From NCBI GenBank assembly GCA_041661545.1, contig JBAZUH010000001.1:339877-403876 (forward strand): 64,000 nt of DNA. Direction: 5' to 3'. Origin of the DNA: Candidatus Staskawiczbacteria bacterium. GTDB lineage: Bacteria > Patescibacteriota > Minisyncoccia > Minisyncoccales > Staskawiczbacteraceae. Both the position numbers and the translations under genes were made by a program. Shown in pieces: positions 1 to 64,000 of the stretch (the first letter of the stretch is position 1; every line of letters begins with the position of its first letter). The notes under the pieces were generated by a model that was given only the letters and a program-made list of their open reading frames with translations, did no database searches and was not told the origin of the DNA.

Positions 1-3000
1 AGTTGCAGAGTTGGCCACATCTTCTTCTGTTGCCACGGCATAAAAACTTGCTGGAGCACTTTGGTTATTATATTCTGTAGCAATCCAATCAGCCGACCGA
101 GCAATAGAAGAAACGCGAATTTCATCAATCCCACCATAATAAGGAGAGGTGCCATCTCCTCTTGCACCAATTTTTACACTACCAACTCCTCCATATGCAG
201 TTACTGCTGTTGATTGTCCAATACTCGCACCATCAACATACCCAATATATTTTGCTGCTGAGACACTCCATACCATAGTTAAGTGATGCCAATTATTATC
301 ATTGATTGTTGCGATATTCCCCAACATAACACTTCTCATCCAAAAAATACCTTGGGCCCCGCCAACATTTGATACAATAAACCAATCTGAGGCATAAGGA
401 CTTACTGCATGACTTTGAGAGACAGCATAACTTGTTCCATTTTGTTTCACCCAAACAGAAGCTGAAAAATCTGAACCACTCAAATTTAAAGTAAGAGATG
501 TAATGTCTGCATAACTAATCCCATTAAAACTACCTGACCCATCCACCTTTCCTAATGTTGCAGTCACTCCATGGTTTGTTCCGTCGTTGTTATTGCTAGT
601 AGAATCAGTAGGATTTGTTGGATCACTTAAATGCCACACTCCTTTGAAATTGTTATCTCCTCCATCATCCCAAACCTTTTGAGCGCCATAAGTAGAATCA
701 GCATCGGGTTCTGTTGCGCCAGAATTTCCATAATACATATAGATATCTGTATCTACAGATGTAGAAAGTACTGGCACTTTAACCCATGCCACTAATGTTC
801 CATCGGCGTATGATTCTACCTCTCTTGCAAGCTCTGTTGTGCCATCGGAAGATGTAAATCTAATATCTGTTCCATTTGTATTTATGTTTGAAAGCCCTGT
901 GAGAGAAACTAAAACTGGAAAGTTTGTTTGATTGGTATTTGGAACTTTTGTTTTATCTATTGTAATCTTTTTTCTGTATGTCCAGCTGTTGTTGTACCAA
1001 TCTAAGGCTGTGATATTAGAAAGAGGGGTAAAACTAACTGTTACTTGCCCATCTCCTCTTTCTACACCAGTGATAGTTGGTTTTCCAGGAACTGTTCTTG
1101 GTGTACTGCTTGTTGGTGGGTCACTTGACGCGCCTGTTCCAGCTGAGTTATATGCAAATACTCTAAAATCATAGGAAGAACCATTTACAAGGTCTACAAC
1201 AGAAATTGTTGTAAGTGGCGATACAGGGTGGCCAAACTGTGTCCAAGTTTCATCAACACTAAGTTTATATTCAATAACATAATTAGTAATTTCTGCACCA
1301 TTATTGGCGGGAGCAGTCCAAGATAAATCAACCTGAGCATTTCCTGGAGTAGCAATAACTTCTGTTGGAATTCCCGGAACTCCTGCTGGCGTTACAGCCT
1401 CAGATGCATCTGAAGTTGGCCCCTGCCCCACTACATTTGTGGCAGTCATTGTAAATGTATATTCTGTTCCGTTTGTTAAACCAGAAACAATAATTGGTGA
1501 GGTACTATTTGAAACTACCACTGAATCTGGATTTGAGGTAACTGTATAATTTGTAATTTCACTTCCGCCATTGGTTGCAGAATTGGCAACATCTTCTTCT
1601 GTTGCCACGGCATAAAAACTAGACGGGTCACTTTGATTGTTGTATTCTGTAGCAATCCAATCAGCAGAGCGAGCAACATCAGAAACGCGATTTTCATCAA
1701 TACCGCCAATCCAATATCTAGCTCCAAGCTGCCCGTCCCAACCTATCATAAATTTTTCCCACAAAACTGATGAAATATTTCCCATTCTTGGGGATATGAC
1801 TCCAGAGAGCGAGCCATTTATATAAAAAGTTACGTTACTACCATTATAAGTATAGGCCACATGACTCCACTGATTGAGAGGAACCGTATCGGTAGAAGCA
1901 TGATAACCAGGGGGTATTGTTCCATAATGATATGTTTGTATTTTTTGATTATCTGTTCTTTGAAAATAATACTCGGATCTCTTAGTAGCAATAGTACCAT
2001 ATGCAACATTTGCTGTAGGATAAATCCATGCCGATTGCGTTATTGTTTCTCCACCAATACTAAGACTCTCGTTGCTTCCCACGTCAAAATACTGACTTCC
2101 ATTATAGGTAGTGGAATATCCTATTTTACCTAGAGCGCCAAAAACAACTGTTCCCAACTGAGTACCAGTGTTTGCATTTAAAGTAGAATCATAAACATAG
2201 GTTGGACCAGCTTCTGACATATGCCACACCCCAGCAAAATTATTACTTCCTCCATCGTCCCAAACTTTTTGGGAGCCGTAAGTAGAATCAACAGCAGGTT
2301 CTGTTGCGCCAGAATTTCCATAATACATATAGATGTCTGTATCAACAGATGTAGAGAGCACTGGTATCTTAACCCATGCTACTAGTGTGCCCGCAGAATA
2401 TGATTCTATCTCTCGTGCAAGCTCTGTTGTGCCATCAGAAGAAGTAAACCTAACATCTGTTGCATTTGCATTTATGTTTGATAATCCGGCTAAAGACACT
2501 AAAACTGGAAAGTTTGTTTGATTGGTATTTGGAACTTTTGTTTTATCTATTGTAATCTTTTTTCTGTAGGTCCAGCTGTTGTTGTACCATGGTGCAGTAG
2601 TAGGATTAGAGAGTAGATCAAAATTAACTGTCACTTGTGTGTCGCCAGCAACAGCGCTGGTGATAGTTGGTTCCCCGGGGATTGTTTTGGGAGTGCTACT
2701 AACAAGCGGTGAACTTGAGCTTCCGCTACCAACAGCATTTACTGCTGTAATTCTAAAATCATAAGAAGTGCCATTAACCAAACCCGTAACAAGAGTATCA
2801 ACTATTGTTGCAGTTTCGGGGTCAGCAGAAATTTGCCAGCTTGCCGGTTCATCTGGGTCACTTGTTAATTTATATTCAATTACATAATCTGTAATTGCAC
2901 TGCCACCATTTGAAGCTGGTGCAGACCAAAAAAGAGAAACTTGCCTGTCTCCATATGTTGGGGTTACCGCTGTTGGTTGTCCTGGAACAGTTGCTGGCGT

Positions 3001-5724
3001 TACAGAACTAGAAGGGTCAGAAGAAGGACCTGTTCCAACAACATTTGTTGCTGTTACAGTAAATGTATATTCTGTTCCGTTTGTTAAACCTGCAACTATA
3101 ATTGGTGAAGATAATCCATTTGCAGTAATTCCTTCTGGGTCAGAAGTAACAGCATAATTTGTAATTTCACTTCCACCGTTGGATCCAGAATTGTCCACAT
3201 CTTCTTCGCTTGCCACGGCATAAAAACTAGCTGGGTCTCTTTGATTATTATATTCTGTAGCAATCCAATCTGTAGAGCGAGCTGAAGCAGATATACGAGT
3301 TTCATCTATACGTCCATTATAATAACCCACGTACCCCCACCCAATATACGAATTTAAACTTGAAGCAACTGCAGCAGCATATGGAGCCGCCTTTACAGTT
3401 ACTGGCACTCCATTTATATACCATATCATTTGCATAGTTGTAAGATTTCTCACTATAACAATATGATTCCAGATATTCAACGCCATTACACCCGACAAAT
3501 GAGATGTATATGGAGACGCATTGCCTCCAGCAGTACCATAATAATAGCTGGCAACACCGTTTGTTTCCTGTGTTATTGTTCCTTCTCCTCCGTAGGCCTT
3601 TGCATATGGATTTCTTCTTACAGAAAAATCATATGGATATACCCACATCTCTATAGTTTGGCTCCCAGTGATTTGTAAAGAAGCAGGATTGAGCAAATTT
3701 ATATAATTATTACTCCCATTAAATACCGCAGCCCCATTCATCTGGCCCGCTATGGCTGTTGGAGGATTTGCCGAGAGAGATCCATTGTTAGCGTTACTAG
3801 TAGAATCTACCGCGGTCATTGTCGAAGCATCACCCATATGCCATACCCCTTTAAAATTATCATCTCCCCCATCATCCCAAACTTTTTGCGAGCCGTAAGT
3901 AGAATCAACAGCTGGTTCTGTTGCACTAGAATTTCCATAATACATATAGATATCTGTATCTACAGACGTAGATAGCACGGGTACCTTAACCCACGCTACT
4001 AGGGTGCCCGCAGAATATGATTCTATTTCTCTTGCAAGCTCTGTTGTGCCATCGGAAGATGTAAATCTAATATCTGTTCCATTTGTATTTATGTTTGAAA
4101 GCCCTGTTAAAGACACTAAAACTGGAAAGTTTGTTTGATTGGTATTTGGAACTTTTGTTTTATCTATTGTAATCTTTTTTCTGTATGTCCAGCTGTTGTT
4201 GTACCATAGTGTAGGAGTAGGATCGTATAGCAAATTAAAATTAATCGTCGCCTGCGTGTCACCAGCAACAGCACTAGTGATAGTAGGTTTCCCGGGAATG
4301 GTTTTGGGGGTTGCTGATGCTGTTGCGCTTGCATCTCCCTGACCAGCACTATTTCTTGCTGACACCCTAAAATCATAAAACAAACCATTTATAAGCCCTA
4401 TTACATCTCCATAAGTATTTGTAGATTCTCCATCAGCAAAAGTTGTCCACTCTACGTCTGTAGTAAGCTTGTAATCAATAACATAATCTGTAATTACAGC
4501 TCCTCCATTGTTTAATGGTGCTGTCCACGACAAGCCAACCTGCGCATTTCCATAAGTTGCAATTAAGTCAGTTGGCGCATCTGGCACCGCAGCTGTTTCC
4601 TCAGCAGAAGATGCAAAATTAGTAAAAGTTGCAGGAGAACTTTGATTATTATATTCAGTTTTTATCCAATCAGCGGAACGTTTAATATTTGAAACCCTTA
4701 ACTCATCAATTACTCCATCAAATGGATATCCGATACCATCTCTACCGTCATTACCTATATAATAATTATTTCCACCATCTCCTATTGTAAAATGTGTAAT
4801 TGCTGTGCCATCTGGATTTCCATTTAAATAAAAAGTTGCCAATTTAGTTGCATTATCAAATGTCACTAAAACATGAGACCATTGATCCGTTGCTACAGCA
4901 GTCTGCCCACTATAAACATATGAACCTGTTGCAGACCAAAAAGATGCCTTCCCGGCATTTAATGTAAACCACCAACCTGATGCAAAATTATTTCCAATAA
5001 TTCCGTCGTAATTAACTTTAGTAATTGGCTTAACCCACGCACTAAATGTTCCATCTGACCCTGTTAATTTCAAACCAGCATTTGCACCAGTAACTAGAGC
5101 ATAACTTAGGTAATTAAAATTCTGTCCAGTATTTATTTGTCCAACTGCTTCAATTGGATCATTCGCCCCTCTTTTATTCGCGTTGTTTAAATAAGAAGTA
5201 CTGTCACTAATAGTAGAAGTGGTAATATCTTTCAAGTGCCACACCCCTTTAAAATTATTACTACCTCCATCATCCCATGTTCCACCAACATTCCATTGAT
5301 CAGCAACTAATGCATTGCCGTAATAAATATAAATATCCGTATCAACAGAAGTGAAAACTGATGGAACTTCTACCCATGCAACCAATTCACCAGTAGAAGG
5401 AACATATTTTTCTACCTCATGATCCAATTTAACACCACCAGTAGTTGTAAAAACAATGTCTCCTCCATCTGCTTGACCAACATGACCACCATTAGCAGAA
5501 TCTTTTAGTGTTACCATTGTGGCACTAATGAGCACTGGAAAATATGCTTGATCAGTATTTTGAACTTTGGTATGATCAATTGTAATTTTTTTTCTATAAA
5601 TCCAATCTGTGTTATACCAAGAATCTACTGCTCTTGCATAATTGATTTGGAAACAAAAAATAACTATAAAAGAAAAAAGAACAGCAAAAGCAACAAAAAT
5701 TCTTATAAATTTATTTTTCTTCAT
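1..5724 (-). CDS. Giant modular secreted/surface protein (N-terminus in window, C-terminus beyond position 1): four tandem modules of DUF2341-like + LamG/concanavalin-A-like lectin + fibronectin type III
   Basis: ATG is the cat at 5722-5724. The reverse translation starts MKKNKFIRIFVAFAVLFSFIVIF (signal/anchor) and stays open for 1908 codons in the frame registered on nt 1-3. It is absent from the ORF track because it has no in-window stop. Recurring motifs: WYNNSWTYRKKITIDKTKVPNTNQTNFPVLV, DIRFTSSDGTTELAREIESY, VAWVKVPVLSTSVDTDIYMYYGN, FKGVWH, ARSADWIATEYNNQ, GGSEITNYVIEYK. Confidence 0.85.
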   Translation of the reverse strand, partial: MKKNKFIRIFVAFAVLFSFIVIFCFQINYARAVDSWYNTDWIYRKKITIDHTKVQNTDQAYFPVLISATMVTLKDSANGGHVGQADGGDIVFTTTGGVKLDHEVEKYVPSTGELVAWVEVPSVFTSVDTDIYIYYGNALVADQWNVGGTWDDGGSNNFKGVWHLKDITTSTISDSTSYLNNANKRGANDPIEAVGQINTGQNFNYLSYALVTGANAGLKLTGSDGTFSAWVKPITKVNYDGIIGNNFASGWWFTLNAGKASFWSATGSYVYSGQTAVATDQWSHVLVTFDNATKLATFYLNGNPDGTAITHFTIGDGGNNYYIGNDGRDGIGYPFDGVIDELRVSNIKRSADWIKTEYNNQSSPATFTNFASSAEETAAVPDAPTDLIATYGNAQVGLSWTAPLNNGGAVITDYVIDYKLTTDVEWTTFADGESTNTYGDVIGLINGLFYDFRVSARNSAGQGDASATASATPKTIPGKPTITSAVAGDTQATINFNLLYDPTPTLWYNNSWTYRKKITIDKTKVPNTNQTNFPVLVSLTGLSNINTNGTDIRFTSSDGTTELAREIESYSAGTLVAWVKVPVLSTSVDTDIYMYYGNSSATEPAVDSTYGSQKVWDDGGDDNFKGVWHMGDASTMTAVDSTSNANNGSLSANPPTAIAGQMNGAAVFNGSNNYINLLNPASLQITGSQTIEMWVYPYDFSVRRNPYAKAYGGEGTITQETNGVASYYYGTAGGNASPYTSHLSGVMALNIWNHIVIVRNLTTMQMIWYINGVPVTVKAAPYAAAVASSLNSYIGWGYVGYYNGRIDETRISASARSTDWIATEYNNQRDPASFYAVASEEDVDNSGSNGGSEITNYAVTSDPEGITANGLSSPIIVAGLTNGTEYTFTVTATNVVGTGPSSDPSSSVTPATVPGQPTAVTPTYGDRQVSLFWSAPASNGGSAITDYVIEYKLTSDPDEPASWQISADPETATIVDTLVTGLVNGTSYDFRITAVNAVGSGSSSSPLVSSTPKTIPGEPTITSAVAGDTQVTVNFDLLSNPTTAPWYNNSWTYRKKITIDKTKVPNTNQTNFPVLVSLAGLSNINANATDVRFTSSDGTTELAREIESYSAGTLVAWVKIPVLSTSVDTDIYMYYGNSGATEPAVDSTYGSQKVWDDGGSNNFAGVWHMSEAGPTYVYDSTLNANTGTQLGTVVFGALGKIGYSTTYNGSQYFDVGSNESLSIGGETITQSAWIYPTANVAYGTIATKRSEYYFQRTDNQKIQTYHYGTIPPGYHASTDTVPLNQWSHVAYTYNGSNVTFYINGSLSGVISPRMGNISSVLWEKFMIGWDGQLGARYWIGGIDENRVSDVARSADWIATEYNNQSDPSSFYAVATEEDVANSATNGGSEITNYTVTSNPDSVVVSNSTSPIIVSGLTNGTEYTFTMTATNVVGQGPTSDASEAVTPAGVPGIPTEVIATPGNAQVDLSWTAPANNGAEITNYVIEYKLSVDETWTQFGHPVSPLTTISVVDLVNGSSYDFRVFAYNSAGTGASSDPPTSSTPRTVPGKPTITGVERGDGQVTVSFTPLSNITALDWYNNSWTYRKKITIDKTKVPNTNQTNFPVLVSLTGLSNINTNGTDIRFTSSDGTTELAREVESYADGTLVAWVKVPVLSTSVDTDIYMYYGNSGATEPDADSTYGAQKVWDDGGDNNFKGVWHLSDPTNPTDSTSNNNDGTNHGVTATLGKVDGSGSFNGISYADITSLTLNLSGSDFSASVWVKQNGTSYAVSQSHAVSPYASDWFIVSNVGGAQGIFWMRSVMLGNIATINDNNWHHLTMVWSVSAAKYIGYVDGASIGQSTAVTAYGGVGSVKIGARGDGTSPYYGGIDEIRVSSIARSADWIATEYNNQSAPASFYAVATEEDVANSAT

Positions 5725-5799
5725 TAATTTATTTATGCTAAACAAATCCTGCGCTTTTTATTATGCAATATTTTCAGTAAATAATATTTATTAATTATA

Positions 5800-6729
5800 C
5801 TACTTTATTGTCTTTTGTTGTAATTTTATCTCTCTTAAAGATAAGCCCATGAATACCACTAACAATAAAAATGTATTAAGTGGAGCTATCCAGAAAGGAA
5901 AATGACTACCAAAAGCCTCTAAAACCATAATACCGCCTAAAAATCCTATAGAATACATTGCGCCATTTTTTAAATAAGCATATTTTGCAATTATATCTAT
6001 TCCCTTAATTGTAAATTCCCTAACTACCAAAGCACCTAAACCATTTCCTAAAAATATTAAAGGAATAGACATTGTAAAAGCAAAAGCTCCAATTACGCCG
6101 TCTATTGAAAAAGTTGCATCTAAAACTTCTAAATACATTATTTTGCTCCACGAGGACATATTTCCAGTTAACATTTGCTTTTCTTTTTCTTCTGCATTCT
6201 TTTTAAAGCCATCAGTAATAAAAAATGCTGTTGACCCTATAACCGCAGACAAAGCTAAAATTGGATCAACTTTTATTGAGTAATAAACTACGGCAGTAAT
6301 AAATAAAGAAGATATCGCATAAAACCAAACAGATTGTTTGTGTATAAATTTTTCAACTAAAAATGCGTATTTTTTTTCTTCTAAAAACAACCATCCTAAA
6401 AATACAAAAAATAAATAAACTCCTCCAGCTAAAAGTAAAATTGCTCGAGATTCTTCTACATAAGCCTCAATTTCTGGCGTTGGATTAAAAACAAATGCCA
6501 CAACTTCAAAAATAGACAATGCAGGGTTTGCTATCCAAACAATTATAAATGGTAAAACCCCCCTAACGGCAAACACTGCTATAATTAAACCCCAAAATAA
6601 AAAAAACTTTCTAAATTTTTGAGGTAAAGTTTTTAAAACACTAGCATTGATAATTGCGTTATCAATGCTAGAAATTATTTCAAAAAGACACAACCCAAAC
6701 ACTACAACTATAATCTGTATTATATCCAT
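5800..6729 (-). CDS. TerC/DUF475-type integral membrane protein
   Basis: 309 aa and polytopic. The N-terminal FEIISSIDNAIINA motif is typical of the TerC/DUF475 family. Confidence 0.7.
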   Translation of the reverse strand: MDIIQIIVVVFGLCLFEIISSIDNAIINASVLKTLPQKFRKFFLFWGLIIAVFAVRGVLPFIIVWIANPALSIFEVVAFVFNPTPEIEAYVEESRAILLLAGGVYLFFVFLGWLFLEEKKYAFLVEKFIHKQSVWFYAISSLFITAVVYYSIKVDPILALSAVIGSTAFFITDGFKKNAEEKEKQMLTGNMSSWSKIMYLEVLDATFSIDGVIGAFAFTMSIPLIFLGNGLGALVVREFTIKGIDIIAKYAYLKNGAMYSIGFLGGIMVLEAFGSHFPFWIAPLNTFLLLVVFMGLSLREIKLQQKTIK

Positions 6730-7187
6730 GTGTCTGAAACTTTTATATTATGCTCTAATATACTATCTTCCTTATCAAACATAAAATCTGCTTCTACCTT
6801 TTTTCCATTTAAAACATGGGGCATCCAATGAATATCATCTGGCCACATATTTTGATATGGAATTTCACTTAAAGAAAACCATTCTGGCTTCATTTCTTCT
6901 GATTCTATTGGTTCGCCTTCCCATTCTTTTGCAATAAACAATGTTACTGTTTGATTCCATTCTGGTTTATTAGCAAATTTAAAATTAAAAATACCGGCTT
7001 TCTCTAGATTTTTAGCTTCTATGCCAACTTCTTCTTTGGCTTCTCTTATAGCAGCATCTATAATTTTTTCTCCAAATTCAACCTTACCTCCTACGCCATT
7101 CCACCTGCCCACACCAAAACCTCGCTTTTTCATAGCTAAAAGAATTTTGTCTTCTTTTAATAATAAACAAAGAGTTGCTTGCTTCAT
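6720..7187 (-). CDS. NUDIX hydrolase (MutT/MTH1-like 8-oxo-dGTP diphosphatase type)
   Basis: Nudix box GGKVEFGEKIIDAAIREAKEEVGIE, preceded by RWNGVGG as in MTH1-like enzymes. Confidence 0.8.
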   Translation of the reverse strand: MKQATLCLLLKEDKILLAMKKRGFGVGRWNGVGGKVEFGEKIIDAAIREAKEEVGIEAKNLEKAGIFNFKFANKPEWNQTVTLFIAKEWEGEPIESEEMKPEWFSLSEIPYQNMWPDDIHWMPHVLNGKKVEADFMFDKEDSILEHNIKVSDTWI

Positions 7188-7196
7188 TAAAATTAT

Positions 7197-7433
7197 TTAT
7201 TTTGATTTTTTCTTGCTGAAATAAAAAATATAAAGTATTTCTAATATTCCTACTGTATTTATTATCAAAAGTGCAATAAACCAGGGCTTGCTTTCATTTC
7301 GTGCTGCCGCCCAAAGAGCAATTCCTTTCCAAATTATTGACCAAATCATTATAACGCTAAACAAAACAAAAAAACCCGCTGGAACTGTTGAATAGCCCAT
7401 CACATTTATAAATTGTTGATATATTGGATCCAT
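7197..7433 (-). CDS. Small membrane protein (DUF5652-like)
   Basis: 78 aa with hydrophobic helices. The motif WKGIALWAAARNESKPWFIALLIINTVGILEILY resembles small CPR membrane proteins. Family assignment is from memory only. Confidence 0.55.
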   Translation of the reverse strand: MDPIYQQFINVMGYSTVPAGFFVLFSVIMIWSIIWKGIALWAAARNESKPWFIALLIINTVGILEILYIFYFSKKKSK

Positions 7434-7456
7434 ATTAATTAAATAATTTAATAATA

Positions 7457-7912
7457 TTAACGATATTTATTTATTTCGTAGCCTGCAACCCCAAAGGATA
7501 CAGCTACATTTAACGATTCTTTTTGCCCCGACATAGGCAAAAATATTATTTTATCTGCTTTTTTTAATATAACCTTAGAAATTCCTTTTACTTCATTACC
7601 CAATATTAAAGCCAACGGAAAACTTGGCTTAAATTTTGTATAATTAATTGCTTTTTTATCTAATTCTAATGCTATTATATTTATTTTACCTTTTTTTAAT
7701 TTGTCTAACAACCTACCAGTTTGCTTAAAATATTCAAACGGAATTCTATTTTCTGCCCCTAGAGCAGTTTTACTAATTTTATGATGTGGCGGTTTTCCGG
7801 TTATTCCACACAAAAATATTTTAGAAACTCCCAAAGCATCGGAAGTTCTAAAAATAGAACCCACATTTTCTAAACTTCTTATATTATCGCAAATCACATA
7901 AAATTCCTTCAT
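7457..7912 (-). CDS. SpoU/TrmH-family RNA 2'-O-methyltransferase
   Basis: Motifs ENVGSIFRTSDALGV, LILGNEVKGIS and SLNVAVS. Confidence 0.8.
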   Translation of the reverse strand: MKEFYVICDNIRSLENVGSIFRTSDALGVSKIFLCGITGKPPHHKISKTALGAENRIPFEYFKQTGRLLDKLKKGKINIIALELDKKAINYTKFKPSFPLALILGNEVKGISKVILKKADKIIFLPMSGQKESLNVAVSFGVAGYEINKYR

Positions 7913-7960
7913 TTTTATATTTTATGCTTTTTACCTCCCAAATACACCTACAACCTAGTT

Positions 7961-10636
7961 TCACCTCGACGCCATCATGGTAGCAAGTTGAGCTTGCAAG
8001 AGTTGTAATACTTGCGTGATCAAAACAATAAGTTGTTGTCTTAGCTCAATAATTAATGTTGCATTGTCTTTTACTATGGGTTTTTGCACGGCCGTTGCGG
8101 GCATACCACCACCAGCAACAATGCAATTTGCACCAGACAAGATGTATCCTGATTCACATGTTGCTGGTCCACAAGTTGGATAAATATTATATGTTACTGT
8201 ATGTTCAATCGTGGGACAGGTCTCCTCTTCTACTAAAAATGTGTGCGAAGAATATGTACCTGTGTAGGTAAAAACTATCTGGCCGTTTTCGTCGGAAGTA
8301 CAGATACCATTATTGCAGTTATCTCCAATAATGGTATCTAGGGCTATTACATTGTCAATTTTAATACTATATGTGGTGCTTGATTTAAGGTCACCAATAG
8401 TATGCATAACATTCTCAGCATTACTAGATGACTCTGTCCATTGTTTATTAGCCAAGTCTGTCCAAGAAGAAACTAAAACATCAACTGAACCTGATTCAGG
8501 AGTAATTTCCATATTAGCAGTTGAAATCGAGGCATTTGAATTAGCTGATATAGAGTTTGTAGTAAAAGTTGTTGTTGAAGCACTATCTATATTAGTAGAA
8601 ATTCCTAAGAAAGGCCTGTTAACTGACGTAAGAACCGTTTGAGTTGTAGTAGCAGAAGTTAAGCTTGGATTTTCTAATTCAATAGTGATGTTATTATTGT
8701 CTGCGGAGTCCGTTGTTGCAGACAGTAAATTAACTTCATCGTTAGAAATAGTTTTAACTGGAACGGCCGAAGCATAAGAATAATTAAAATCTACATAAGA
8801 AGGCAAATCGGGAGTGGATCGCCAGTAGGAGTTTAAACCACCTGACTTTACCGAAAACCAATACCAAGAACGAGGGTAGTCTGCAACCCAATTAATACCT
8901 GAAAAAGATGTGTCATTTTCGGTATAATCAACAACGCTGTCTGCAAATTGGCTTTGATCAACAGTTCCTTCATATGTAGCAAATCTTTGAATACCGACAT
9001 ATCCATTAGTAGCATGGGTTTGTTTATACCAGCTATGAATATCAACTGAATTTAAGTTAGAAAAATAATAATCTGGAATTTCATCAGGGGAGTTTTGAAC
9101 CCAACCCCCACACTGCCACCACTCTTCCTCGGTTGGAGCTGTAGAAACCATAGCTTTAACATCGCCATGGACCAGACTATTTTTCGGCTGACCATGTGTT
9201 GTATTAACATCGCGGAGATAGAATCTCTTTGTAGTGCTATCTGTATCTCCAACTATAAAGGCATAATTTCTTTTTTCATAATTGCCAGAGGTATCTGTAA
9301 CTTTTATTGTTAAAGTATAGACGCCTGATTTTATGACTTCAAAATTACCTTGGACATTATTATCAGCTTCGCTAGTTATGACTACTGTTTCTTGTGGATA
9401 AGTTGCTACTGTATATGTACAATCGTTACAGGCGGTAGAATCAACATTCAACATATCAAAATCAAAAGAAATTGTATCATTTACGGCTATGGTTTGATCA
9501 ATATCTGTAAAAGAAACCATCGTATTGGTTAAGCTGTGTAAAAAAGAATTGGTTACCCATGAATTATTGCTATTTAAATTATAAATGAGTTTTTGGTTAA
9601 AAAGTAAATTATTGCTAGTTAGAGTGTTGGAGGAAGAAGATGAAAGATAGATGCCAATAGAATTTGAATTAACTGTATTGCTAGTTAGGGTGTTGGAGGA
9701 GGAAGAGGCAAGAGAGATGCCACGGTTATTTAAATTGGCCGTATTACCAGTTAGAGTGTTATTCTCGGAAGTAGAGGCAAGAGAGATGCCATAGTAGCTA
9801 TTTGAATTAGCCGTGTTACCAATTAAGTTATTATCGGAAGAGGTGGAGAGAGAGATACCATTTAAGTTGTTTAAATTAGTTGTATTGCTGGTTAATATGT
9901 TGGAGGAGGAGGTGGAGGGAAGATAGATGCCATAATCGTTTGAATTAGCTGTATTGCTAGTTAGGGTGTTGGAGGCGGAGAAAAGAGAAATGCCATAATC
10001 GTTTGAATTAGCCGTATTACCAGTTAGAGTGTTATTGCCGGAGGTGGAAGAAAGATAGATGCCGTGGTTGTTATTTAAATTAGCCGTATTGCTAGTTAAT
10101 ATGTTATTGCCGGAAGAGGAGGAAAGATAGATGCCGATAGTATTTGAATTAACTGTATTGCCATTTAGGGTGTTGGAGGAGGAAGAGGAAAAATAGATGC
10201 CATAAAGACTTGACGTGACATTATTGTTAACTATAGAACCAGAGTTCGCAGAATTAGTATAATAAATACCATATTCAAAATCAGTTATAATAATATCTGT
10301 TGTAGTGACATCGTCATAGCCATCGTTATAAATACCATAATTAGATGTGTCGTCATCTCCGTCAATCGTAAAACCGCCACCATCAATAGTGATGCTGTTT
10401 GAACCAAACAATAATCCATGAGCAGTGCAGTTTAAATTACCCGTTAAAGTATAAGTATAATCAGCTGCTCCTTTTACAGTGTCTCCGCAAACACACACCG
10501 CATCAGTAACACCGTTTAAATCTACATCTCCACAATCAGCCGCAAAGGCTAAATGCGGAAAAGCAAACATTATAGTTAAAATAATAACTACTAAAGAAAA
10601 ACGTACTATTTTATAATCTAAAATATTTTTTACCAT
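7961..10636 (-). CDS. Secreted right-handed parallel beta-helix (PbH1/NosD-like) repeat protein with a large C-terminal non-repeat region
   Basis: Signal peptide ending AFA. There are about 14 tandem ~22-aa units of type NTLTSNTANSNxYGIYLSS. Confidence 0.75.
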   Translation of the reverse strand: MVKNILDYKIVRFSLVVIILTIMFAFPHLAFAADCGDVDLNGVTDAVCVCGDTVKGAADYTYTLTGNLNCTAHGLLFGSNSITIDGGGFTIDGDDDTSNYGIYNDGYDDVTTTDIIITDFEYGIYYTNSANSGSIVNNNVTSSLYGIYFSSSSSNTLNGNTVNSNTIGIYLSSSSGNNILTSNTANLNNNHGIYLSSTSGNNTLTGNTANSNDYGISLFSASNTLTSNTANSNDYGIYLPSTSSSNILTSNTTNLNNLNGISLSTSSDNNLIGNTANSNSYYGISLASTSENNTLTGNTANLNNRGISLASSSSNTLTSNTVNSNSIGIYLSSSSSNTLTSNNLLFNQKLIYNLNSNNSWVTNSFLHSLTNTMVSFTDIDQTIAVNDTISFDFDMLNVDSTACNDCTYTVATYPQETVVITSEADNNVQGNFEVIKSGVYTLTIKVTDTSGNYEKRNYAFIVGDTDSTTKRFYLRDVNTTHGQPKNSLVHGDVKAMVSTAPTEEEWWQCGGWVQNSPDEIPDYYFSNLNSVDIHSWYKQTHATNGYVGIQRFATYEGTVDQSQFADSVVDYTENDTSFSGINWVADYPRSWYWFSVKSGGLNSYWRSTPDLPSYVDFNYSYASAVPVKTISNDEVNLLSATTDSADNNNITIELENPSLTSATTTQTVLTSVNRPFLGISTNIDSASTTTFTTNSISANSNASISTANMEITPESGSVDVLVSSWTDLANKQWTESSSNAENVMHTIGDLKSSTTYSIKIDNVIALDTIIGDNCNNGICTSDENGQIVFTYTGTYSSHTFLVEEETCPTIEHTVTYNIYPTCGPATCESGYILSGANCIVAGGGMPATAVQKPIVKDNATLIIELRQQLIVLITQVLQLLQAQLATMMASR

Positions 10637-10684
10637 TCTCTGAACATTGTCATTTATATATTATTCTATTTTATGCTTTTTATA

Positions 10685-10713
10685 ACAAAAAACAACCCTT
10701 TTTAGAGTTGTTT
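10685..10713 (-). terminator. Intrinsic terminator downstream of sod and the structured repeat
   Basis: Minus strand reads aaacaactctaaaaagggttgtttttt: a 6-bp stem (aacaac/gttgtt) followed by a T-run. Confidence 0.5.
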
Positions 10714-10734
10714 AATCTATAGCAAGACAATAAA

Positions 10735-10915
10735 CTAAGGCGAGGCAATAAACTCAGAGCGAGGCAATGAATTCGAAGCGTGCCCTGCAGGCAATTTTGC
10801 TTGGTCCCGCGAAGCGGGAAAATTGCCGAAGCCTGAGTGAGTTGCGCGCTGGCGCAACGAATGCTAGCGGAGAATCATTGCCGAGCGAAAATTTTATTGC
10901 CGAGCGAAAATTTAT
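10735..10915. repeat. G+C-rich structured intergenic repeat, copy E1 (GCGAGGCAAT...ATTGCCGAGCG family)
   Basis: Shares a ~125-nt core with 36239-36367 (cctgcaggcaattttgcttggtcccgcgaagcgggaaaattgccgaagcctgagtgag identical). Lies in the sod 3'UTR upstream of the terminator. Confidence 0.8.
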
Positions 10916-11535
10916 TTTTGTTCGAATCTTTTTTCTATTTCTGGCCAGTTTACAACATTCCACCAAGCTTTTAAGTAATCTGCACGTACATTTTTGTATT
11001 GCAAATAATAAGCATGTTCCCATAAATCGTTTCCCATAATTGGTTTGTGACCATCGCTAATAGGATTGTCTTGGTTTGCAGTTGAAATAATTTCTAATTC
11101 GCCAGATTTATTTTTAACCAGCCATACCCATCCAGATCCAAATCTTTTTAAGCCCTCATCATTAAATTTTTGTTGAAATTCTGCAAAGCTTCCAAATTGT
11201 TTTTCTATTTCCTCAGCTAATTTACCGCCGGGCACAAGACTGCGCCCGGTTTCGGCGGCAGGGCAAGTAATTTCCCAAAACATTGAGTGATTCACATGCC
11301 CACCGGCGTTATTTCTTACAGCTATGCGTATATCTTCGGGAATATCTTGTAAATTCATTAATAATTCTTCTGAAGATTTTTTAAATAACTCTGGATATTT
11401 CTCAATAGCTGTATTTAAATTATTAACATAAGTTGCATGATGTTTATCATGATGAAGTTTCATAATTTCTTCTGAAATATATGGCTCTAGGGCATTGTAT
11501 GCATATGGTAAATTGGGTAATATATATTTTTCCAT
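10912..11535 (-). CDS. sodA: Fe/Mn superoxide dismutase
   Basis: [36 protein letters not shown] and [18 protein letters not shown]. Confidence 0.9.
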
Positions 11536-11548
11536 AATTGTATTTTTT

Positions 11549-11740
11549 CTAATTTTCGTCTGCGCGAGAACAAGCTGGGCAATGAATTAATAAACGGCTT
11601 GCCATTTTTTCCTTTTTATCTTCACTTACTCTTGAATTACTTAACCAAATTTCAAATTCAGCTGCACATCTACTGCACTGCTCTGCATTTGTTATTATTT
11701 TTTGTTTTGCATATTTTGTTTTCATATCTTTTAGAAACAT
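11549..11740 (-). CDS. Small zinc-ribbon protein (CxxC...CxxC), function unknown
   Basis: 63 aa with CSRC and CPAC pairs. Packed 3 nt downstream of the preceding ORF. Confidence 0.5.
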
Positions 11741-11743
11741 TAG

Positions 11744-12040
11744 TTAGCAACAAGATTCGCCCGAGGGCATTTTAAATTCTTCCCTCTCGCCGTACTCTTG
11801 TTTTTTACCTTTGTGCCATTGTTGAACAGGCCTTATATAGCCTACTACCCTAGAATAAACTTCACAGGGTTGATAATTTGTTAATGCTGGGTTTTTTGCA
11901 TAACAATTATCACATTTTAAAATGTTTATTTTTTCTCCGGAGTTATCATACACTAAATAAACTCCTCCTTGTATTTCTTCGTTATTAATTGATAGTTCTT
12001 TGCCACAATCATGGCATGTATTTTCATTTTTTATTTCCAT
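11744..12040 (-). CDS. Stand-alone NrdD C-terminal-like domain (Zn ribbon plus glycyl-radical motif)
   Basis: 98 aa with CHDC...CDNC followed by YSRVVGYIRPVQQWHKGKKQEYGEREEF. Compare the E. coli NrdD C-terminus RRVCGYLG...FNAGKQEEVKRR. Confidence 0.6.
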   Translation of the reverse strand: MEIKNENTCHDCGKELSINNEEIQGGVYLVYDNSGEKINILKCDNCYAKNPALTNYQPCEVYSRVVGYIRPVQQWHKGKKQEYGEREEFKMPSGESCC

Positions 12041-12057
12041 ATTTTTTTATTATTTTT

Positions 12058-12190
12058 TAAGCGAGGCAGTTAATTTTCAGCGTATTTCAGGACACAAAGT
12101 GCCTGACCAAGCCATTTAGACGCGAAGCGTATCAATGGCGTTAGCAGAAAATTGACTGCCGAGCGATAAAAAGTTTATTACCAAGCGATA
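12058..12190. repeat. G+C-rich structured intergenic repeat, copy E3
   Basis: Outer arms gcgaggcagttaattttc / gaaaattgactgccgagcg pair with one T-G position. The interior differs from E1/E2. Confidence 0.65.
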
Positions 12191-12191
12191 A

Positions 12192-12596
12192 TTATTTACA
12201 ATTCTTGCAAGTGCCGTAAAAATTTATCTTATAACTATTTATTGAGCCGACCTTTACTTTCCTATTTCTTAAAATTGAACACCCAACACATTCATCCATT
12301 ACGTCATATACATTGCCACATTCCTCACATATAAAATGCGCATGATTAGATATATCAGCGTCAAAGTGCACTGTATCTTTAGTATCAATAACTTGAATTT
12401 CTCCCTTTTTTTTAAAATTATTTAAAACCCTATAAACAGTACCTTGGCTTATATTCGGCAATTTCTTTTTAACCTCTTTATATACAATTTCAGCCGTAGG
12501 ATGAGTTTTTACGCTCATTAGATATTTTAAAATAAAACTTTTTTGCGCTGTCATCCTTTCCCCGCTTACAACAGCAGATTTTTTTACATTTATCAT
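12192..12596 (-). CDS. fur: Fur-family (PerR/Fur-like) metalloregulator
   Basis: Winged-helix segment HPTAEIVYKEVKKKLPNISQGTVYRVLNNF, HAHFICEECGNVYDV, and C-terminal CKNC. Confidence 0.8.
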   Translation of the reverse strand: MINVKKSAVVSGERMTAQKSFILKYLMSVKTHPTAEIVYKEVKKKLPNISQGTVYRVLNNFKKKGEIQVIDTKDTVHFDADISNHAHFICEECGNVYDVMDECVGCSILRNRKVKVGSINSYKINFYGTCKNCK

Positions 12597-12669
12597 AATT
12601 TTTTTAAATATTACTATTAATAAAGACTCCTAATTAAATTATATTACTAACAAAACCCCGCGTCAAGCT

Positions 12670-13230
12670 TTACAATCTTATATATGTTGGTTCATTATTC
12701 TTATAAGTATCTAAAATTATTTCTCTTACTTGACTGGCATCTTTAGGATAAAATCTTTTTATATTTGGTAAATTTTTAAGTAAATCTTCTTCATTTTCTT
12801 TTCCCAATAAGTTATGAGACATGCCTTGAAACCTGTAATGTATATTGCCCACTGCTCCTATAAGCTTAACATTTAAATTATCATAACAAATATCGTTTCT
12901 TAACTGTTCGTAGTTCCTCATAATCACAAATGGAACCATAGAATAAACATAAGGCTTCCAACCACTTTTGGCTAATCCTGCGGCTATACCCATAAAAGAT
13001 TGCTCGGTTATTCCTGCATTAATATATTGCTTAGGATATTTTTCTTTAAAAATTTGCATATAAGAAAAACCAACATCTCCCACAATTAGAATAATTTTTT
13101 TATCTTTTTTAACCAGCTCTTCTAAGGTTTCCATAAATACTCCCCTAGAATTTCTGGCTACTTTTTCTTTTACAACTTCTCCGGGCAAACCATTTTCAAA
13201 CCCAGGAAGTGATGATAAATTATCTTTCAT
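12670..13230 (-). CDS. Transketolase-like, pyrimidine-binding (C-terminal) subunit, short form
   Basis: GITEQSFMGIAAGLAKSGWKPYVYS. At 186 aa it appears to lack the usual C-terminal domain. Overlaps the upstream subunit by 11 nt. Confidence 0.7.
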   Translation of the reverse strand: MKDNLSSLPGFENGLPGEVVKEKVARNSRGVFMETLEELVKKDKKIILIVGDVGFSYMQIFKEKYPKQYINAGITEQSFMGIAAGLAKSGWKPYVYSMVPFVIMRNYEQLRNDICYDNLNVKLIGAVGNIHYRFQGMSHNLLGKENEEDLLKNLPNIKRFYPKDASQVREIILDTYKNNEPTYIRL

Positions 13231-14020
13231 TTAATTCTTTTAATGCTTTAATATAATTTTCTTTGTCTATGTTTTTATAATGCCACTCTAATTTTTTTTC
13301 AAAAAATGAAACCCCCTTACCCTTAACTGTTCTAGCAATAATAACTAAAGGTTTTTTTCTTGCACTGCTAAAACTATAATTTATTGCTTTTTCTATTTCT
13401 TTATAATCATGACCATTTATTTCAATTACATCCCAATTAAAAGCTTTCCATTTATCAACTAATGGTTCCATATTTAAAACTTCTTTCGTGGCGCCCATAG
13501 CTTGAAAGTTATTACAGTCTACAATAACAGTTAAATTATTAAGTTTGTGTTGAGCAGCTAAAGCTGCTGACTCCCAGGTAGTTCCACAATCTAGCTCTCC
13601 GTCAGACATTAACACATATGTTTTCCATTTTTCTTCTGATAATTTGGCTGCCAAAGCCATGCCCAATGCTATAGGAAGCCCATGCCCCATAGCTCCTCCG
13701 GCAACTTCTACTCCTCTAATATCTGGTTCAGCCAAACCTATATACTTAGATCCTGGCCTAGCATATGTTTCTAAATCTTCTTTAGGAATAACTCCTTTTT
13801 TAGACAAAAAATAATATAAAGAAGCCGCTGCCCACCCCTTAGATAAAAGGAATCTATCTCTATCTTTGCTAAGATTTTTGTCTATATTTAATTTAGAAAA
13901 TAAAACTGACAAAACATCAATGCAAGAAAAATTTGACCCAATATGAGAAGCTCCAGATAAGTGCACCATTTCTAAAACTTTTTTACGAGCATCATTGGCA
14001 ATTTTTTTATAATCTTTCAT
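13220..14020 (-). CDS. Transketolase-like, thiamine-diphosphate-binding (N-terminal) subunit
   Basis: SGASHIGSNFSCIDVLSVLF, GHGLPIALGMA, and MSDGELDCGTTWESAALAAQHKLNNL. Confidence 0.8.
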   Translation of the reverse strand: MKDYKKIANDARKKVLEMVHLSGASHIGSNFSCIDVLSVLFSKLNIDKNLSKDRDRFLLSKGWAAASLYYFLSKKGVIPKEDLETYARPGSKYIGLAEPDIRGVEVAGGAMGHGLPIALGMALAAKLSEEKWKTYVLMSDGELDCGTTWESAALAAQHKLNNLTVIVDCNNFQAMGATKEVLNMEPLVDKWKAFNWDVIEINGHDYKEIEKAINYSFSSARKKPLVIIARTVKGKGVSFFEKKLEWHYKNIDKENYIKALKELNER

Positions 14021-14030
14021 ATAATTAGTC

Positions 14031-14543
14031 CTATCTAACTATTAATATTCCTATTTGACCTTTCATTCTGTGGTAGCCGTTTCCAACACTACAATAAAAT
14101 TCAAAAGTTCCTTTTTTGTCTGCTGTAAACTCAATTGTATCGCTTTCACCCGTTTTTATTGTTTTTGTTCCAATGCCACCAAAATCAACAAACATTAAAT
14201 TATGAGTTCCGCCGGCATTGGTAAAAATAATTTTTACTTTATCTCCTTGCTTAACTGATATTTCATTTGGAGCAAAATAAAAACTTCCGCCAACAATATT
14301 AAATGTTAAATTAGTTGGTTCGTGGTCATTAATTCCCAGTTTCAACTGAGCTGATTGCTCTGCAGTTAAATCTGCGGGGATATGAGGTTTCATAAAGTCT
14401 TCTTCTATTACTACTGGTTGTTGATTTGTATTATTCTCCAATGAACTTATTTGTTTTTGACTTCCTCCATTAACTAACAAAAAAACAATAGCCACTAGCA
14501 AAAGTGCGATAATGCCCAGCGATATTTTATTTACTTTTTCCAT
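14031..14543 (-). CDS. Membrane-anchored cupredoxin (plastocyanin/azurin-like blue copper protein)
   Basis: N-terminal TM segment. Type-1 Cu ligand pattern: H(NLMF)...CSVGNGYHRMKG. Confidence 0.7.
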   Translation of the reverse strand: MEKVNKISLGIIALLLVAIVFLLVNGGSQKQISSLENNTNQQPVVIEEDFMKPHIPADLTAEQSAQLKLGINDHEPTNLTFNIVGGSFYFAPNEISVKQGDKVKIIFTNAGGTHNLMFVDFGGIGTKTIKTGESDTIEFTADKKGTFEFYCSVGNGYHRMKGQIGILIVR

Positions 14544-14721
14544 ATTTTTATATATTTATTAATTTTATTAATGATAATAATTACTAATTAGATTATATTA
14601 TTATTAAATAACCCTGTCAACCCAACGCTTAATAAAGTTATTCACAGTTGACTGAGTTCCTTATTAATAATAAAATTATATTATCCTTAATAATAACAAT
14701 TATCAACTAAGAATAAATACT

Positions 14722-17247
14722 ATGGAAATTTACGTAACAAAAAGAGACGGCTCAAAAGAAATTTTTGATGCTAACAGAATTAACAAATCTATTGAAAGAG
14801 CTTGTTTTGGATTAGATGATCCTATAAGCAAGGTTGTACAAATTGCTTCAGAAACTCAACTAATGCTTTACAACGGAATAACAACCGAAGAACTAGATTT
14901 TGCAACAATAAATTCTGCTCTACAAAATATTCAAGAAGATACTTCTTATGACAAAGTAGCCACTCGCCTACTTTTAAAAACTGTATATAAAAGAATTTTC
15001 GGGGATTATGGGGAAAATAACAATATTCTTGAAGAAAAATATAAAAAATATTTTGTAGAACACATAAAAAATAATGTTGAGTTGCAAATTTTAGACAAAA
15101 GAATGATAGAGAAGTTTAATTTAGAAGAATTATCAAATTCGCTAAATATTAAAAAAGATGAACTTTTTAAGTACGCAGGCGCGTCAACTCTATTTAATAG
15201 ATATTCAATAAAAGATAGCGAACAAAAACCAATTGAAACTCCCCAGTATTTTTTTATGAGAGTTGCTATGGGCCTTTCATATAACGAAGACAACCCAACC
15301 AAATGGGCTATAGAATTTTATAATAAAATGTCTAACTTAGAATATATAGCCGGAGGGTCTACTAATATTGGAGCTGGAACAACAAGACCAGCTTTATCAA
15401 ATTGTTTTTTATTAGAAATTCAAGATGATATAGAGAATATAGCAAAATCAGTTTCTGATGTAATCAAAATATCTAAATCAACCGGAGGAATTGGGGCCTC
15501 TATTACTAAACTAAGAGCTAGTGGCTCTCCTTTGTCTTCTAACAACACCACCTCATCTGGGCCAACTCCTTTTGCAAAAATCATAGATACTGCTATTAGA
15601 GCTATACAAAGAGGTGGCAAGAAAAAAGGAGCTTTATGTTTTTATATGGAAAATTGGCACATTGATTTTCCAGATTTTTTAATGTGGAAACATAACGCCG
15701 GAGATGATTATCTAAGAATGCGCACTGCCGATACTGCTGTGTTTATATCAGACGAATTTATGAAGCGAGTTAAAAATAAAGACAACTGGTATATGTTTGA
15801 CCCAAAAGAAACTCCCGACTTAAACGAATTATATGGAAAAGCATTTTCAAAAAGATATGTAGAATATATAGAAATGGCTGAAGCTGGAAAATTAAGGGTT
15901 TTTTCAAAAGCACCAGCAGAAGAACAATATAGACAAATTCTTGTAATGCTTCAAGCAACATCACACCCTTGGCTCACATTTAAAGATCCTATTAATGTAA
16001 GGGCTTTAAATAACAATACAGGAACCATTCATATGTCTAACCTTTGCACCGAAATATGCTTGCCCCAAGACAAAGATAATATTGCTGTATGCAATTTAGC
16101 ATCAATAAATATTTCAGCCCACATAGAAAATGCAAAGGTAAACTGGAAAAAATTAGAACAAACAGTAAGGCTATCTGTAAGACAATTAGACAATTTAATA
16201 GATATAAACTTACTACCTATACCAGAAGCTGTAAAATCTGACATAGAAAATAGGGCTATTGGATTGGGAGTTATGGGTTTTTCTGAAGCAGTAGAATTGC
16301 TTAAACTAGGCTATGAAGATGAAGAAACTTTTGAATTAGCTGATAAAATATTTGAATTTATAAGTTATTTTGCCATAGATGAAAGCGCAAATTTGGCTAC
16401 AGCTAGAGGCAGTTATAAAAATTTTCCTGGTTCTGGTTGGTCAAAAGGAAAAGTTCCTTTTGATACAATATCTGATTTAGAAAATGAAAGAGGAGAAAAA
16501 TTAGAATTAGACAAAACAAGCCATGCTACAGAATTAGGATTAGATTGGCAAGAACTAAGAAGAAAAGTTCAAAAAGGAATGAGAAACGCCACTCTTATGG
16601 CTGTAGCGCCCAATGCAAACATTGGATTATTAGCAGGCACTACTCCGGGAATTGACCCTAGGTTTGCCCAAGTATTTTCAAGAAATAAAATATCCGGAAA
16701 ATATTTAGACATAAACCATAATTTAGTTAAAGAATTAAAAGAAATTAAAATATGGGACGAAGTTAAAAAAGAAATTATAGAAAAACAAGGAGATATTTTA
16801 GATATCGAAAAAATACCAGAAAATATCAAAAAAAGATACAAATCTGCTTTTACAACCTCGCCCTATGCTTTTATAGAAATTGCCGCCCGTGCCCAAAAAT
16901 GGGTTGACCAAGCATTATCGCGTAATATGTATTTAGAAACAAGAATTACCGAAGAAATTATGGATATTTATTCAAATGCATGGAAAAAAGGACTAAAAAC
17001 TACTTATTACTTACATATGAAACCTAGGCACACAGCCGAGCAAAGCACTGTGTCTATAAATAAAAGAGAGAAAATGGGAAGAGTAGGTTTTTCCGCCTTC
17101 GCTACGGCTTCCGCCGACGCTAAAGCTTTGGCGGACAAGGGCTCTGTTGAAGATGAGGCTGAATATGAAGCTATCATGGCTAAAGTTTCTGCTACTCGTG
17201 GGCCAGAAGACCCACAAGAAAAGTTTTTATGCGACAGTTGTCAGTAA
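14722..17247 (+). CDS. nrdA: Ribonucleoside-diphosphate reductase alpha subunit (class Ia, ATP-cone)
   Basis: ATP-cone at the N-terminus (YVTKRDGSKEIFDANRINKSIERAC), active-site NLCTEI, and a C-terminal CDSC tail. Confidence 0.9.
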   Translation: MEIYVTKRDGSKEIFDANRINKSIERACFGLDDPISKVVQIASETQLMLYNGITTEELDFATINSALQNIQEDTSYDKVATRLLLKTVYKRIFGDYGENNNILEEKYKKYFVEHIKNNVELQILDKRMIEKFNLEELSNSLNIKKDELFKYAGASTLFNRYSIKDSEQKPIETPQYFFMRVAMGLSYNEDNPTKWAIEFYNKMSNLEYIAGGSTNIGAGTTRPALSNCFLLEIQDDIENIAKSVSDVIKISKSTGGIGASITKLRASGSPLSSNNTTSSGPTPFAKIIDTAIRAIQRGGKKKGALCFYMENWHIDFPDFLMWKHNAGDDYLRMRTADTAVFISDEFMKRVKNKDNWYMFDPKETPDLNELYGKAFSKRYVEYIEMAEAGKLRVFSKAPAEEQYRQILVMLQATSHPWLTFKDPINVRALNNNTGTIHMSNLCTEICLPQDKDNIAVCNLASINISAHIENAKVNWKKLEQTVRLSVRQLDNLIDINLLPIPEAVKSDIENRAIGLGVMGFSEAVELLKLGYEDEETFELADKIFEFISYFAIDESANLATARGSYKNFPGSGWSKGKVPFDTISDLENERGEKLELDKTSHATELGLDWQELRRKVQKGMRNATLMAVAPNANIGLLAGTTPGIDPRFAQVFSRNKISGKYLDINHNLVKELKEIKIWDEVKKEIIEKQGDILDIEKIPENIKKRYKSAFTTSPYAFIEIAARAQKWVDQALSRNMYLETRITEEIMDIYSNAWKKGLKTTYYLHMKPRHTAEQSTVSINKREKMGRVGFSAFATASADAKALADKGSVEDEAEYEAIMAKVSATRGPEDPQEKFLCDSCQ

Positions 17248-17269
17248 AAAATATTAATTACAAAAAATT

Positions 17270-18295
17270 ATGCCACTAATAGGAAAAGCCTCACCAAAAG
17301 ATTATAATATTCATCCTTCTATATACCCTTGGGCCAGAGAATTATATGACCAAGCTATAGCAAACACATGGTACCCCCACGAAATACCATTAAAAGAAGA
17401 TCTAGAAGATTGGGCAACCATGACCGACGACGAAAAATATGCGGTAGAATTTGTAATGTCTTTTTTTAATCCAGCTGAATTAATAGTAAACAGAGTTTTG
17501 GCTTTAGGGGTTTATCCTTATTTAAAATCAGCTGAATGTCATTTATATTTAGCCAAACAAATGTGGGAAGAAGCAAATCATTGCGTGGCCTTTGAATATG
17601 TTTTAGAAACTTTACCAATAGATAGAACAAAAGTTTATGAAGCTCATATGGTTACTCAATCTATGAAAGATAAAGAAGATTATATAAATGATTATGTAAG
17701 CCGTATGACAGAAGATACTTATGACGTTACCACAGTAGAAGGTAAAAAAGATTTTATAAGAAATCTTGTAGCCTATAATATAGTTATGGAAGGAGTTTGG
17801 TTTTATTCTGGATTTATGGTTATGTTATCTTTTAGACAAAGAAATAAATTAAGAAATTTAGGATCTATGATTAATTGGGTTTTAAGAGACGAAAGCTTAC
17901 ATTTAAAATTTGGGATTAATTTAGTTTTAACTTTATTAGAAGAAAACCCAGAAATAGTATCTGCCGAATTTGCAGAAGAAATAAAAAATATAATTATTAA
18001 AGGTGTTGATTTAGAAACTCAATATAATAAAGATTTATTCCCCCGGGGCATTTTAGGATTAAACGCAGATTATGTAAACCAATATGTGCAATATGTAGCC
18101 GACAGAAGAATGGAAGAATTAGGATTTTCTCCACATTATAATGTTACTAATCCGGCTAAATGGATGACAACTGCTACAGATGTTTACGAATTAGTAAATT
18201 TCTTTGAGTCTCAAAATACAAACTACGAAGTGAATTCTAAATCTTATAACCTGCCTGACCGGCAGGCAGGTACCGAAAAACCAAAAGAATCATAA
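17270..18295 (+). CDS. nrdB: Ribonucleoside-diphosphate reductase beta subunit
   Basis: Di-iron ligand segments WEEANHCVAFEYV and RDESLHLKFG. Lies 22 nt after nrdA. Confidence 0.9.
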   Translation: MPLIGKASPKDYNIHPSIYPWARELYDQAIANTWYPHEIPLKEDLEDWATMTDDEKYAVEFVMSFFNPAELIVNRVLALGVYPYLKSAECHLYLAKQMWEEANHCVAFEYVLETLPIDRTKVYEAHMVTQSMKDKEDYINDYVSRMTEDTYDVTTVEGKKDFIRNLVAYNIVMEGVWFYSGFMVMLSFRQRNKLRNLGSMINWVLRDESLHLKFGINLVLTLLEENPEIVSAEFAEEIKNIIIKGVDLETQYNKDLFPRGILGLNADYVNQYVQYVADRRMEELGFSPHYNVTNPAKWMTTATDVYELVNFFESQNTNYEVNSKSYNLPDRQAGTEKPKES

Positions 18296-18296
18296 T

Positions 18297-18325
18297 CAAA
18301 AAACACTCCTCAGGAGTGTTTTTTG
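18297..18325. terminator. Bidirectional intrinsic terminator between nrdB and tgt
   Basis: aaaaaacactcctcaggagtgttttttg: an 8-bp stem flanked by an A-run and a T-run. Confidence 0.75.
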
Positions 18326-18327
18326 AT

Positions 18328-19524
18328 TTAGATTTCGCCTTTTTTTATTTTTTCGCGTATATTTTCTACAAAAGTATTGAAATAATATAAGTTGTGGAAA
18401 GTTAAAAGCTTCATGCCGGTTATTTCGCCTGCTTTTAACAAATGGCAAATATAATCTTTTTTATAATTCAAACAAACATCACAAACACAACCTTTATCTA
18501 AAGGCTCATTTTTATTTAAAAACTTTGTTTGTTTTAAATTTAATTTTCCTTGAGAAGTAAAAGCAATCCCTCGTCTTGCATAATGCGTTGGAACAGTACA
18601 ATCAAAAGTATCGGCACCAGATTTTATAATTGACTCCATATCTTCTAAATAACCTACTCCTAAAAGATGCCTTGGTTTTTTTTCTGGCAATTCGTCTACC
18701 ACCCAGCCTATCATTTCTCCCATTTTCTTTTTATCATTTCCAAATTCTCCGCCAATTCCAAATCCATCAAAGTCCATAGCACCAATTGTTTTGGCGCTTT
18801 CAATTCTTAAATCTTTAAATTTAGACCCCTGAACAATTCCATACAAAGCTTGCTTGGATTTTTTAGCTTTCAAGCAAATTTCTGCCCATTTATGAGTTTT
18901 TTCTAAAGATTTTTTAACATAATCATATTCTGCTAAGGGAGCTGTGCATTCATCAAAAGCAAAAATAATATCTGCCCCTATTTTCTCCTGTATTTTAATA
19001 GATTCTTTGGGGCCAATAAATAATTCATCTCCATTTATTGGCGAACGAAAAATTACCCCGTCGTTATTTATTTTTATTTGCTTTGGCTGTGTACCTGCAC
19101 TAATTGAGCGAGGCAATAAATTTTTTTGAGACGAATGGGCACCGTCAGCAGACGGGTTGAGACGAGAAAAAATTTGATTGCCGAGCGCTAATTTACTACC
19201 CAATCCGTAGTCTGTACCAAAGCCCAAAGAAAAAACCTGATAGCCACCGGAATCTGTCATTAGGGGCTTTTTCCAATTCATAAATTTATGAATTTTACCG
19301 GCTTTTTCTACAATTTTCTCGCCCGGTTTTAAATGTAAATGAAATGTATTAGAAATTAAAATTTGTGATTTTGTTGCTTCTACTTCTTTGCTTTCTAAGG
19401 TTTTTATAACTGCTTGTGTTGCAACCGGAACTAAACACGGCGTTTCAACAACACCGTGCTCTGTTTCTAAAAATCCCAACCTCGCCCTGCTTTTATTAGA
19501 TTTTTTTAATATCTTAAAATTCAT
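18328..19524 (-). CDS. tgt: tRNA-guanine transglycosylase (queuine tRNA-ribosyltransferase) carrying an internal repeat-derived insertion
   Basis: TPCLVPVATQAVIKT, TDSGGYQVFSLG, FAFDECT, and Zn-site CVCDVC...H. There is an extra ~45 aa between GGYQVFSLG and VIFRSPINGD. Confidence 0.9.
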   Translation of the reverse strand: MNFKILKKSNKSRARLGFLETEHGVVETPCLVPVATQAVIKTLESKEVEATKSQILISNTFHLHLKPGEKIVEKAGKIHKFMNWKKPLMTDSGGYQVFSLGFGTDYGLGSKLALGNQIFSRLNPSADGAHSSQKNLLPRSISAGTQPKQIKINNDGVIFRSPINGDELFIGPKESIKIQEKIGADIIFAFDECTAPLAEYDYVKKSLEKTHKWAEICLKAKKSKQALYGIVQGSKFKDLRIESAKTIGAMDFDGFGIGGEFGNDKKKMGEMIGWVVDELPEKKPRHLLGVGYLEDMESIIKSGADTFDCTVPTHYARRGIAFTSQGKLNLKQTKFLNKNEPLDKGCVCDVCLNYKKDYICHLLKAGEITGMKLLTFHNLYYFNTFVENIREKIKKGEI

Positions 19525-19529
19525 TTAAA

Positions 19530-19619
19530 TTATTTATATGATGGAACTAATATTAAGATGCCAATTAAAATTACCATTATTAATCCTAAAACACCTAATA
19601 ACCAAATTTCTTTTTTCAT
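19530..19619 (-). CDS. Possible 29-aa single-TM micropeptide
   Basis: MKKEIWLLGVLGLIMVILIGILILVPSYK; below the ORF-track size cutoff. Sits immediately upstream of tgt on the same strand. Confidence 0.3.
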   Translation of the reverse strand: MKKEIWLLGVLGLIMVILIGILILVPSYK

Positions 19620-19774
19620 AAAATATAATCCGAATGTCATCCAAATAAATCCGAATGCCACGAATTAAATTCATCGTATTCGAAACATTAGAATGATTCG
19701 TAGATTTGTATTGTCTAGATTTATATTACCTGTTAAATGAAAAATATCAAAGGCCTGCCTGCCGGCAGGCAGGC

Positions 19775-19803
19775 TTGACATAGACTCATAAACAAAGTAT
19801 AAT
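19775..19803 (+). promoter_or_regulatory. Consensus sigma-70-type promoter (TTGACA-N17-TATAAT)
   Basis: TTGACA at 19775-19780, a 17-nt spacer, and TATAAT at 19798-19803. The 22-nt palindrome gcctgcctgccggcaggcaggc abuts it directly on the upstream side. Confidence 0.6.
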
Positions 19804-19895
19804 AAAAATAACTAACAAGTCGCAAAACGACCTGCTAGGAATTAAAAAGGTCGTTTTACTATTTATTAGGCACGCGCCTATAAAAGAAACAAAAA

Positions 19896-20075
19896 ATGTT
19901 CGACAGAAACAATAATAATGGAGGTTTTGTCAAAAGAGAGCCTGTTAAAGGAAACTGGAAATGCTCCGAATGCGGAGTAGAAATTACAGAGCTTCCTTTT
20001 GAACCAGCTCCCGACAGACCAATCTATTGCAGAGAATGCTGGTCTAAAAAAAGACCTCCAAGATTCAGCAGATAA
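19896..20075 (+). CDS. Small zinc-ribbon protein (59 aa)
   Basis: MFDRNNNNGGFVKREPVKGNWKCSECGVEITELPFEPAPDRPIYCRECWSKKRPPRFSR. One residue below the ORF-track cutoff. Followed by a terminator at about 20086-20115. Confidence 0.6.
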   Translation: MFDRNNNNGGFVKREPVKGNWKCSECGVEITELPFEPAPDRPIYCRECWSKKRPPRFSR

Positions 20076-20176
20076 TTGAATCGAAAATAATCCCCTTCTT
20101 GGGGGTTATTTTTTTATAAAAAATTTGTATAATTTTTTAATAGTGATACAATAAAAAAAAATAAAGTAAAAAAATA

Positions 20177-20602
20177 ATGAACAAAGAAAAAAAAGATCTT
20201 CTAAAAAAAATACAAAATACTTATTGTAGGTTAAGAGCATCTAAAATAGAAGGCGTAGGAATTTTTGCTATAAGAGATATTCCAAAAGGAATAAATCCAT
20301 TTTACGGAGTAAGAAAAGAAAAATGGATTAAATTTAATAAATCAGAAATAGAAAATTTAGACGAATCTATATTAGAAATGGTTAATAGCTTTTTTGTTGT
20401 TAATAAAGATGGGTCTGTTTACATGTCTGATTGCGGTCTTCATGGGATGAATGTATCTTATTTTTTAAATCATTCTAAAAAACCTAATGTTACAACAAAT
20501 AAAAATGGCGAAAATTTTATTACCTTAAGAAAAATCAAAAAGGGTGAAGAATTGTCAGTTTCATATTCAATTTACGCCCATAATGAAAAATATAAAATTT
20601 AA
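20177..20602 (+). CDS. SET-domain protein (putative protein-lysine methyltransferase)
   Basis: GVGIFAIRDIPKGINPF, NHSKKPNV, and KIKKGEELSVSY. Confidence 0.75.
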   Translation: MNKEKKDLLKKIQNTYCRLRASKIEGVGIFAIRDIPKGINPFYGVRKEKWIKFNKSEIENLDESILEMVNSFFVVNKDGSVYMSDCGLHGMNVSYFLNHSKKPNVTTNKNGENFITLRKIKKGEELSVSYSIYAHNEKYKI

Positions 20603-20604
20603 CT

Positions 20605-21972
20605 ATGAGCAACGAAAATGGTAATGGTAACGGCCATATCAATGGAAACGGAAAAAATAATTTACCAGATGCAAAGGTTTTACCTGAAAAAATAATTAGA
20701 AAATTTTTATTTGTAAGCTGGGAAAGCTTATCAGGAGATTTAGCATGGCAAATTAAAAGAGAGGGCCACGAAGTTAAAATTTATATAAAATCAGAAAAAG
20801 ATAAAGACGTTTACGATGGTTTTTTAGATAAAGTAGATGATTGGAAAAAATATATTGATTGGGCAGATGTTATTGTTTTTGATGATGTGGGATTTGGCCC
20901 AACTGCCGACGAATTAAGAAAATCCGGCAAATTAATTGTTGGCGGATCAGCTTATACAGATAAACTAGAAGAAAATAGAGAATTTGGTCAAGCAGAAATG
21001 AAAAGAGTTGGAATGCTAACGCTTCCCCACTGGGATTTTTCTGATTATGAAACAGCCCTAAAATTTATTGAAGAAAATCCAGGAAGATATGTTTATAAAC
21101 CTTCTGGATTTACCGGCTCTGATGTAAAAGGGCTTTTATTTATTGGCAAAGATGAAGACGGAAAAGATTTGCATGAAATAATAAGATCAAACAAAAAAGT
21201 ATTACAACAACGGGTTAAACAATTCCAACTTCAAAAATTTGCCTCGGGCGTTGAAATAGCAGTTGGTGCATTTTTTAATGGAAACGATTTTATTTATCCG
21301 CTACATGTTAATTTTGAACATAAAAAATTATTTCCAGGAGATATTGGGCCATTTACAGGAGAAATGGGAACTTTAGGTTATTTTTCTGGACCAAATACAA
21401 TATTTAGAACCACTTTAGAAAAAATGCGGGAAGATATAAAAAAATCAGGTTACGTAGGATATGTTGATATAAATTGTATTGCTAACGCCCGAGGAATATA
21501 CCCCCTGGAATTTACCTGTAGGTTTGGATACCCAACAATATCTTTACAAATAGAAGCAATTACTAGCGAATGGGGCGAATTCTTATATAAAATTGCTAAA
21601 GGAGAAAATTACGATTTAAAAACAAAAAAGGGCTTTCAAATATGCGTGGTATGCTCGGTTCCACCATTTCCCTATAATGATAAAGATGAAATGGCCATAT
21701 ATAAAGACCTTTCAATTATTTTTAAAAAACCTAATTTAGACGGCGTGCGTCTTGGAGATGTAAAATTAGTTGATGGAAGCTGGCAAATAGCTGGAGAAAC
21801 CGGCTACTCATTAATAGTAACTGGCGCTGGCACAACCGTAGAAGATGCTAGAAAGCAAGTTTACAGCAGAATAGAAAATATATTGTTACAAAATATGTTT
21901 TATAGAACAGACATAGGAATGGGCTGGAATGAAGATTCTGATAAATTACAAACCTGGGGATATCTTTATTAA
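20605..21972 (+). CDS. ATP-grasp enzyme, PurD (phosphoribosylamine-glycine ligase)-like
   Basis: 455 aa with PurD-like layout (KFLFVSWESLSGDLAWQIKREGHEV, YVYKPSG, and an ATP-grasp core). Starts 3 nt after the SET gene. Confidence 0.6.
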   Translation: MSNENGNGNGHINGNGKNNLPDAKVLPEKIIRKFLFVSWESLSGDLAWQIKREGHEVKIYIKSEKDKDVYDGFLDKVDDWKKYIDWADVIVFDDVGFGPTADELRKSGKLIVGGSAYTDKLEENREFGQAEMKRVGMLTLPHWDFSDYETALKFIEENPGRYVYKPSGFTGSDVKGLLFIGKDEDGKDLHEIIRSNKKVLQQRVKQFQLQKFASGVEIAVGAFFNGNDFIYPLHVNFEHKKLFPGDIGPFTGEMGTLGYFSGPNTIFRTTLEKMREDIKKSGYVGYVDINCIANARGIYPLEFTCRFGYPTISLQIEAITSEWGEFLYKIAKGENYDLKTKKGFQICVVCSVPPFPYNDKDEMAIYKDLSIIFKKPNLDGVRLGDVKLVDGSWQIAGETGYSLIVTGAGTTVEDARKQVYSRIENILLQNMFYRTDIGMGWNEDSDKLQTWGYLY

Positions 21973-21989
21973 CTCGTTTATAAAAAAAC

Positions 21990-22018
21990 AAAAACCCCAA
22001 TATTGGGGTTTTTGTTTT
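21990..22018. terminator. Bidirectional intrinsic terminator
   Basis: aaaaaccccaatattggggtttttg. Confidence 0.7.
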
Positions 22019-22024
22019 GTATTT

Positions 22025-22225
22025 TTAGTTTCTACCTAACTTTGGAAAAACTACTACCAAATAAATTGCTGACAATCCTACCAATACATATACAATATTG
22101 GTTAAAGCTGATCCCTCTCCTAAAAGCATCGTAACCAAGTTCCAACCAAATGCTACCAACAACCAATTTAACCCTCCTACAATTACCAATACTAATGCTA
22201 CTAAATCTAAAGTATTAAATTTCAT
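22025..22225 (-). CDS. DUF378-family small membrane protein
   Basis: LVALVLVIVGGLNWLLVAFGWNLV is typical of DUF378. Confidence 0.7.
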   Translation of the reverse strand: MKFNTLDLVALVLVIVGGLNWLLVAFGWNLVTMLLGEGSALTNIVYVLVGLSAIYLVVVFPKLGRN

Positions 22226-22328
22226 GATTATATTTCGATTTTATAAATTAATTTTAAAATCGACCTTTAGTGCCAACAAATGGCTCTTAATATATTATAC
22301 CACAAAAAATAACGTCAAGTCTTGTAGC

Positions 22329-22826
22329 TCATTCTATAAATAAACTTGCTGTATCACCCACTTTTAATTTTATATTTTCTGCTATGCCCGCGTTAACCTC
22401 TAAAACATACTTAGCTTTTGCTAGCGAGCCAACTGTTGGACATATTAAAACTTTTACCTGCCTGCCGGCAGGCAGGCAGGGCTGAACATTATTAGCAATA
22501 AAAATTATTTTTCTATTTTCGTTTATCCAAATTATATCTAATGGTATTAAAGTATTTTTCATCCAAAAAGGATAAACGCCTTCTTTTTCAAAAATAAAAA
22601 GCATACCCTTGTCTGCATCTAGTTGGTTTCTGTTCATTAGACCTTTTGCTCTTTCTGATTCTGTTTTAGCAATTTCTACAGAAAAACAATTCTCTTTAAA
22701 ACATACTTTGTTGTTTATACTTTGCAAGGTTCCTGGAGACAATAAAATATTAGCTGAATTAAAAAAGATAAAAATTATAATAATAATTATAACTATTAAA
22801 AAAAATATTTCTAATATCATTTTCAT
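22329..22826 (-). CDS. DUF192-domain protein
   Basis: GLMNRNQLDADKGMLFIF and FWMKNTLIPLDIIWI. Contains an in-frame cctgcctgccggcaggcagg palindrome encoding CLPAGRQV. Confidence 0.75.
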   Translation of the reverse strand: MKMILEIFFLIVIIIIIIFIFFNSANILLSPGTLQSINNKVCFKENCFSVEIAKTESERAKGLMNRNQLDADKGMLFIFEKEGVYPFWMKNTLIPLDIIWINENRKIIFIANNVQPCLPAGRQVKVLICPTVGSLAKAKYVLEVNAGIAENIKLKVGDTASLFIE

Positions 22827-22830
22827 ATTA

Positions 22831-23532
22831 TTACTTAGATTTTATTCTTTGCTGTACGTTGCTACTAGTTAATTCTTTTATGGCGTTATTAGCAATCCAT
22901 TTGGAGCTCTTGTAATTTAATGTTTGAATTTTTTTAGCAAGAATTATTGCTTCTTTATTAAGAGATACATTTCTTTTACCAATTTGCCTTAACGCCCAAT
23001 TTACCGCCTTTTTAACAAAGTTTCTCTCATCGTTTGAAGCTTTTTCTATTAAAGGAAAAAACTTTATAAAATCTTGGTCTTTCATTTTTTTATTATGAAC
23101 AGATAAAGTTGCCATTAATGTAAACGCTGTTCTTTTTTCAAACTCTTTTTTTCTTTTACTAAATTCAAAAACTTTTTTATATACAAACTCTGTTTTATCA
23201 AATAGATTTCCACAAACTTGATCTACTATATCCCATGAATCAAAACTTCTAGTCCATTTTTCCATTTGCGCGTTTGTTAATTTTTCTGCATCAGCAACAA
23301 AACCAGCCAATAATCTTGCCTCGTGAATTCCAGAATCCCATAACTCTAAAGCTAAATTATGATCTTTTTTAATAATTTTAGCCATTTTTCTTAACTTTGG
23401 CACAGAAACACCATAAACTTTTGTTTTTGGCCGTATACCAAAACGAGCCATGCCTTCAACATTTTTAGGATTTTTTAAAAATCTTAATTCTTGTAAAATT
23501 TCTTCGTATTTCATATTTATTAATTTTAGCAT
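22831..23532 (-). CDS. DNA alkylation repair protein (AlkD/AlkC-like HEAT repeat)
   Basis: NVEGMARFGIRPKTKVYGVSVPKLRKMAK, IHEARLLAGF, and WIANNAIKEL. Confidence 0.7.
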   Translation of the reverse strand: MLKLINMKYEEILQELRFLKNPKNVEGMARFGIRPKTKVYGVSVPKLRKMAKIIKKDHNLALELWDSGIHEARLLAGFVADAEKLTNAQMEKWTRSFDSWDIVDQVCGNLFDKTEFVYKKVFEFSKRKKEFEKRTAFTLMATLSVHNKKMKDQDFIKFFPLIEKASNDERNFVKKAVNWALRQIGKRNVSLNKEAIILAKKIQTLNYKSSKWIANNAIKELTSSNVQQRIKSK

Positions 23533-23583
23533 CTCAATAGGCTCAGTGTAAATAAAAACCGGCTTTTTGCCAGTTTTTTATGC

Positions 23584-23667
23584 TTATTTTGTTCTTTTAT
23601 TAAGCTTTGTTCTTTTTCTTTTTTTGACTCGTCTACCAAGTCTTTTTTTATTGGCCCAAGTTGGCAT
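23584..23667 (-). CDS. Possible 27-aa highly basic peptide
   Basis: MPTWANKKRLGRRVKKRKRTKLNKRTK, followed on the minus strand by the hairpin aaaaactggcaaaaagccggttttt. Below the track cutoff. Confidence 0.3.
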   Translation of the reverse strand: MPTWANKKRLGRRVKKRKRTKLNKRTK

Positions 23668-23772
23668 AATTTTTATTTTTTAAAAATGATTTTTCGCGAC
23701 CATTTATATTATAAGTATACCACAAATTTAATAAAATTGGTAATAGACTTGAACAAACATAAATGATATAAT

Positions 23773-24510
23773 ATGAATAATATGGATTTTATAATTCTAA
23801 TTTATATAATTTTGGGCTTATTGCCCAGTTCTATCTGGCTTTCTTTTTACTTAAAAAAAGACTTACACCCCGAACCAAAAAGAATGATATTAAAAATATT
23901 CTTTTGGGGCGCCTTAATAACTATTCCTGTTTTTTTTGTACAAATAGGTCTTACTTATTTATTAGGATTAATAAATTTAGGTTCTTTGTTTGAAGATATT
24001 ATATATTGGTTTGTTATAATCGCCTTTTCAGAAGAATATTTTAAATATTTAGTGATTAGAGTTAAAATATTTAACAGTCCTCACCTAGACGAACCTTTAG
24101 ATGCAATGCTTTATATGGTTGTTTCGGCCCTAGGATTTGCTGCAGTAGAAAATATTCTTTATTTATTCTCTCCTGCTGGTAGCATGTCTTTTGATGATAC
24201 AGTGAATAGGGCTATTTTTATGGCTTTAATACGCTTTGTGGGAGCTACATTTTTACATACTCTATGCTCTGCACTTATTGGATATTATCTGGCTATTTCG
24301 TTCTCTAAATCTAAAAAGAAATACCTACCATTTATAACGGGGTCATTTATGGCTGTATTTTTTCACGGACTTTATAATTATTCTTTAATGACATCTAATA
24401 GTAATTTCAAAATAGTTGTTCCTATTGTTATAATATTGGTTCTTGCCACTCTGGTATTCTCAGGATTTTCAAAACTTAAAAAAATGGCCAGCATCTGCAA
24501 AATATCATAA
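23773..24510 (+). CDS. PrsW-family intramembrane metalloprotease
   Basis: Polytopic, with the FSEEYFKY (EExxK) and HGLYN motifs. Confidence 0.7.
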   Translation: MNNMDFIILIYIILGLLPSSIWLSFYLKKDLHPEPKRMILKIFFWGALITIPVFFVQIGLTYLLGLINLGSLFEDIIYWFVIIAFSEEYFKYLVIRVKIFNSPHLDEPLDAMLYMVVSALGFAAVENILYLFSPAGSMSFDDTVNRAIFMALIRFVGATFLHTLCSALIGYYLAISFSKSKKKYLPFITGSFMAVFFHGLYNYSLMTSNSNFKIVVPIVIILVLATLVFSGFSKLKKMASICKIS

Positions 24511-24588
24511 TCTATATAATATAACACCACAACAAAAAACCGCGCTGAGTTTGTCAAAGCACGGTTTTTTATTATAAAACTTTGTTTA

Positions 24589-26241
24589 TTATCTTACGTA
24601 TTTAAACCAAAATATATATATTATTCCTAAAATTATTATAAAAGAAATAATCCAAATAAAATTTACAATAAACCATTCCCCAAAGCTATCTACATTAAAA
24701 TTTTTAAAAGCGCCCAAAAGCCCTGCTGCCGCATAATTATCTAAATTTTCCGTTGACCCGCCAGTTTTTGTGGTAATTGTATTATTTAAACTTGTATTAG
24801 TAGAATTATTTTCTGTGGTCAAATTGTTAGAATCATCTGCAGTGCTATCCTGCGGAGATATTTGATAATTATTCTCTATGTTTTCAACTTCACTATTGCC
24901 AGCAATCTCATTTTTACTAACCTGACTATTATTTTGTAACAACAATTTGTCTTGGCCAGAAACAGTAGCAAATGAATCGCTTTTATATAAAGAAGGCAAA
25001 TTATTGCCACTAGGATCAGCCACATCTGTGCTAACATATAAATAGTATTTTGTATCTAAACTTAAGTCTGAATCTGGTTGCAAGCGGGCTTGTTTTCCCC
25101 CGTTAGCAATTATAACTGTAGCGGGCACCAAAATATCATTAGAATATTTTCTTAATTGGATATTATCATTATTTATAGTTGTTATATCCATATTTTTTGA
25201 GAAATTTATATATGGAATAACATTCAAAGAAATATTTTCTGCACCACCTAATGGATATTGAGATACAACAACAGGAGCTGTGCTATCTGCCGGATTAAAC
25301 ACAACACGTGAGCTATCATTAACATTACCGTAAGAAGCAACCAAATTAACTGTTCCTGGAGTTTTTTTACTCAATAAAGATTTACCAACTCCACCTTCAA
25401 GTGTTACTACCGATGGATTTAATGATCCGCCACCATCTACTGATAAGACTATGTGAGATGAGCTATCATCAACTATATTATCAAATTTATCTTTTCCTGT
25501 AATCTTAATTTCGCTTGAATGGCTAGTATCAACCGGACTTTCTGATAAAATAGATAATTTAGCAATTTTACCTGACACAAATTTTATTGGATCTGATTTC
25601 CCAATTAGTGCTCCCTCTACCTTAACAGTTATTATTTTTGATTCTGCTTTAGTTGATGACAAATTAATAGTTGTAATTCCTGGATCATCTGCTACATCTG
25701 GCTGACTAAGAATATTGTCACTGCCAGAAGTTGAAACACTAACACTAGCGCCTGGAATTATATTTTTATATTTATCTTTACATGTAATTTTTATTACCGC
25801 TAATGATATTCCATCTGCTACAACATTAAGCGGGTCTACAGAAATAGAAGAATTAACAGAGTTTGCTACTCCTGGCGATAATTTTATTGGATTTGAAATA
25901 GCTTTGCCCGCACTAGAACCAAAAATAATCTGAAAAGAATCTGTGCCAGTATATCCTAAATTTTCAAATGTAGCCAAGCCTTTTAAATTAGTAACTTCTG
26001 CCAAACTACCTATTAGCTCGCCCAAACCCGTAGTAACTGCTGTAACAGTAACTCCTCCTACGGGATTATCATTAGCATCTTTTACTAGCAAAACTGGTTG
26101 TTGAGACAAAGCACCGTCAACGCTGTTTGTACTAGATGGCTGAACAGTAATTTTAATCGAATTACTATTTTCTACCGCAAAAACGCTGACATTAAAAAAC
26201 AACGAACCAATTAACACAAATATTAATAAAGGTAATTTCAT
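24589..26241 (-). CDS. Surface protein with bacterial Ig-like (Big/SbsA-type) domains and a C-terminal TM anchor
   Basis: Signal peptide, repeated beta-rich ~90-aa segments, and the C-terminal hydrophobic helix FIWIISFIIILGIIYIFWF. Confidence 0.55.
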   Translation of the reverse strand: MKLPLLIFVLIGSLFFNVSVFAVENSNSIKITVQPSSTNSVDGALSQQPVLLVKDANDNPVGGVTVTAVTTGLGELIGSLAEVTNLKGLATFENLGYTGTDSFQIIFGSSAGKAISNPIKLSPGVANSVNSSISVDPLNVVADGISLAVIKITCKDKYKNIIPGASVSVSTSGSDNILSQPDVADDPGITTINLSSTKAESKIITVKVEGALIGKSDPIKFVSGKIAKLSILSESPVDTSHSSEIKITGKDKFDNIVDDSSSHIVLSVDGGGSLNPSVVTLEGGVGKSLLSKKTPGTVNLVASYGNVNDSSRVVFNPADSTAPVVVSQYPLGGAENISLNVIPYINFSKNMDITTINNDNIQLRKYSNDILVPATVIIANGGKQARLQPDSDLSLDTKYYLYVSTDVADPSGNNLPSLYKSDSFATVSGQDKLLLQNNSQVSKNEIAGNSEVENIENNYQISPQDSTADDSNNLTTENNSTNTSLNNTITTKTGGSTENLDNYAAAGLLGAFKNFNVDSFGEWFIVNFIWIISFIIILGIIYIFWFKYVR

Positions 26242-26337
26242 ATTTTTTGATTGTTTATTATTATAATATTATAACATAAGCAAAGGCTTTACAATATAAC
26301 ATATAAGATTTATCATATAATAATTAACCAAATTAAT

Positions 26338-26574
26338 ATGAATAAACTATTTTTAAAAAATATTAGTATACTATCAGTTATTTTCTTTTTTACTGGGGCT
26401 TCACAAATATATGCAGAAATCCCCGGTAGGTATTTAACAGCTGATGTTGGAGCTGCCGACTTAATGGGAATTGCTTCAAAATATCCCACGCTGTTTTGGT
26501 CTGGATTATTTATTTTTCTTATAATCTGCTTAGGATATGGCATTTATTATCTTGTAAAAAGAAACAAAAAATAA
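26338..26574 (+). CDS. Small secreted/anchored protein
   Basis: Signal-like N-terminus, C-terminal TM plus KRNKK, and the terminator aaaaaaaacaacgtaattaatacgttgtttttt downstream. Preferred over the overlapping minus-strand ORF 26313..26543. Confidence 0.5.
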   Translation: MNKLFLKNISILSVIFFFTGASQIYAEIPGRYLTADVGAADLMGIASKYPTLFWSGLFIFLIICLGYGIYYLVKRNKK

Positions 26575-26645
26575 TTTTAAACTAAATTTATAAAAAAAAC
26601 AACGTAATTAATACGTTGTTTTTTAGACCTGGGAGGCACAATAGT

Positions 26646-27197
26646 TTAACTCTCAAACATATTTTTAATTTCTGCTAAGACAACGGGCAGTTCTTTGAAT
26701 CCGGAGTTTTCGTTAATATGCCCAGCGTTATTCAAAACAATCATCTTTGCGTTAAATCTCTCTGCCATTTTTTGTCCCTGCCACAATGGAACGTGCTCGT
26801 CGTTATCAGAATTTATTAATATAATGTGTTTAGTATTTTCTATAATTTTTTTATCGTTTAAATCTGTGGCAAAAAAATTATCCAATTCTGTAAAATGGAT
26901 TGGCTCAGCAAAACCAGAAACCAATACAACTCCGCCAATTTGAGTATCAAGCGTTTCTAAATATCTTAAAATCGCAATACAACCCAAGCTATGACCCACA
27001 AGATAAGTTTGAGGCGTTGCTTCTCCAACTATTTTTTGCAAATACGAAAGCCATTCGGCTAGTTGAGGGGCTTCGGTGTGGGGCATTGCTGGAACAATAA
27101 CTTCAACCCCTTGCTTTTCTAATTCCTTTTTCAACCAAGGAAACCAGTTTTTAGTTGGGTAGCCCGTATAACCATGAACAATAATAACCTTTTTCAT
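26646..27197 (-). CDS. Alpha/beta serine hydrolase (YdeN/RBBP9-like)
   Basis: VIIVHGYTGYPTKNWFPWL and the nucleophile elbow GHSLGC. Confidence 0.7.
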   Translation of the reverse strand: MKKVIIVHGYTGYPTKNWFPWLKKELEKQGVEVIVPAMPHTEAPQLAEWLSYLQKIVGEATPQTYLVGHSLGCIAILRYLETLDTQIGGVVLVSGFAEPIHFTELDNFFATDLNDKKIIENTKHIILINSDNDEHVPLWQGQKMAERFNAKMIVLNNAGHINENSGFKELPVVLAEIKNMFES

Positions 27198-27231
27198 ATT
27201 TAGAGATTCTTTAATAGCTCTTTACTCCCAA

Positions 27232-27306
27232 AGCTGCGGGACTTGGACTCGAACCAAGATAACATCCTTCAGAGGGACGTGTCCTACCATTAGACGATCC
27301 CGCAGC
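27232..27306 (-). tRNA. tRNA-Gln (anticodon CUG)
   Basis: Reverse strand: GCTGCGGGATCGTCTAATGGTAGGACACGTCCCTCTGAAGGATGTTATCTTGGTTCGAGTCCAAGTCCCGCAGCT. Folds as a cloverleaf with anticodon loop CTCTGAA. Confidence 0.8.
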
Positions 27307-27318
27307 TTTGAAAACAAA

Positions 27319-27561
27319 CTATTGATTTATAATTTTCCTAAACTCATTGCCTCCTTTTAATTTTTTCAAATAGTTTTCCCTTTTCCTAGCTTCTCCTCTT
27401 GTTAGAAAAATTTCATTTTTAATCATAATAAAAGGTCTTCTATTTTTTGTAGATATCACTTGCCCGGTATTATGTTTTTTTATTCTACTATTTAAATTAT
27501 CGGTTTGCCCAATGTAATACCTAGAATCTTTTAAACTTTTTAAAATATAAACAAAATACAT
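27319..27561 (-). CDS. GIY-YIG nuclease-domain protein (80 aa)
   Basis: YFVYILKSLKDSRYYIGQTDNLNSRIKKHN. Confidence 0.8.
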   Translation of the reverse strand: MYFVYILKSLKDSRYYIGQTDNLNSRIKKHNTGQVISTKNRRPFIMIKNEIFLTRGEARKRENYLKKLKGGNEFRKIINQ

Positions 27562-27564
27562 AAT

Positions 27565-27623
27565 GTGTCCTATCCCGCCACAGCGGGACCCCGCTTAGGC
27601 GGGGCCATTAGACGACCTCGCAA
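27565..27623 (-). pseudogene. Duplicated 5' fragment of tRNA-Gln with a 32-nt double-hairpin insert in the D-loop
   Basis: Reverse strand: TTGCGAGGTCGTCTAATGG[ccccgcctaagcggggtcccgctgtggcggga]TAGGACAC. The TCGTCTAATGG...TAGGACAC part is identical to the D-arm of the intact tRNA-Gln. Confidence 0.6.
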
Positions 27624-27634
27624 TACGGTTTGTG

Positions 27635-28564
27635 TTATACCTGTAAGTGTTTTTTGACAACCATTAGGCTAGAAATTACTCCCACTCCTACTCCAAACCC
27701 CAATTGTATTAATATAAATGCCCATAAATTAGTTAAGAAAAATCCAAACATATTAAACCCTGGCAAAATAATGGCCATTTTGCCTGACAATAAGCCAGCT
27801 GATATACCCGATATAAGTATGCAAACTCCAAAAGCAATTAATCCATAAATTACCCCTTGCACCATAAATGGCCCACGAATAAACCAGTCCGAGGCTCCTA
27901 CTATTCTCATTGTATTAATTTCTTCTCCAGAACTTTCTATAGCAAGTTTTATAGTATTGTAAACAACTAATATAGCAAGAAATAATAAAATTACCCCAAT
28001 TATAAGCCCAATCATATTAATATTAGAAGTAATAGAATAAACTTTTTCAATAATATCTTTCTTCTGAGAAAAATCAACGCTATCAACCATGTCGCTAAAA
28101 TTAGAAGTTTGTAAAAGGTTTGCAATTTGAGCATATTGTAGTGGGTCCCCGTTGGTTGTTATGTTTAAAGATGGCAAAAATGGATTTGTTCCTACTTCTT
28201 GCAATGCCTGAGATAAAGTTGAATCAGATTGATGGTTTGTGTTAAATATTTCCAGCGCCTGGTCTTTAGAAACATATTCTATTTTTTTTATATTAGGCGC
28301 TAATTTAAAAATTTCATCTTTTATATTTAAAATTTCTTGTTCGCCAACTCCCTCACTAAAATACGCTGTTATATCTATTCTATCCTGAATTTGTGTGGTT
28401 AAATATCCCATCATATTTTGAAAGAAAAAAAGTCCGGTTACCAACATAATAGTAATAACCAAAACAAAAATAGCAGCAATAGATATGCCTTTATTTCTAC
28501 TAAAGTCTTTTACTGCAAAATTAATTATTCTTTTTAAATTTGTTGAAATCATATTTGTTTTCAA
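27635..28564 (-). CDS. ftsX: Cell-division ABC transporter permease FtsX
   Basis: FtsX topology (N-terminal TM, periplasmic domain, three C-terminal TMs). Directly downstream of ftsE. Confidence 0.8.
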   Translation of the reverse strand: MKTNMISTNLKRIINFAVKDFSRNKGISIAAIFVLVITIMLVTGLFFFQNMMGYLTTQIQDRIDITAYFSEGVGEQEILNIKDEIFKLAPNIKKIEYVSKDQALEIFNTNHQSDSTLSQALQEVGTNPFLPSLNITTNGDPLQYAQIANLLQTSNFSDMVDSVDFSQKKDIIEKVYSITSNINMIGLIIGVILLFLAILVVYNTIKLAIESSGEEINTMRIVGASDWFIRGPFMVQGVIYGLIAFGVCILISGISAGLLSGKMAIILPGFNMFGFFLTNLWAFILIQLGFGVGVGVISSLMVVKKHLQV

Positions 28565-28574
28565 AGTTGTTTAA

Positions 28575-29255
28575 TTAAATAATAAATTTACCTTCTGGCT
28601 CATCTCTTAATATTTTGCCTTTTTCCAAGGTAATAACTCTTTTGCCTAATTTATTTATTACCTCTCGGTCGTGAGTTGCCAAAATAATTGTTTTACCAGT
28701 TTCATTTATTTTTCTTAAAATAGAAATTACTTCGTATGTATTATAAGGATCTAAATTTCCGGTTGGCTCATCGGCAATAATAATATCTGGATGGTTTACA
28801 AGGGCCCTAGCAATTGCTAGGCGTTGTTTTTCTCCACCAGAAAGTTCGTGGGGAAAGCTATCATTTTTATTTTCTAAACCTATAACTTCTAATACTTTAG
28901 GAACTTCTTTTTCTATTTCTTCATTATTTTTTCCCTCCACTTGCATTATATAAGCTACATTTTCATAAACAGTTTTTTTGGGTAATAATTTATAATCTTG
29001 ATGCACCACTCCTGTTCTTCTTCTTATTTCCTGCAATTTATCATTATTTGCTTCGTTTAAATTTATGCCCTCAAAATAAACTTCTCCAGAAGTCGGCTTT
29101 TCTAGGCCTAAAATTAAATACAGCAAAGTTGTTTTCCCCGCCCCAGATTTTCCCACAATAGAAACAAATTCTCCTTGTTGTATTTCAAAAGAGATGTCTT
29201 CAAGAACAGCAATATCGTCTGTATAAACTTTTTCTACTTTATTAAATTTAATCAT
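28575..29255 (-). CDS. ftsE: Cell-division ABC transporter ATPase FtsE
   Basis: Walker A GKSGAGKTT, signature LSGGEKQR, and Walker B IIIADEPT. Confidence 0.85.
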   Translation of the reverse strand: MIKFNKVEKVYTDDIAVLEDISFEIQQGEFVSIVGKSGAGKTTLLYLILGLEKPTSGEVYFEGINLNEANNDKLQEIRRRTGVVHQDYKLLPKKTVYENVAYIMQVEGKNNEEIEKEVPKVLEVIGLENKNDSFPHELSGGEKQRLAIARALVNHPDIIIADEPTGNLDPYNTYEVISILRKINETGKTIILATHDREVINKLGKRVITLEKGKILRDEPEGKFII

Positions 29256-30322
29256 TTTTAAGTTTTATTTCTTCTTCAATAAATTTTTCTAAATCGCCAT
29301 CAAGAACTCCGTCTGCATCTGATGTTTCGTAAAGAGTTCTTAAGTCTTTTACCATTTTATATGGATGTAAAACATAAGACCTTATTTGACTTCCAAAGCG
29401 CACCGAAACATTCTCACCTTTTATTTCTTTTATTTTTTCTACGTGCTGATCTTCTCTTAATTGATACAATTTAGCAATCAAAATTTTCATTGCCTTGTCT
29501 TTGTTCTTTCCTTGCAATCTTTCGGTTTGCGAAGCTACAACTATTCCTGTGGGTATGTGAGTTATTCTTACAGCTGATTCTGTTTTATTAACATATTGTC
29601 CTCCAGGACCAGAAGCCTTAAATGTATCAATTTTTAAGTCATCGGGTTTAATTTCTAATTCAATCTCCTTATCTTTAATTTCTGGCAATATATTTACTAA
29701 TGCAAAAGAAGTATGCCTAAGTTTTTGCGAGTTAAACGGCGAAAGTCTAACTAATCTATGCACCCCAGCTTCTTTTTTTAAAAACCCATAAGCATAATTC
29801 CCTTTTATTTCTATTGTAACAGATTTTGTGCCAATTCTCCCCTCGGGCCCACCACCTTCTCCAAAGGCTTGGTGCAAAACTTCTGCTTTCCAACCTTTGC
29901 CCTCGCAATATCTTTGATACATTCGCAAAAGCATTGTTGACCAATCTTGTGAATCTTGCCCACCAGCCCCAGAAAATATTTCTAATATTACATTATTCTT
30001 ATCATACTTTCCCGAAAGATATGTTTTAAATTCTTGCTTTTCTATTTTTATTTCAATTTCTTTTAAAGCTTCCTGATTTTCTAAAATTTTATAATCGTCT
30101 ATATCTTTTTTTATTTCTTCTAATGCCAATATTTCATTTTTTATTTCCGAAATTTCTTGTTGAACTTCGGTTGCATATTCATTATTATTCCAAAAATTAG
30201 GCTCTAAACATTGCGTTTCTAATTCTTTTAATTTATTTTCTTTTCCAGTTATGTCAAAGACGGTCTCCCAAATTTTGGAGGCGAATCTCAAGCTCTTCAA
30301 TTTGTGGAGTTATATCTACCAT
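29248..30322 (-). CDS. prfB: Peptide chain release factor 2, with programmed +1 frameshift
   Basis: Frame 0 reads MVDITPQIEELEIRLQNLGDRL and ends at CTT TGA C (30259-30253), with a GGGAG SD-like element upstream. The +1 frame continues DITGKENKLKEL. The GGQ motif is SGPGGQYVNK. Confidence 0.85.
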
Positions 30323-30439
30323 AAGTTTACGTAGCGTAGCGATATGTTTTTATAATTTTATCATATTTTAAAAAAAGAAAACAGCCTCAAAGTTTCAGGT
30401 TACCATATGGTAACCTGACAAAATACGACCGTAGTTTTT

Positions 30440-32149
30440 TTAAGCTACTTCTTGTTGGTAGCATTGTTCGCAATAAACAATTTCCGGCCTGGCTGGGTCA
30501 TAAGAAGTCTCAAATTCATTAGTACAGCCGGGTTTCATACAGCTTCTATGCCATAATTTATTTGGATTGATGCGCGCGATGCGTTCTGTATGTCGACAAT
30601 CTGAACAAAGATGCGAAACTGGAAATTTAAAACGACGTAAAAGCGCGAGTTCGGCCGATGTTATTTTAAAAGCCTTCCCACATAAACTACACCCCATAAT
30701 TTCTTTTACTATTGAATCTTCTACGTCTTTAATATCGTCGGGAACCTTATCAGCCGACAATGTTATATTGTGGTTGCTTGTTACCTGGTCACACCATTTC
30801 CAACCATTTTTTAAAACTGCTTCCTTGGAAAGTGGGAAATATTGAATTGCCTGAGATTCATTATACGCAAAAGGGCTTAAGTCGTACGGCAAAAATTCTC
30901 CATAATGCCAAGTCCTGCCAACAGAATCAATATAAGGATTTTTATCCATGTCTTCTATAATACGGGCACGCAAAGCCACATATTCTTCCGCCGAATATTG
31001 TTTATTTAAAATTCTATATCGCTTCTTCTTTTGGTTCATGCAACCAAAAGAGTACTGACATGAAACATTGTACATTCCGTATTCTATCTCCATAGTTCCT
31101 TGATGCCATGCACCACAAGTAAATTTAACAATGTCGGCACCTTCGCCAACAGTGATACAATCAACAATTCGCTGTGCACCATTTCCCCATTCGCTAAGAT
31201 CGTAAATATCTTTAGCCGGTGGCATAGTAATAAATTGACAATATCGAGCGTCTTCCAATTCTCGAGCTTGATAACAATTCAGTGCATTTTTTGCGCGGAA
31301 AACATATTCTCCGGAAACGTTAACGCATTGCGCGTCTTTATGCATATATTTGTTAGGATATCCCAACCAAAATTCATCAACAATTTTTCTTATCTTTGAT
31401 AATTCGTTATAGCTATTAAGTTTATATTCTTTAATTTTTTCTAAATATTCTTCTTTGGTGTATGGTTTATTAAAAATATGATATTTTTTATTTCTTAAAT
31501 TAATACAACCAAAACAATTATCACAACCAATACAGTTTTTTAGAAAATAAGATTCACTGCACTTTGAACAACTCTCAGAAAAAAATAACCTATAACCTGT
31601 GCTGTCAATATCTTGGTACATAAGCTCTGATTCACCAACCATATGGCAATCCATTGAATCCTTAACATGCACCACTATAGTTGAATATAAAACATTTTCA
31701 CAAAAATCAGCATTAAATATCAGATAACAATTCTTAAGACCTCCAGCATGATTAACATAATCGCTATTTATTAATGTTGCATATTCATTTATTAGAGACA
31801 TATGTGGAGTTTTCTTTTGTAATTCAATCATCTGCTCAAAAAAAGAACGGGAAGAATCATATTCTAAAGAATATTCGCCGTCATCCCATTTGTCTGACCA
31901 CCAACATGCAGAACAATAAACCACTAGTTTTGAATCTGGAGAAAAAATTGTCACCATATCTTTGCTGCATAAATCACACTTTCTTTTATAAAGCGTTCTT
32001 TCATTTCGAAACATTATACGTCGTTGAAATCTACAACTTGGGCAAAATGTTGGAGCTGGAACTTTCATTTTTTCATAAAATGCAAAATCATCGGACTCTA
32101 TTATAAAGTCTTGCTTACAATTTTGACAAACTTTTGTTTCTGAATCCAT
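30440..32149 (-). CDS. Cysteine-rich multi-zinc-ribbon protein of unknown function
   Basis: Likely start is MDSETKVCQNCKQDF (ATG at 32149). The track's longer N-terminus runs through tRNA-Thr. CxxC modules occur at both ends (VPAPTFCPSCRFQRR..., FPVSHLCSDCRHTER...). Confidence 0.6.
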   Translation of the reverse strand: MDSETKVCQNCKQDFIIESDDFAFYEKMKVPAPTFCPSCRFQRRIMFRNERTLYKRKCDLCSKDMVTIFSPDSKLVVYCSACWWSDKWDDGEYSLEYDSSRSFFEQMIELQKKTPHMSLINEYATLINSDYVNHAGGLKNCYLIFNADFCENVLYSTIVVHVKDSMDCHMVGESELMYQDIDSTGYRLFFSESCSKCSESYFLKNCIGCDNCFGCINLRNKKYHIFNKPYTKEEYLEKIKEYKLNSYNELSKIRKIVDEFWLGYPNKYMHKDAQCVNVSGEYVFRAKNALNCYQARELEDARYCQFITMPPAKDIYDLSEWGNGAQRIVDCITVGEGADIVKFTCGAWHQGTMEIEYGMYNVSCQYSFGCMNQKKKRYRILNKQYSAEEYVALRARIIEDMDKNPYIDSVGRTWHYGEFLPYDLSPFAYNESQAIQYFPLSKEAVLKNGWKWCDQVTSNHNITLSADKVPDDIKDVEDSIVKEIMGCSLCGKAFKITSAELALLRRFKFPVSHLCSDCRHTERIARINPNKLWHRSCMKPGCTNEFETSYDPARPEIVYCEQCYQQEVA

Positions 32150-32204
32150 GTTTTTATATTTGATGAGTGTTTTGCCACGTGGCAAAACACTCATCTCTAT
32201 TTTT

Positions 32205-32280
32205 TGGAGCCACCTCGCAGAATCGAACTGCGGACCCACACTTTACGAAAGTGTTGCTCTACCAACTGAGCTAAGGTGGC
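32205..32280 (-). tRNA. tRNA-Thr (anticodon CGU), CCA encoded
   Basis: Reverse strand: GCCACCTTAGCTCAGTTGGTAGAGCAACACTTTCGTAAAGTGTGGGTCCGCAGTTCGATTCTGCGAGGTGGCTCCA. Confidence 0.85.
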
Positions 32281-32292
32281 AATTTTATTTTT

Positions 32293-32366
32293 TGGAGCGG
32301 ATAACGGGAATCGAACCCGTGTCTCAACCTTGGGAAGGTTGCGTTCTACCATTGAACCATACCCGC
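32293..32366 (-). tRNA. tRNA-Gly (anticodon CCC), CCA encoded
   Basis: Reverse strand: GCGGGTATGGTTCAATGGTAGAACGCAACCTTCCCAAGGTTGAGACACGGGTTCGATTCCCGTTATCCGCTCCA. Confidence 0.85.
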
Positions 32367-32374
32367 ATTAATAT

Positions 32375-32794
32375 TTAATCTTTGCTTTCAAACCAGCTAA
32401 AAATACCCGTTAACCAACCAAACCAAGAACTTATGCCCCCCAAATTATCTTTTTTTAAATTAACTTCCGCTAATTTAGGAGAATTTACAAACATATATTC
32501 TGTTTCTCCTGGTCTAGTTTGTCCAAATTGCTCATATCCTAATTTTTCTAAATAATCAACACTATTAGAATTAACAATTTCATTTCTTAAGTTTTCACTA
32601 CTATTTTTTATATCTTCAATTTGTTTTTTATAAATACTAATTTCTGCATCTAAATTTCTCTTTTTTTGATATATTCTAATATCTTGAAAAATCATGAATA
32701 AAATAAACAATATAAATAAAACCCCAGCAACTTTAAATAAAAGCTGATTATTGATAAATTTACCCTTTTCTTTTTTATTAAAATCGGCTACCAT
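32375..32794 (-). CDS. FtsB/DivIC-like septum formation initiator (TM plus coiled coil)
   Basis: N-terminal TM followed by heptad-rich segment (IRIYQKKRNLDAEISIYKKQIEDIKN). Confidence 0.5.
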   Translation of the reverse strand: MVADFNKKEKGKFINNQLLFKVAGVLFILFILFMIFQDIRIYQKKRNLDAEISIYKKQIEDIKNSSENLRNEIVNSNSVDYLEKLGYEQFGQTRPGETEYMFVNSPKLAEVNLKKDNLGGISSWFGWLTGIFSWFESKD

Positions 32795-32826
32795 TTAATA
32801 AAGCTATACTATTTAATTTTAAAAAT

Positions 32827-32925
32827 ATGAAGAAAAAAACTTTGTTTAGAGTTACTTGGATAATACTAATAAGTCTTGTTGCCCTTAGCATGATTCTTTT
32901 TTCAGTTGCATCTATTATTTTCTAA
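32827..32925 (+). CDS. Possible 32-aa single-TM micropeptide
   Basis: MKKKTLFRVTWIILISLVALSMILFSVASIIF, followed by the terminator aaaaagactgcttttaaaagcagtctttttt. Confidence 0.35.
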   Translation: MKKKTLFRVTWIILISLVALSMILFSVASIIF

Positions 32926-32997
32926 ATCAATTAAATATTATCATAAAAAGACTGCTTTTAAAAGCAGTCTTTTTTATTTTTAATATCGAATAGATAA

Positions 32998-33540
32998 TTA
33001 GCCCATTCCTATGCTTTTAACAGCTTTTTCATAAGTAGATAAAACTTTCTTGGCTTCTTCGGCTGATAATTTATAGTCTGGGTTATATACTATAAAATTT
33101 CTAACTTCGTGAGCGTGCAACACATCTGGTAAAATTGGGTCTATTAATCTTCCTGCTTTTTGTATAATTTCATCAAAATTAACACCTTCATAGCCCCTAT
33201 TATCTAAAACTTCAGCTAAAAAATCGTCGGCATCAATTATAGATAATTTATAATCTGATTCAGCCCCAGATTCTATTCTTCTTTTAATTCTATTCCATTG
33301 TTTTTCCATTTCTCTTTGACCATATGCTTGCCAGGAAAAAAACTCTGTCATGTCTTCTAAAAATTTATATTGAAGCCATGAAGAGTTAATCATAAAGTAA
33401 ATTACTAAAATTAAAAATAAAAATGCGAATAAAACAAAAACCATTTTCACAGGAAAAAGCGTATCTTGCAATTGCGAAGACGAAATAAAATAAATAAAAT
33501 CTGTAATTCCTAGTGTGTTATAAAAATCTTCCCATGTCAT
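32998..33540 (-). CDS. Membrane-anchored hypothetical protein
   Basis: 180 aa with one TM. TTTACA-N17-TATAAT lies only 8 nt upstream of the ATG, so the mRNA may be leaderless. Confidence 0.6.
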   Translation of the reverse strand: MTWEDFYNTLGITDFIYFISSSQLQDTLFPVKMVFVLFAFLFLILVIYFMINSSWLQYKFLEDMTEFFSWQAYGQREMEKQWNRIKRRIESGAESDYKLSIIDADDFLAEVLDNRGYEGVNFDEIIQKAGRLIDPILPDVLHAHEVRNFIVYNPDYKLSAEEAKKVLSTYEKAVKSIGMG

Positions 33541-33694
33541 ATTTATTTATTATAATTGTACGTTAATAAAATGTAAAGCCACTCCACCCCGCACCATTTT
33601 CATCCGTGTAATAAATAATACAAAATTATATCTGCGAAGCGCCTACGGCTGTCATTGTGGTAATAAAAAATCACCAGTAAAAATGGTGAAGGGG

Positions 33695-33729
33695 TTTCGC
33701 GACGGCAAAGTAAATTTATTCCGTCGCTC
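33695..33729 (-). promoter_or_regulatory. GAGCG-hairpin-CGAAAC motif, copy 1 (3' boundary of island A)
   Basis: Minus strand: ttttttttGAGCGACGG-aataaatttactttg-CCGTCGCGAAAC. The stem sequence differs from copies 2 and 3 by compensatory changes. Confidence 0.55.
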
Positions 33730-33780
33730 AAAAAAAAGAAGCGGCCGGTGTGGTCGCTATGCAAAACATGAGAAAGGAGT

Positions 33781-34041
33781 TTAGGCCGGAATCGCCCTAA
33801 TTTCAGCAGCAAATTGTTCGCGAATTTTCGCCACGGCTTCATCAACCGACTCCTCTACGACGCCTGGGAGCGTATATCCTTCACAATCAATCCAATACTC
33901 CCTCCACCAAGAGGCGTGAATCTGTTCGACAAGAGAATTTCGCAATCCAATCGGATTTGACTTCAGTTCTATAAAGAAAACCCGCTTGTGCCTAGCAGAT
34001 AATCTCCTGAATCTCTTCAACAACCATTCTGAAAGCATCAT
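33781..34041 (-). CDS. Island A orphan protein A2 (86 aa), paralog of A1
   Basis: KRVFFIELKSNPIGLRNSL aligns with RRVFLESLSNPSELRNVI of A1. G+C is visibly above the flanks. Confidence 0.55.
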   Translation of the reverse strand: MMLSEWLLKRFRRLSARHKRVFFIELKSNPIGLRNSLVEQIHASWWREYWIDCEGYTLPGVVEESVDEAVAKIREQFAAEIRAIPA

Positions 34042-34071
34042 GGCTCATTTTCTCCTTTCATTATTCGGTTA

Positions 34072-34395
34072 TCACACTTTTTTGCCACGGGGCGTCCTAG
34101 CAGCCGCTTTTATAGAGTCTACAATATCAGTATCCGCCATTTCTTTGGCAAATCGTTTTTTAAGGGCCGAGATCATTTCGGTTGCATCTTCATGGTGATC
34201 GACCTCTCTAATACGCAGACCCGTCTCTTTTGGAAATACTCGTGCCCAAATGCTTAAAGACCCTGTAATTACATTCCTAAGCTCGCTGGGATTAGACAAA
34301 GACTCCAAAAATACACGTCGCGACTCACCTTGTAATCCTTCATATTTATTCACTATCCACACTACGAATCTCGGTTCCAGTGGTTCCCTTTTCAT
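34072..34395 (-). CDS. Island A orphan protein A1 (107 aa)
   Basis: Candidate TTTACA-N17-TAAATT promoter upstream on the minus strand, after the atpC terminator. Paralogous to A2. Confidence 0.55.
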   Translation of the reverse strand: MKREPLEPRFVVWIVNKYEGLQGESRRVFLESLSNPSELRNVITGSLSIWARVFPKETGLRIREVDHHEDATEMISALKKRFAKEMADTDIVDSIKAAARTPRGKKV

Positions 34396-34499
34396 GATTT
34401 TTTATTCTATGTTGACAAGTTGCTGTGTAAATATAATTTACAGCTTTTTTATCTTTTTGTAAAGCAAAAACCGCCTTTGGGCGGTTTTAAAATTTGATT

Positions 34500-34742
34500 C
34501 TATTCTTCAATTATAACCCTGACTTCGTTATCTGGTTTTATTTCCAAAAATCCGGAAGTTATTGGGAAAAACTGCTCCTGTTTATCTTTATCAATAATTT
34601 TAATAATTCCAGCAGACAACACGCTAATTAACGGCTCGTGTTTATCTAATACAGTTATTTCACCCATTATTGTTTGACAATTAAAACTAGAGGCCTCGCC
34701 CTGAAATAAGACATTTTTTAATGAGTAAATTGATAATTTCAT
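34500..34742 (-). CDS. atpC: F1 ATP synthase epsilon subunit (short, N-terminal beta-sandwich only)
   Basis: Position after atpD, plus GEITVLDKHEPLISVL and GFLEI. Confidence 0.8.
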   Translation of the reverse strand: MKLSIYSLKNVLFQGEASSFNCQTIMGEITVLDKHEPLISVLSAGIIKIIDKDKQEQFFPITSGFLEIKPDNEVRVIIEE

Positions 34743-34748
34743 AGTTTA

Positions 34749-36214
<1,466 letters not shown>

Positions 36215-36238
36215 TTATTTTTGATTTTTAAAATTATA

Positions 36239-36367
36239 AGCGAGGCAGTGAATTCGTAGCGTACCCTGCAGGCAATTTTGCTTGGTCCCGCGAAGCGGGA
36301 AAATTGCCGAAGCCTGAGTGAGCCCGCGCTGGCGGGCGAACGCTAGCGAAGAATCACTGGCGAGCGA
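36239..36367. repeat. G+C-rich structured intergenic repeat, copy E2 (between atpG and atpD)
   Basis: Near-identical core to E1. Differences are paired: ggcaAtgaattc/gaatcaTtgcc in E1 versus ggcaGtgaattc/gaatcaCtggc in E2, and ttgcgcgctggcgcaa versus cccgcgctggcggg. Confidence 0.8.
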
Positions 36368-37330
36368 TTAAGAAAGTGCTTCCGCACCAGCACTAATTTC
36401 TGAAATTTCTGTGGTAATTTTACTTTGTCGTGATTTGTTATATTGTAAATTTAAATTATTTCCTAAGTCAGAAGCATTGTCACTTGCCGTTTTCATGGCC
36501 ATACGTCTTGCTGAATGTTCACTTGCATTAGCTTCTAATATTAAATGGTAAACTTGTATAAAAAATAAATGTTTTGCTAATTTATTTAAAACCTCTTCTG
36601 CTGACGGCTCAATTAAAAAGTCTTTAGAATTGGCTTTGTTAGGCACAAAATTTATATTATGCTCTTTAATTAAATCAGCAAACTTTCCGCGTTCTGGAAT
36701 AATTTCTTTAACTGTGTCGGCTATATGATCAAAATCAATTGGTAAAATTCTTCTTACGTGAGTTTCTTGTTTTAAGGCACTTCTAAAATGAGTTGATACT
36801 ACAACAACCCTATCCCAGCTCTCATTTATATATCCATCTACTAAAAAATCTACTATTGGGTGAATTTGCTCTGTGGTTGTATAGTCACCCACTGATACAA
36901 ACTTTTTAACAACGTTAAAATTTTTCTTTGATAAATAATTAAATGCTTTTTCTCCTACAGCCATATATATATGTTCTTCCCTTGTCGCGCCAGAACCTTT
37001 GGCAGAGGCAGGGTATTCTTTTTGATGTTGTTCAAACTTTCTAAAAACAGAACTATTAAATGCACCAGCCAACCCTTTATCTGAAGAAACTAAAACAAAT
37101 AAAACTTTTTTTACATTTCTTTTATTAAATAATTCCGGCAATTTTGCAGAATCCAAACTAGATATTGTTGCCAAAAAATCAAGTGCCGCAAAAGCATAGG
37201 GCCTGCTGGCAAGTGCTATCTCCTGCGATTTACGCATTTTGGTAGCAGCCACCATTTCCATGGCCTTTGTAATTTTATTTATGTTAGAAACGCTTTTTAA
37301 ACGCTTCTTAATATTCTGCGGTGATTCCAT
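36368..37330 (-). CDS. atpG: F1 ATP synthase gamma subunit
   Basis: IKKRLKSVSNINKITKAMEMVAATKMRK and the C-terminal ITTEISEISAGAEAL. Confidence 0.9.
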   Translation of the reverse strand: MESPQNIKKRLKSVSNINKITKAMEMVAATKMRKSQEIALASRPYAFAALDFLATISSLDSAKLPELFNKRNVKKVLFVLVSSDKGLAGAFNSSVFRKFEQHQKEYPASAKGSGATREEHIYMAVGEKAFNYLSKKNFNVVKKFVSVGDYTTTEQIHPIVDFLVDGYINESWDRVVVVSTHFRSALKQETHVRRILPIDFDHIADTVKEIIPERGKFADLIKEHNINFVPNKANSKDFLIEPSAEEVLNKLAKHLFFIQVYHLILEANASEHSARRMAMKTASDNASDLGNNLNLQYNKSRQSKITTEISEISAGAEALS

Positions 37331-37338
37331 GTTTTCGT

Positions 37339-37413
37339 GTAACGCGTAATGTGTAACATGTAACGCGTAATTTTTTGTTTTTCTGGTTACCGATTACTGT
37401 TTACCGGTTACTC
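37339..37413. repeat. GTAAC/GTTAC inverted 12-mer array, copy X2
   Basis: gtaacgcgtaat appears twice, 21 nt apart, followed by a T-rich spacer and ggttaccgattac / tttaccggttactc. Confidence 0.65.
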
Positions 37414-37421
37414 AATTTATA

Positions 37422-37450
37422 TTGACAAATTTTTATAATGGGTATATTAT
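37422..37450 (+). promoter_or_regulatory. Promoter of island B (TTGACA-N17-TATTAT)
   Basis: TTGACA at 37422-37427, a 17-nt spacer, and TATTAT at 37445-37450. Confidence 0.55.
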
Positions 37451-37498
37451 TTTGATACGAGCAATTCCGCTCTTTCCCAACTTTAACCGGAGACAATC

Positions 37499-37681
37499 AT
37501 GAAAGTCAAATATGTCTTGGTCGTAAAAAGTCGCGATGGAACATACGTCGTAGACGAACATGAAATATACGGCGATGATGCCATGCAACGCGCCCTATCA
37601 GCTACAACAACTCTCATCCAAAGCTGGGTTATCCGTGACAGAAAGAAATTCGTTTCGCTCACAATCACCTCACACGAATAA
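37499..37681 (+). CDS. Island B orphan protein B1 (60 aa)
   Basis: First ORF after the promoter. G+C is higher than in the atp genes and the strand is opposite to them. Confidence 0.5.
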   Translation: MKVKYVLVVKSRDGTYVVDEHEIYGDDAMQRALSATTTLIQSWVIRDRKKFVSLTITSHE

Positions 37682-37699
37682 ATCAGAAGGACCAAAATC

Positions 37700-37861
37700 A
37701 TGAATCATATCCTTAGTATATTCGCTCTCGTTGTATTTACAATCGGAGCAATCTTTTTAACAGTGAATAACACCTCCATAGCGACGCTTTGCTTCTCAAT
37801 TTCTGCCGCGATCATGAGCTTTGCCTGCTATTTCAAACTTGATGATAGGCCAAAATCATGA
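37700..37861 (+). CDS. Island B small membrane protein B2 (53 aa)
   Basis: MNHILSIFALVVFTIGAIFLTVNNTSIATLCFSISAAIMSFACYFKLDDRPKS has two hydrophobic helices. Its stop overlaps the B3 start (ATGA). Below the track cutoff. Confidence 0.45.
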   Translation: MNHILSIFALVVFTIGAIFLTVNNTSIATLCFSISAAIMSFACYFKLDDRPKS

Positions 37862-38067
37862 AAGAACTAATCGGAAAGCTTGTCAGAATAACCCTTTCCG
37901 CGCCCAGTGGAAATAACATCGTAACCTATGAAGGGTGGGTTTGTTGTGTTGAAGGAAGCATGGTTAAGTTAAAAGGCATGGTGGTCCTCAGTCAAGGCAG
38001 GATGGATTGCAATCCAACATGGTTCAACACTACTTCAAAGGACCTCCGGACCATAGAAGAGCAATAA
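37858..38067 (+). CDS. Island B orphan protein B3 (69 aa), possibly a small beta-barrel (Sm-like pattern)
   Basis: LIGKLVRITLSAPSGNNIVTYEGWVCCVEGSMVKLKG loosely fits an Sm1-type hydrophobic pattern. This is a speculative call. Confidence 0.45.
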   Translation: MKELIGKLVRITLSAPSGNNIVTYEGWVCCVEGSMVKLKGMVVLSQGRMDCNPTWFNTTSKDLRTIEEQ

Positions 38068-38102
38068 TCCCATACATAACCTTGCGATTAATCGCTCGGC
38101 TC

Positions 38103-38130
38103 GCCACGCACGTTCGTGGCTCTTTTTTTT
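38103..38130 (+). terminator. Intrinsic terminator of island B
   Basis: gccacgcacgttcgtggc followed by a T-run. Confidence 0.65.
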
Positions 38131-38167
38131 GAGCGCGAAATTTATTTTTTCTTTAATCGCGCGAAAC
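38131..38167 (+). promoter_or_regulatory. GAGCG-hairpin-CGAAAC motif, copy 2
   Basis: ttttttttGAGCGCG-aaatttattttttctttaat-CGCGCGAAAC. Confidence 0.55.
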
Positions 38168-38200
38168 TCGTCCGAAGCCCTTGGCGAAGGAGGGTTAATC

Positions 38201-39754
38201 CTAATTTTTTTCTATAAAAGAACTGATAACTTTCTTGATTTTTTCTTCTAACTCATCGCTAATTTTCTTTTCTGTTCTTATTTCATCAACAATATCTTTA
38301 TGTAAATTTTCAAAATATTCAATATATTTTACCTCAATTTCTTTCATTTGTTTTGGTTCAAATTTTTCAAAATAATCATTTAAGGCAGCATACAAAACCA
38401 AAACTTGTTTTTCAAAAGCCATTGGGGCTAAATCTGATTGCTTTAAAATTTCAGTAACAATTTTACCTTTGTTAATTCTCTTTTTTGTTGTTTCATCAAC
38501 GTCACTGGCAAATTGAACGAAGGTTTGCAATTCTCTAAATTGAGCAAGCTCTAACCTTAATTTTCCGGCAACTTTTTTCATTGCCTTTGTTTGAGCATCA
38601 CCTCCAACGCGAGAAACCGACAAACCAATGTTAACAGCTGGCCTTGTTCCTTGATAAAACAAATCACTTTCCAAATAAATTTGCCCGTCTGTAATAGAAA
38701 TAACGTTTGTTGGAATATAAGCTGTAACATCGCCCAACTGTGTTTCAATAATTGGTAAAGCAGTTAAACTGCCACCTCCTTTTTCTTTAGAAAGTCTTGC
38801 AGCTCTTTCTAATAAGCGGGAATGTAAGTAAAATACATCTCCAGGATAAGCTTCACGTCCTGGTGGTCTTCTTAAAAGTAATGAAATTTGTCTGTAAGCC
38901 CATGCGTGCTTAGACAAGTCGTCGTAAACTGCAACGGCATCTTTTTTATTATCACGAAAATATTCTCCAATAGCACATCCTGCAAATGGTGCTAAATACC
39001 AAAAAGCTGCTGGAGTCGAAGCACTTGCTGAAACCACAACTGTATAAGGCAATGCGCCATGTTTTTTTAATGTTTCAACAATTTTTGCAACTTTAGATTC
39101 TTTTTGACCAATAGCAACATAAATACAAACTGGAGGATTTTTTGGATTATCTTGAATTTGGTTAATTATAACATCCAAGGCAACTGCGGTTTTTCCGGTT
39201 CCCCTGTCTCCAATAATTAATTCTCTTTGACCTCTACCAATTGGAATCATACTATCAATGGCTTTAATTCCTGTATGCAAAGGCGTGTTAACAGATTCTC
39301 TGCCAATAACATTTGGCGCATCGTTTTCCAAGAAATTTAAAACTGGTTTCTCCTTTTCAGAAAAAATTGGACCCTTGCCATCTAAAGGATTTCCTAATGG
39401 ATCAATAACTCTGCCCAATAAATGTTCACCAACAGGTATAGAAAGAATTTGTTTTGTTCTTTTTACAGTTTGACCTGATTTAATTAAAGAACCGTCACCC
39501 AAAATTAAGGCTCCAACAGAATCTTCTTCCAAGTTAAAGGCGACAGCCTTAACTTGCCTCGCCGAAGCTTTAGCGGAGGCGGGTTCTCCATCAATTTCCA
39601 CTATCAAAACTTCTTGGGATTGAACATTGGTTAAGCCCGATATTTTGGCAATACCATCGCCAACTTCAGATATTTTTCCAATTTCTTCCCATTCTGAGTT
39701 GTCTTTATATCCTTCAATGGCTTGCTTAATTTTTTCTATTATTTCTTGGCTCAT
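38201..39754 (-). CDS. atpA: F1 ATP synthase alpha subunit (with a small repeat-derived N-terminal insertion)
   Basis: Walker [10 protein letters not shown] and ITDGQIYLE. The segment [16 protein letters not shown] is encoded by gcctcgccgaagctttagcggaggcggg. Confidence 0.95.
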
Positions 39755-40140
39755 AATATGTTATTTAATTTACTTTGCATAGAAGCGTCAAATTGCTGTG
39801 AATTATTAATTATTATTTTGATGCCTGCTATTAATTGGGGGTTAATTTTTTCTTTAACAATGTCTCCTTTATTAATAACTTTTTCCAAAACTTTCTTTTG
39901 ACTTGTAGTTATTGCTCTAGCAGTTTCAAAGGTAATTTTGCGCTTACCTTGTTTGGCTAAAAGCAAATTTTCTGCTAATTCTAAAATTTCTTTTGACCTG
40001 CCTATTTGCCCGTTCTTTTCTAAAAATTTAACAAAATTATTTACTATTTTCTTTTCCTCGGTTGCAGAAACTCCCCCTTTCTTAGAAAGAATTTCCGCTA
40101 AGGCTTTAGCATATAATTTTGTTTTATTTTGTTTCGCCAT
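39751..40140 (-). CDS. atpH: F1 ATP synthase delta subunit (short)
   Basis: Position between atpF and atpA, and the start [10 protein letters not shown]. Confidence 0.7.
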
Positions 40141-40636
40141 TTTTTACACCTTCAACAGCTTTTTTAATAAGTGCTTCGTCAACGGCTTCGGGTTTTAATT
40201 CAACTGTTTTCACAATGGTTTTTTTGATCAGCTCAACTGCATTTTTCATTACTAGTTCATTTGCCTGTTCTTGTTGCTTTTTGTAATTGTCTTGAATTTC
40301 TTTTTGCAATTTAATTTGGTTTTCCTCCGACTTTTTTTGAAGCTCGTGTTCTAAAAGTTTTGCTTTATTTTCGGTTGCTTTTATTATATTTATTGATGCA
40401 CTTTCGGCTTCTTTTATTTTGGCTTTACTTATAGCATCAACTTCTTTTAACCTAACACCTGCTTCTTCTGCCTTATCTAAACCTTCTTTAATTTTTTTGT
40501 TTCTTTCTTTTAAAATTTTCAAAACTGGGTTGTAAACAAAAAACTTCAAGACTATTAAAATCAAGACAAAATTTACCAATTGGCTTATAAAAAGCTTCCA
40601 ATCTATTCCAAATTGCTCTATAAATGCGTTTTCCAT
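40124..40636 (-). CDS. atpF: Fo ATP synthase subunit b
   Basis: N-terminal TM plus a long charged helix. Position is consistent. Confidence 0.8.
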   Translation of the reverse strand: MENAFIEQFGIDWKLFISQLVNFVLILIVLKFFVYNPVLKILKERNKKIKEGLDKAEEAGVRLKEVDAISKAKIKEAESASINIIKATENKAKLLEHELQKKSEENQIKLQKEIQDNYKKQQEQANELVMKNAVELIKKTIVKTVELKPEAVDEALIKKAVEGVKNGETK

Positions 40637-40652
40637 TAATTTAAACTATTTT

Positions 40653-40880
40653 TTATGTGAACTTTAAGATTAAAGCTATAACTAATGCATAAATACCCAA
40701 AGCTTCAGCAAAAGCAATTGCTAAAATCATGTTTGTTTGAATTTTAGAAGTTGCTTCTGGGTTTCTTGCTATTCCACCCAATGCTGCAGCTCCAATCATA
40801 CCAACGGCTATTGCTGGAGCAAATACTCCAACACCAATTGTTATGGCTGTTGCTAATAATTTCATTGATTCTGCGTCCAT
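40653..40880 (-). CDS. atpE: Fo ATP synthase subunit c
   Basis: 75-aa hairpin proteolipid: GAAALGGIARNP...AFAEALGIYALVIA. Confidence 0.9.
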   Translation of the reverse strand: MDAESMKLLATAITIGVGVFAPAIAVGMIGAAALGGIARNPEATSKIQTNMILAIAFAEALGIYALVIALILKFT

Positions 40881-41007
40881 GTTTTTATTTTTTCTGAATT
40901 TCTAATACAAATTATAAGCTTTATTGGGATTGGTCGCCTATGATTTGTTTTATAAAATTCGGAATTAAATTATTTTTTTTATTAATTTATTATTTAATCG
41001 GGTGAAT

Positions 41008-41742
41008 TTAATGTTCGGTTGCGTGTGATGTAATGCTTGAAGACAAAAATACCAGTGTTAGCATGGCAAAAATAAAAGCCTGAATTGCTCCAAAAAATAT
41101 TTCTAACATCATAAATGGAATTGGCACTATATATGGTAGTAAGAAAAACATAATTATCAATAGTACTTCTCCAGCAAAAATATTTCCAAACAACCTAAAA
41201 GAAAACGATATTATTCTAGAAATTTCAGATAACAACTCTAGCACTCCTACAAAAAAGTTGATTGGATTAGAAAAATTTAAAAACTTCTTTAAATGCGTAA
41301 AAAATCCCAATACCACAACTCCAAAAAAGTTTGTACAAAAAACAGAAATAATAGCTAGTGCCAAGGTAAAGTTTAAATCAGCTGCTGGCGACCTCAACAA
41401 TGGTATGCCCGCTTCTCCGTGCTTTAAAATAAAAGAGCCAACTCCCGGTAAAAGCCCCAACCAATTGGACATTAATACAAAAATAAATATTGTTGCAATA
41501 AGCGGTAAATATTTTTCTGCAGCTACCCTTGTGCCCAAAACCGACTCCATTATGCCTAAAAGTGCCTCTAGGCCCATTTCCACTATGCCTTGCACTTTGC
41601 CAGGAACTAATTTAATTTTACTCTTAAAAGTTATAGAAAAAATTATTAAAAGCAAAGAAACAATTATAGCCAAAATTAGGCCGTTTGTAATATTAAAATT
41701 TCCTATACTGAATATTTCTTCAGCCTTTAATGATATTTCCAT
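41008..41742 (-). CDS. atpB: Fo ATP synthase subunit a
   Basis: SFSFRLFGNIFAGE motif in a polytopic protein. Confidence 0.9.
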   Translation of the reverse strand: MEISLKAEEIFSIGNFNITNGLILAIIVSLLLIIFSITFKSKIKLVPGKVQGIVEMGLEALLGIMESVLGTRVAAEKYLPLIATIFIFVLMSNWLGLLPGVGSFILKHGEAGIPLLRSPAADLNFTLALAIISVFCTNFFGVVVLGFFTHLKKFLNFSNPINFFVGVLELLSEISRIISFSFRLFGNIFAGEVLLIIMFFLLPYIVPIPFMMLEIFFGAIQAFIFAMLTLVFLSSSITSHATEH

Positions 41743-41817
41743 TGCTCTTTGATAATTAAAAAATCAAGTCTATTATATATTAGATTTTCTAATCGTGCAA
41801 GAGAAACAAAAAATTTA

Positions 41818-42165
41818 CTATATAACTTTTACCGGCGTACGTTTTAATTCTTTGTTTATTATAATATAATCTGGGATTGTTTTCGACACTAGCGCCCAAA
41901 ATCTTTTAGAGTGGTTTAATTCGCCCAAGTGGCAAAGCTCGTGAACAATTAAATAATCTGCCAAGGCCGGCCTTAAATAAATAATTTTATAATTAAAATT
42001 TAAATTTCCACGCGAGGAACAACTTCCCCACCTTGTGCTGGTATTTTTAATAGCAATTCTATTTACTTTAAAACCATAAAATTTATTAAAATAATTTATT
42101 CTTTCTGTTGCAAACCTTCTGGCCTGTTCTCTTTTTTTAACAGTAAATCGCCTAAACTTTTTCAT
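41818..42165 (-). CDS. YgjP/DUF45-type (M48-like) metallopeptidase, short
   Basis: RWGSCSSRGNLNFNYKII, and HELCHLGELNHSKRFW (HExxH). Confidence 0.75.
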   Translation of the reverse strand: MKKFRRFTVKKREQARRFATERINYFNKFYGFKVNRIAIKNTSTRWGSCSSRGNLNFNYKIIYLRPALADYLIVHELCHLGELNHSKRFWALVSKTIPDYIIINKELKRTPVKVI

Positions 42166-42277
42166 AAAACTATTCTACCATAAGCTACAAGTCTTGAAAA
42201 TATTTATTTTATTTAGTAATATAGATTTAAACATTCCGGTGTTAAGCTTCAGGCTGACTATGGAGTGTAAACAATTT

Positions 42278-42571
42278 TCCGGTGTAGCTCAATGGTAGAG
42301 CAACTCCCTGTCAATTAGGCAGCCTTCTGCAGGAATGCAGAATGAAAAATGAGGTGAAATCGGGGAAACCCTTTTGGGGCAATCCCGAGCCAAGCCCATT
42401 TTAAAAATGGGAAGGTGTAGAGACTATCCTTTACGGAGTACTAAAAATATAAAATTATATTTTTGGGAAGCGCCTCGCGCCCAGAACGGGCGATGATATA
42501 GTCCACCCCTAAAAGTAATTTTAGGACAATGTGTAAGGAGTGGGTTCTTGGTTCGAGTCCAGGCACCGGAG
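42278..42571 (+). tRNA. tRNA-Asn (anticodon GUU) interrupted by a group I intron in the anticodon loop
   Basis: Exon 1 is TCCGGTGTAGCTCAATGGTAGAGCAACTCCCTGT (ends 42311). Exon 2 is TAAGGAGTGGGTTCTTGGTTCGAGTCCAGGCACCGGAG (starts 42534). The ligated anticodon loop is CUGUUAA, with U1-A72 and G73 as in bacterial tRNA-Asn. Confidence 0.8.
42312..42533 (+). ncRNA. Group I intron (IC3-like), 222 nt, no ORF
   Basis: P1 pairs ctgt|c with ggcag, giving U-G at the splice site. The core gaaatcggggaaaccc...cccgagccaagc...gaaggtgtagagactat closely matches my recollection of the Azoarcus/cyanobacterial tRNA introns (GCCGAGCCAAGC...GAAGGUGUAGAGACUA). The intron ends in G. Confidence 0.8.
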
Positions 42572-42661
42572 CTTTAAAATAAAAACCAAGAGTATTGCCC
42601 TTGGCTTTTGTTTTGTGATAAAATATATCTAATATTTAATAATTAAAATTATTTAAAAAAT

Positions 42662-43237
42662 ATGGATTTAAATTTAAATTTATTAGTAGGGACTTTAACG
42701 GGGCTTACTATTATTTTTTTTCTTAGTAGAGTGGCAAATGAACGAAATCAAAAACCAGAAAAATTAGGCGGAGAAACAATACTAAAACCGTCCAGATTGT
42801 TTTATTATTTAGGAGTTCTTTCGATTATAATTGGGGCGTCTATGTGGTTATTTTTCATTTCAGATACAAATAGAACGAACCAAGCAATAATAGTTATATC
42901 ATTAATTTCAGCGTTTTTTTTATTATCAGGAACCTATCTTTGCGCATATGTAATAAGATATTTTGTCAAATATTCTGAAAAAGGAATCGTTTATCGAGGA
43001 TTGTTTGGCAAAACTAAAGAAATGGATTGGTCAGACGTAAAAAAGATAACTTTTAGCGATATTTCCACATATTTAAAACTGAAGAATGGCCCAATAGTTA
43101 TCAATATATATCCAATGACAAAGGGTTTTGATTCGTTCATAAACAAACTAAAAGAAAAGATTAGCCCCCAATTGTATCAGGAGGCGTTAGATAAAATGGA
43201 AAAAATGATGAAAAAGAGACCAGAAATTTGGTCTTAG
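42662..43237 (+). CDS. Hypothetical membrane protein (191 aa)
   Basis: Three predicted TM helices followed by a soluble tail. Confidence 0.6.
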   Translation: MDLNLNLLVGTLTGLTIIFFLSRVANERNQKPEKLGGETILKPSRLFYYLGVLSIIIGASMWLFFISDTNRTNQAIIVISLISAFFLLSGTYLCAYVIRYFVKYSEKGIVYRGLFGKTKEMDWSDVKKITFSDISTYLKLKNGPIVINIYPMTKGFDSFINKLKEKISPQLYQEALDKMEKMMKKRPEIWS

Positions 43238-43284
43238 AGTTAAAGCATTATATCTTAATCGATTCATAATTTATTAGCATAGAA

Positions 43285-43351
43285 GTTCTGAAATCGGACC
43301 AGCTAGCAAGCCACGGTTTTTTAAAACCACTTCCAAGTGAAGTGGTTTTTT
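43285..43351 (+). repeat. Intergenic TTCTGAAATCG motif plus terminator, copy 1
   Basis: gttctgaaatcggaccagctagcaagcc followed by aaaaccacttccaagtgaagtggtttttt. Confidence 0.6.
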
Positions 43352-43380
43352 AGTATAATTAAATAATTAAATTATTTCTT

Positions 43381-44796
43381 GTGCAAATGAACAATAAATC
43401 TATTCTCAACCAAGTTTTAATTATATCTATTATTATTTTTTTTATTAATATATTTGGATTTATAATTTCCGTGATTAAGTTTAATGCCGACATTACTAAT
43501 TTAAACACGAATATAATAGACTATCCTATTCCTATATTAATTACATTTCTATTATTGCTAGTATCAGTGACTATTACACCTCTTATCGCTGCAACATGTT
43601 ATACAATCAAATATTTACTTGCCGAAGCAGCTATAAACAACAAAATCTTATACATAATAAAAATTATACTTATAGTTTTAATATTCCCTTTATTTATATT
43701 TATAAAAACGATAATTCAAACCATCAAAAAGTTTAAGTTAATGGGCTTTAAGACAACTCTTCAATCCATAACTTTTAAAAAATGCTTGAAAGTAATATCT
43801 GCCTTGATAATAGTAATATTTATTGTCTTTCCTATTTGGACTATATATTATGGGGTCGTTATAGCAATTATTACACAAGATTATGATGTGGAAATTTACG
43901 TCTCGGGTGAATCAAATTCAATGTACCCTACTTTCGGAAGAGAAGTAATAGATAATAGCGATATAAGTTCTTCCCCCAACATGAAACCGTATAAAAAAAA
44001 TACGCCCGTAGGACGGGGCGATATTGTAGATTTTGAGTTTAAAAATGATGACGGCGTAAGGATGCTTATTAAAAGAATAATAGCTATAGAAAATGATAAG
44101 ATTGAATTAAGGGCGGGAATAGTATATCTCAACGGAAATCAATTGTCCGAGCCTTATACATACAAGCCAAGGTCAACATTCGGAAGTTTTTTTCTTAAAG
44201 ATTGCAATGCTATTATTGTCCCCGCAGGTTACGTATTTGTTATGGGTGATAATCGTATGGCAAGTGGAGACTCTAGAGAATTTGGATTTGTTAAAATTAG
44301 CTCAATAAAACATATAATTTCTATAAAAAATCAAATCGGAGTATTGGATAAATACTGGAGAGACACAACAAATGATTTTTCTGAGCAAGCAAAATTTAAA
44401 TTAGATAAAAATGCCTACCTAGATGAATTAAATAAAATTAGACGAAATAATAAAATAAATGAGCTAATATATGATTATAGATTAGCAATATCTGCACAAA
44501 AAATCGGTGAATTATCAGGTTTTGATAGTCTATCCAATGAAGATTTATTAGATTACGCTTTAACCACTATGAAAGAATATGGAAACTATAATGTTGATTA
44601 CTACTATTATGCCATATTTGACGGTCCCGCCACTCCTCAAATGTTAATTGACTCAATAAAATCATCGGAAACCACGAGTTCTGTTCTATTAGAAGATAAA
44701 AATATTTCTGACATAGGTATTGCAGAAATTGAAATAATTACAAATGGTTGTCCAGTGCAAAAAATAATACAATTGGTTGCTTCTGAAATACGATAA
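43381..44796 (+). CDS. lepB: Signal peptidase I (S26) fused to an N-terminal polytopic region and a C-terminal extra domain
   Basis: Catalytic GESNSMYPTF (Ser), IKRIIAIENDKI (Lys), and GDNRMASGDSREFG. Confidence 0.75.
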   Translation: MQMNNKSILNQVLIISIIIFFINIFGFIISVIKFNADITNLNTNIIDYPIPILITFLLLLVSVTITPLIAATCYTIKYLLAEAAINNKILYIIKIILIVLIFPLFIFIKTIIQTIKKFKLMGFKTTLQSITFKKCLKVISALIIVIFIVFPIWTIYYGVVIAIITQDYDVEIYVSGESNSMYPTFGREVIDNSDISSSPNMKPYKKNTPVGRGDIVDFEFKNDDGVRMLIKRIIAIENDKIELRAGIVYLNGNQLSEPYTYKPRSTFGSFFLKDCNAIIVPAGYVFVMGDNRMASGDSREFGFVKISSIKHIISIKNQIGVLDKYWRDTTNDFSEQAKFKLDKNAYLDELNKIRRNNKINELIYDYRLAISAQKIGELSGFDSLSNEDLLDYALTTMKEYGNYNVDYYYYAIFDGPATPQMLIDSIKSSETTSSVLLEDKNISDIGIAEIEIITNGCPVQKIIQLVASEIR

Positions 44797-44865
44797 CTCT
44801 TGCCTGACCGCTATAATATCAAATCTATATTTTTCTAAATTTTTTATAGCACCGCCCAACACAAA

Positions 44866-44942
44866 GTTCTGAAATCGTCCCACTTAGTGAGCTAAGTCAA
44901 GTCGTAAATCAATAAGCCACCTTTTAATTGAGGTGGTTTTTT
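44866..44942 (+). repeat. Intergenic TTCTGAAATCG motif plus terminator, copy 2
   Basis: gttctgaaatcgtcccacttagtgagc followed by aagccaccttttaattgaggtggtttttt. Confidence 0.6.
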
Positions 44943-44990
44943 GATATGATTAAATAATATAATTAAATATAAAAAAAATTCAAGAAAAAT

Positions 44991-45272
44991 ATGCCTTCTT
45001 TAATTTTCATTATCACATTAGCAATAGCGATTTTAGTTGGTATCCTAATAGGTATTTTAGATAGAAAAAAATTTATTAAAAATAAACTATTAGTGAATGT
45101 CTTGCCTGCGTCTAAAAAATTGAATTTAACTATTTGGCTTCTATTCATCGGAGGTCTTGCTATTATAATTTTAGGTATTGTAAGAGATATTAAAATTTTG
45201 GTAGATATAGGAAGTATTTCTTTCGGCATTTCGTTATTTCTATATTTTTTGTTTAGGAAGCAACTCCTTTAA
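44991..45272 (+). CDS. Small membrane protein (93 aa)
   Basis: Three hydrophobic helices. Preferred over the antisense ORF 44963..45229. Confidence 0.5.
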   Translation: MPSLIFIITLAIAILVGILIGILDRKKFIKNKLLVNVLPASKKLNLTIWLLFIGGLAIIILGIVRDIKILVDIGSISFGISLFLYFLFRKQLL

Positions 45273-45416
45273 TCTATTTTATTTAAAAAAATAAGTAATT
45301 AATTCTTAAACAAACTTGCAAAACTGATGTGTTTTTTATAATCTCGGCATCAAAATTATCGCCTCTCGGCCTCTAATTCTGGTTACAACAACTTCCATGA
45401 TGCGGAGTATATATTA

Positions 45417-45446
45417 AAAGCCACCTTTTAATTGGGGTGGTTTTTT
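45417..45446 (+). terminator. Terminator hairpin nearly identical to the one at 44914-44942
   Basis: aaagccaccttttaattggggtggtttttt. Confidence 0.6.
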
Positions 45447-45460
45447 GGTAGAGTAAAAAT

Positions 45461-46045
45461 ATGAAAATAGTTGGCATTTCTGGAAGTCCGAGAAAAAAGA
45501 ATACAAATTATATGTTAGAAACCGTACTTGATGCAACGGGTTTTGACTACGATTTGATTCTCCTTAAAGATAAAAAGATTAAACCCTGCAATGCTTGTGG
45601 CGGATGTTATAAATCTCATAAATGTATTGTTAAAGACGATATGCAAAAAATATATAATAAAATCCTTGACGCCGATATCCTGGTTTTAGGAAGCCCCACA
45701 TATTTTGATAATGTTTCGGCTATTATGAAGTCCTTTATGGACAGATGTCTACCACTTTATCTTTCAGAGGAACTTAAAAGTAAAAAAGTGGCGCTATTGT
45801 CAGTTGGTAATTTTAAGGAAGGCGAAATAATCAAAAATTCAGAAAAGGCAATAAAAAATCCGAATTTAGAAAAAGAAATGAATAATAGTGTCAAAAAGTG
45901 TATTAATGCTATGGAAAATTTTTGTGAAATACTGGGATTGAAATTAGTTGGTAGTGTTATAGCTATAAACGGAAACGCTAAATCAAAACATGATGAATTG
46001 GTTAAATTAGGAAAGAATTTACAAAAACTTTCTAATATCGTATGA
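45461..46045 (+). CDS. Flavodoxin-like NADPH-dependent FMN reductase / iron-sulfur flavoprotein
   Basis: KIVGISGSPRKKNTNYML, CNACGGCYKSHKC, and LVLGSPTYFDNVS. Confidence 0.75.
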   Translation: MKIVGISGSPRKKNTNYMLETVLDATGFDYDLILLKDKKIKPCNACGGCYKSHKCIVKDDMQKIYNKILDADILVLGSPTYFDNVSAIMKSFMDRCLPLYLSEELKSKKVALLSVGNFKEGEIIKNSEKAIKNPNLEKEMNNSVKKCINAMENFCEILGLKLVGSVIAINGNAKSKHDELVKLGKNLQKLSNIV

Positions 46046-46082
46046 CATTTATTCTAAATTATACAAGTCTATCCACCTTAAA

Positions 46083-46146
46083 CTTCTGAAATCGTCCCAC
46101 CCAACAAGCCAGAACCAAAAAAGAGTCGCAAAGACTCTTTTTTGTT
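46083..46146 (+). repeat. Intergenic TTCTGAAATCG motif plus terminator, copy 3
   Basis: cttctgaaatcgtcccacccaacaagcc followed by aaaagagtcgcaaagactctttttt. Confidence 0.6.
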
Positions 46147-46155
46147 TTTAATAGG

Positions 46156-47016
46156 TTATTTTATGTTGCGTAGAATACTGAAGATGTCTGCCGCTCGGTT
46201 AGGCATATAAAGAGCGGCAATGGCAATAGGCCTACCATTTACTGTAAAAACAGAATCAAAAGTGTTTTTAGCTTCATCTAAATATCCTGATTTTCCACCA
46301 ACAAAATTATTCATATAATAAAAACCGTTTCCATTTTTAAATTTTAGCATTTTTCCGGTTTGGTCGGGCAACCAAAAATCATTATTTTTGGTAATTTCAA
46401 GAATTTGTGGATGTTTCTTATAAATATATGAAATTAGTTTAGCCAAATCTGTTGCCGTTGATTTATTTTTTATATTTAATCCATTGGTATCGTAATAAAC
46501 AGTTTTAGACATTCCCAATTTTTTTGCTTTTTGATTCATCAACTTAATAAACTTTGTTTTGCCCAAAAAATATGACAAAGCTTCTGCTGAATCGTTAGAT
46601 GACTGAATTAAAGTTGCTTTTAAAAGGTCGCTTGCTGTTATTTTTAACCCTTCATATAAAGCAGGTGTTTGGCCATCGGGCAAAAGCATTTTTTCTGTTA
46701 AAACAATTTTCTTTTTCATATTAATATTTTCCAATGTCACAACAGCGCTCATTAATTTGGCAACAGAAGCCATTGGAAACTTTTCATTAGCATTTTTAGC
46801 TAAAAGCACTTTGCCAGTGGCAATGTCTACTGCAATATATGCGCCCGCAACCGGAGTTTCATACAAATTATAATTTTTATTCATTGCCTGAAGAAGAAGA
46901 ATTTCGTTTTGTAAAATTTCTAGCTGTTGCTCTGGTAAAGGCGTTAGGGCATCTGCATTTTGACTAAAAACAATAGCTACAAAGATAAATATCGTAAAGA
47001 AAAATTTTTGTTTCAT
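46156..47016 (-). CDS. D-alanyl-D-alanine carboxypeptidase (S11, PBP5-like)
   Basis: SVAKLM (SxxK), SSND (SxN), and GGKSGY (KTG-like). Confidence 0.8.
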   Translation of the reverse strand: MKQKFFFTIFIFVAIVFSQNADALTPLPEQQLEILQNEILLLQAMNKNYNLYETPVAGAYIAVDIATGKVLLAKNANEKFPMASVAKLMSAVVTLENINMKKKIVLTEKMLLPDGQTPALYEGLKITASDLLKATLIQSSNDSAEALSYFLGKTKFIKLMNQKAKKLGMSKTVYYDTNGLNIKNKSTATDLAKLISYIYKKHPQILEITKNNDFWLPDQTGKMLKFKNGNGFYYMNNFVGGKSGYLDEAKNTFDSVFTVNGRPIAIAALYMPNRAADIFSILRNIK

Positions 47017-47165
47017 ATATTTCTTTATGACACAATTTTAAAATAAAAACCAATAAAAAAACTATAAAAACGTTGACCTTTTATAAAAATTATTGACATA
47101 AATTGTTAGAGTGATAGCATTATATTAATTGAGCAAGTTGCTCATTTACAAAAAGGGGGGACAAA

Positions 47166-47387
47166 ATGGAAATTCATACACGTATACGACTGCCAAATCA
47201 CAAATATAAGCGCATAATACATAATGAGGTGCAAGCACGAGAAACTGTTGCACGCAGTGCTTGCCCTCACAAAGAAGACGCGGAGCGTTTGAGAAGTGGT
47301 AAGATGTTCTGCACCTTGCTCAATAGAACAGTAAAAATACGCAATAGTTGTTGCCGTTGCAGTGACTGTCGTAATTTTCATTCTTAA
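47166..47387 (+). CDS. Island C: possible basic Cys-rich 73-aa protein (or a non-coding transcript)
   Basis: aaaaggggggacaaaATG is an unusually strong SD for this window. TTGACA lies at 47093-47098 with TGaTAGCAT. The C-terminus is CCRCSDC. No family is recognised. Confidence 0.35.
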   Translation: MEIHTRIRLPNHKYKRIIHNEVQARETVARSACPHKEDAERLRSGKMFCTLLNRTVKIRNSCCRCSDCRNFHS

Positions 47388-47481
47388 TTTTAGGATAACC
47401 AACTTATTCATGGCTAGTTAGCATCTGCTTTCTTAGCCTTCTTTTTTTGTATGGAAATTATGATATCATAGATAAATATCT

Positions 47482-48225
47482 ATGAAAAAAATATACTTAA
47501 TTATTATATTAATAATTATTGTGGTTTTAGGTATTTATATAAACCGCAGTTATGCTTATATTTATAATAAAACAAGCCAAGATAATTTGCTAAGCCCAGA
47601 TAAAAGCCAAACATATATAATAGAATCTATGAAAAATGATAAAGATTTAATTTATGTAGCCGTGGGCGACAGTTTAACTGCCGGCGTAGGAGTTGATAAT
47701 TACAAAGAATCATACCCATATTTATTGTCAGAAAAAATGTCTGGAGAGGGCAATATAATTTTAAAAAATAGATCTATTCCTGGCTTTACAACAGGCAATC
47801 TTAAAAATGAACTACTATCATTGGCTATTTTAGATAAACCAAATATTGTTACCTTATTAATTGGAGTTAATGATATTCACAATCAAATTTCTAAAAAAGA
47901 TTTTGAAGAAAATTATGATGAAATTTTAAAAGAACTTACTACAAAAACCACTGCTAAAATTTATTTAATAAATATTCCTTATATTGGTTCTAGCAAACTA
48001 ATTCTACCCCCTTATAATTTATATTTTGACTTTGAAACTAAACAATTTAACAAAATTATTGAAAATTTAGCACAAAAATATAATTTAACATACATAAACT
48101 TATATTCTGCGTCTAAAACAGAATTTGAAAAATCTGATTCATATTATGCAAAAGACTTGTTTCACCCATCGGCCAAGGGTTATGCTATGTGGGCCAATAT
48201 AATATTCGCAAACATATATAAATAA
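47482..48225 (+). CDS. SGNH/GDSL hydrolase
   Basis: VAVGDSLTAG, GVNDI, and DLFHPS blocks. Confidence 0.8.
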   Translation: MKKIYLIIILIIIVVLGIYINRSYAYIYNKTSQDNLLSPDKSQTYIIESMKNDKDLIYVAVGDSLTAGVGVDNYKESYPYLLSEKMSGEGNIILKNRSIPGFTTGNLKNELLSLAILDKPNIVTLLIGVNDIHNQISKKDFEENYDEILKELTTKTTAKIYLINIPYIGSSKLILPPYNLYFDFETKQFNKIIENLAQKYNLTYINLYSASKTEFEKSDSYYAKDLFHPSAKGYAMWANIIFANIYK

Positions 48226-48226
48226 A

Positions 48227-49336
48227 ATGATAATTTCAATAAATAACGCATTTGAAGCTACAATAATCTTTAATATTATTTTGGGCATAATTTTGCTTTT
48301 ATCTTTGCGTAAAAAAAACGACAAAGGAATTTTTCCTATTTCGCTAAGTCAAGAATTAAAGGGCATTGCAATTTTGCTTGTTGTATTTTCTCATGTGGGG
48401 TATTTCTTGGTTACAGATAACAGATTTTTATTTCCCTTGTCGGATTTAGCTGGCGTAGGAGTTGATTTATTTTTGTTTCTTTCTGGGTTAGGGCTAACTG
48501 CTAGTGCTTTTAAAAATAAACTACCAATATTAAATTTTTATCATAAACATTTCTTAAAATTATTTACCCCTCTTTGGCTAACTTTAATTGGCCTTTTAAC
48601 ATTAGATTTTTTTGTTTTAAAAATAACTTATTCTTGGCAATTTATTGCAAAATCCTTTTTGGGAATTTTTACTACGGCCGACATATATAAAGACATAGAT
48701 TCTCCATTATGGTATTTTACTTTAATATTATTTTATTATCTTGTTTTTCCAATTTTCTTTTCTAAAAAAAGGCCGTGGTTGTCAGCCATTATAATTTATG
48801 CTGTTAGTTATATAATTTTATACTTAAACATACCAGCTATATATAACGTATCGTTTTTCCACGAAAAACATATTATAGCCTTTCCTTTGGGCATGATAAT
48901 TTCTTGGATTTTTTACCAGCTAGCAGATAAAAATAAAATAAATATAAATAAATATGCATCTATAATTGGACGTTATACATTAATAGCTATGCTAATAGCA
49001 TTTATTTTTTATTCCCACTCTTATTTTAGACAACTAACCAACCCAGACCAAATTCAATTTGCTAGTATTGCCACAGTATTGGCCATTATTATTATATTTA
49101 TGGCAAAAAAGTTTGAATTTAAATTATTAAGCTTAATTGGTGTATACTCTTACGAAATTTATCTTTTGCACTGGCCAATTATGTATAGATATGATTTTAT
49201 TTATCAATATTTGCCCGCTTGGTTGGCTACGCTAATTTATATTCCAGTTTTAATAACTATTGCCTGGCTATTTAAAAAACTTGTTGATTTAATTTTAAAT
49301 AGAAAAAAACCATCTAAAAATGAGATGAAGGATTGA
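48227..49336 (+). CDS. Acyltransferase family 3 (membrane O-acyltransferase)
   Basis: LKGIAILLVVFSHVG, in a polytopic protein. Confidence 0.75.
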   Translation: MIISINNAFEATIIFNIILGIILLLSLRKKNDKGIFPISLSQELKGIAILLVVFSHVGYFLVTDNRFLFPLSDLAGVGVDLFLFLSGLGLTASAFKNKLPILNFYHKHFLKLFTPLWLTLIGLLTLDFFVLKITYSWQFIAKSFLGIFTTADIYKDIDSPLWYFTLILFYYLVFPIFFSKKRPWLSAIIIYAVSYIILYLNIPAIYNVSFFHEKHIIAFPLGMIISWIFYQLADKNKININKYASIIGRYTLIAMLIAFIFYSHSYFRQLTNPDQIQFASIATVLAIIIIFMAKKFEFKLLSLIGVYSYEIYLLHWPIMYRYDFIYQYLPAWLATLIYIPVLITIAWLFKKLVDLILNRKKPSKNEMKD

Positions 49337-49446
49337 CTTTTTCATTTTTTTGGGTAAACTCTAGATAAGTACTTTGACAAGAGGAAATCGCTTTGCCGAG
49401 TGGCAAACGCGTATTTTGACTTATTGTCAGGGTAACCCACAAACCA

Positions 49447-50763
49447 ATGACGACCATGAAGAACCAACCGACAACCATGAAAACAAGGCTATGTTTCCTC
49501 AATGTACAACCCCACTGCCTTTTGGTGGGACAACCCGGCGGCTTCGCAACGGCAGAAGACTTCCACCGGTTCGCCGCCGAATGCGGGTTCACGGGCATCA
49601 CCATGCCCACCGGATTCGTGGACATCGATCAGGCCATTTCCAGCTCGTCATACCGGGACGATTTCCAAGCAAACCTGATCGGCTGTGGCCTCACCGACGG
49701 TTTGGTGCGGATGGAAATGCACGTGGACGGCCAAAATGTCTGCGTGGCGCCCTACCGGGTCAAGCGCACGGGGCACTTCGTGAGCCCCGACTTCGCCACC
49801 ACGAATGTGGCGAACATGGAAGGCCTGGCCAAGGACAATTTGTTCAAGGCCATCGATGCATCGGCCGCCTTCGGGTTCAAATACTTGCCCGGTTTCTGCG
49901 GTGGACGCGGGTTCGCTGCCGCCATGGCAAAATGGCCGGCATGGCCCAAGCATCTCCCAGCGTGGGTGATGGGGTTGCTGGCTCTCAAGTGGCAACCAAT
50001 CCTGGAATATGCAGCCGACAGGGGCGTGACCATCACATTCGAATTCGGTCACCCCGAAAACGACCTGCTAACCGGCGCCAACTTCGTGCTCTTCTACAGC
50101 ATGCTGTCGGACAAAGCCAAACTTGGTGTTGGCATCAACGCAGATGCCTCGCACTTCCTCAACATCGGCATCAACCCGATGCCTCACCTGGACAAGGCCG
50201 CCGAAACCGGTTGCAAATTTACTAACCATTTCAAGTGGGGCGCTTCGGTGGACCGGGGGGATGGCACTGCCTCCACTTACGGCGGGTGGACCAACTGGTC
50301 GCAATCGTCCACGACGTTCTTCACCTTCGCCACTGTGGGGCCCGACTGGCTCGCCCGCGAGTTCTACGAGTTCCTCCTGGCGATGACCAGGAAACAGGGC
50401 GACGAATGCTTCGACGTTGTTTATGAAGGCGAAGATGCCACCATCATCAACCCCAAGCAAGCCATGCAGATTGGTGCCGCCAACTGTCGTGCAGCCATCA
50501 CCGGCGATCGCTTTATCAAGCTGAACGGCGTTGTGGACGAGGAAGATTTCGTTATGACCACTCCGATGGAGGTGAACGATGTCGCACTCTATTTCCCCGG
50601 CGGACGTTTGCTGGAACTTGAATCCTGGGCCGGCGGACCCTTTGACCAGGCCTTTGATAGCCCGCTCAAGCCCTATGATCTGCTCGAAATGGACTGCCAT
50701 GAAGTCACGGCTTGCCGGCAGTTGCTAGCTGACACCGGCCACGAAGCCGAAGCAGAGGCGTGA
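49447..50763 (+). CDS. Island D: xylose-isomerase-like TIM-barrel (sugar phosphate isomerase/epimerase superfamily) protein, 438 aa, strongly G+C-rich
   Basis: ITFEFGHPENDLL and GINADASHF resemble the metal-ligand strands of the AP-endonuclease-2/xylose-isomerase-like fold. A hand count gives 39/60 G+C at 49561-49620 versus 16/60 at 49141-49200. Confidence 0.6.
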   Translation: MTTMKNQPTTMKTRLCFLNVQPHCLLVGQPGGFATAEDFHRFAAECGFTGITMPTGFVDIDQAISSSSYRDDFQANLIGCGLTDGLVRMEMHVDGQNVCVAPYRVKRTGHFVSPDFATTNVANMEGLAKDNLFKAIDASAAFGFKYLPGFCGGRGFAAAMAKWPAWPKHLPAWVMGLLALKWQPILEYAADRGVTITFEFGHPENDLLTGANFVLFYSMLSDKAKLGVGINADASHFLNIGINPMPHLDKAAETGCKFTNHFKWGASVDRGDGTASTYGGWTNWSQSSTTFFTFATVGPDWLAREFYEFLLAMTRKQGDECFDVVYEGEDATIINPKQAMQIGAANCRAAITGDRFIKLNGVVDEEDFVMTTPMEVNDVALYFPGGRLLELESWAGGPFDQAFDSPLKPYDLLEMDCHEVTACRQLLADTGHEAEAEA

Positions 50764-50789
50764 CCACGCTCGCTGCTCAACAAACCCAA

Positions 50790-50825
50790 GCCTGGGGAAC
50801 ACGATGTTCCCTGGGCACTTTTTTT
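50790..50825 (+). terminator. Strong intrinsic terminator of island D
   Basis: gcctggggaaca-cga-tgttccctgggc forms a 12-bp stem including G-U pairs, followed by ac and ttttttt. Confidence 0.75.
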
Positions 50826-50870
50826 ACATAAATATGCAATATAAATATAAAATGTTATAATTCTAATATT

Positions 50871-52229
50871 ATGAAGCAAAAAGAAGCTTTCGATATATTA
50901 AAATCTGGATATAATACTTTTTTAACAGGCCCGCCAGGAAGCGGGAAAACTTTTTTATTAAACAATTATATTAAATATTTAAAAAAGAATAACGTGGTTG
51001 TTTCTATAACTGCCAGCACGGGAATTGCCGCCACTCATATGGGCGGGGTTACTTTGCATTCTTGGAGTGGACTGGGAATTCGCGATGAGTTGGATGATTC
51101 AGAAGTGAAAAAAGCTTGCGAACGTGGATATATAAGAAAAAGGATAAAAAATACAGGAGTTTTAATTATTGACGAAATTTCTATGATAAAAGCTTCACAG
51201 TTTGAGGCTGTAAATAAAATTTGCCAATATATAAAAAGAAGCCCAAGGCCATTTGGTGGCATACAAGTTGTATGCTCGGGAGATTTTTTTCAACTTCCAC
51301 CAGTTTATAAAAATGAAAAACCTAAAAGCATAATTCAGGGCGAACTTTTTAATCCAGAACAGAACAAACCAACGTTTGTTACCGAATCTGGAGCTTGGAA
51401 AAGTTTAGATATGAAAGTTTGTTATTTAGATGAACAATATAGAACAAAAGATAAACAACTAACTAAAATTTTAAATCATATAAGAGAAGACCAGGCCGAG
51501 AAATCAAAAAAGCTACTTTTTGATACGCATAAAAATAAAAATGAGCAAAAACGTATTTTGACAAAATTATATACCCACAATATTGATGTAGATACAATAA
51601 ATTATAACGAATTAAATAAAATAAAAGGCAAAGAATATTATTATCAAATGACTTCTCGCGGGAACCCAATAGTTTCTGATATTTTGAAAAAAAGTTGTTT
51701 AGCTCCTGAAAAATTAATTTTAAAGGAAGGTGCGCATGTTATGTTTATAAAAAATAATTTTGAAGCAGGTTATGTAAACGGCACTCAAGGAAAAGTTGTT
51801 GGTTTTGTTGCCGCTGATTTGCCAGTTATACAAACAGAAGAAGGTAAAAAAATAACCGTTACTTATGCTGATTGGACCATTGAAGAAGATAAATCTATTA
51901 TTGCTGGCATTTCACAAATTCCATTAAGATTAGCTTGGGCTATTACTGTGCATAAAAGTCAGGGGATGAATTTAGATTCAGCAGAAATGGATTTATCAAA
52001 ATGTTTTTTGCCCGGCATGGGATATGTGGCTTTGTCACGTTTAAAATCACTAAAAGGATTAAATTTATTGGGCATAAATAATTTAGCTTTTTGTGTAAAC
52101 CAAAAAGCTATAGAAGTAGATAAAAATTTTAAAAAATTATCTAAAGAATCGTCTGCTGAACTAAAAAAGATATCTTCTGGAGATATCAGCAAGCGTCAAA
52201 AACTGTTTATAAAATACCTCGGCGGGTAA
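50871..52229 (+). CDS. Pif1/RecD-family SF1B DNA helicase
   Basis: GPPGSGKTF, IIDEISMI, GDFFQLPPV, and ITVHKSQG. Confidence 0.85.
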   Translation: MKQKEAFDILKSGYNTFLTGPPGSGKTFLLNNYIKYLKKNNVVVSITASTGIAATHMGGVTLHSWSGLGIRDELDDSEVKKACERGYIRKRIKNTGVLIIDEISMIKASQFEAVNKICQYIKRSPRPFGGIQVVCSGDFFQLPPVYKNEKPKSIIQGELFNPEQNKPTFVTESGAWKSLDMKVCYLDEQYRTKDKQLTKILNHIREDQAEKSKKLLFDTHKNKNEQKRILTKLYTHNIDVDTINYNELNKIKGKEYYYQMTSRGNPIVSDILKKSCLAPEKLILKEGAHVMFIKNNFEAGYVNGTQGKVVGFVAADLPVIQTEEGKKITVTYADWTIEEDKSIIAGISQIPLRLAWAITVHKSQGMNLDSAEMDLSKCFLPGMGYVALSRLKSLKGLNLLGINNLAFCVNQKAIEVDKNFKKLSKESSAELKKISSGDISKRQKLFIKYLGG

Positions 52230-52235
52230 AGCCCA

Positions 52236-52262
52236 CCAAAAAAACCGCCTCATCGGCGGTTT
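52236..52262. terminator. Hairpin terminator shared by the Pif1 gene and island E
   Basis: aaaaaaaccgcctcatcggcggtt. The A-run gives a T-run on the minus strand. Confidence 0.55.
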
Positions 52263-52431
52263 AATTTCAACTATGAACTGACAACTAATAGTTACAAGCT
52301 CAAGTGTTGGGAGGAACTTATCGCGTTCCTCCATATTTTGTGGCAAGCCACACGTCAGGATTAGAACCTGAAGATATTCGAGAATATGGTCTCAATACCT
52401 ATGCCGGCTTTTTCAAAAGCCGTAAAACGAA

Positions 52432-52953
52432 TTACCTGGTGGCAAAAACCTTGCCCTTGCCCACCCCAAGCATAAAGATTTTGCTATCGTCGGAGAACTC
52501 GTACCCGCAGGAGAACGTAGTCCCTGTAGGGTTCGGAACAAATTTCCAGCTCCACGCCGAAAACTGGCGCCGACAAATTGGCAAAGGATTTAGCCCCAGG
52601 CGATAGCATTCCCTCATCCAAATAGCACTAGGAAGCACCGGGAATGTTGTCATCCACTCCTTGCTATTCGGGAATCCTATCGGTACCCACTCACCGAGGT
52701 CGGAAGGATTGACGATGGCGACAACCGGTTCGATCCCCCTCCAACTGTTGCCTTCCGAGACAAGTTCAAACGGCCCTGACCCTAATGGACCAGATTCTCG
52801 TCTCAGGGTAAATCCGTGCTCAAGACAGCCTCCTTTACCGAGATACTCGTCAGCGATGTCCACAAGACCAATGAGGTATAGGTCAAGTTCCATCTGCCAG
52901 GAGGTGTAATAGCGGGGAACAGAGCCACCGATGTGATAGAGTAGCGTTTTCAT
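52432..52953 (-). CDS. Island E orphan protein (173 aa from ATG 52953; the track ORF starts at GTG 52998)
   Basis: MKTLLYHIGGSVPRYYTSWQMELDLYLIG... No family is recognised. G+C is elevated. Confidence 0.55.
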   Translation of the reverse strand: MKTLLYHIGGSVPRYYTSWQMELDLYLIGLVDIADEYLGKGGCLEHGFTLRRESGPLGSGPFELVSEGNSWRGIEPVVAIVNPSDLGEWVPIGFPNSKEWMTTFPVLPSAIWMRECYRLGLNPLPICRRQFSAWSWKFVPNPTGTTFSCGYEFSDDSKIFMLGVGKGKVFATR

Positions 52954-53152
52954 GTTTTCAGTCTTTCTGCACTCTCTAACGGGGAGTTTTCCGCTCACTT
53001 CTGTTGTCTTTTTTAAACAGTTGGTAAAGCCTAGTAAGTGGCTCCCTGAATTCGTAGTGAACGCAGGTTACTGTTCCCTGCTCTAGCAAGGCGCAAAAAC
53101 CTGCATTCACTAACTATGTTTTCAAATTACTATCAATTTATCCTATATATTT

Positions 53153-53181
53153 ATTATACCACCATTAAGCGACCTTGTCAA
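53153..53181 (-). promoter_or_regulatory. Consensus promoter of island E (TTGACA-N17-TATAAT on the minus strand)
   Basis: tgtcaa at 53176-53181 and attata at 53153-53158, with a 17-nt spacer. About 190 nt of leader follow, containing a 15-bp stem at 53055-53112. Confidence 0.6.
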
Positions 53182-53207
53182 GCCTTTCTGACTCGCAAAA
53201 TAACCTA

Positions 53208-53253
53208 CAAAAAAAGTCGCGTTTTTGACGGCCGTCAAAAACGCGACTTTTTT
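53208..53253. terminator. Perfect palindromic bidirectional terminator, copy 1
   Basis: aaaaaaaGTCGCGTTTTTGACGGCCGTCAAAAACGCGACtttttt. A 30-nt core is repeated at 61172-61207. Confidence 0.75.
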
Positions 53254-53257
53254 ATAT

Positions 53258-54391
53258 TTATGCTTCGCTAATTAAAATAGACGTTATTTGATCAAATATT
53301 GTGTGGGGCATATATAACTCTTTCATTTTATCTTTCACATCAATGTGAACTGTTTTGCCCATCATGCTGTCTATTTTTTCATAAACTAATTTTACAGAAT
53401 CAAAATTTATAATCCAATCATTTAATCCTAAATTATTAAATGTTTCAGAAACTCCCATATTATAGTTAACCATTGCCGGCGTGCCAGAAGCTATAGATTC
53501 TTTGGCAACATTTCCATAGGTTTCAAAATGAGAAGGGCTAATAACCACCCCCATATTTTTATAAAATGACGCTAAGTCCTTGTTATTTTTTGGTTTATGA
53601 AACGTAACTACTTTAGAAAGTCTTTTGTATATTTTATTATTCTTATCTAAATCAGTAATAATATTTACCACAAACTTATTTCCATTTTTATTATTATAAT
53701 TTGCTAAATTTTCACAAAAACGAACATTTTTTATTCCTGTCCATCTGCTTACTATTCCTATATTTATTTTGTCTATTTGATTTTCTTCTTCAAAAAAATG
53801 AGCTGAAACAGGATTTGGAATAACAGCTGATTTTTTAACTTTATGTTTAAAAACTTCTTTTTCAACAACGTTTTTTGTAATTTCTGATGGAAAAATATAA
53901 AACATATTCTTTTTATCAAAAGATCTTTCCATATCTAAAAATATTTTTCTTTGCCTTTTGCCCCAATTTTGAACTTCTTTCATTAATACGCCGTGATAAT
54001 GCAAAACTGCTGGAACGTTTTCTCGTTCTGAAGCCAAAAGCAAACACCAAGGCATAAAATATGTTCCATTTATTAAAACTAAATCTGGTTTTTCTTTTTT
54101 TATAGCTTTTTGATATGCCAATATTACTTGCTCATAAGCTAATTCTACTTCTGCTAAATTTTTTGCCTTATTTACAATTTTTGCAATATCGGGAACATTA
54201 ACCCCAATAGATACGGTGCTAGTTTTATTAGTGCTAATTTTTTTATATGTTTTTCTATTTTTATTTAATACAGTAACTGCTGTAATATTTAAATTATTAC
54301 CCTTACTTTTTTCAATAAAATCCATAAAAGACAAAACCACCTGAGCAATTCCGGCAGTATGGGCAAATTTTATGTTTGTTAATACTTTCAT
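53258..54391 (-). CDS. Glycosyltransferase family 4 (GT-B)
   Basis: SHFETYGNVAKESIASGTPAMV (E-x7-E region). Confidence 0.75.
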   Translation of the reverse strand: MKVLTNIKFAHTAGIAQVVLSFMDFIEKSKGNNLNITAVTVLNKNRKTYKKISTNKTSTVSIGVNVPDIAKIVNKAKNLAEVELAYEQVILAYQKAIKKEKPDLVLINGTYFMPWCLLLASERENVPAVLHYHGVLMKEVQNWGKRQRKIFLDMERSFDKKNMFYIFPSEITKNVVEKEVFKHKVKKSAVIPNPVSAHFFEEENQIDKINIGIVSRWTGIKNVRFCENLANYNNKNGNKFVVNIITDLDKNNKIYKRLSKVVTFHKPKNNKDLASFYKNMGVVISPSHFETYGNVAKESIASGTPAMVNYNMGVSETFNNLGLNDWIINFDSVKLVYEKIDSMMGKTVHIDVKDKMKELYMPHTIFDQITSILISEA

Positions 54392-54476
54392 ATTATAAAA
54401 AAACTAGACCTTTCGCGGCCCAAGCTCTAATAAACTTGTTTATTGTATATATTAATTATATCAAATTTATTTCACT

Positions 54477-54507
54477 TTGTCAATATGTTCTTCTACCTTG
54501 ATATAAT
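54477..54507 (+). promoter_or_regulatory. Promoter of island F (TTGTCA with extended -10 TGaTATAAT)
   Basis: TTGTCA at 54477-54482 and TGATATAAT at 54499-54507. The spacer is 19 nt, so function would rest on the extended -10. Confidence 0.45.
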
Positions 54508-54619
54508 TATTAATCAATGATAGAAATAATTTAGTATAGTAGGAACAGGATTCCTTGCTATTGAAATTTCGCCGAAAGCGAAACAACTTTGTTGCCAAAC
54601 TACCAACTAATCGAACACC

Positions 54620-54805
54620 ATGAAAACCACAGAAATACCGCCGCCACAATTGGGTATCCCCGTTTCTAAAGCCGCAGAGAAAAAAATGAAAGTAACAATG
54701 CGTCGATGGACGCGTACCAATGTACGAGAAATGGGAAATGCATTCGACCCAAAAAAAACGGCTTCGGTAAGAGCAACTCCGCAAGAGCTAATTAGCTTCG
54801 AATAG
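54620..54805 (+). CDS. Island F orphan basic protein (61 aa)
   Basis: MKTTEIPPPQLGIPVSKAAEKKMKVTMRRWTRTNVREMG... Has a CA-rich leader, a terminator immediately downstream, and elevated G+C. Confidence 0.45.
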   Translation: MKTTEIPPPQLGIPVSKAAEKKMKVTMRRWTRTNVREMGNAFDPKKTASVRATPQELISFE

Positions 54806-54829
54806 AGCTAAAAAGCTGCAACAGTCTTT

Positions 54830-54861
54830 AACCGCAGGTTTCACCTCGCGGTTCTTTTTTT
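54830..54861 (+). terminator. Intrinsic terminator of island F
   Basis: aaccgcaggtttcacctcgcggtt followed by a T-run. Confidence 0.65.
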
Positions 54862-54896
54862 GAGCGCGTAATATAACTTCATTAAACGCGCGAAAC
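54862..54896 (+). promoter_or_regulatory. GAGCG-hairpin-CGAAAC motif, copy 3
   Basis: tttttttGAGCGCG-taatataacttcattaaa-CGCGCGAAAC. Confidence 0.55.
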
Positions 54897-54948
54897 CTCG
54901 CCGAAGCGGGATGCCCTTTGGACCGCGAAGGCGGGTGCATGTAGTGAT

Positions 54949-54977
54949 TTGACATTTTGGGAATTTTAGGATATAAT
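54949..54977 (+). promoter_or_regulatory. Perfect consensus promoter upstream of the DEAD-box helicase gene
   Basis: TTGACA at 54949-54954, a 17-nt spacer, and TATAAT at 54972-54977. Confidence 0.65.
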
Positions 54978-55150
54978 AAATATACTCTGAGTTGTGAAAT
55001 GGATTAAAAACGATTTATTTAGTTTTTGAGCGAAACGAAGCAAAAATTTTGAGGCATACACGTCGTGTTCTGTCGATAAATTTTTGCAAAGTCGCAGCCG
55101 AAAACGAAACGTAAAGAGTTAAATCTATTTCATAATTCAGAGTATTCAAA

Positions 55151-56410
55151 ATGATAAACGAAAAAATACAAACTCCCCTATCTAACACAGCCGAAATTAC
55201 TTTTGGTGGTCTTGGTATAGCTCCAAAAATTTTAGATACTATTATAAGGTTGGGCTTTAAAACTCCAACCTCTATTCAGCACAAAGCAATTCCAGTTGCG
55301 GTTGAAGGAAAAGATATAATTGGGATAGCTCAAACCGGCACAGGAAAAACTTTGGCTTTTGGAATTCCGCTAATTCAACAAATTCTAAAAAATAACGGCA
55401 AAGGATTAATTATTTTGCCCACTCGTGAGCTAGCTATACAAGTTAACGAAACTATACAAAAAATAGGAAGAGATTTTGGCATAAAAACTGTTGTATTAAT
55501 TGGAGGAACCCATATTAGACCACAAATGAGAGAGCTTTCTTTTAACCCTCATATTGTAATTGGAACTCCAGGAAGAATTAATGACCATATTCAGCAAAGA
55601 ACTTTGCGATTAGATAGAGTTTCGGTTTTAGTTTTGGATGAGGCCGATAGAATGTTTGATATGGGATTTGCTCCTCAAATATCAAAAATATTGCAGTCTG
55701 TGCCAAAAGAAAGGCAAACAATGTTATTTTCTGCAACTATGCCAGATCAAATAGTAAAAATTGCCACTTTTCATATGAAACTACCTGTTAGAGTAGAAAT
55801 AGCAAGAGCAGGAACTACTGCAGAAAACATAGAACATGAATTGTTTGTTGTTAGAAAAGAACAAAAATTTGCATTATTAAAAAAATTATTAGAAGAATAT
55901 AAAGGAAGTGTTTTAGTGTTTTTAAGGGTTAAACATAATGCAAGAAAAATTTGCGACCATTTGCGTGTAGCCAGAATAACTGCAGCTGAAATACACTCAA
56001 ACAGATCTTTAAATCAAAGAAAAGAGGCTTTAGAGGGTTTTAAAACCGGTAGATTTAGAGTTTTAGTGGCAACAGACATTGCTTCAAGAGGCATAGATGT
56101 AAAAAATATAGAATTAGTAATTAACTATGATTTGCCAGAAAATGCAGAAGATTATGTGCATAGAATTGGCAGAACCGGCAGGGCAGGCATGTCGGGAAAA
56201 GCAATATCATTTGCAACGCCAGATCAAGGTTCTGTTGTTAGAGAAATTGAAATGTTAACTAGAATTAATTTACCAATTTCAAAATTGCCCGATGATTTAC
56301 CAGTTGTTGCAAGTCAACCTTCAACTACTTTTAATAAACCTGGTCGCTCACAACAAAGAAATAGACCATCGGGTAGATTTAACCATGGCAAACGAAGATA
56401 TCAAAGATAA
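55151..56410 (+). CDS. DEAD-box ATP-dependent RNA helicase
   Basis: Q-motif region, AQTGTGKT, VLDEAD, SAT, and HRIGRTGRAG. Confidence 0.9.
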   Translation: MINEKIQTPLSNTAEITFGGLGIAPKILDTIIRLGFKTPTSIQHKAIPVAVEGKDIIGIAQTGTGKTLAFGIPLIQQILKNNGKGLIILPTRELAIQVNETIQKIGRDFGIKTVVLIGGTHIRPQMRELSFNPHIVIGTPGRINDHIQQRTLRLDRVSVLVLDEADRMFDMGFAPQISKILQSVPKERQTMLFSATMPDQIVKIATFHMKLPVRVEIARAGTTAENIEHELFVVRKEQKFALLKKLLEEYKGSVLVFLRVKHNARKICDHLRVARITAAEIHSNRSLNQRKEALEGFKTGRFRVLVATDIASRGIDVKNIELVINYDLPENAEDYVHRIGRTGRAGMSGKAISFATPDQGSVVREIEMLTRINLPISKLPDDLPVVASQPSTTFNKPGRSQQRNRPSGRFNHGKRRYQR

Positions 56411-57644
56411 ATATGATGTTGCTATTATTGGTGCAGGACCAGCTGGCATAATGGCAGCTGGCAAAGCATCTAGCCTTGGCTTAAAAGTAATTTTAATAGA
56501 AAAAAATTCTAGCCTTGGCAAAAAATTACTTTTAACCGGAAATAGCAGGTGCAACTTAACAAACGCTGAATTTAATTTAAAAAATTTAATTTCAAATTAT
56601 AACAAAGGCGCGGAATTTTTATTCCACGTTTTTTCTGTTTTTGGACCAAAAGAAACAATAGAATTTTTTAGTAATTTAGGTTTAAAAACTAAAATTGAAA
56701 AATCTAATAGAGTTTTTCCTACAAGTGATAGCTCTAAAGAAGTTTTAGAAACCCTTAAAAAATATCTTGAAAATAATAAAGTAAACATTTTATACAATTC
56801 TGAAATAAAAAAAATTGTTAAAAACGGCAAAAGTATTGAAAAAATAATCTTACAAGATAAAGAGATTAGGGCTAAAAAATATATTTTAACAACTGGAGGC
56901 AAGTCATACCCATTAACTGGTTCTAATGGAGCGGGCTATGAACTAGCAAAAAAATTAGGACACACTATTGTGCCACTATCACCCGCATTAGCTCCAATAA
57001 AATTAAAAAATAGTTGGATAAAAAATTTACAAGGCATAAGTTTAAAAAATGTTGCAATAAATATTTTATCAAACAATAAAAAATATTCTGGTGGGCAGGG
57101 AGAAATTATGTTTACTCATTCTGGAATAAGCGGGCCTGCTATTATGAATATAAGCGATAAAGTTGGAGAACTGCTTGAAAAAAGCGAAACTAAAATATGT
57201 TTAGATTTTTTTCCGCTTTTAAGCCAGCAAGAAGTTTTAAATAATTTTGAAGAATTATTAAAAAAATATCCTAAAAAAACAATCAAAAATATATTAGCAG
57301 AACTTTTACCAGAAAAATTTTCCGAAATTATGCTTTATATTTTAGGCATAGACAGAGAAAAAATAGCCAATAATATGTCTAAAATAGAAAAACAAAAAAT
57401 AACAAAAGTTTTAAAAGGCTTTGAAGTTGAGGTAGAAAATGTTGCCGGCTTTGAGCAAGCTATAGTTACAAAAGGAGGAATTTCTTTAAAAGAAATAGAC
57501 CATAAAACAATGAAGTCTAAAATAATTGATAATTTATTTTTTGCCGGAGAAATTATTGATATTAATGGAAAAACTGGCGGGTTTAATTTGCAGGCTTGTT
57601 GGAGCACGGGATATATAGCAGGGCAAAGTTGTTTAAAAAATTAA
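56385..57644 (+). CDS. HI0933/YhiN-like FAD-dependent oxidoreductase
   Basis: Likely start is MANEDIKDKYDVAIIGAGPAGIMAAG (ATG 56385). Also LLLTGNSRCNLTN. The track ORF start at 56292 overlaps the helicase. Confidence 0.75.
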   Translation: MANEDIKDKYDVAIIGAGPAGIMAAGKASSLGLKVILIEKNSSLGKKLLLTGNSRCNLTNAEFNLKNLISNYNKGAEFLFHVFSVFGPKETIEFFSNLGLKTKIEKSNRVFPTSDSSKEVLETLKKYLENNKVNILYNSEIKKIVKNGKSIEKIILQDKEIRAKKYILTTGGKSYPLTGSNGAGYELAKKLGHTIVPLSPALAPIKLKNSWIKNLQGISLKNVAINILSNNKKYSGGQGEIMFTHSGISGPAIMNISDKVGELLEKSETKICLDFFPLLSQQEVLNNFEELLKKYPKKTIKNILAELLPEKFSEIMLYILGIDREKIANNMSKIEKQKITKVLKGFEVEVENVAGFEQAIVTKGGISLKEIDHKTMKSKIIDNLFFAGEIIDINGKTGGFNLQACWSTGYIAGQSCLKN

Positions 57645-57705
57645 AATTGTATATTTTTTAATAAAATAGTAAAATTAAAAAATATATTTCACTAAAAATA
57701 AAAAC

Positions 57706-59082
57706 ATGTTTGATTTTGAAAAAATAATTAAAGCAATTGCCGAGGCCCCATCAAGAGTTTTAGACAAAACTGTAGACGTTATTATAAAAGATGAAAAAGC
57801 TCTTATTAAAGCCAAGCCATTCAGAAAAGCTGAAGAATATATAGATGTTTTGGGGCCTGGCCTTGTAACTGGTGCAGCCGACGACGACCCATCTGGTATT
57901 GCTACATACTCTCAAGCAGGAGCTCAATATGGATTTCAATTAATCTGGTTATCTTTATTTACATTTCCATTTATGGCAATGGTTCAAGAAATGTGCGCCA
58001 GAATTGGAATAGTAACCGGCCGAGGATTGGCCGGCAATATTAGACATAATTATTCTAGAAAAATACTTTTATTTATTGTTTTAATTCTTTTTTTAGCTAA
58101 TACTCTAAACATTGCTGCTAACTTAGGAGCTATGGCAGCAGCAACAAAACTTTTAATACCAGAAATTAATTTTATATGGTGTATTACTGTTTTTGCTTTA
58201 ATTATTTTATTTTTACAAATTTTTACAACTTATGCCCAATATTCAAAAATATTAAAATATTTAACCTTAGGACTTTTTGCATATGTGTTTACTGCATTTT
58301 CAGTTAATTTAGACTGGCGGGAAGTGTTTAGTCATATGATTGTTCCTTCAATAACTTTTAGCAAAGAACAAATTTTCTTATTATGTGCTATTTTGGGTAC
58401 AACTATTTCACCATATCTTTTTTTCTGGCAAACTTCTCAAGAGGTTGAAGAACAAATTCTTAAAGGAGAACTTACTATTAAACTACGCGAAGAAAATGTT
58501 ACGCCTAGAGAAATTCACGATATGAGAAAAGATACGTGGTCAGGAATGTTTTTTTCTAATGCTATAATGTTTTTTATTATTGCTGCTTGCGCGGGAACTC
58601 TTTATGCCAACGGAATTACAAATATTGAAACTGCCAGCCAAGCCGCCGAAGCAATTAAACCTTTTGCCGGCGAACTTACTTATTTCTTTTTTGCTTTAGG
58701 AATTGTAGGAACAGGTCTTCTTGCTATTCCAACAATGGCCGGGTCTGTTGCCTATGCTACAGCAGAAAGTTTTGGGTGGAAACAAGGATTATATCATAAA
58801 CTTAAAGATGCCAGGGCTTTTTATGGAATTATAATTATATCAATGCTGGTGGCTACTATTGCAAACTATTTTCATATAGATCCTATTAAAGGTCTTATTT
58901 ATTCTGCTGTTGCAAATGGATTAGTTGCGCCCGTTGTGCTTTTCTTTATTGTTCGCATAAGCTCTAATAAACAGATAATGGGAGAAAAGAAAAATCACCC
59001 ATTTATTACTGCTTGCGGATGGTTAACTACAATTGTTATGGCAATAGTGGGCTTTGCAACAATTTCAATAATATTTTTTTAG
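57706..59082 (+). CDS. NRAMP-related divalent metal cation transporter
   Basis: GPGLVTGAADDDPSGIATYSQAGAQYGF, with about 11 TM helices. Confidence 0.8.
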   Translation: MFDFEKIIKAIAEAPSRVLDKTVDVIIKDEKALIKAKPFRKAEEYIDVLGPGLVTGAADDDPSGIATYSQAGAQYGFQLIWLSLFTFPFMAMVQEMCARIGIVTGRGLAGNIRHNYSRKILLFIVLILFLANTLNIAANLGAMAAATKLLIPEINFIWCITVFALIILFLQIFTTYAQYSKILKYLTLGLFAYVFTAFSVNLDWREVFSHMIVPSITFSKEQIFLLCAILGTTISPYLFFWQTSQEVEEQILKGELTIKLREENVTPREIHDMRKDTWSGMFFSNAIMFFIIAACAGTLYANGITNIETASQAAEAIKPFAGELTYFFFALGIVGTGLLAIPTMAGSVAYATAESFGWKQGLYHKLKDARAFYGIIIISMLVATIANYFHIDPIKGLIYSAVANGLVAPVVLFFIVRISSNKQIMGEKKNHPFITACGWLTTIVMAIVGFATISIIFF

Positions 59083-59260
59083 AAAAATATAGTAAAGTAA
59101 AATTTAAACATTACCACTTGTATATTTTGATATAGGTGCTATAATGTAATAGTAAGTTTCTTATTGTTTTCGTAAGGTTAGTAAGCCTGAAGAAAGATAA
59201 GAGGATAGGTTCACTCGAACCTGTGGTCGGCTTACTAATATTAAAATAACATATAAGAAA

Positions 59261-59584
59261 ATGGCAAAGAAATTATACGTAGGCGGATTGTCATACGGCA
59301 CATCCGAAGCTACATTAAGGTCAACATTCGAACAAGCAGGAACAGTTGAATCTGCAACAATCATCATAGATAAGATGACAAACAGATCAAAAGGTTTTGG
59401 CTTTGTAGAAATGTCTACAGACGAAGAAGCTCAAAAAGCTATTGAATTGTTTAACGGAAAAGAATTAGAAGGAAGAAATCTTACCGTAAACGAAGCCAAA
59501 CCAATGGAACCAAGAGCTCCAAGAACCGGAGGAGGATTCGGTGGAGGAAGCAGAGGTGGATTTGGTGGCGGAAACAGATACTAA
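59261..59584 (+). CDS. RRM-type RNA-binding protein with a Gly/Arg-rich tail
   Basis: RNP2 LYVGGL, RNP1 KGFGFVEM, and a GGFGGGSRGGFGGGNRY tail. Confidence 0.9.
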   Translation: MAKKLYVGGLSYGTSEATLRSTFEQAGTVESATIIIDKMTNRSKGFGFVEMSTDEEAQKAIELFNGKELEGRNLTVNEAKPMEPRAPRTGGGFGGGSRGGFGGGNRY

Positions 59585-59640
59585 TCCTGCGAAGCTTAGG
59601 ATAATCCTGAGCTAGTCGAAGGATATTCAGTTATCATTAG

Positions 59641-59671
59641 AAAAACTACCCCGTAAAAAGGGTAGTTTTTT
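59641..59671 (+). terminator. Intrinsic terminator after the RRM gene
   Basis: aaaaactaccccgtaaaaagggtagtttttt. Confidence 0.75.
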
Positions 59672-59775
59672 GTTACACAACAAGCTTGACATTATAATTA
59701 AATTATGATAAAAGCAATTTAGCAAAGCGAGTAGCACTTACTCGCCCTTTACAATCAAACCAACCACCTACCAAT

Positions 59776-59994
59776 ATGTTCTACACCCCTCTTTATCGTT
59801 GTAACCAGTGCGGTTCAATTCAGTTGCGCACTCCCATAGAAGCGGAAAATGTTGTGCAGCTTGAGGAGAAATTGCCATCAATTCCGCGAATCATCATCCA
59901 TCGCTGTACATGGATTGGTTGCACTACTAAACCCTCAGGAACTTTGGGAGTTTGCGAACTCATTGCATTCCAACCCGAAGACCTCAAAGACTAA
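59776..59994 (+). CDS. Island G protein G1 (72 aa, Cys-containing, possible zinc ribbon)
   Basis: CNQCGS...HRCTWIGC. TTGACA lies at 59686-59691 upstream, and the leader is CA-rich (aaccaaccacctaccaatATG). Confidence 0.5.
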   Translation: MFYTPLYRCNQCGSIQLRTPIEAENVVQLEEKLPSIPRIIIHRCTWIGCTTKPSGTLGVCELIAFQPEDLKD

Positions 59995-60020
59995 CTACCA
60001 ACCCCGTCAAACCAACCGAA

Positions 60021-60296
60021 ATGAAAATAATTATTCTTTCGCTGATATTGAATTCTGTCAGCGCAGTTTTCGCGCTGACCCATGGCTACATTGCCTGGGC
60101 AGTGTGGTTTGAATTATTCACCATTTTATCGGCGGTGGTTCTGATAAACGCAATCTTTGCGCGTTATTCTAAGAAAGCTCGACCCCGCATTACGTACCTA
60201 AAATCATGTGCTTTGGCTCTGTATTCGTTCTTGGGATCTCTGAGCCTAATTGCCTTCTGGGCCATGATCGCATGGCGAGCATGGCACGCGATGTAG
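60021..60296 (+). CDS. Island G membrane protein G2 (91 aa, three TM helices)
   Basis: MKIIILSLILNSVSAVFALTHGYIAWAVWFELFTILSAVVLINAIF... This is an internal ATG of the track ORF 59952..60296, preceded by caaaccaaccgaa. Confidence 0.5.
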   Translation: MKIIILSLILNSVSAVFALTHGYIAWAVWFELFTILSAVVLINAIFARYSKKARPRITYLKSCALALYSFLGSLSLIAFWAMIAWRAWHAM

Positions 60297-60315
60297 AACC
60301 AAACCAACTAAACCG

Positions 60316-60450
60316 ATGAACTTCAAATTCTGGGTCATCATTGGCGTCTGTGCGATTATTGCATGGACATGCGTCGCGTGGTACAGCAACCAAGACCCCC
60401 GGCGCAAGCAACTCAATCCTCCGGAAACCGAAAACACGACCACGCCATGA
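60316..60450 (+). CDS. Island G micro-membrane protein G3 (44 aa)
   Basis: MNFKFWVIIGVCAIIAWTCVAWYSNQDPRRKQLNPPETENTTTP. Its stop overlaps the G4 start (ATGA). Below the track cutoff. Confidence 0.4.
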   Translation: MNFKFWVIIGVCAIIAWTCVAWYSNQDPRRKQLNPPETENTTTP

Positions 60451-60944
60451 GACCAACGAAAACCATGCATTGCAATACATGCGGAGAAACATTTCAAATA
60501 AGGGAGGGCGAAAGTTGCATGTGTCCCTTCTGCCTTGGAGTCAGAAGGCAAAAAACGTTCATAACTGAACCGACCAAAACCTTGGAAACCACGATTAAAA
60601 TTCTGTTTGTCATTTTTGCTATTGTTGCTGCCATTGCTACTGGCGTCGTCGAAGGTTCCAGAGAAAGATCGTCAACGGCATACCAGTTTAAATGGGTGAA
60701 TGATGATAAAGGATGGGAAATCTCCGACCCTGACAGTCTTCCCCAGTCAATCACCAGTCCTTATGGATTCCTCCATGGGTGGGTAACTTATGGAAGATCG
60801 CACACCCTAGTAATCCCGCACTCATGGTTCGGCGACAAGGAGGTCCGCGTCCATTTCTGGGACAACACTCCCAAACAAGTGCAAGCGGAAATCGTGGACG
60901 AAATACCTGAATGGTTGGAAACCGAAACCACGACCACGCCATGA
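60447..60944 (+). CDS. Island G protein G4 (165 aa: zinc ribbon + TM + extracytoplasmic domain)
   Basis: CNTCGETF...CPFC, then the TM segment ILFVIFAIVAAIATGVV. Ends ETETTTTP on the same 28-nt junction sequence as G3. Confidence 0.5.
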   Translation: MRPTKTMHCNTCGETFQIREGESCMCPFCLGVRRQKTFITEPTKTLETTIKILFVIFAIVAAIATGVVEGSRERSSTAYQFKWVNDDKGWEISDPDSLPQSITSPYGFLHGWVTYGRSHTLVIPHSWFGDKEVRVHFWDNTPKQVQAEIVDEIPEWLETETTTTP

Positions 60945-61120
60945 AAAAGCTACCAGATACCGACAAAACGTTAGCCAAATTCTTCCTAGGATTATCCGAC
61001 GAACAAATCGGGCAATTCGTGCGCAGAATTCTTACCGGGAAAAAGCCGAAGGCCGAAAAAATACGGCCACGCAAAAAAGGCTCGAGAAAACCCAAAACCA
61101 AAAGAGGCAAACCCCTCTAA
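60941..61120 (+). CDS. Island G basic protein G5 (59 aa)
   Basis: MKKLPDTDKTLAKFFLGLSDEQIGQFVRRILTGKKPKAEKIRPRKKGSRKPKTKRGKPL. ATGA-coupled to G4. Confidence 0.45.
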   Translation: MKKLPDTDKTLAKFFLGLSDEQIGQFVRRILTGKKPKAEKIRPRKKGSRKPKTKRGKPL

Positions 61121-61171
61121 CATGCCAAAGTTAATTCTGCGGCTCTTTTTTTGCATAAGCATCCGCAAAAA

Positions 61172-61207
61172 TAGTAGCGTTTTTGACGGCCGTCAAAAAC
61201 GCGACTA
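61172..61207. terminator. Palindromic bidirectional terminator, copy 2
   Basis: tagtaGCGTTTTTGACGGCCGTCAAAAACGCgacta. The core is identical to 53216-53247. Confidence 0.7.
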
Positions 61208-61243
61208 TTTTTGAGGGATGCATAAATGTTTCCTTAATACTCT

Positions 61244-61272
61244 TTGACATTACGCAAATTTTAGCGTATAAT
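61244..61272 (+). promoter_or_regulatory. Perfect consensus promoter of typA
   Basis: TTGACA at 61244-61249, a 17-nt spacer, and TATAAT at 61267-61272. Confidence 0.65.
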
Positions 61273-61303
61273 TATTGTTATTATATACGACTATACATAA
61301 TAA

Positions 61304-63133
61304 ATGGAAAACATAAGAAACATTGCTATTATTGCTCACGTTGACCATGGAAAAACCACACTAGTGGACGCGCTTTTGCGTCAAAGTAAAACTGAAATGA
61401 AAAAAGAAGTGGCTGCTCAAGAAATGATAATGGACAGCAACGAGCTAGAAAGAGAAAGAGGAATTACAATTTTCTCTAAAAATGCTTCTGTGCAATACAA
61501 TGGAGTAAAAATAAATATTATTGACACTCCCGGTCACGCGGATTTTGGCGGTGAAGTTGAAAGAGTTTTAAATATGGCCGATGGATGCTTACTTTTAATT
61601 GATGCAAAAGAGGGCCCAATGCCTCAAACAAGATTTGTTTTAAAAAAGGCTTTAGAAATGGGCCATAAAATTATTGTTGTTGTAAATAAAATTGATAAAC
61701 CAGGTGCCAGAGCAGAATTTGCATTAGAGGCAACCTTTGAATTATTTTTAGAATTAGGAGCTGGTGACCACAGTTTAGATTTTCCTGTTTTATATGCTTC
61801 TGGTAGAGATGGAAAAGCAGGCCTTGAAGCTGATTTGTCAAAAATGACAGATATTACTCCTGTTTTTGAAGCAATTGTAGAACACATTCCCTCACCTATT
61901 GCTGACATAAATAAACCATTGCAAATGTTAGTTACTTCTATTGCTCCAGATGACTTTAAAGGTAGAATTGCAATTGGAAGAATTCACAATGGAGTTATGA
62001 AAAATGGACAAGAAATTGTTCATATAAATAGAGAAGGAGTTTCTGTAAAAAGTAAAATAACTTCTTTAATGACTTTTGCAGGATTAGGCAGAATTGAAAC
62101 AGCAGAAACAAAAGCCGGAGATATTGTAGCAATTGCTGGAATTGAAGATGTGACTATTGGAGAAACAATTGCCGACCCAAATAGTCCAGAAGCATTGCCA
62201 GTGATTAACATAGACGAACCAACTGTAAAAATGACTTTTATGGTTAACGACTCCCCTTTTGCCGGAAAAGAAGGCGAATTTTCTACAACAAGACAAATTA
62301 GACAAAGATTATTTAAAGAGTTAGAAACAGATGTTTCTTTAAAAGTTGAAGAAAATGATAAAAACCAATGGATTGTTTGTGGCAGAGGAGAATTACATTT
62401 AGCTATTTTAATTGAAAGAATGAGACGAGAAGGTTTTGAATTTCAAGTTTCAAGACCACAAGTTATTTTACGTGAAATAAATGGAAAAACAATGACTCCC
62501 TATGAAAAAATATTTATTGAAGTGCCCGAGCAATATCAAGGAGTTGTAATGCAAAAAATGGGAGTAAGACGGGGTGAATTAAAAGAAATGAGAAACCACA
62601 ATGGAATTTCTTTTTTAGAATTTATAATTCCAACAAGAGGATTGTTTGGATATAGAAACGAATTTTTAACAGATACAAAAGGTTTGGGAATAATTAATAC
62701 TATATTTTTTGAATATATGCCTGATTTGGGCAACTGGAAAGAAAGAGACAATGGTTCTTTAATTTCTACTGAAACCGGAGAAACAAGATTATATGGTTTA
62801 AAAAATGTTCAAGACAGGGGAGTATTATTTATTGGGCCAGCTGTAACAGTTTATGAAGGCCAAGTTGTAGGACAAAACTCAAGACCAAATGATATAAGAG
62901 TAAATGTTTGTAGAGAAAAACAACTTTCTAATATGAGATCTAAGGGAGAAAAAAATAGAGAGCACTTTAATGTTCCAAAATTAATGAATTTAGAAGATTC
63001 TTTAGAATATATTGGAGATGACGAACTTGTAGAAGTAACACCAAAAAATATTAGAATTAGAAAAATGCACTTAAAAGAAGTTGATGCCAAGCGTGCCGAA
63101 AGATCTGAGGCCGGCGTAAAATTCGACTACTAA
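61304..63133 (+). CDS. typA: Translational GTPase TypA/BipA
   Basis: IAIIAHVDHGKTTLVDALL, DTPGHADFGGEVER, and NKIDK. Length is 609 aa. Confidence 0.95.
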   Translation: MENIRNIAIIAHVDHGKTTLVDALLRQSKTEMKKEVAAQEMIMDSNELERERGITIFSKNASVQYNGVKINIIDTPGHADFGGEVERVLNMADGCLLLIDAKEGPMPQTRFVLKKALEMGHKIIVVVNKIDKPGARAEFALEATFELFLELGAGDHSLDFPVLYASGRDGKAGLEADLSKMTDITPVFEAIVEHIPSPIADINKPLQMLVTSIAPDDFKGRIAIGRIHNGVMKNGQEIVHINREGVSVKSKITSLMTFAGLGRIETAETKAGDIVAIAGIEDVTIGETIADPNSPEALPVINIDEPTVKMTFMVNDSPFAGKEGEFSTTRQIRQRLFKELETDVSLKVEENDKNQWIVCGRGELHLAILIERMRREGFEFQVSRPQVILREINGKTMTPYEKIFIEVPEQYQGVVMQKMGVRRGELKEMRNHNGISFLEFIIPTRGLFGYRNEFLTDTKGLGIINTIFFEYMPDLGNWKERDNGSLISTETGETRLYGLKNVQDRGVLFIGPAVTVYEGQVVGQNSRPNDIRVNVCREKQLSNMRSKGEKNREHFNVPKLMNLEDSLEYIGDDELVEVTPKNIRIRKMHLKEVDAKRAERSEAGVKFDY

Positions 63134-63270
63134 AATAATCGCTCGGCAACAAACTTTTATTTTCGCTCGCCAAATCAAATTTTTGCTCGTCGGGGGAATG
63201 TCCCCAAGGCGATTGCCCCTCCTCCAAAAATTTATTTGGCTCGCTACAATAGTTTATTGCCTCACTTTAA
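63134..63270. repeat. G+C-rich structured repeat, copy E4 (inverted relative to E1-E3; in the typA 3'UTR)
   Basis: Begins aatcgctcggcaacaaac and ends gtttattgcctcac, which are the family arms in reverse orientation. Confidence 0.65.
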
Positions 63271-63299
63271 AAACCACATTTAAATTAGTGTGGTTTTTT
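63269..63299 (+). terminator. Intrinsic terminator after typA and the repeat
   Basis: aaaaaccacatttaaattagtgtggtttttt. Confidence 0.7.
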
Positions 63300-63405
63300 G
63301 CTTGTCCTGAGCGAAGTCGAAGGATTGACAATTTTGCAAAAAGTCATAAGATATAATTACTCAAACAAAATAGCTTTTTGACAACCAACCAACGGAAACA
63401 ACACC

Positions 63406-63981
63406 ATGAGCATGAACCTAAAAAGCATTACTTATGTAAGCGTGATTGCAGTTGGTATAACCAGCATGTTTAGCAAGAAGGACTCAACCATAGCGATTAT
63501 AGGCTTAGTGTTGGCAATTATTGGTCTACTCATCCTTCTATGGGATATTCTTAGATCCAAGCCAAATAGTAACTCCAAGCAAATAACCTATGGCCAGTTT
63601 CTTGATACCATGGGCGATGTGGCGGAGGACTTTCCAAGCGCAAACGCATTTTTCCAAATGCTATATATCACCATTACTGGCTATCAATGGGAAATCCGCA
63701 GTGCGACACCCGTAGGTACAGAACACGTCAAACATTTCGTTGACATCATGCACCGAGATTTTTGGGAATTGATAAGCGAAGGAGATGCCGTAGGAGCTCT
63801 GCAATCGGAAGCGGGCGCATTCTTATGCGCTGTTCGCAATAAGTGCGTTGAGCTGGGCATTGATGTCGGTGGCATCAATTTTAACCCCCCGCTATCACCC
63901 AGAGAAACGCCTCTCACAAGTGGCAATAAAGATCTAACATTGGCCGACATATCGGTAGTTAACGACCACCCTGGAGACTGA
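63406..63981 (+). CDS. Island H membrane-anchored orphan protein (191 aa)
   Basis: Two N-terminal TM helices and a G+C-richer soluble domain. TTGACA lies at 63325-63330 and the leader is CA-rich (caaccaaccaacggaaacaacaccATG). Confidence 0.55.
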   Translation: MSMNLKSITYVSVIAVGITSMFSKKDSTIAIIGLVLAIIGLLILLWDILRSKPNSNSKQITYGQFLDTMGDVAEDFPSANAFFQMLYITITGYQWEIRSATPVGTEHVKHFVDIMHRDFWELISEGDAVGALQSEAGAFLCAVRNKCVELGIDVGGINFNPPLSPRETPLTSGNKDLTLADISVVNDHPGD

Positions 63982-64000
63982 ACTTTAAGCTTTACCCAGA

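What the first reader, a model, noticed from the sequence alone, without database searches (positions are those of the whole stretch)
49350..50830. Island D: a single ~60% G+C TIM-barrel gene embedded in a ~30% G+C genome
ORF 49447-50763 has the strongest compositional contrast in the window: 39/60 G+C in a hand-counted line versus 16/60 just upstream. All six frames are open, as is typical of high-G+C DNA.

Its product resembles xylose-isomerase-like TIM-barrel sugar phosphate isomerases/epimerases, with ITFEFGHPEND and NADASHF strands. At 438 aa it is longer than typical family members.

It ends with a 12-bp G+C-rich terminator. The boundaries are sharp, within tens of nt of the acyltransferase stop and the Pif1 start.

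This looks like a recent, unameliorated horizontal acquisition from a high-G+C donor. For an episymbiont, the host is one candidate donor (speculative).
Basis: partly seen in the sequence, partly recalled or inferred. Interest (0 to 1): 0.6.

Follow-up and report, generated by a model that had tools for sequence, protein, structure and literature searches.

The report
Persistently GC-rich sugar-enzyme gene
One sugar-modifying enzyme gene in an AT-rich ultra-small (CPR) bacterium really is strikingly GC-rich, but it is not a recent import: a sister species carries it at the same spot, just as GC-rich, after about one silent change per site, so something is actively keeping it GC-rich.

Summary
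A 58% G+C gene (49447/49477-50763, +) sits with sharp edges in ~30% G+C DNA of a Candidatus Staskawiczbacteria genome, and it has its own promoter-like site, conserved 5' leader hairpin and 12-bp terminator. The product is a confidently modelled xylose-isomerase-fold TIM barrel. Its closest solved relative is AtHYD (2-hydroxy-3-keto-glucal hydratase, 8ro4). It belongs to a rare long-form family (26 proteins among 5.8 billion).

A second Staskawiczbacteria genome has the ortholog in the same locus. It has diverged as much as its neighbours (dS ~1, dN/dS 0.18), yet GC3 is identical (0.73/0.72) while the neighbours' GC3 drifted (about 0.2 vs 0.35). Polarised silent changes are balanced (12 GC>AT: 10 AT>GC), not the ~12:1 expected for decay. 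Even an ancestor with 100% GC at 4-fold sites could not give today's value neutrally. In all 12 loci examined the gene is GC-richer than its flanks.

Best reading: an old, possibly once-foreign, single-gene unit whose GC-rich silent sites are held by selection or another GC-favouring fixation bias. The mechanism is unknown. Moderately interesting as an evolutionary oddity; the enzyme is a divergent variant of a known kind.

The parts
49333..49360 (+). Promoter-like site TTGACT-16 nt-TAAACT. It overlaps the stop codon of the upstream acyltransferase gene. AT-rich (GC 0.25).
   Evidence: Consensus scan. One such site is no more than chance in this region, but both hexamers are identical in the orthologous locus L007. 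GC.
49370..49434 (+). Conserved 5' leader hairpin (28 pairs, imperfect). The apical part, 49392-49407, resembles a weak terminator.
   Evidence: MFE -32.1 / -28.5 kcal/mol, z -2.4 in both genomes. 92% identical between genomes, vs ~76% for the CDS. Of 28 pairs, 23 are invariant, 3 have one-sided wobble-compatible changes, 1 has a double compensatory change and 1 is broken; two sequences give no statistical power. No Rfam match. Not found elsewhere.
49435..49476 (+). CA-rich, apparently unstructured tract without a Shine-Dalgarno sequence, immediately before the preferred start codon. In the window it contains two extra in-frame ATGs (49447, 49456) created by a 21-nt-spaced duplication.
   Evidence: Sequence. 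L007 has ACCAACCAACCAACC before its ATG. Fold shows no pairing here. Duplication D1.
49477..50763 (+). Coding sequence (428 aa from the preferred start; the maximal ORF starts at 49447) of a long-form AtHYD-like xylose-isomerase-fold TIM-barrel enzyme. GC 0.583, GC3 0.727.
   Evidence: ORF. Homolog N-termini. dN/dS 0.18 vs the L007 ortholog. AF2 pLDDT 91.7. Foldseek best hit 8ro4, E 6e-19. Profile vs PDB: 8ro4, E 2.4e-29.
50790..50826 (+). Intrinsic terminator: 12-pair G+C-rich stem (50790-50816) plus a T-run.
   Evidence: Scan. Fold -22.7 kcal/mol, z -3.1. Conserved in L007 with z -3.5.

Best explanation
This is an old, self-contained, single-gene transcription unit: promoter, structured 5' leader, SD-less CA-rich tract, ORF, terminator. 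It was already present between the acyltransferase gene and the downstream FAD-oxidoreductase/Pif1 region (Pif1 directly follows it in the window) in the common ancestor of at least two Candidatus Staskawiczbacteria species.

It encodes a CPR-type long form of the AtHYD/SCO6571 branch of xylose-isomerase-fold TIM barrels. Most likely this is a divalent-metal-dependent enzyme acting on a keto-sugar intermediate, by hydration, beta-elimination or isomerisation of a 3-keto-glycoside-derived enol/ketone. In some relatives it is paired with a Gfo/Idh/MocA oxidoreductase.

Its G+C richness is not a fading signature of recent transfer. It is a stable, family-wide property with two components. One is a conserved Gly/Ala-rich, Lys/Ile-poor protein, which sets GC1 and GC2. 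The other is GC-rich synonymous sites held near equilibrium against the genome's AT-biased mutation, by selection on the coding or transcribed sequence or by some other GC-favouring fixation bias.

Shown: age, synteny, purifying selection, non-decay of GC3, fold.
Inferred: the enzymatic reaction, and that selection rather than another bias is the holding force. What selection would act on (mRNA stability/abundance, avoidance of AT-rich signals) is not resolved.
For: Age and verticality:
- L007 (Ca. Staskawiczbacteria bin-9095) is collinear with the window. Nucleotide identity is 76% for this gene, against 70-79% for five neighbours.
- Leader, promoter hexamers and terminator are conserved across the same junctions.

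Real gene: dN/dS 0.18.

Non-amelioration:
- dS is 0.97, yet GC3 is 0.727 vs 0.717, while neighbours' GC3 is 0.19-0.23 in the window vs 0.31-0.38 in L007.
- With L013 as outgroup, polarised changes are 12 GC>AT: 10 AT>GC at 4-fold sites and 32:15 at all synonymous third positions. Neutral expectation is ~12:1 (P ~2e-6) or ~5.6:1 (P 7e-4 to 3e-3). The 4-fold counts fit equilibrium.
- With the neighbours' 4-fold divergence as a clock, an ancestral GC4 of 1.45 (window) or 1.17 (L007) would be needed.

Family-wide pattern:
- In 12 loci the gene is 0.50-0.61 GC, against 0.33-0.52 background or 0.30-0.43 in the upstream 150 nt. GC1 (~0.54-0.65) and GC2 (~0.42-0.49) are nearly constant.
- The hierarchy of amino-acid identity (78 > 71 > 64 > 62 > 53%) is tree-like.

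Not tRNA adaptation: all synonymous classes are GC-shifted, the preferred base differs between lineages (C in the window and L007, G in L013), and atpA/atpD/TypA show no such bias.

The enrichment stops at the ends of the transcribed unit.

Fold and function:
- pLDDT 91.7.
- 8ro4 AtHYD has Foldseek E 6e-19 and TM 0.81; 2zds is next, and all others are at 5e-8 or weaker.
- The profile hits 8ro4 at 2.4e-29, with shared H..GQ, E.HP, D.SHF and H.K motifs.
- In L004 the adjacent gene is a Gfo/Idh/MocA oxidoreductase with the same anomalous GC. This matches the hydratase + Gfo reductase pairing described for AtHYD (PMC10628242).
- Experimental precedent exists for selection on genic G+C independent of codon adaptation (PMC4478552).
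Against: - Only two genomes share the locus, so the 'old' inference rests on one species pair.
- The polarisation uses a single, itself saturated outgroup and parsimony. That bias should inflate GC>AT counts, so the test is conservative, but the counts are small.
- At all synonymous third positions the ratio (32:15) departs mildly from 1:1 (P 0.02), so slow decay is not excluded.
- The clock calculation assumes an F81-like process and that neighbours are at mutational equilibrium.
- No known mechanism selects for +50 points of GC3 in one gene of an AT-rich genome.
- The one mechanism tested, a specifically selected mRNA fold, was negative (z -0.28 and -1.73 vs synonymous shuffles).
- Most family loci carry no taxonomic label, so 'CPR-specific' rests on two Staskawiczbacteria labels and one Patescibacteria label.
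- Function rests on 23% identity to an enzyme whose own activity was called 'preliminary' by its authors.
- No pathway partner lies in the 64-kb window.
Confidence: 0.6

Rival explanations
1. Recent, not yet ameliorated horizontal acquisition from a high-G+C donor, possibly the host.
For: - Sharp compositional boundaries and a self-contained unit.
- Codon usage unlike any other gene in the window.
- Family members sit as solo genes in unrelated contexts in other genomes.
- The broader AtHYD-type family lives in free-living, often GC-richer bacteria.
Against: - The ortholog sits at the same locus in a second species, with dS 0.97 and neighbour-like divergence.
- GC3 is equal in the two genomes despite different background GC3.
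- Polarised synonymous changes are balanced.
- A neutral model needs an impossible ancestral GC4 above 1.
- No close relative occurs in any labelled high-GC organism. The best non-family labelled proteins are ~25% identical.
- No mobility genes, tRNA or flanking repeats.
Confidence: 0.05
2. Old locus, with GC-richness renewed from outside rather than selected. Either the resident allele is repeatedly replaced by homologous recombination with GC-rich alleles circulating among CPR populations, or GC-biased gene conversion acts at a recombination hotspot centred on this gene.
For: - The gene's synonymous divergence is somewhat lower than its neighbours' (dS 0.97 vs 1.14-1.6; 4-fold identity 0.56 vs 0.33-0.47). 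This is compatible with a later exchange.
- The family is patchily distributed and always a solo unit.
- Other GC-rich single genes sit beside family members: Gfo/Idh/MocA in L004 and Fae in L009. This hints at a shared pool of GC-rich cargo.
- GC-biased conversion is discussed as an alternative to selection in the literature.
Against: - The GC step coincides with the transcribed unit in the window and with the ORF edge in all 11 other loci. Conversion tracts should blur into the flanks.
- Even using the gene's own divergence as the clock, the window lineage would need an ancestral GC4 of ~1.14 (derived values by the method).
- No GC-rich reservoir genome in which the gene matches its background was found. 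In the GC-richest loci it is still above its flanks overall, 0.61 vs 0.52 and 0.56 vs 0.49, although in L003 the immediately adjacent genes are almost as GC-rich, GC3 0.65-0.75 vs 0.74.
- The leader and terminator co-diverge with the gene.
Confidence: 0.2
3. Assembly chimera or contamination: a fragment of a high-GC organism mis-joined into a CPR contig.
For: Metagenome-assembled genome; abrupt GC change.
Against: - The same acyltransferase-to-gene junction, with the same leader, appears in independent assemblies from other samples: L007 (CAIYRH010000005.1), L001 (ERZ18625277) and a third contig.
- The promoter overlaps the upstream gene's stop codon.
- The window contig is 738 kb.
Confidence: 0.01
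4. The silent sites are constrained because the DNA or RNA has a second function: an overlapping or antisense gene, or an extensive functional mRNA structure.
For: - Long alternative ORFs exist in the window (283 aa in a + frame, 210 aa antisense).
- Synonymous sites evolve more slowly than in the neighbours.
Against: - Alternative-frame open stretches are not conserved across the family; the antisense maximum ranges from 88 to 399 codons.
- The native CDS folds no better than synonymous-codon shuffles (z -0.28; -1.73 in L007).
- GC3 is uniformly high along the gene, 0.62-0.90 per 40 codons, rather than in patches.
- No Rfam match.
Confidence: 0.03

Closest known systems
AtHYD, 2-hydroxy-3-keto-glucal hydratase of Agrobacterium tumefaciens (PDB 8ro4; WP_038490972.1; PMC10628242)
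   Same: - Same xylose-isomerase-like TIM-barrel fold: Foldseek E 6e-19, TM 0.81 on the target.
- Clear sequence homology: profile E 2.4e-29.
- Shared motifs around H92, E199/H202, D233/H236 and H261/K263.
- One family member (L004) sits next to a Gfo/Idh/MocA oxidoreductase, the partner type that reduces AtHYD's product.
   Different: - Only 23% identity.
- About 80-90 extra residues, including a conserved C-terminal tail (W-GGPFD-F-DSP-KP-ELL) absent from the ~350-aa forms.
- Family-invariant E90 aligns to Ser in AtHYD.
- No GlycDH, eliminase or Gfo partner in the window.
- Activity untested.
SCO6571 of Streptomyces coelicolor (PDB 2zds), uncharacterised member of the same TIM-barrel branch
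   Same: Second-best structural and sequence match: Foldseek E ~6e-14, TM 0.81-0.84; profile E 3.6e-14.
   Different: 19% identity; shorter (340 aa); function unknown, so it adds no mechanistic information.
Pfam PF01261 (AP_endonuc_2, xylose isomerase-like TIM barrel) / 'sugar phosphate isomerase/epimerase' annotation
   Same: Fold superfamily. Several family members pass the precomputed Pfam hit, and JGI names the protein this way.
   Different: The window protein scores 22.2 bits, below the 31.1-bit gathering cut-off. There is no NCBIfam model. It is a divergent outlier of the superfamily.
Classical compositional genomic island with amelioration (Lawrence & Ochman 1997 model, cited from my own knowledge and listed as ref. 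27 in PMC12455944)
   Same: Atypical G+C and codon usage, sharp borders, self-contained unit, patchy distribution.
   Different: - Present at the same site in a sister species.
- No decay of GC3 over dS ~1.
- Balanced polarised substitutions.
- No integrase, tRNA or repeats.
Selection on genic G+C content independent of codon adaptation (Raghavan, Kelkar & Ochman 2012, from my own knowledge; Kelkar et al. 2015, PMC4478552)
   Same: A GC-favouring force at synonymous sites that opposes AT-biased mutation and is not explained by species-specific codon preference.
   Different: Those studies concern genome-wide effects in E. coli and in GC-rich genomes. Here the effect would be confined to one gene family in AT-rich genomes, and it is far larger (+0.5 in GC3).

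Membership tests
Xylose-isomerase-like TIM-barrel superfamily (PF01261 clan) | (beta/alpha)8 barrel fold of the xylose isomerase type | tested here: met
   AF2 model has pLDDT 91.7 and pTM 0.91. 180 PDB chains match at E<=1e-3; those listed are of this fold, with 8ro4 and 2zds on top.
Xylose-isomerase-like TIM-barrel superfamily (PF01261 clan) | Score above Pfam's gathering threshold for PF01261 | tested here: not met
   22.2 bits vs cut-off 31.1, E 1.3e-4. Several homologs do carry a precomputed PF01261 hit.
Xylose-isomerase-like TIM-barrel superfamily (PF01261 clan) | Conserved acidic/histidine metal-binding residues on the barrel strands | tested here: inconclusive
   E90, H92, E199, H202, D233, H236, H261, K263, E327 and E329 are invariant in 26 sequences, and most align with AtHYD residues. 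The geometry in the model and actual metal binding were not examined.
AtHYD-type 2-hydroxy-3-keto-glycal hydratase | Closer in sequence and structure to AtHYD than to other branches (epimerases, xylose isomerases, IolE, eliminases) | tested here: met
   8ro4 at E 6e-19, vs 5e-8 or weaker for every branch other than 2zds. 8ro4 and 2zds are the only PDB sequence hits.
AtHYD-type 2-hydroxy-3-keto-glycal hydratase | Genomic association with glycoside 3-dehydrogenase, beta-eliminase and Gfo-type reductase (oxidation-elimination-hydration-reduction operon; PMC10628242) | tested here: not met
   Window neighbours are GDSL lipase, acyltransferase_3, Pif1, GT4, a DEAD helicase, an HI0933-like flavoprotein and Nramp. 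Only 1 of the loci examined (L004-L006, one species) has an adjacent Gfo/Idh/MocA gene.
AtHYD-type 2-hydroxy-3-keto-glycal hydratase | Same domain architecture (~350 aa, barrel only) | tested here: not met
   The family is 418-477 aa, with a conserved C-terminal extension shared with the ~400-aa Patescibacteria tier.
AtHYD-type 2-hydroxy-3-keto-glycal hydratase | Mn2+-dependent hydration of 2-hydroxy-3-keto-D-glucal | not testable with these tools
   Needs an enzyme assay.
Recently acquired genomic island | Atypical composition with sharp borders | tested here: met
Recently acquired genomic island | Absent from the same site in close relatives | tested here: not met
   Present at the same site in L007 and L001.
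Recently acquired genomic island | Composition decaying toward that of the recipient (excess of GC>AT changes) | tested here: not met
   12:10 at 4-fold sites vs ~12:1 expected.
Recently acquired genomic island | Mobility hallmarks (integrase/transposase, tRNA target, flanking direct repeats) | tested here: not met
   The nearest tRNAs are at 27-32 kb. No flanking repeats. No mobility domain in the neighbours.
Known cis-regulatory RNA (riboswitch/leader) for the 5' hairpin | Match to an Rfam family | tested here: not met
   No credible hit at E<=1 over 49300-53300 or at gathering thresholds.

The most novel reading that the evidence does not exclude
A single enzyme family of CPR/Patescibacteria is under gene-specific selection for G+C-rich synonymous sites, strong enough to hold GC3 ~0.5 above the genome's level for more than one synonymous substitution per site. 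Together with its own promoter, a 5' stabiliser-like hairpin, an SD-less CA-rich leader and a strong terminator, this would make it a portable 'composition-locked' expression cassette. That would be an unusually clean natural example of selection on genic base composition that is independent of tRNA adaptation and of any specific RNA fold. A more exotic version is that the composition is tuned to a GC-rich partner or host. The data do not exclude it, but nothing here supports it.
Probability: 0.35. Interest if true: 0.65.

Novelty: new variant of a known kind. Interest (0 to 1): 0.45.

Why it matters
Compositional outliers are routinely read as recent horizontal transfers, and CPR genomes are mined that way for host-symbiont exchange. 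This case shows a textbook-looking 'island' that is old and compositionally stable, so composition alone would mis-date it.

If the GC-rich silent sites are held by selection, the gene is a compact, testable natural system for the long-running question of what selects for G+C in bacterial genes. It offers one gene, two orthologs and an AT-rich background.

Separately, it defines a rare long-form branch of the AtHYD keto-sugar hydratase family in organisms with minimal metabolism. This hints that oxidative (3-keto) sugar chemistry may matter for CPR carbohydrate scavenging or surface-glycan processing.

Tried and rejected
- Specific mRNA structure as the reason for silent-site constraint: 40 synonymous-codon shuffles per gene gave z -0.28 (window) and -1.73 (L007). 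Rejected.
- Conserved overlapping or antisense ORF: open-frame lengths are not conserved across 12 genes. Rejected.
- tRNA/codon adaptation: the preferred third base differs among lineages, and highly expressed window genes lack the bias. Rejected.
- Insertion scars or mobility genes: none.
- Known RNA family for the leader or for the nearby GC-rich stretches: none.
- Covariation support for the leader hairpin: I first read two compensatory changes by eye. The formal count gives one double-sided change plus one re-registering indel, with no power from two sequences.
Two metagenome scans, one with the protein profile and one with the leader DNA pattern, returned nothing. Three contigs had no DNA on file: two carrying P0002, one of them later obtained as L007, and the P0004 contig.
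- The AtHYD structure paper could not be found in the library, so its catalytic residues could not be checked against a published mechanism.
- Relation of this island to the other GC-rich stretches of the window: no similarity.
Full report
**1. The observation**

The compositional step is real. In 200-nt windows, G+C is 0.27-0.30 up to position 49399, 0.53-0.61 from 49400 to 50799, and 0.26 again at 50800-50999. The whole window is 0.342.

ORF 49447-50763 (+), 438 aa, is present. Its GC is 0.581, with GC1/2/3 = 0.57/0.44/0.73. It is the only convincing protein-coding gene above 0.5 G+C in the 64 kb.

A GDSL lipase and a GT4 glycosyltransferase lie further out.

The terminator is a 12-pair stem at 50790-50816 plus a T-run. 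The quoted motifs ITFEFGHPEND and NADASHF exist and contain family-invariant residues.

Three corrections apply:
- The homologs start at MKTRL, so the likely start is the third in-frame ATG, at 49477 (428 aa). The two upstream ATGs arise from a small duplication.
- 'All six frames open' is overstated. The longest alternative open stretches are 40-248 codons.
- Pfam alone does not establish the fold. PF01261 scores 22.2 bits, against a cut-off of 31.1.

**2. Source and rarity**

The protein is 100% identical to a hypothetical protein of a Candidatus Staskawiczbacteria MAG (CPR/Patescibacteria), on a 738-kb contig.

The family is rare. There are 26 proteins among 5.8 billion in the word-indexed search. 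An exhaustive profile search of 1.84 billion cluster representatives gave 17 at E<=1e-30.

**3. What the protein is**

An AlphaFold2 model built on the 26-sequence alignment is confident (pLDDT 91.7, pTM 0.91). It is a xylose-isomerase-type TIM barrel.

Foldseek against the PDB puts AtHYD (8ro4, 2-hydroxy-3-keto-glucal hydratase of Agrobacterium tumefaciens) first, with E 6e-19, TM 0.81 on the target and 23% identity. SCO6571 (2zds) is second. All other branches (epimerases, xylose isomerases, IolE, Art22) are at E 5e-8 or weaker.

By sequence, 8ro4 and 2zds are the only credible PDB hits. The phmmer E-value for 8ro4 is 2.7e-17, and the family profile scores 2.4e-29 for 8ro4 and 3.6e-14 for 2zds.

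The family has invariant E90, H92, E199, H202, D233, H236, H261, K263, E327 and E329. Most of these align with AtHYD residues.

It differs from the ~350-aa AtHYD type by about 80-90 extra residues. These include a highly conserved C-terminal tail (W-GGPFD-F-DSP-KP-ELL), which is also present in a second tier of ~400-aa proteins, one of them labelled 'Patescibacteria group bacterium'.

According to PMC10628242, AtHYD hydrates the 2-hydroxy-3-keto-glucal released by a beta-eliminase. A Gfo-type oxidoreductase then reduces the resulting 3-keto-glucose. The operon performs oxidation, elimination, hydration and reduction. The authors call the hydratase evidence preliminary.

In the window no such partner is present. 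In one relative (L004-L006), the gene immediately downstream is a Gfo/Idh/MocA oxidoreductase.

I therefore infer a metal-dependent keto-sugar hydratase, lyase or isomerase of the AtHYD branch. I do not file it as an AtHYD ortholog.

**4. Anatomy of the unit**

The unit runs in this order:
- A promoter-like TTGACT-16-TAAACT (49333-49360) overlaps the acyltransferase stop codon.
- A 65-nt imperfect hairpin follows (49370-49434).
- A CA-rich tract without a Shine-Dalgarno sequence leads to the ATG at 49477.
- The ORF ends at 50763.
- The terminator follows at 50790-50826.

All of these non-coding parts are conserved in the orthologous locus of a second genome.

The hairpin folds with z about -2.4 in both genomes. 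It is 92% identical between them, while the coding sequence is 76% identical.

The formal pair count is modest. Of 28 pairs, 23 are invariant, 3 have one-sided changes, 1 has a double compensatory change and 1 is broken. Two sequences give no statistical power.

The hairpin matches no Rfam family and occurs nowhere else I could search. A third relative (L013) has a different leader with a canonical AAGGAG.

As inference only: a 5'-proximal hairpin, an unstructured CA-rich leader and a strong terminator are what one would expect of a stable, well-expressed monocistronic mRNA.

**5. Is it a recent transfer?**

The key result is L007, contig CAIYRH010000005.1 of another Candidatus Staskawiczbacteria genome. 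It is collinear with the window: GDSL lipase, acyltransferase, this gene, Pif1, DEAD helicase, Nramp, RRM protein. One FAD-oxidoreductase gene sits in a different position.

Nucleotide identity is 76% for this gene, against 70-79% for the neighbours.

Codon analysis gives, for this gene:
- dS 0.97 and dN/dS 0.18
- GC3 0.727 in the window and 0.717 in L007

For five neighbours it gives:
- dS 1.1-1.6 or saturated
- GC3 0.19-0.23 in the window but 0.31-0.38 in L007

So the gene is as old as the species split and is under purifying selection. Its silent-site composition stayed put while the two genomes' background drifted apart.

I polarised the silent changes since the split, using L013 (71% identical protein) as outgroup. 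At 4-fold sites there were 12 GC>AT and 10 AT>GC changes. At all synonymous third positions the counts were 32 and 15.

Neutral decay toward an equilibrium GC3 of 0.2 predicts about 12:1 (P ~2e-6). Decay toward 0.35 predicts about 5.6:1 (P 7e-4 to 3e-3). The 4-fold counts fit compositional equilibrium.

Taking the neighbours' 4-fold divergence as the clock, only 42% of any compositional excess should survive per lineage. Today's GC4 of 0.74/0.75 would then require an ancestral GC4 of 1.45 or 1.17, which is impossible.

These are simple models (F81-like, parsimony, one outgroup). Even so, the margin is large, and the known parsimony bias works against my conclusion.

**6. The pattern is family-wide**

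I obtained DNA for 12 loci. They come from about ten different genomes (L004-L006 are one species and counted once; L001 duplicates L007 and is not counted), with backgrounds of 0.33-0.52 G+C.

- The gene is always richer than its surroundings, at 0.50-0.61 overall.
- GC1 (0.54-0.65) and GC2 (0.42-0.49) are almost constant.
- GC3 is 0.49-0.74, above the median of neighbouring long ORFs in 10 of the 10 loci with enough flank (sign test P 0.001).
- The gene is above its short flanks in the other two loci.
- The upstream 150 nt is 0.30-0.43 in every locus, so the enrichment stops at the ORF edge.

Part of the excess therefore comes from the conserved, Gly/Ala-rich and Lys/Ile-poor protein. The silent sites need a separate cause.

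All synonymous classes are shifted:
- C/(C+T) is 0.74, against 0.16-0.32 in most host genes (0.62 in the small RRM gene, n=16).
- G/(G+A) is 0.38, against 0.08-0.15.
- 4-fold GC is 0.75, against about 0.2.

The preferred base differs among lineages: C in the window and L007, G in L013. Presumably highly expressed genes (atpA, atpD, TypA, RRM) show no comparable overall GC3 shift; only the small RRM gene has a raised C/(C+T), 0.62 at n=16. This argues against tRNA adaptation and for a force acting on G+C as such.

**7. Tests of what that force might be**

- A specifically selected mRNA fold is not supported. The native CDS compared with 40 synonymous shuffles gives z -0.28 in the window and -1.73 in L007.
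- A conserved overlapping gene is not supported.
- GC-biased gene conversion or repeated allelic replacement cannot be excluded. It is disfavoured by the sharp coincidence of the GC step with the transcribed unit. It is also disfavoured because I found no locus where the gene's overall G+C simply matches its background, although in L003 the adjacent genes come close.
- Selection on genic G+C independent of codon adaptation has experimental precedent (PMC4478552; Raghavan et al. 2012, from my own knowledge). Nothing known explains such a large effect confined to one gene.

**8. Other rivals**

A chimeric assembly is excluded. The same junction occurs in independent assemblies from different samples.

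There are no mobility genes, tRNA targets or flanking repeats.

No donor can be named. The second-tier relatives include a Patescibacteria-labelled protein. The labelled free-living relatives (Saprospiraceae, Lewinellaceae, Paracoccus, Paraburkholderia, Marinomonas) are only ~25% identical to the second-tier query used in that search, and AtHYD itself is 23% identical to the window protein.

A horizontal origin long ago remains plausible. The gene is a solo unit in unrelated contexts in different genomes. In L004 it forms a two-gene GC-rich pair with the Gfo/Idh/MocA gene (0.53 and 0.54 vs ~0.31).

**9. Verdict**

The protein-family guess is right in outline and can be refined to the AtHYD/SCO6571 branch, in a CPR-type long form.

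What remains is an old gene whose silent sites have resisted amelioration, by a mechanism I can only bound. It is not tRNA adaptation, not a specific RNA fold and not an overlapping gene.

Novelty: new variant of a known kind.

Interest: moderate (0.45). A genome-evolution specialist would find the non-amelioration surprising, and it is testable. However, it rests on one gene family and one syntenic species pair.

Noticed in passing
window 63145-63261 (- strand); L007 14086-14205 (+): A ~125-nt long imperfect hairpin (MFE -50.4 kcal/mol, z -6.1). It is 90% identical between the two Staskawiczbacteria genomes but sits in different contexts: just upstream of Nramp in L007, and downstream of a TypA-like GTPase in the window. 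No Rfam match. It could be a small RNA gene or a mobile palindromic element.
   Followed up: partly
window 53208-53253 and 61166-61213; L007 10657-10689: A perfect 20-bp palindrome flanked by an A-run and a T-run (AAAAAAAGTCGCGTTTTTGACGGCCGTCAAAAACGCGACTTTTTT; z -7.9). It looks like a bidirectional intrinsic terminator. It occurs twice in the window and once in the sister genome, so it is a repeated element.
   Followed up: partly
window 52240-53000: A ~0.5 G+C stretch between Pif1 and the GT4 gene. It holds only a 188-aa minus-strand ORF, with no Pfam hit and no Rfam hit. It is not conserved in L007, which has a different gene there. Nature unknown (ncRNA, degraded gene or another foreign fragment).
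   Followed up: partly
window 59700-61000, 63400-64000, 47100-47400, 54600-54900, 34072-34395: Further stretches of 0.41-0.49 G+C without convincing ORFs or Rfam matches. They are unrelated to each other and to this island by blastn.
   Followed up: partly
window 1-5800: No complete ORF of 90 aa or more apart from one 90-aa ORF at 1861-2133, G+C ~0.40, negative GC skew. Most likely a very large minus-strand gene running off the left end of the window.
   Followed up: no
L004 11527-12738 (also L005, L006): The Gfo/Idh/MocA oxidoreductase next to the family member is equally GC-rich (0.536, GC3 0.574) in a ~0.31 G+C genome. This makes a two-gene GC-rich pair that matches the hydratase + reductase partnership of the AtHYD pathway.
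   Followed up: partly
L009 9289-9792 (-): A formaldehyde-activating-enzyme (Fae) gene adjacent to the family member is also a GC outlier (0.571, GC3 0.756 vs ~0.43 background). This suggests that several small metabolic genes in these genomes share the anomaly.
   Followed up: no
window 56292-57644 vs L007 7871-9100: The HI0933-like FAD oxidoreductase lies directly downstream of the GC-rich gene in L007. In the window it has a ~45%-identical counterpart about 5.5 kb further downstream. This is a local rearrangement, or a pair of paralogs, between the two genomes.
   Followed up: no
window 49392-49417: The apical part of the leader hairpin (TTTGCC-GAGT-GGCAAA followed by CGCGTATTTT) is flagged as terminator-like. 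The leader could therefore act as a weak attenuator rather than, or as well as, an mRNA stabiliser.
   Followed up: no
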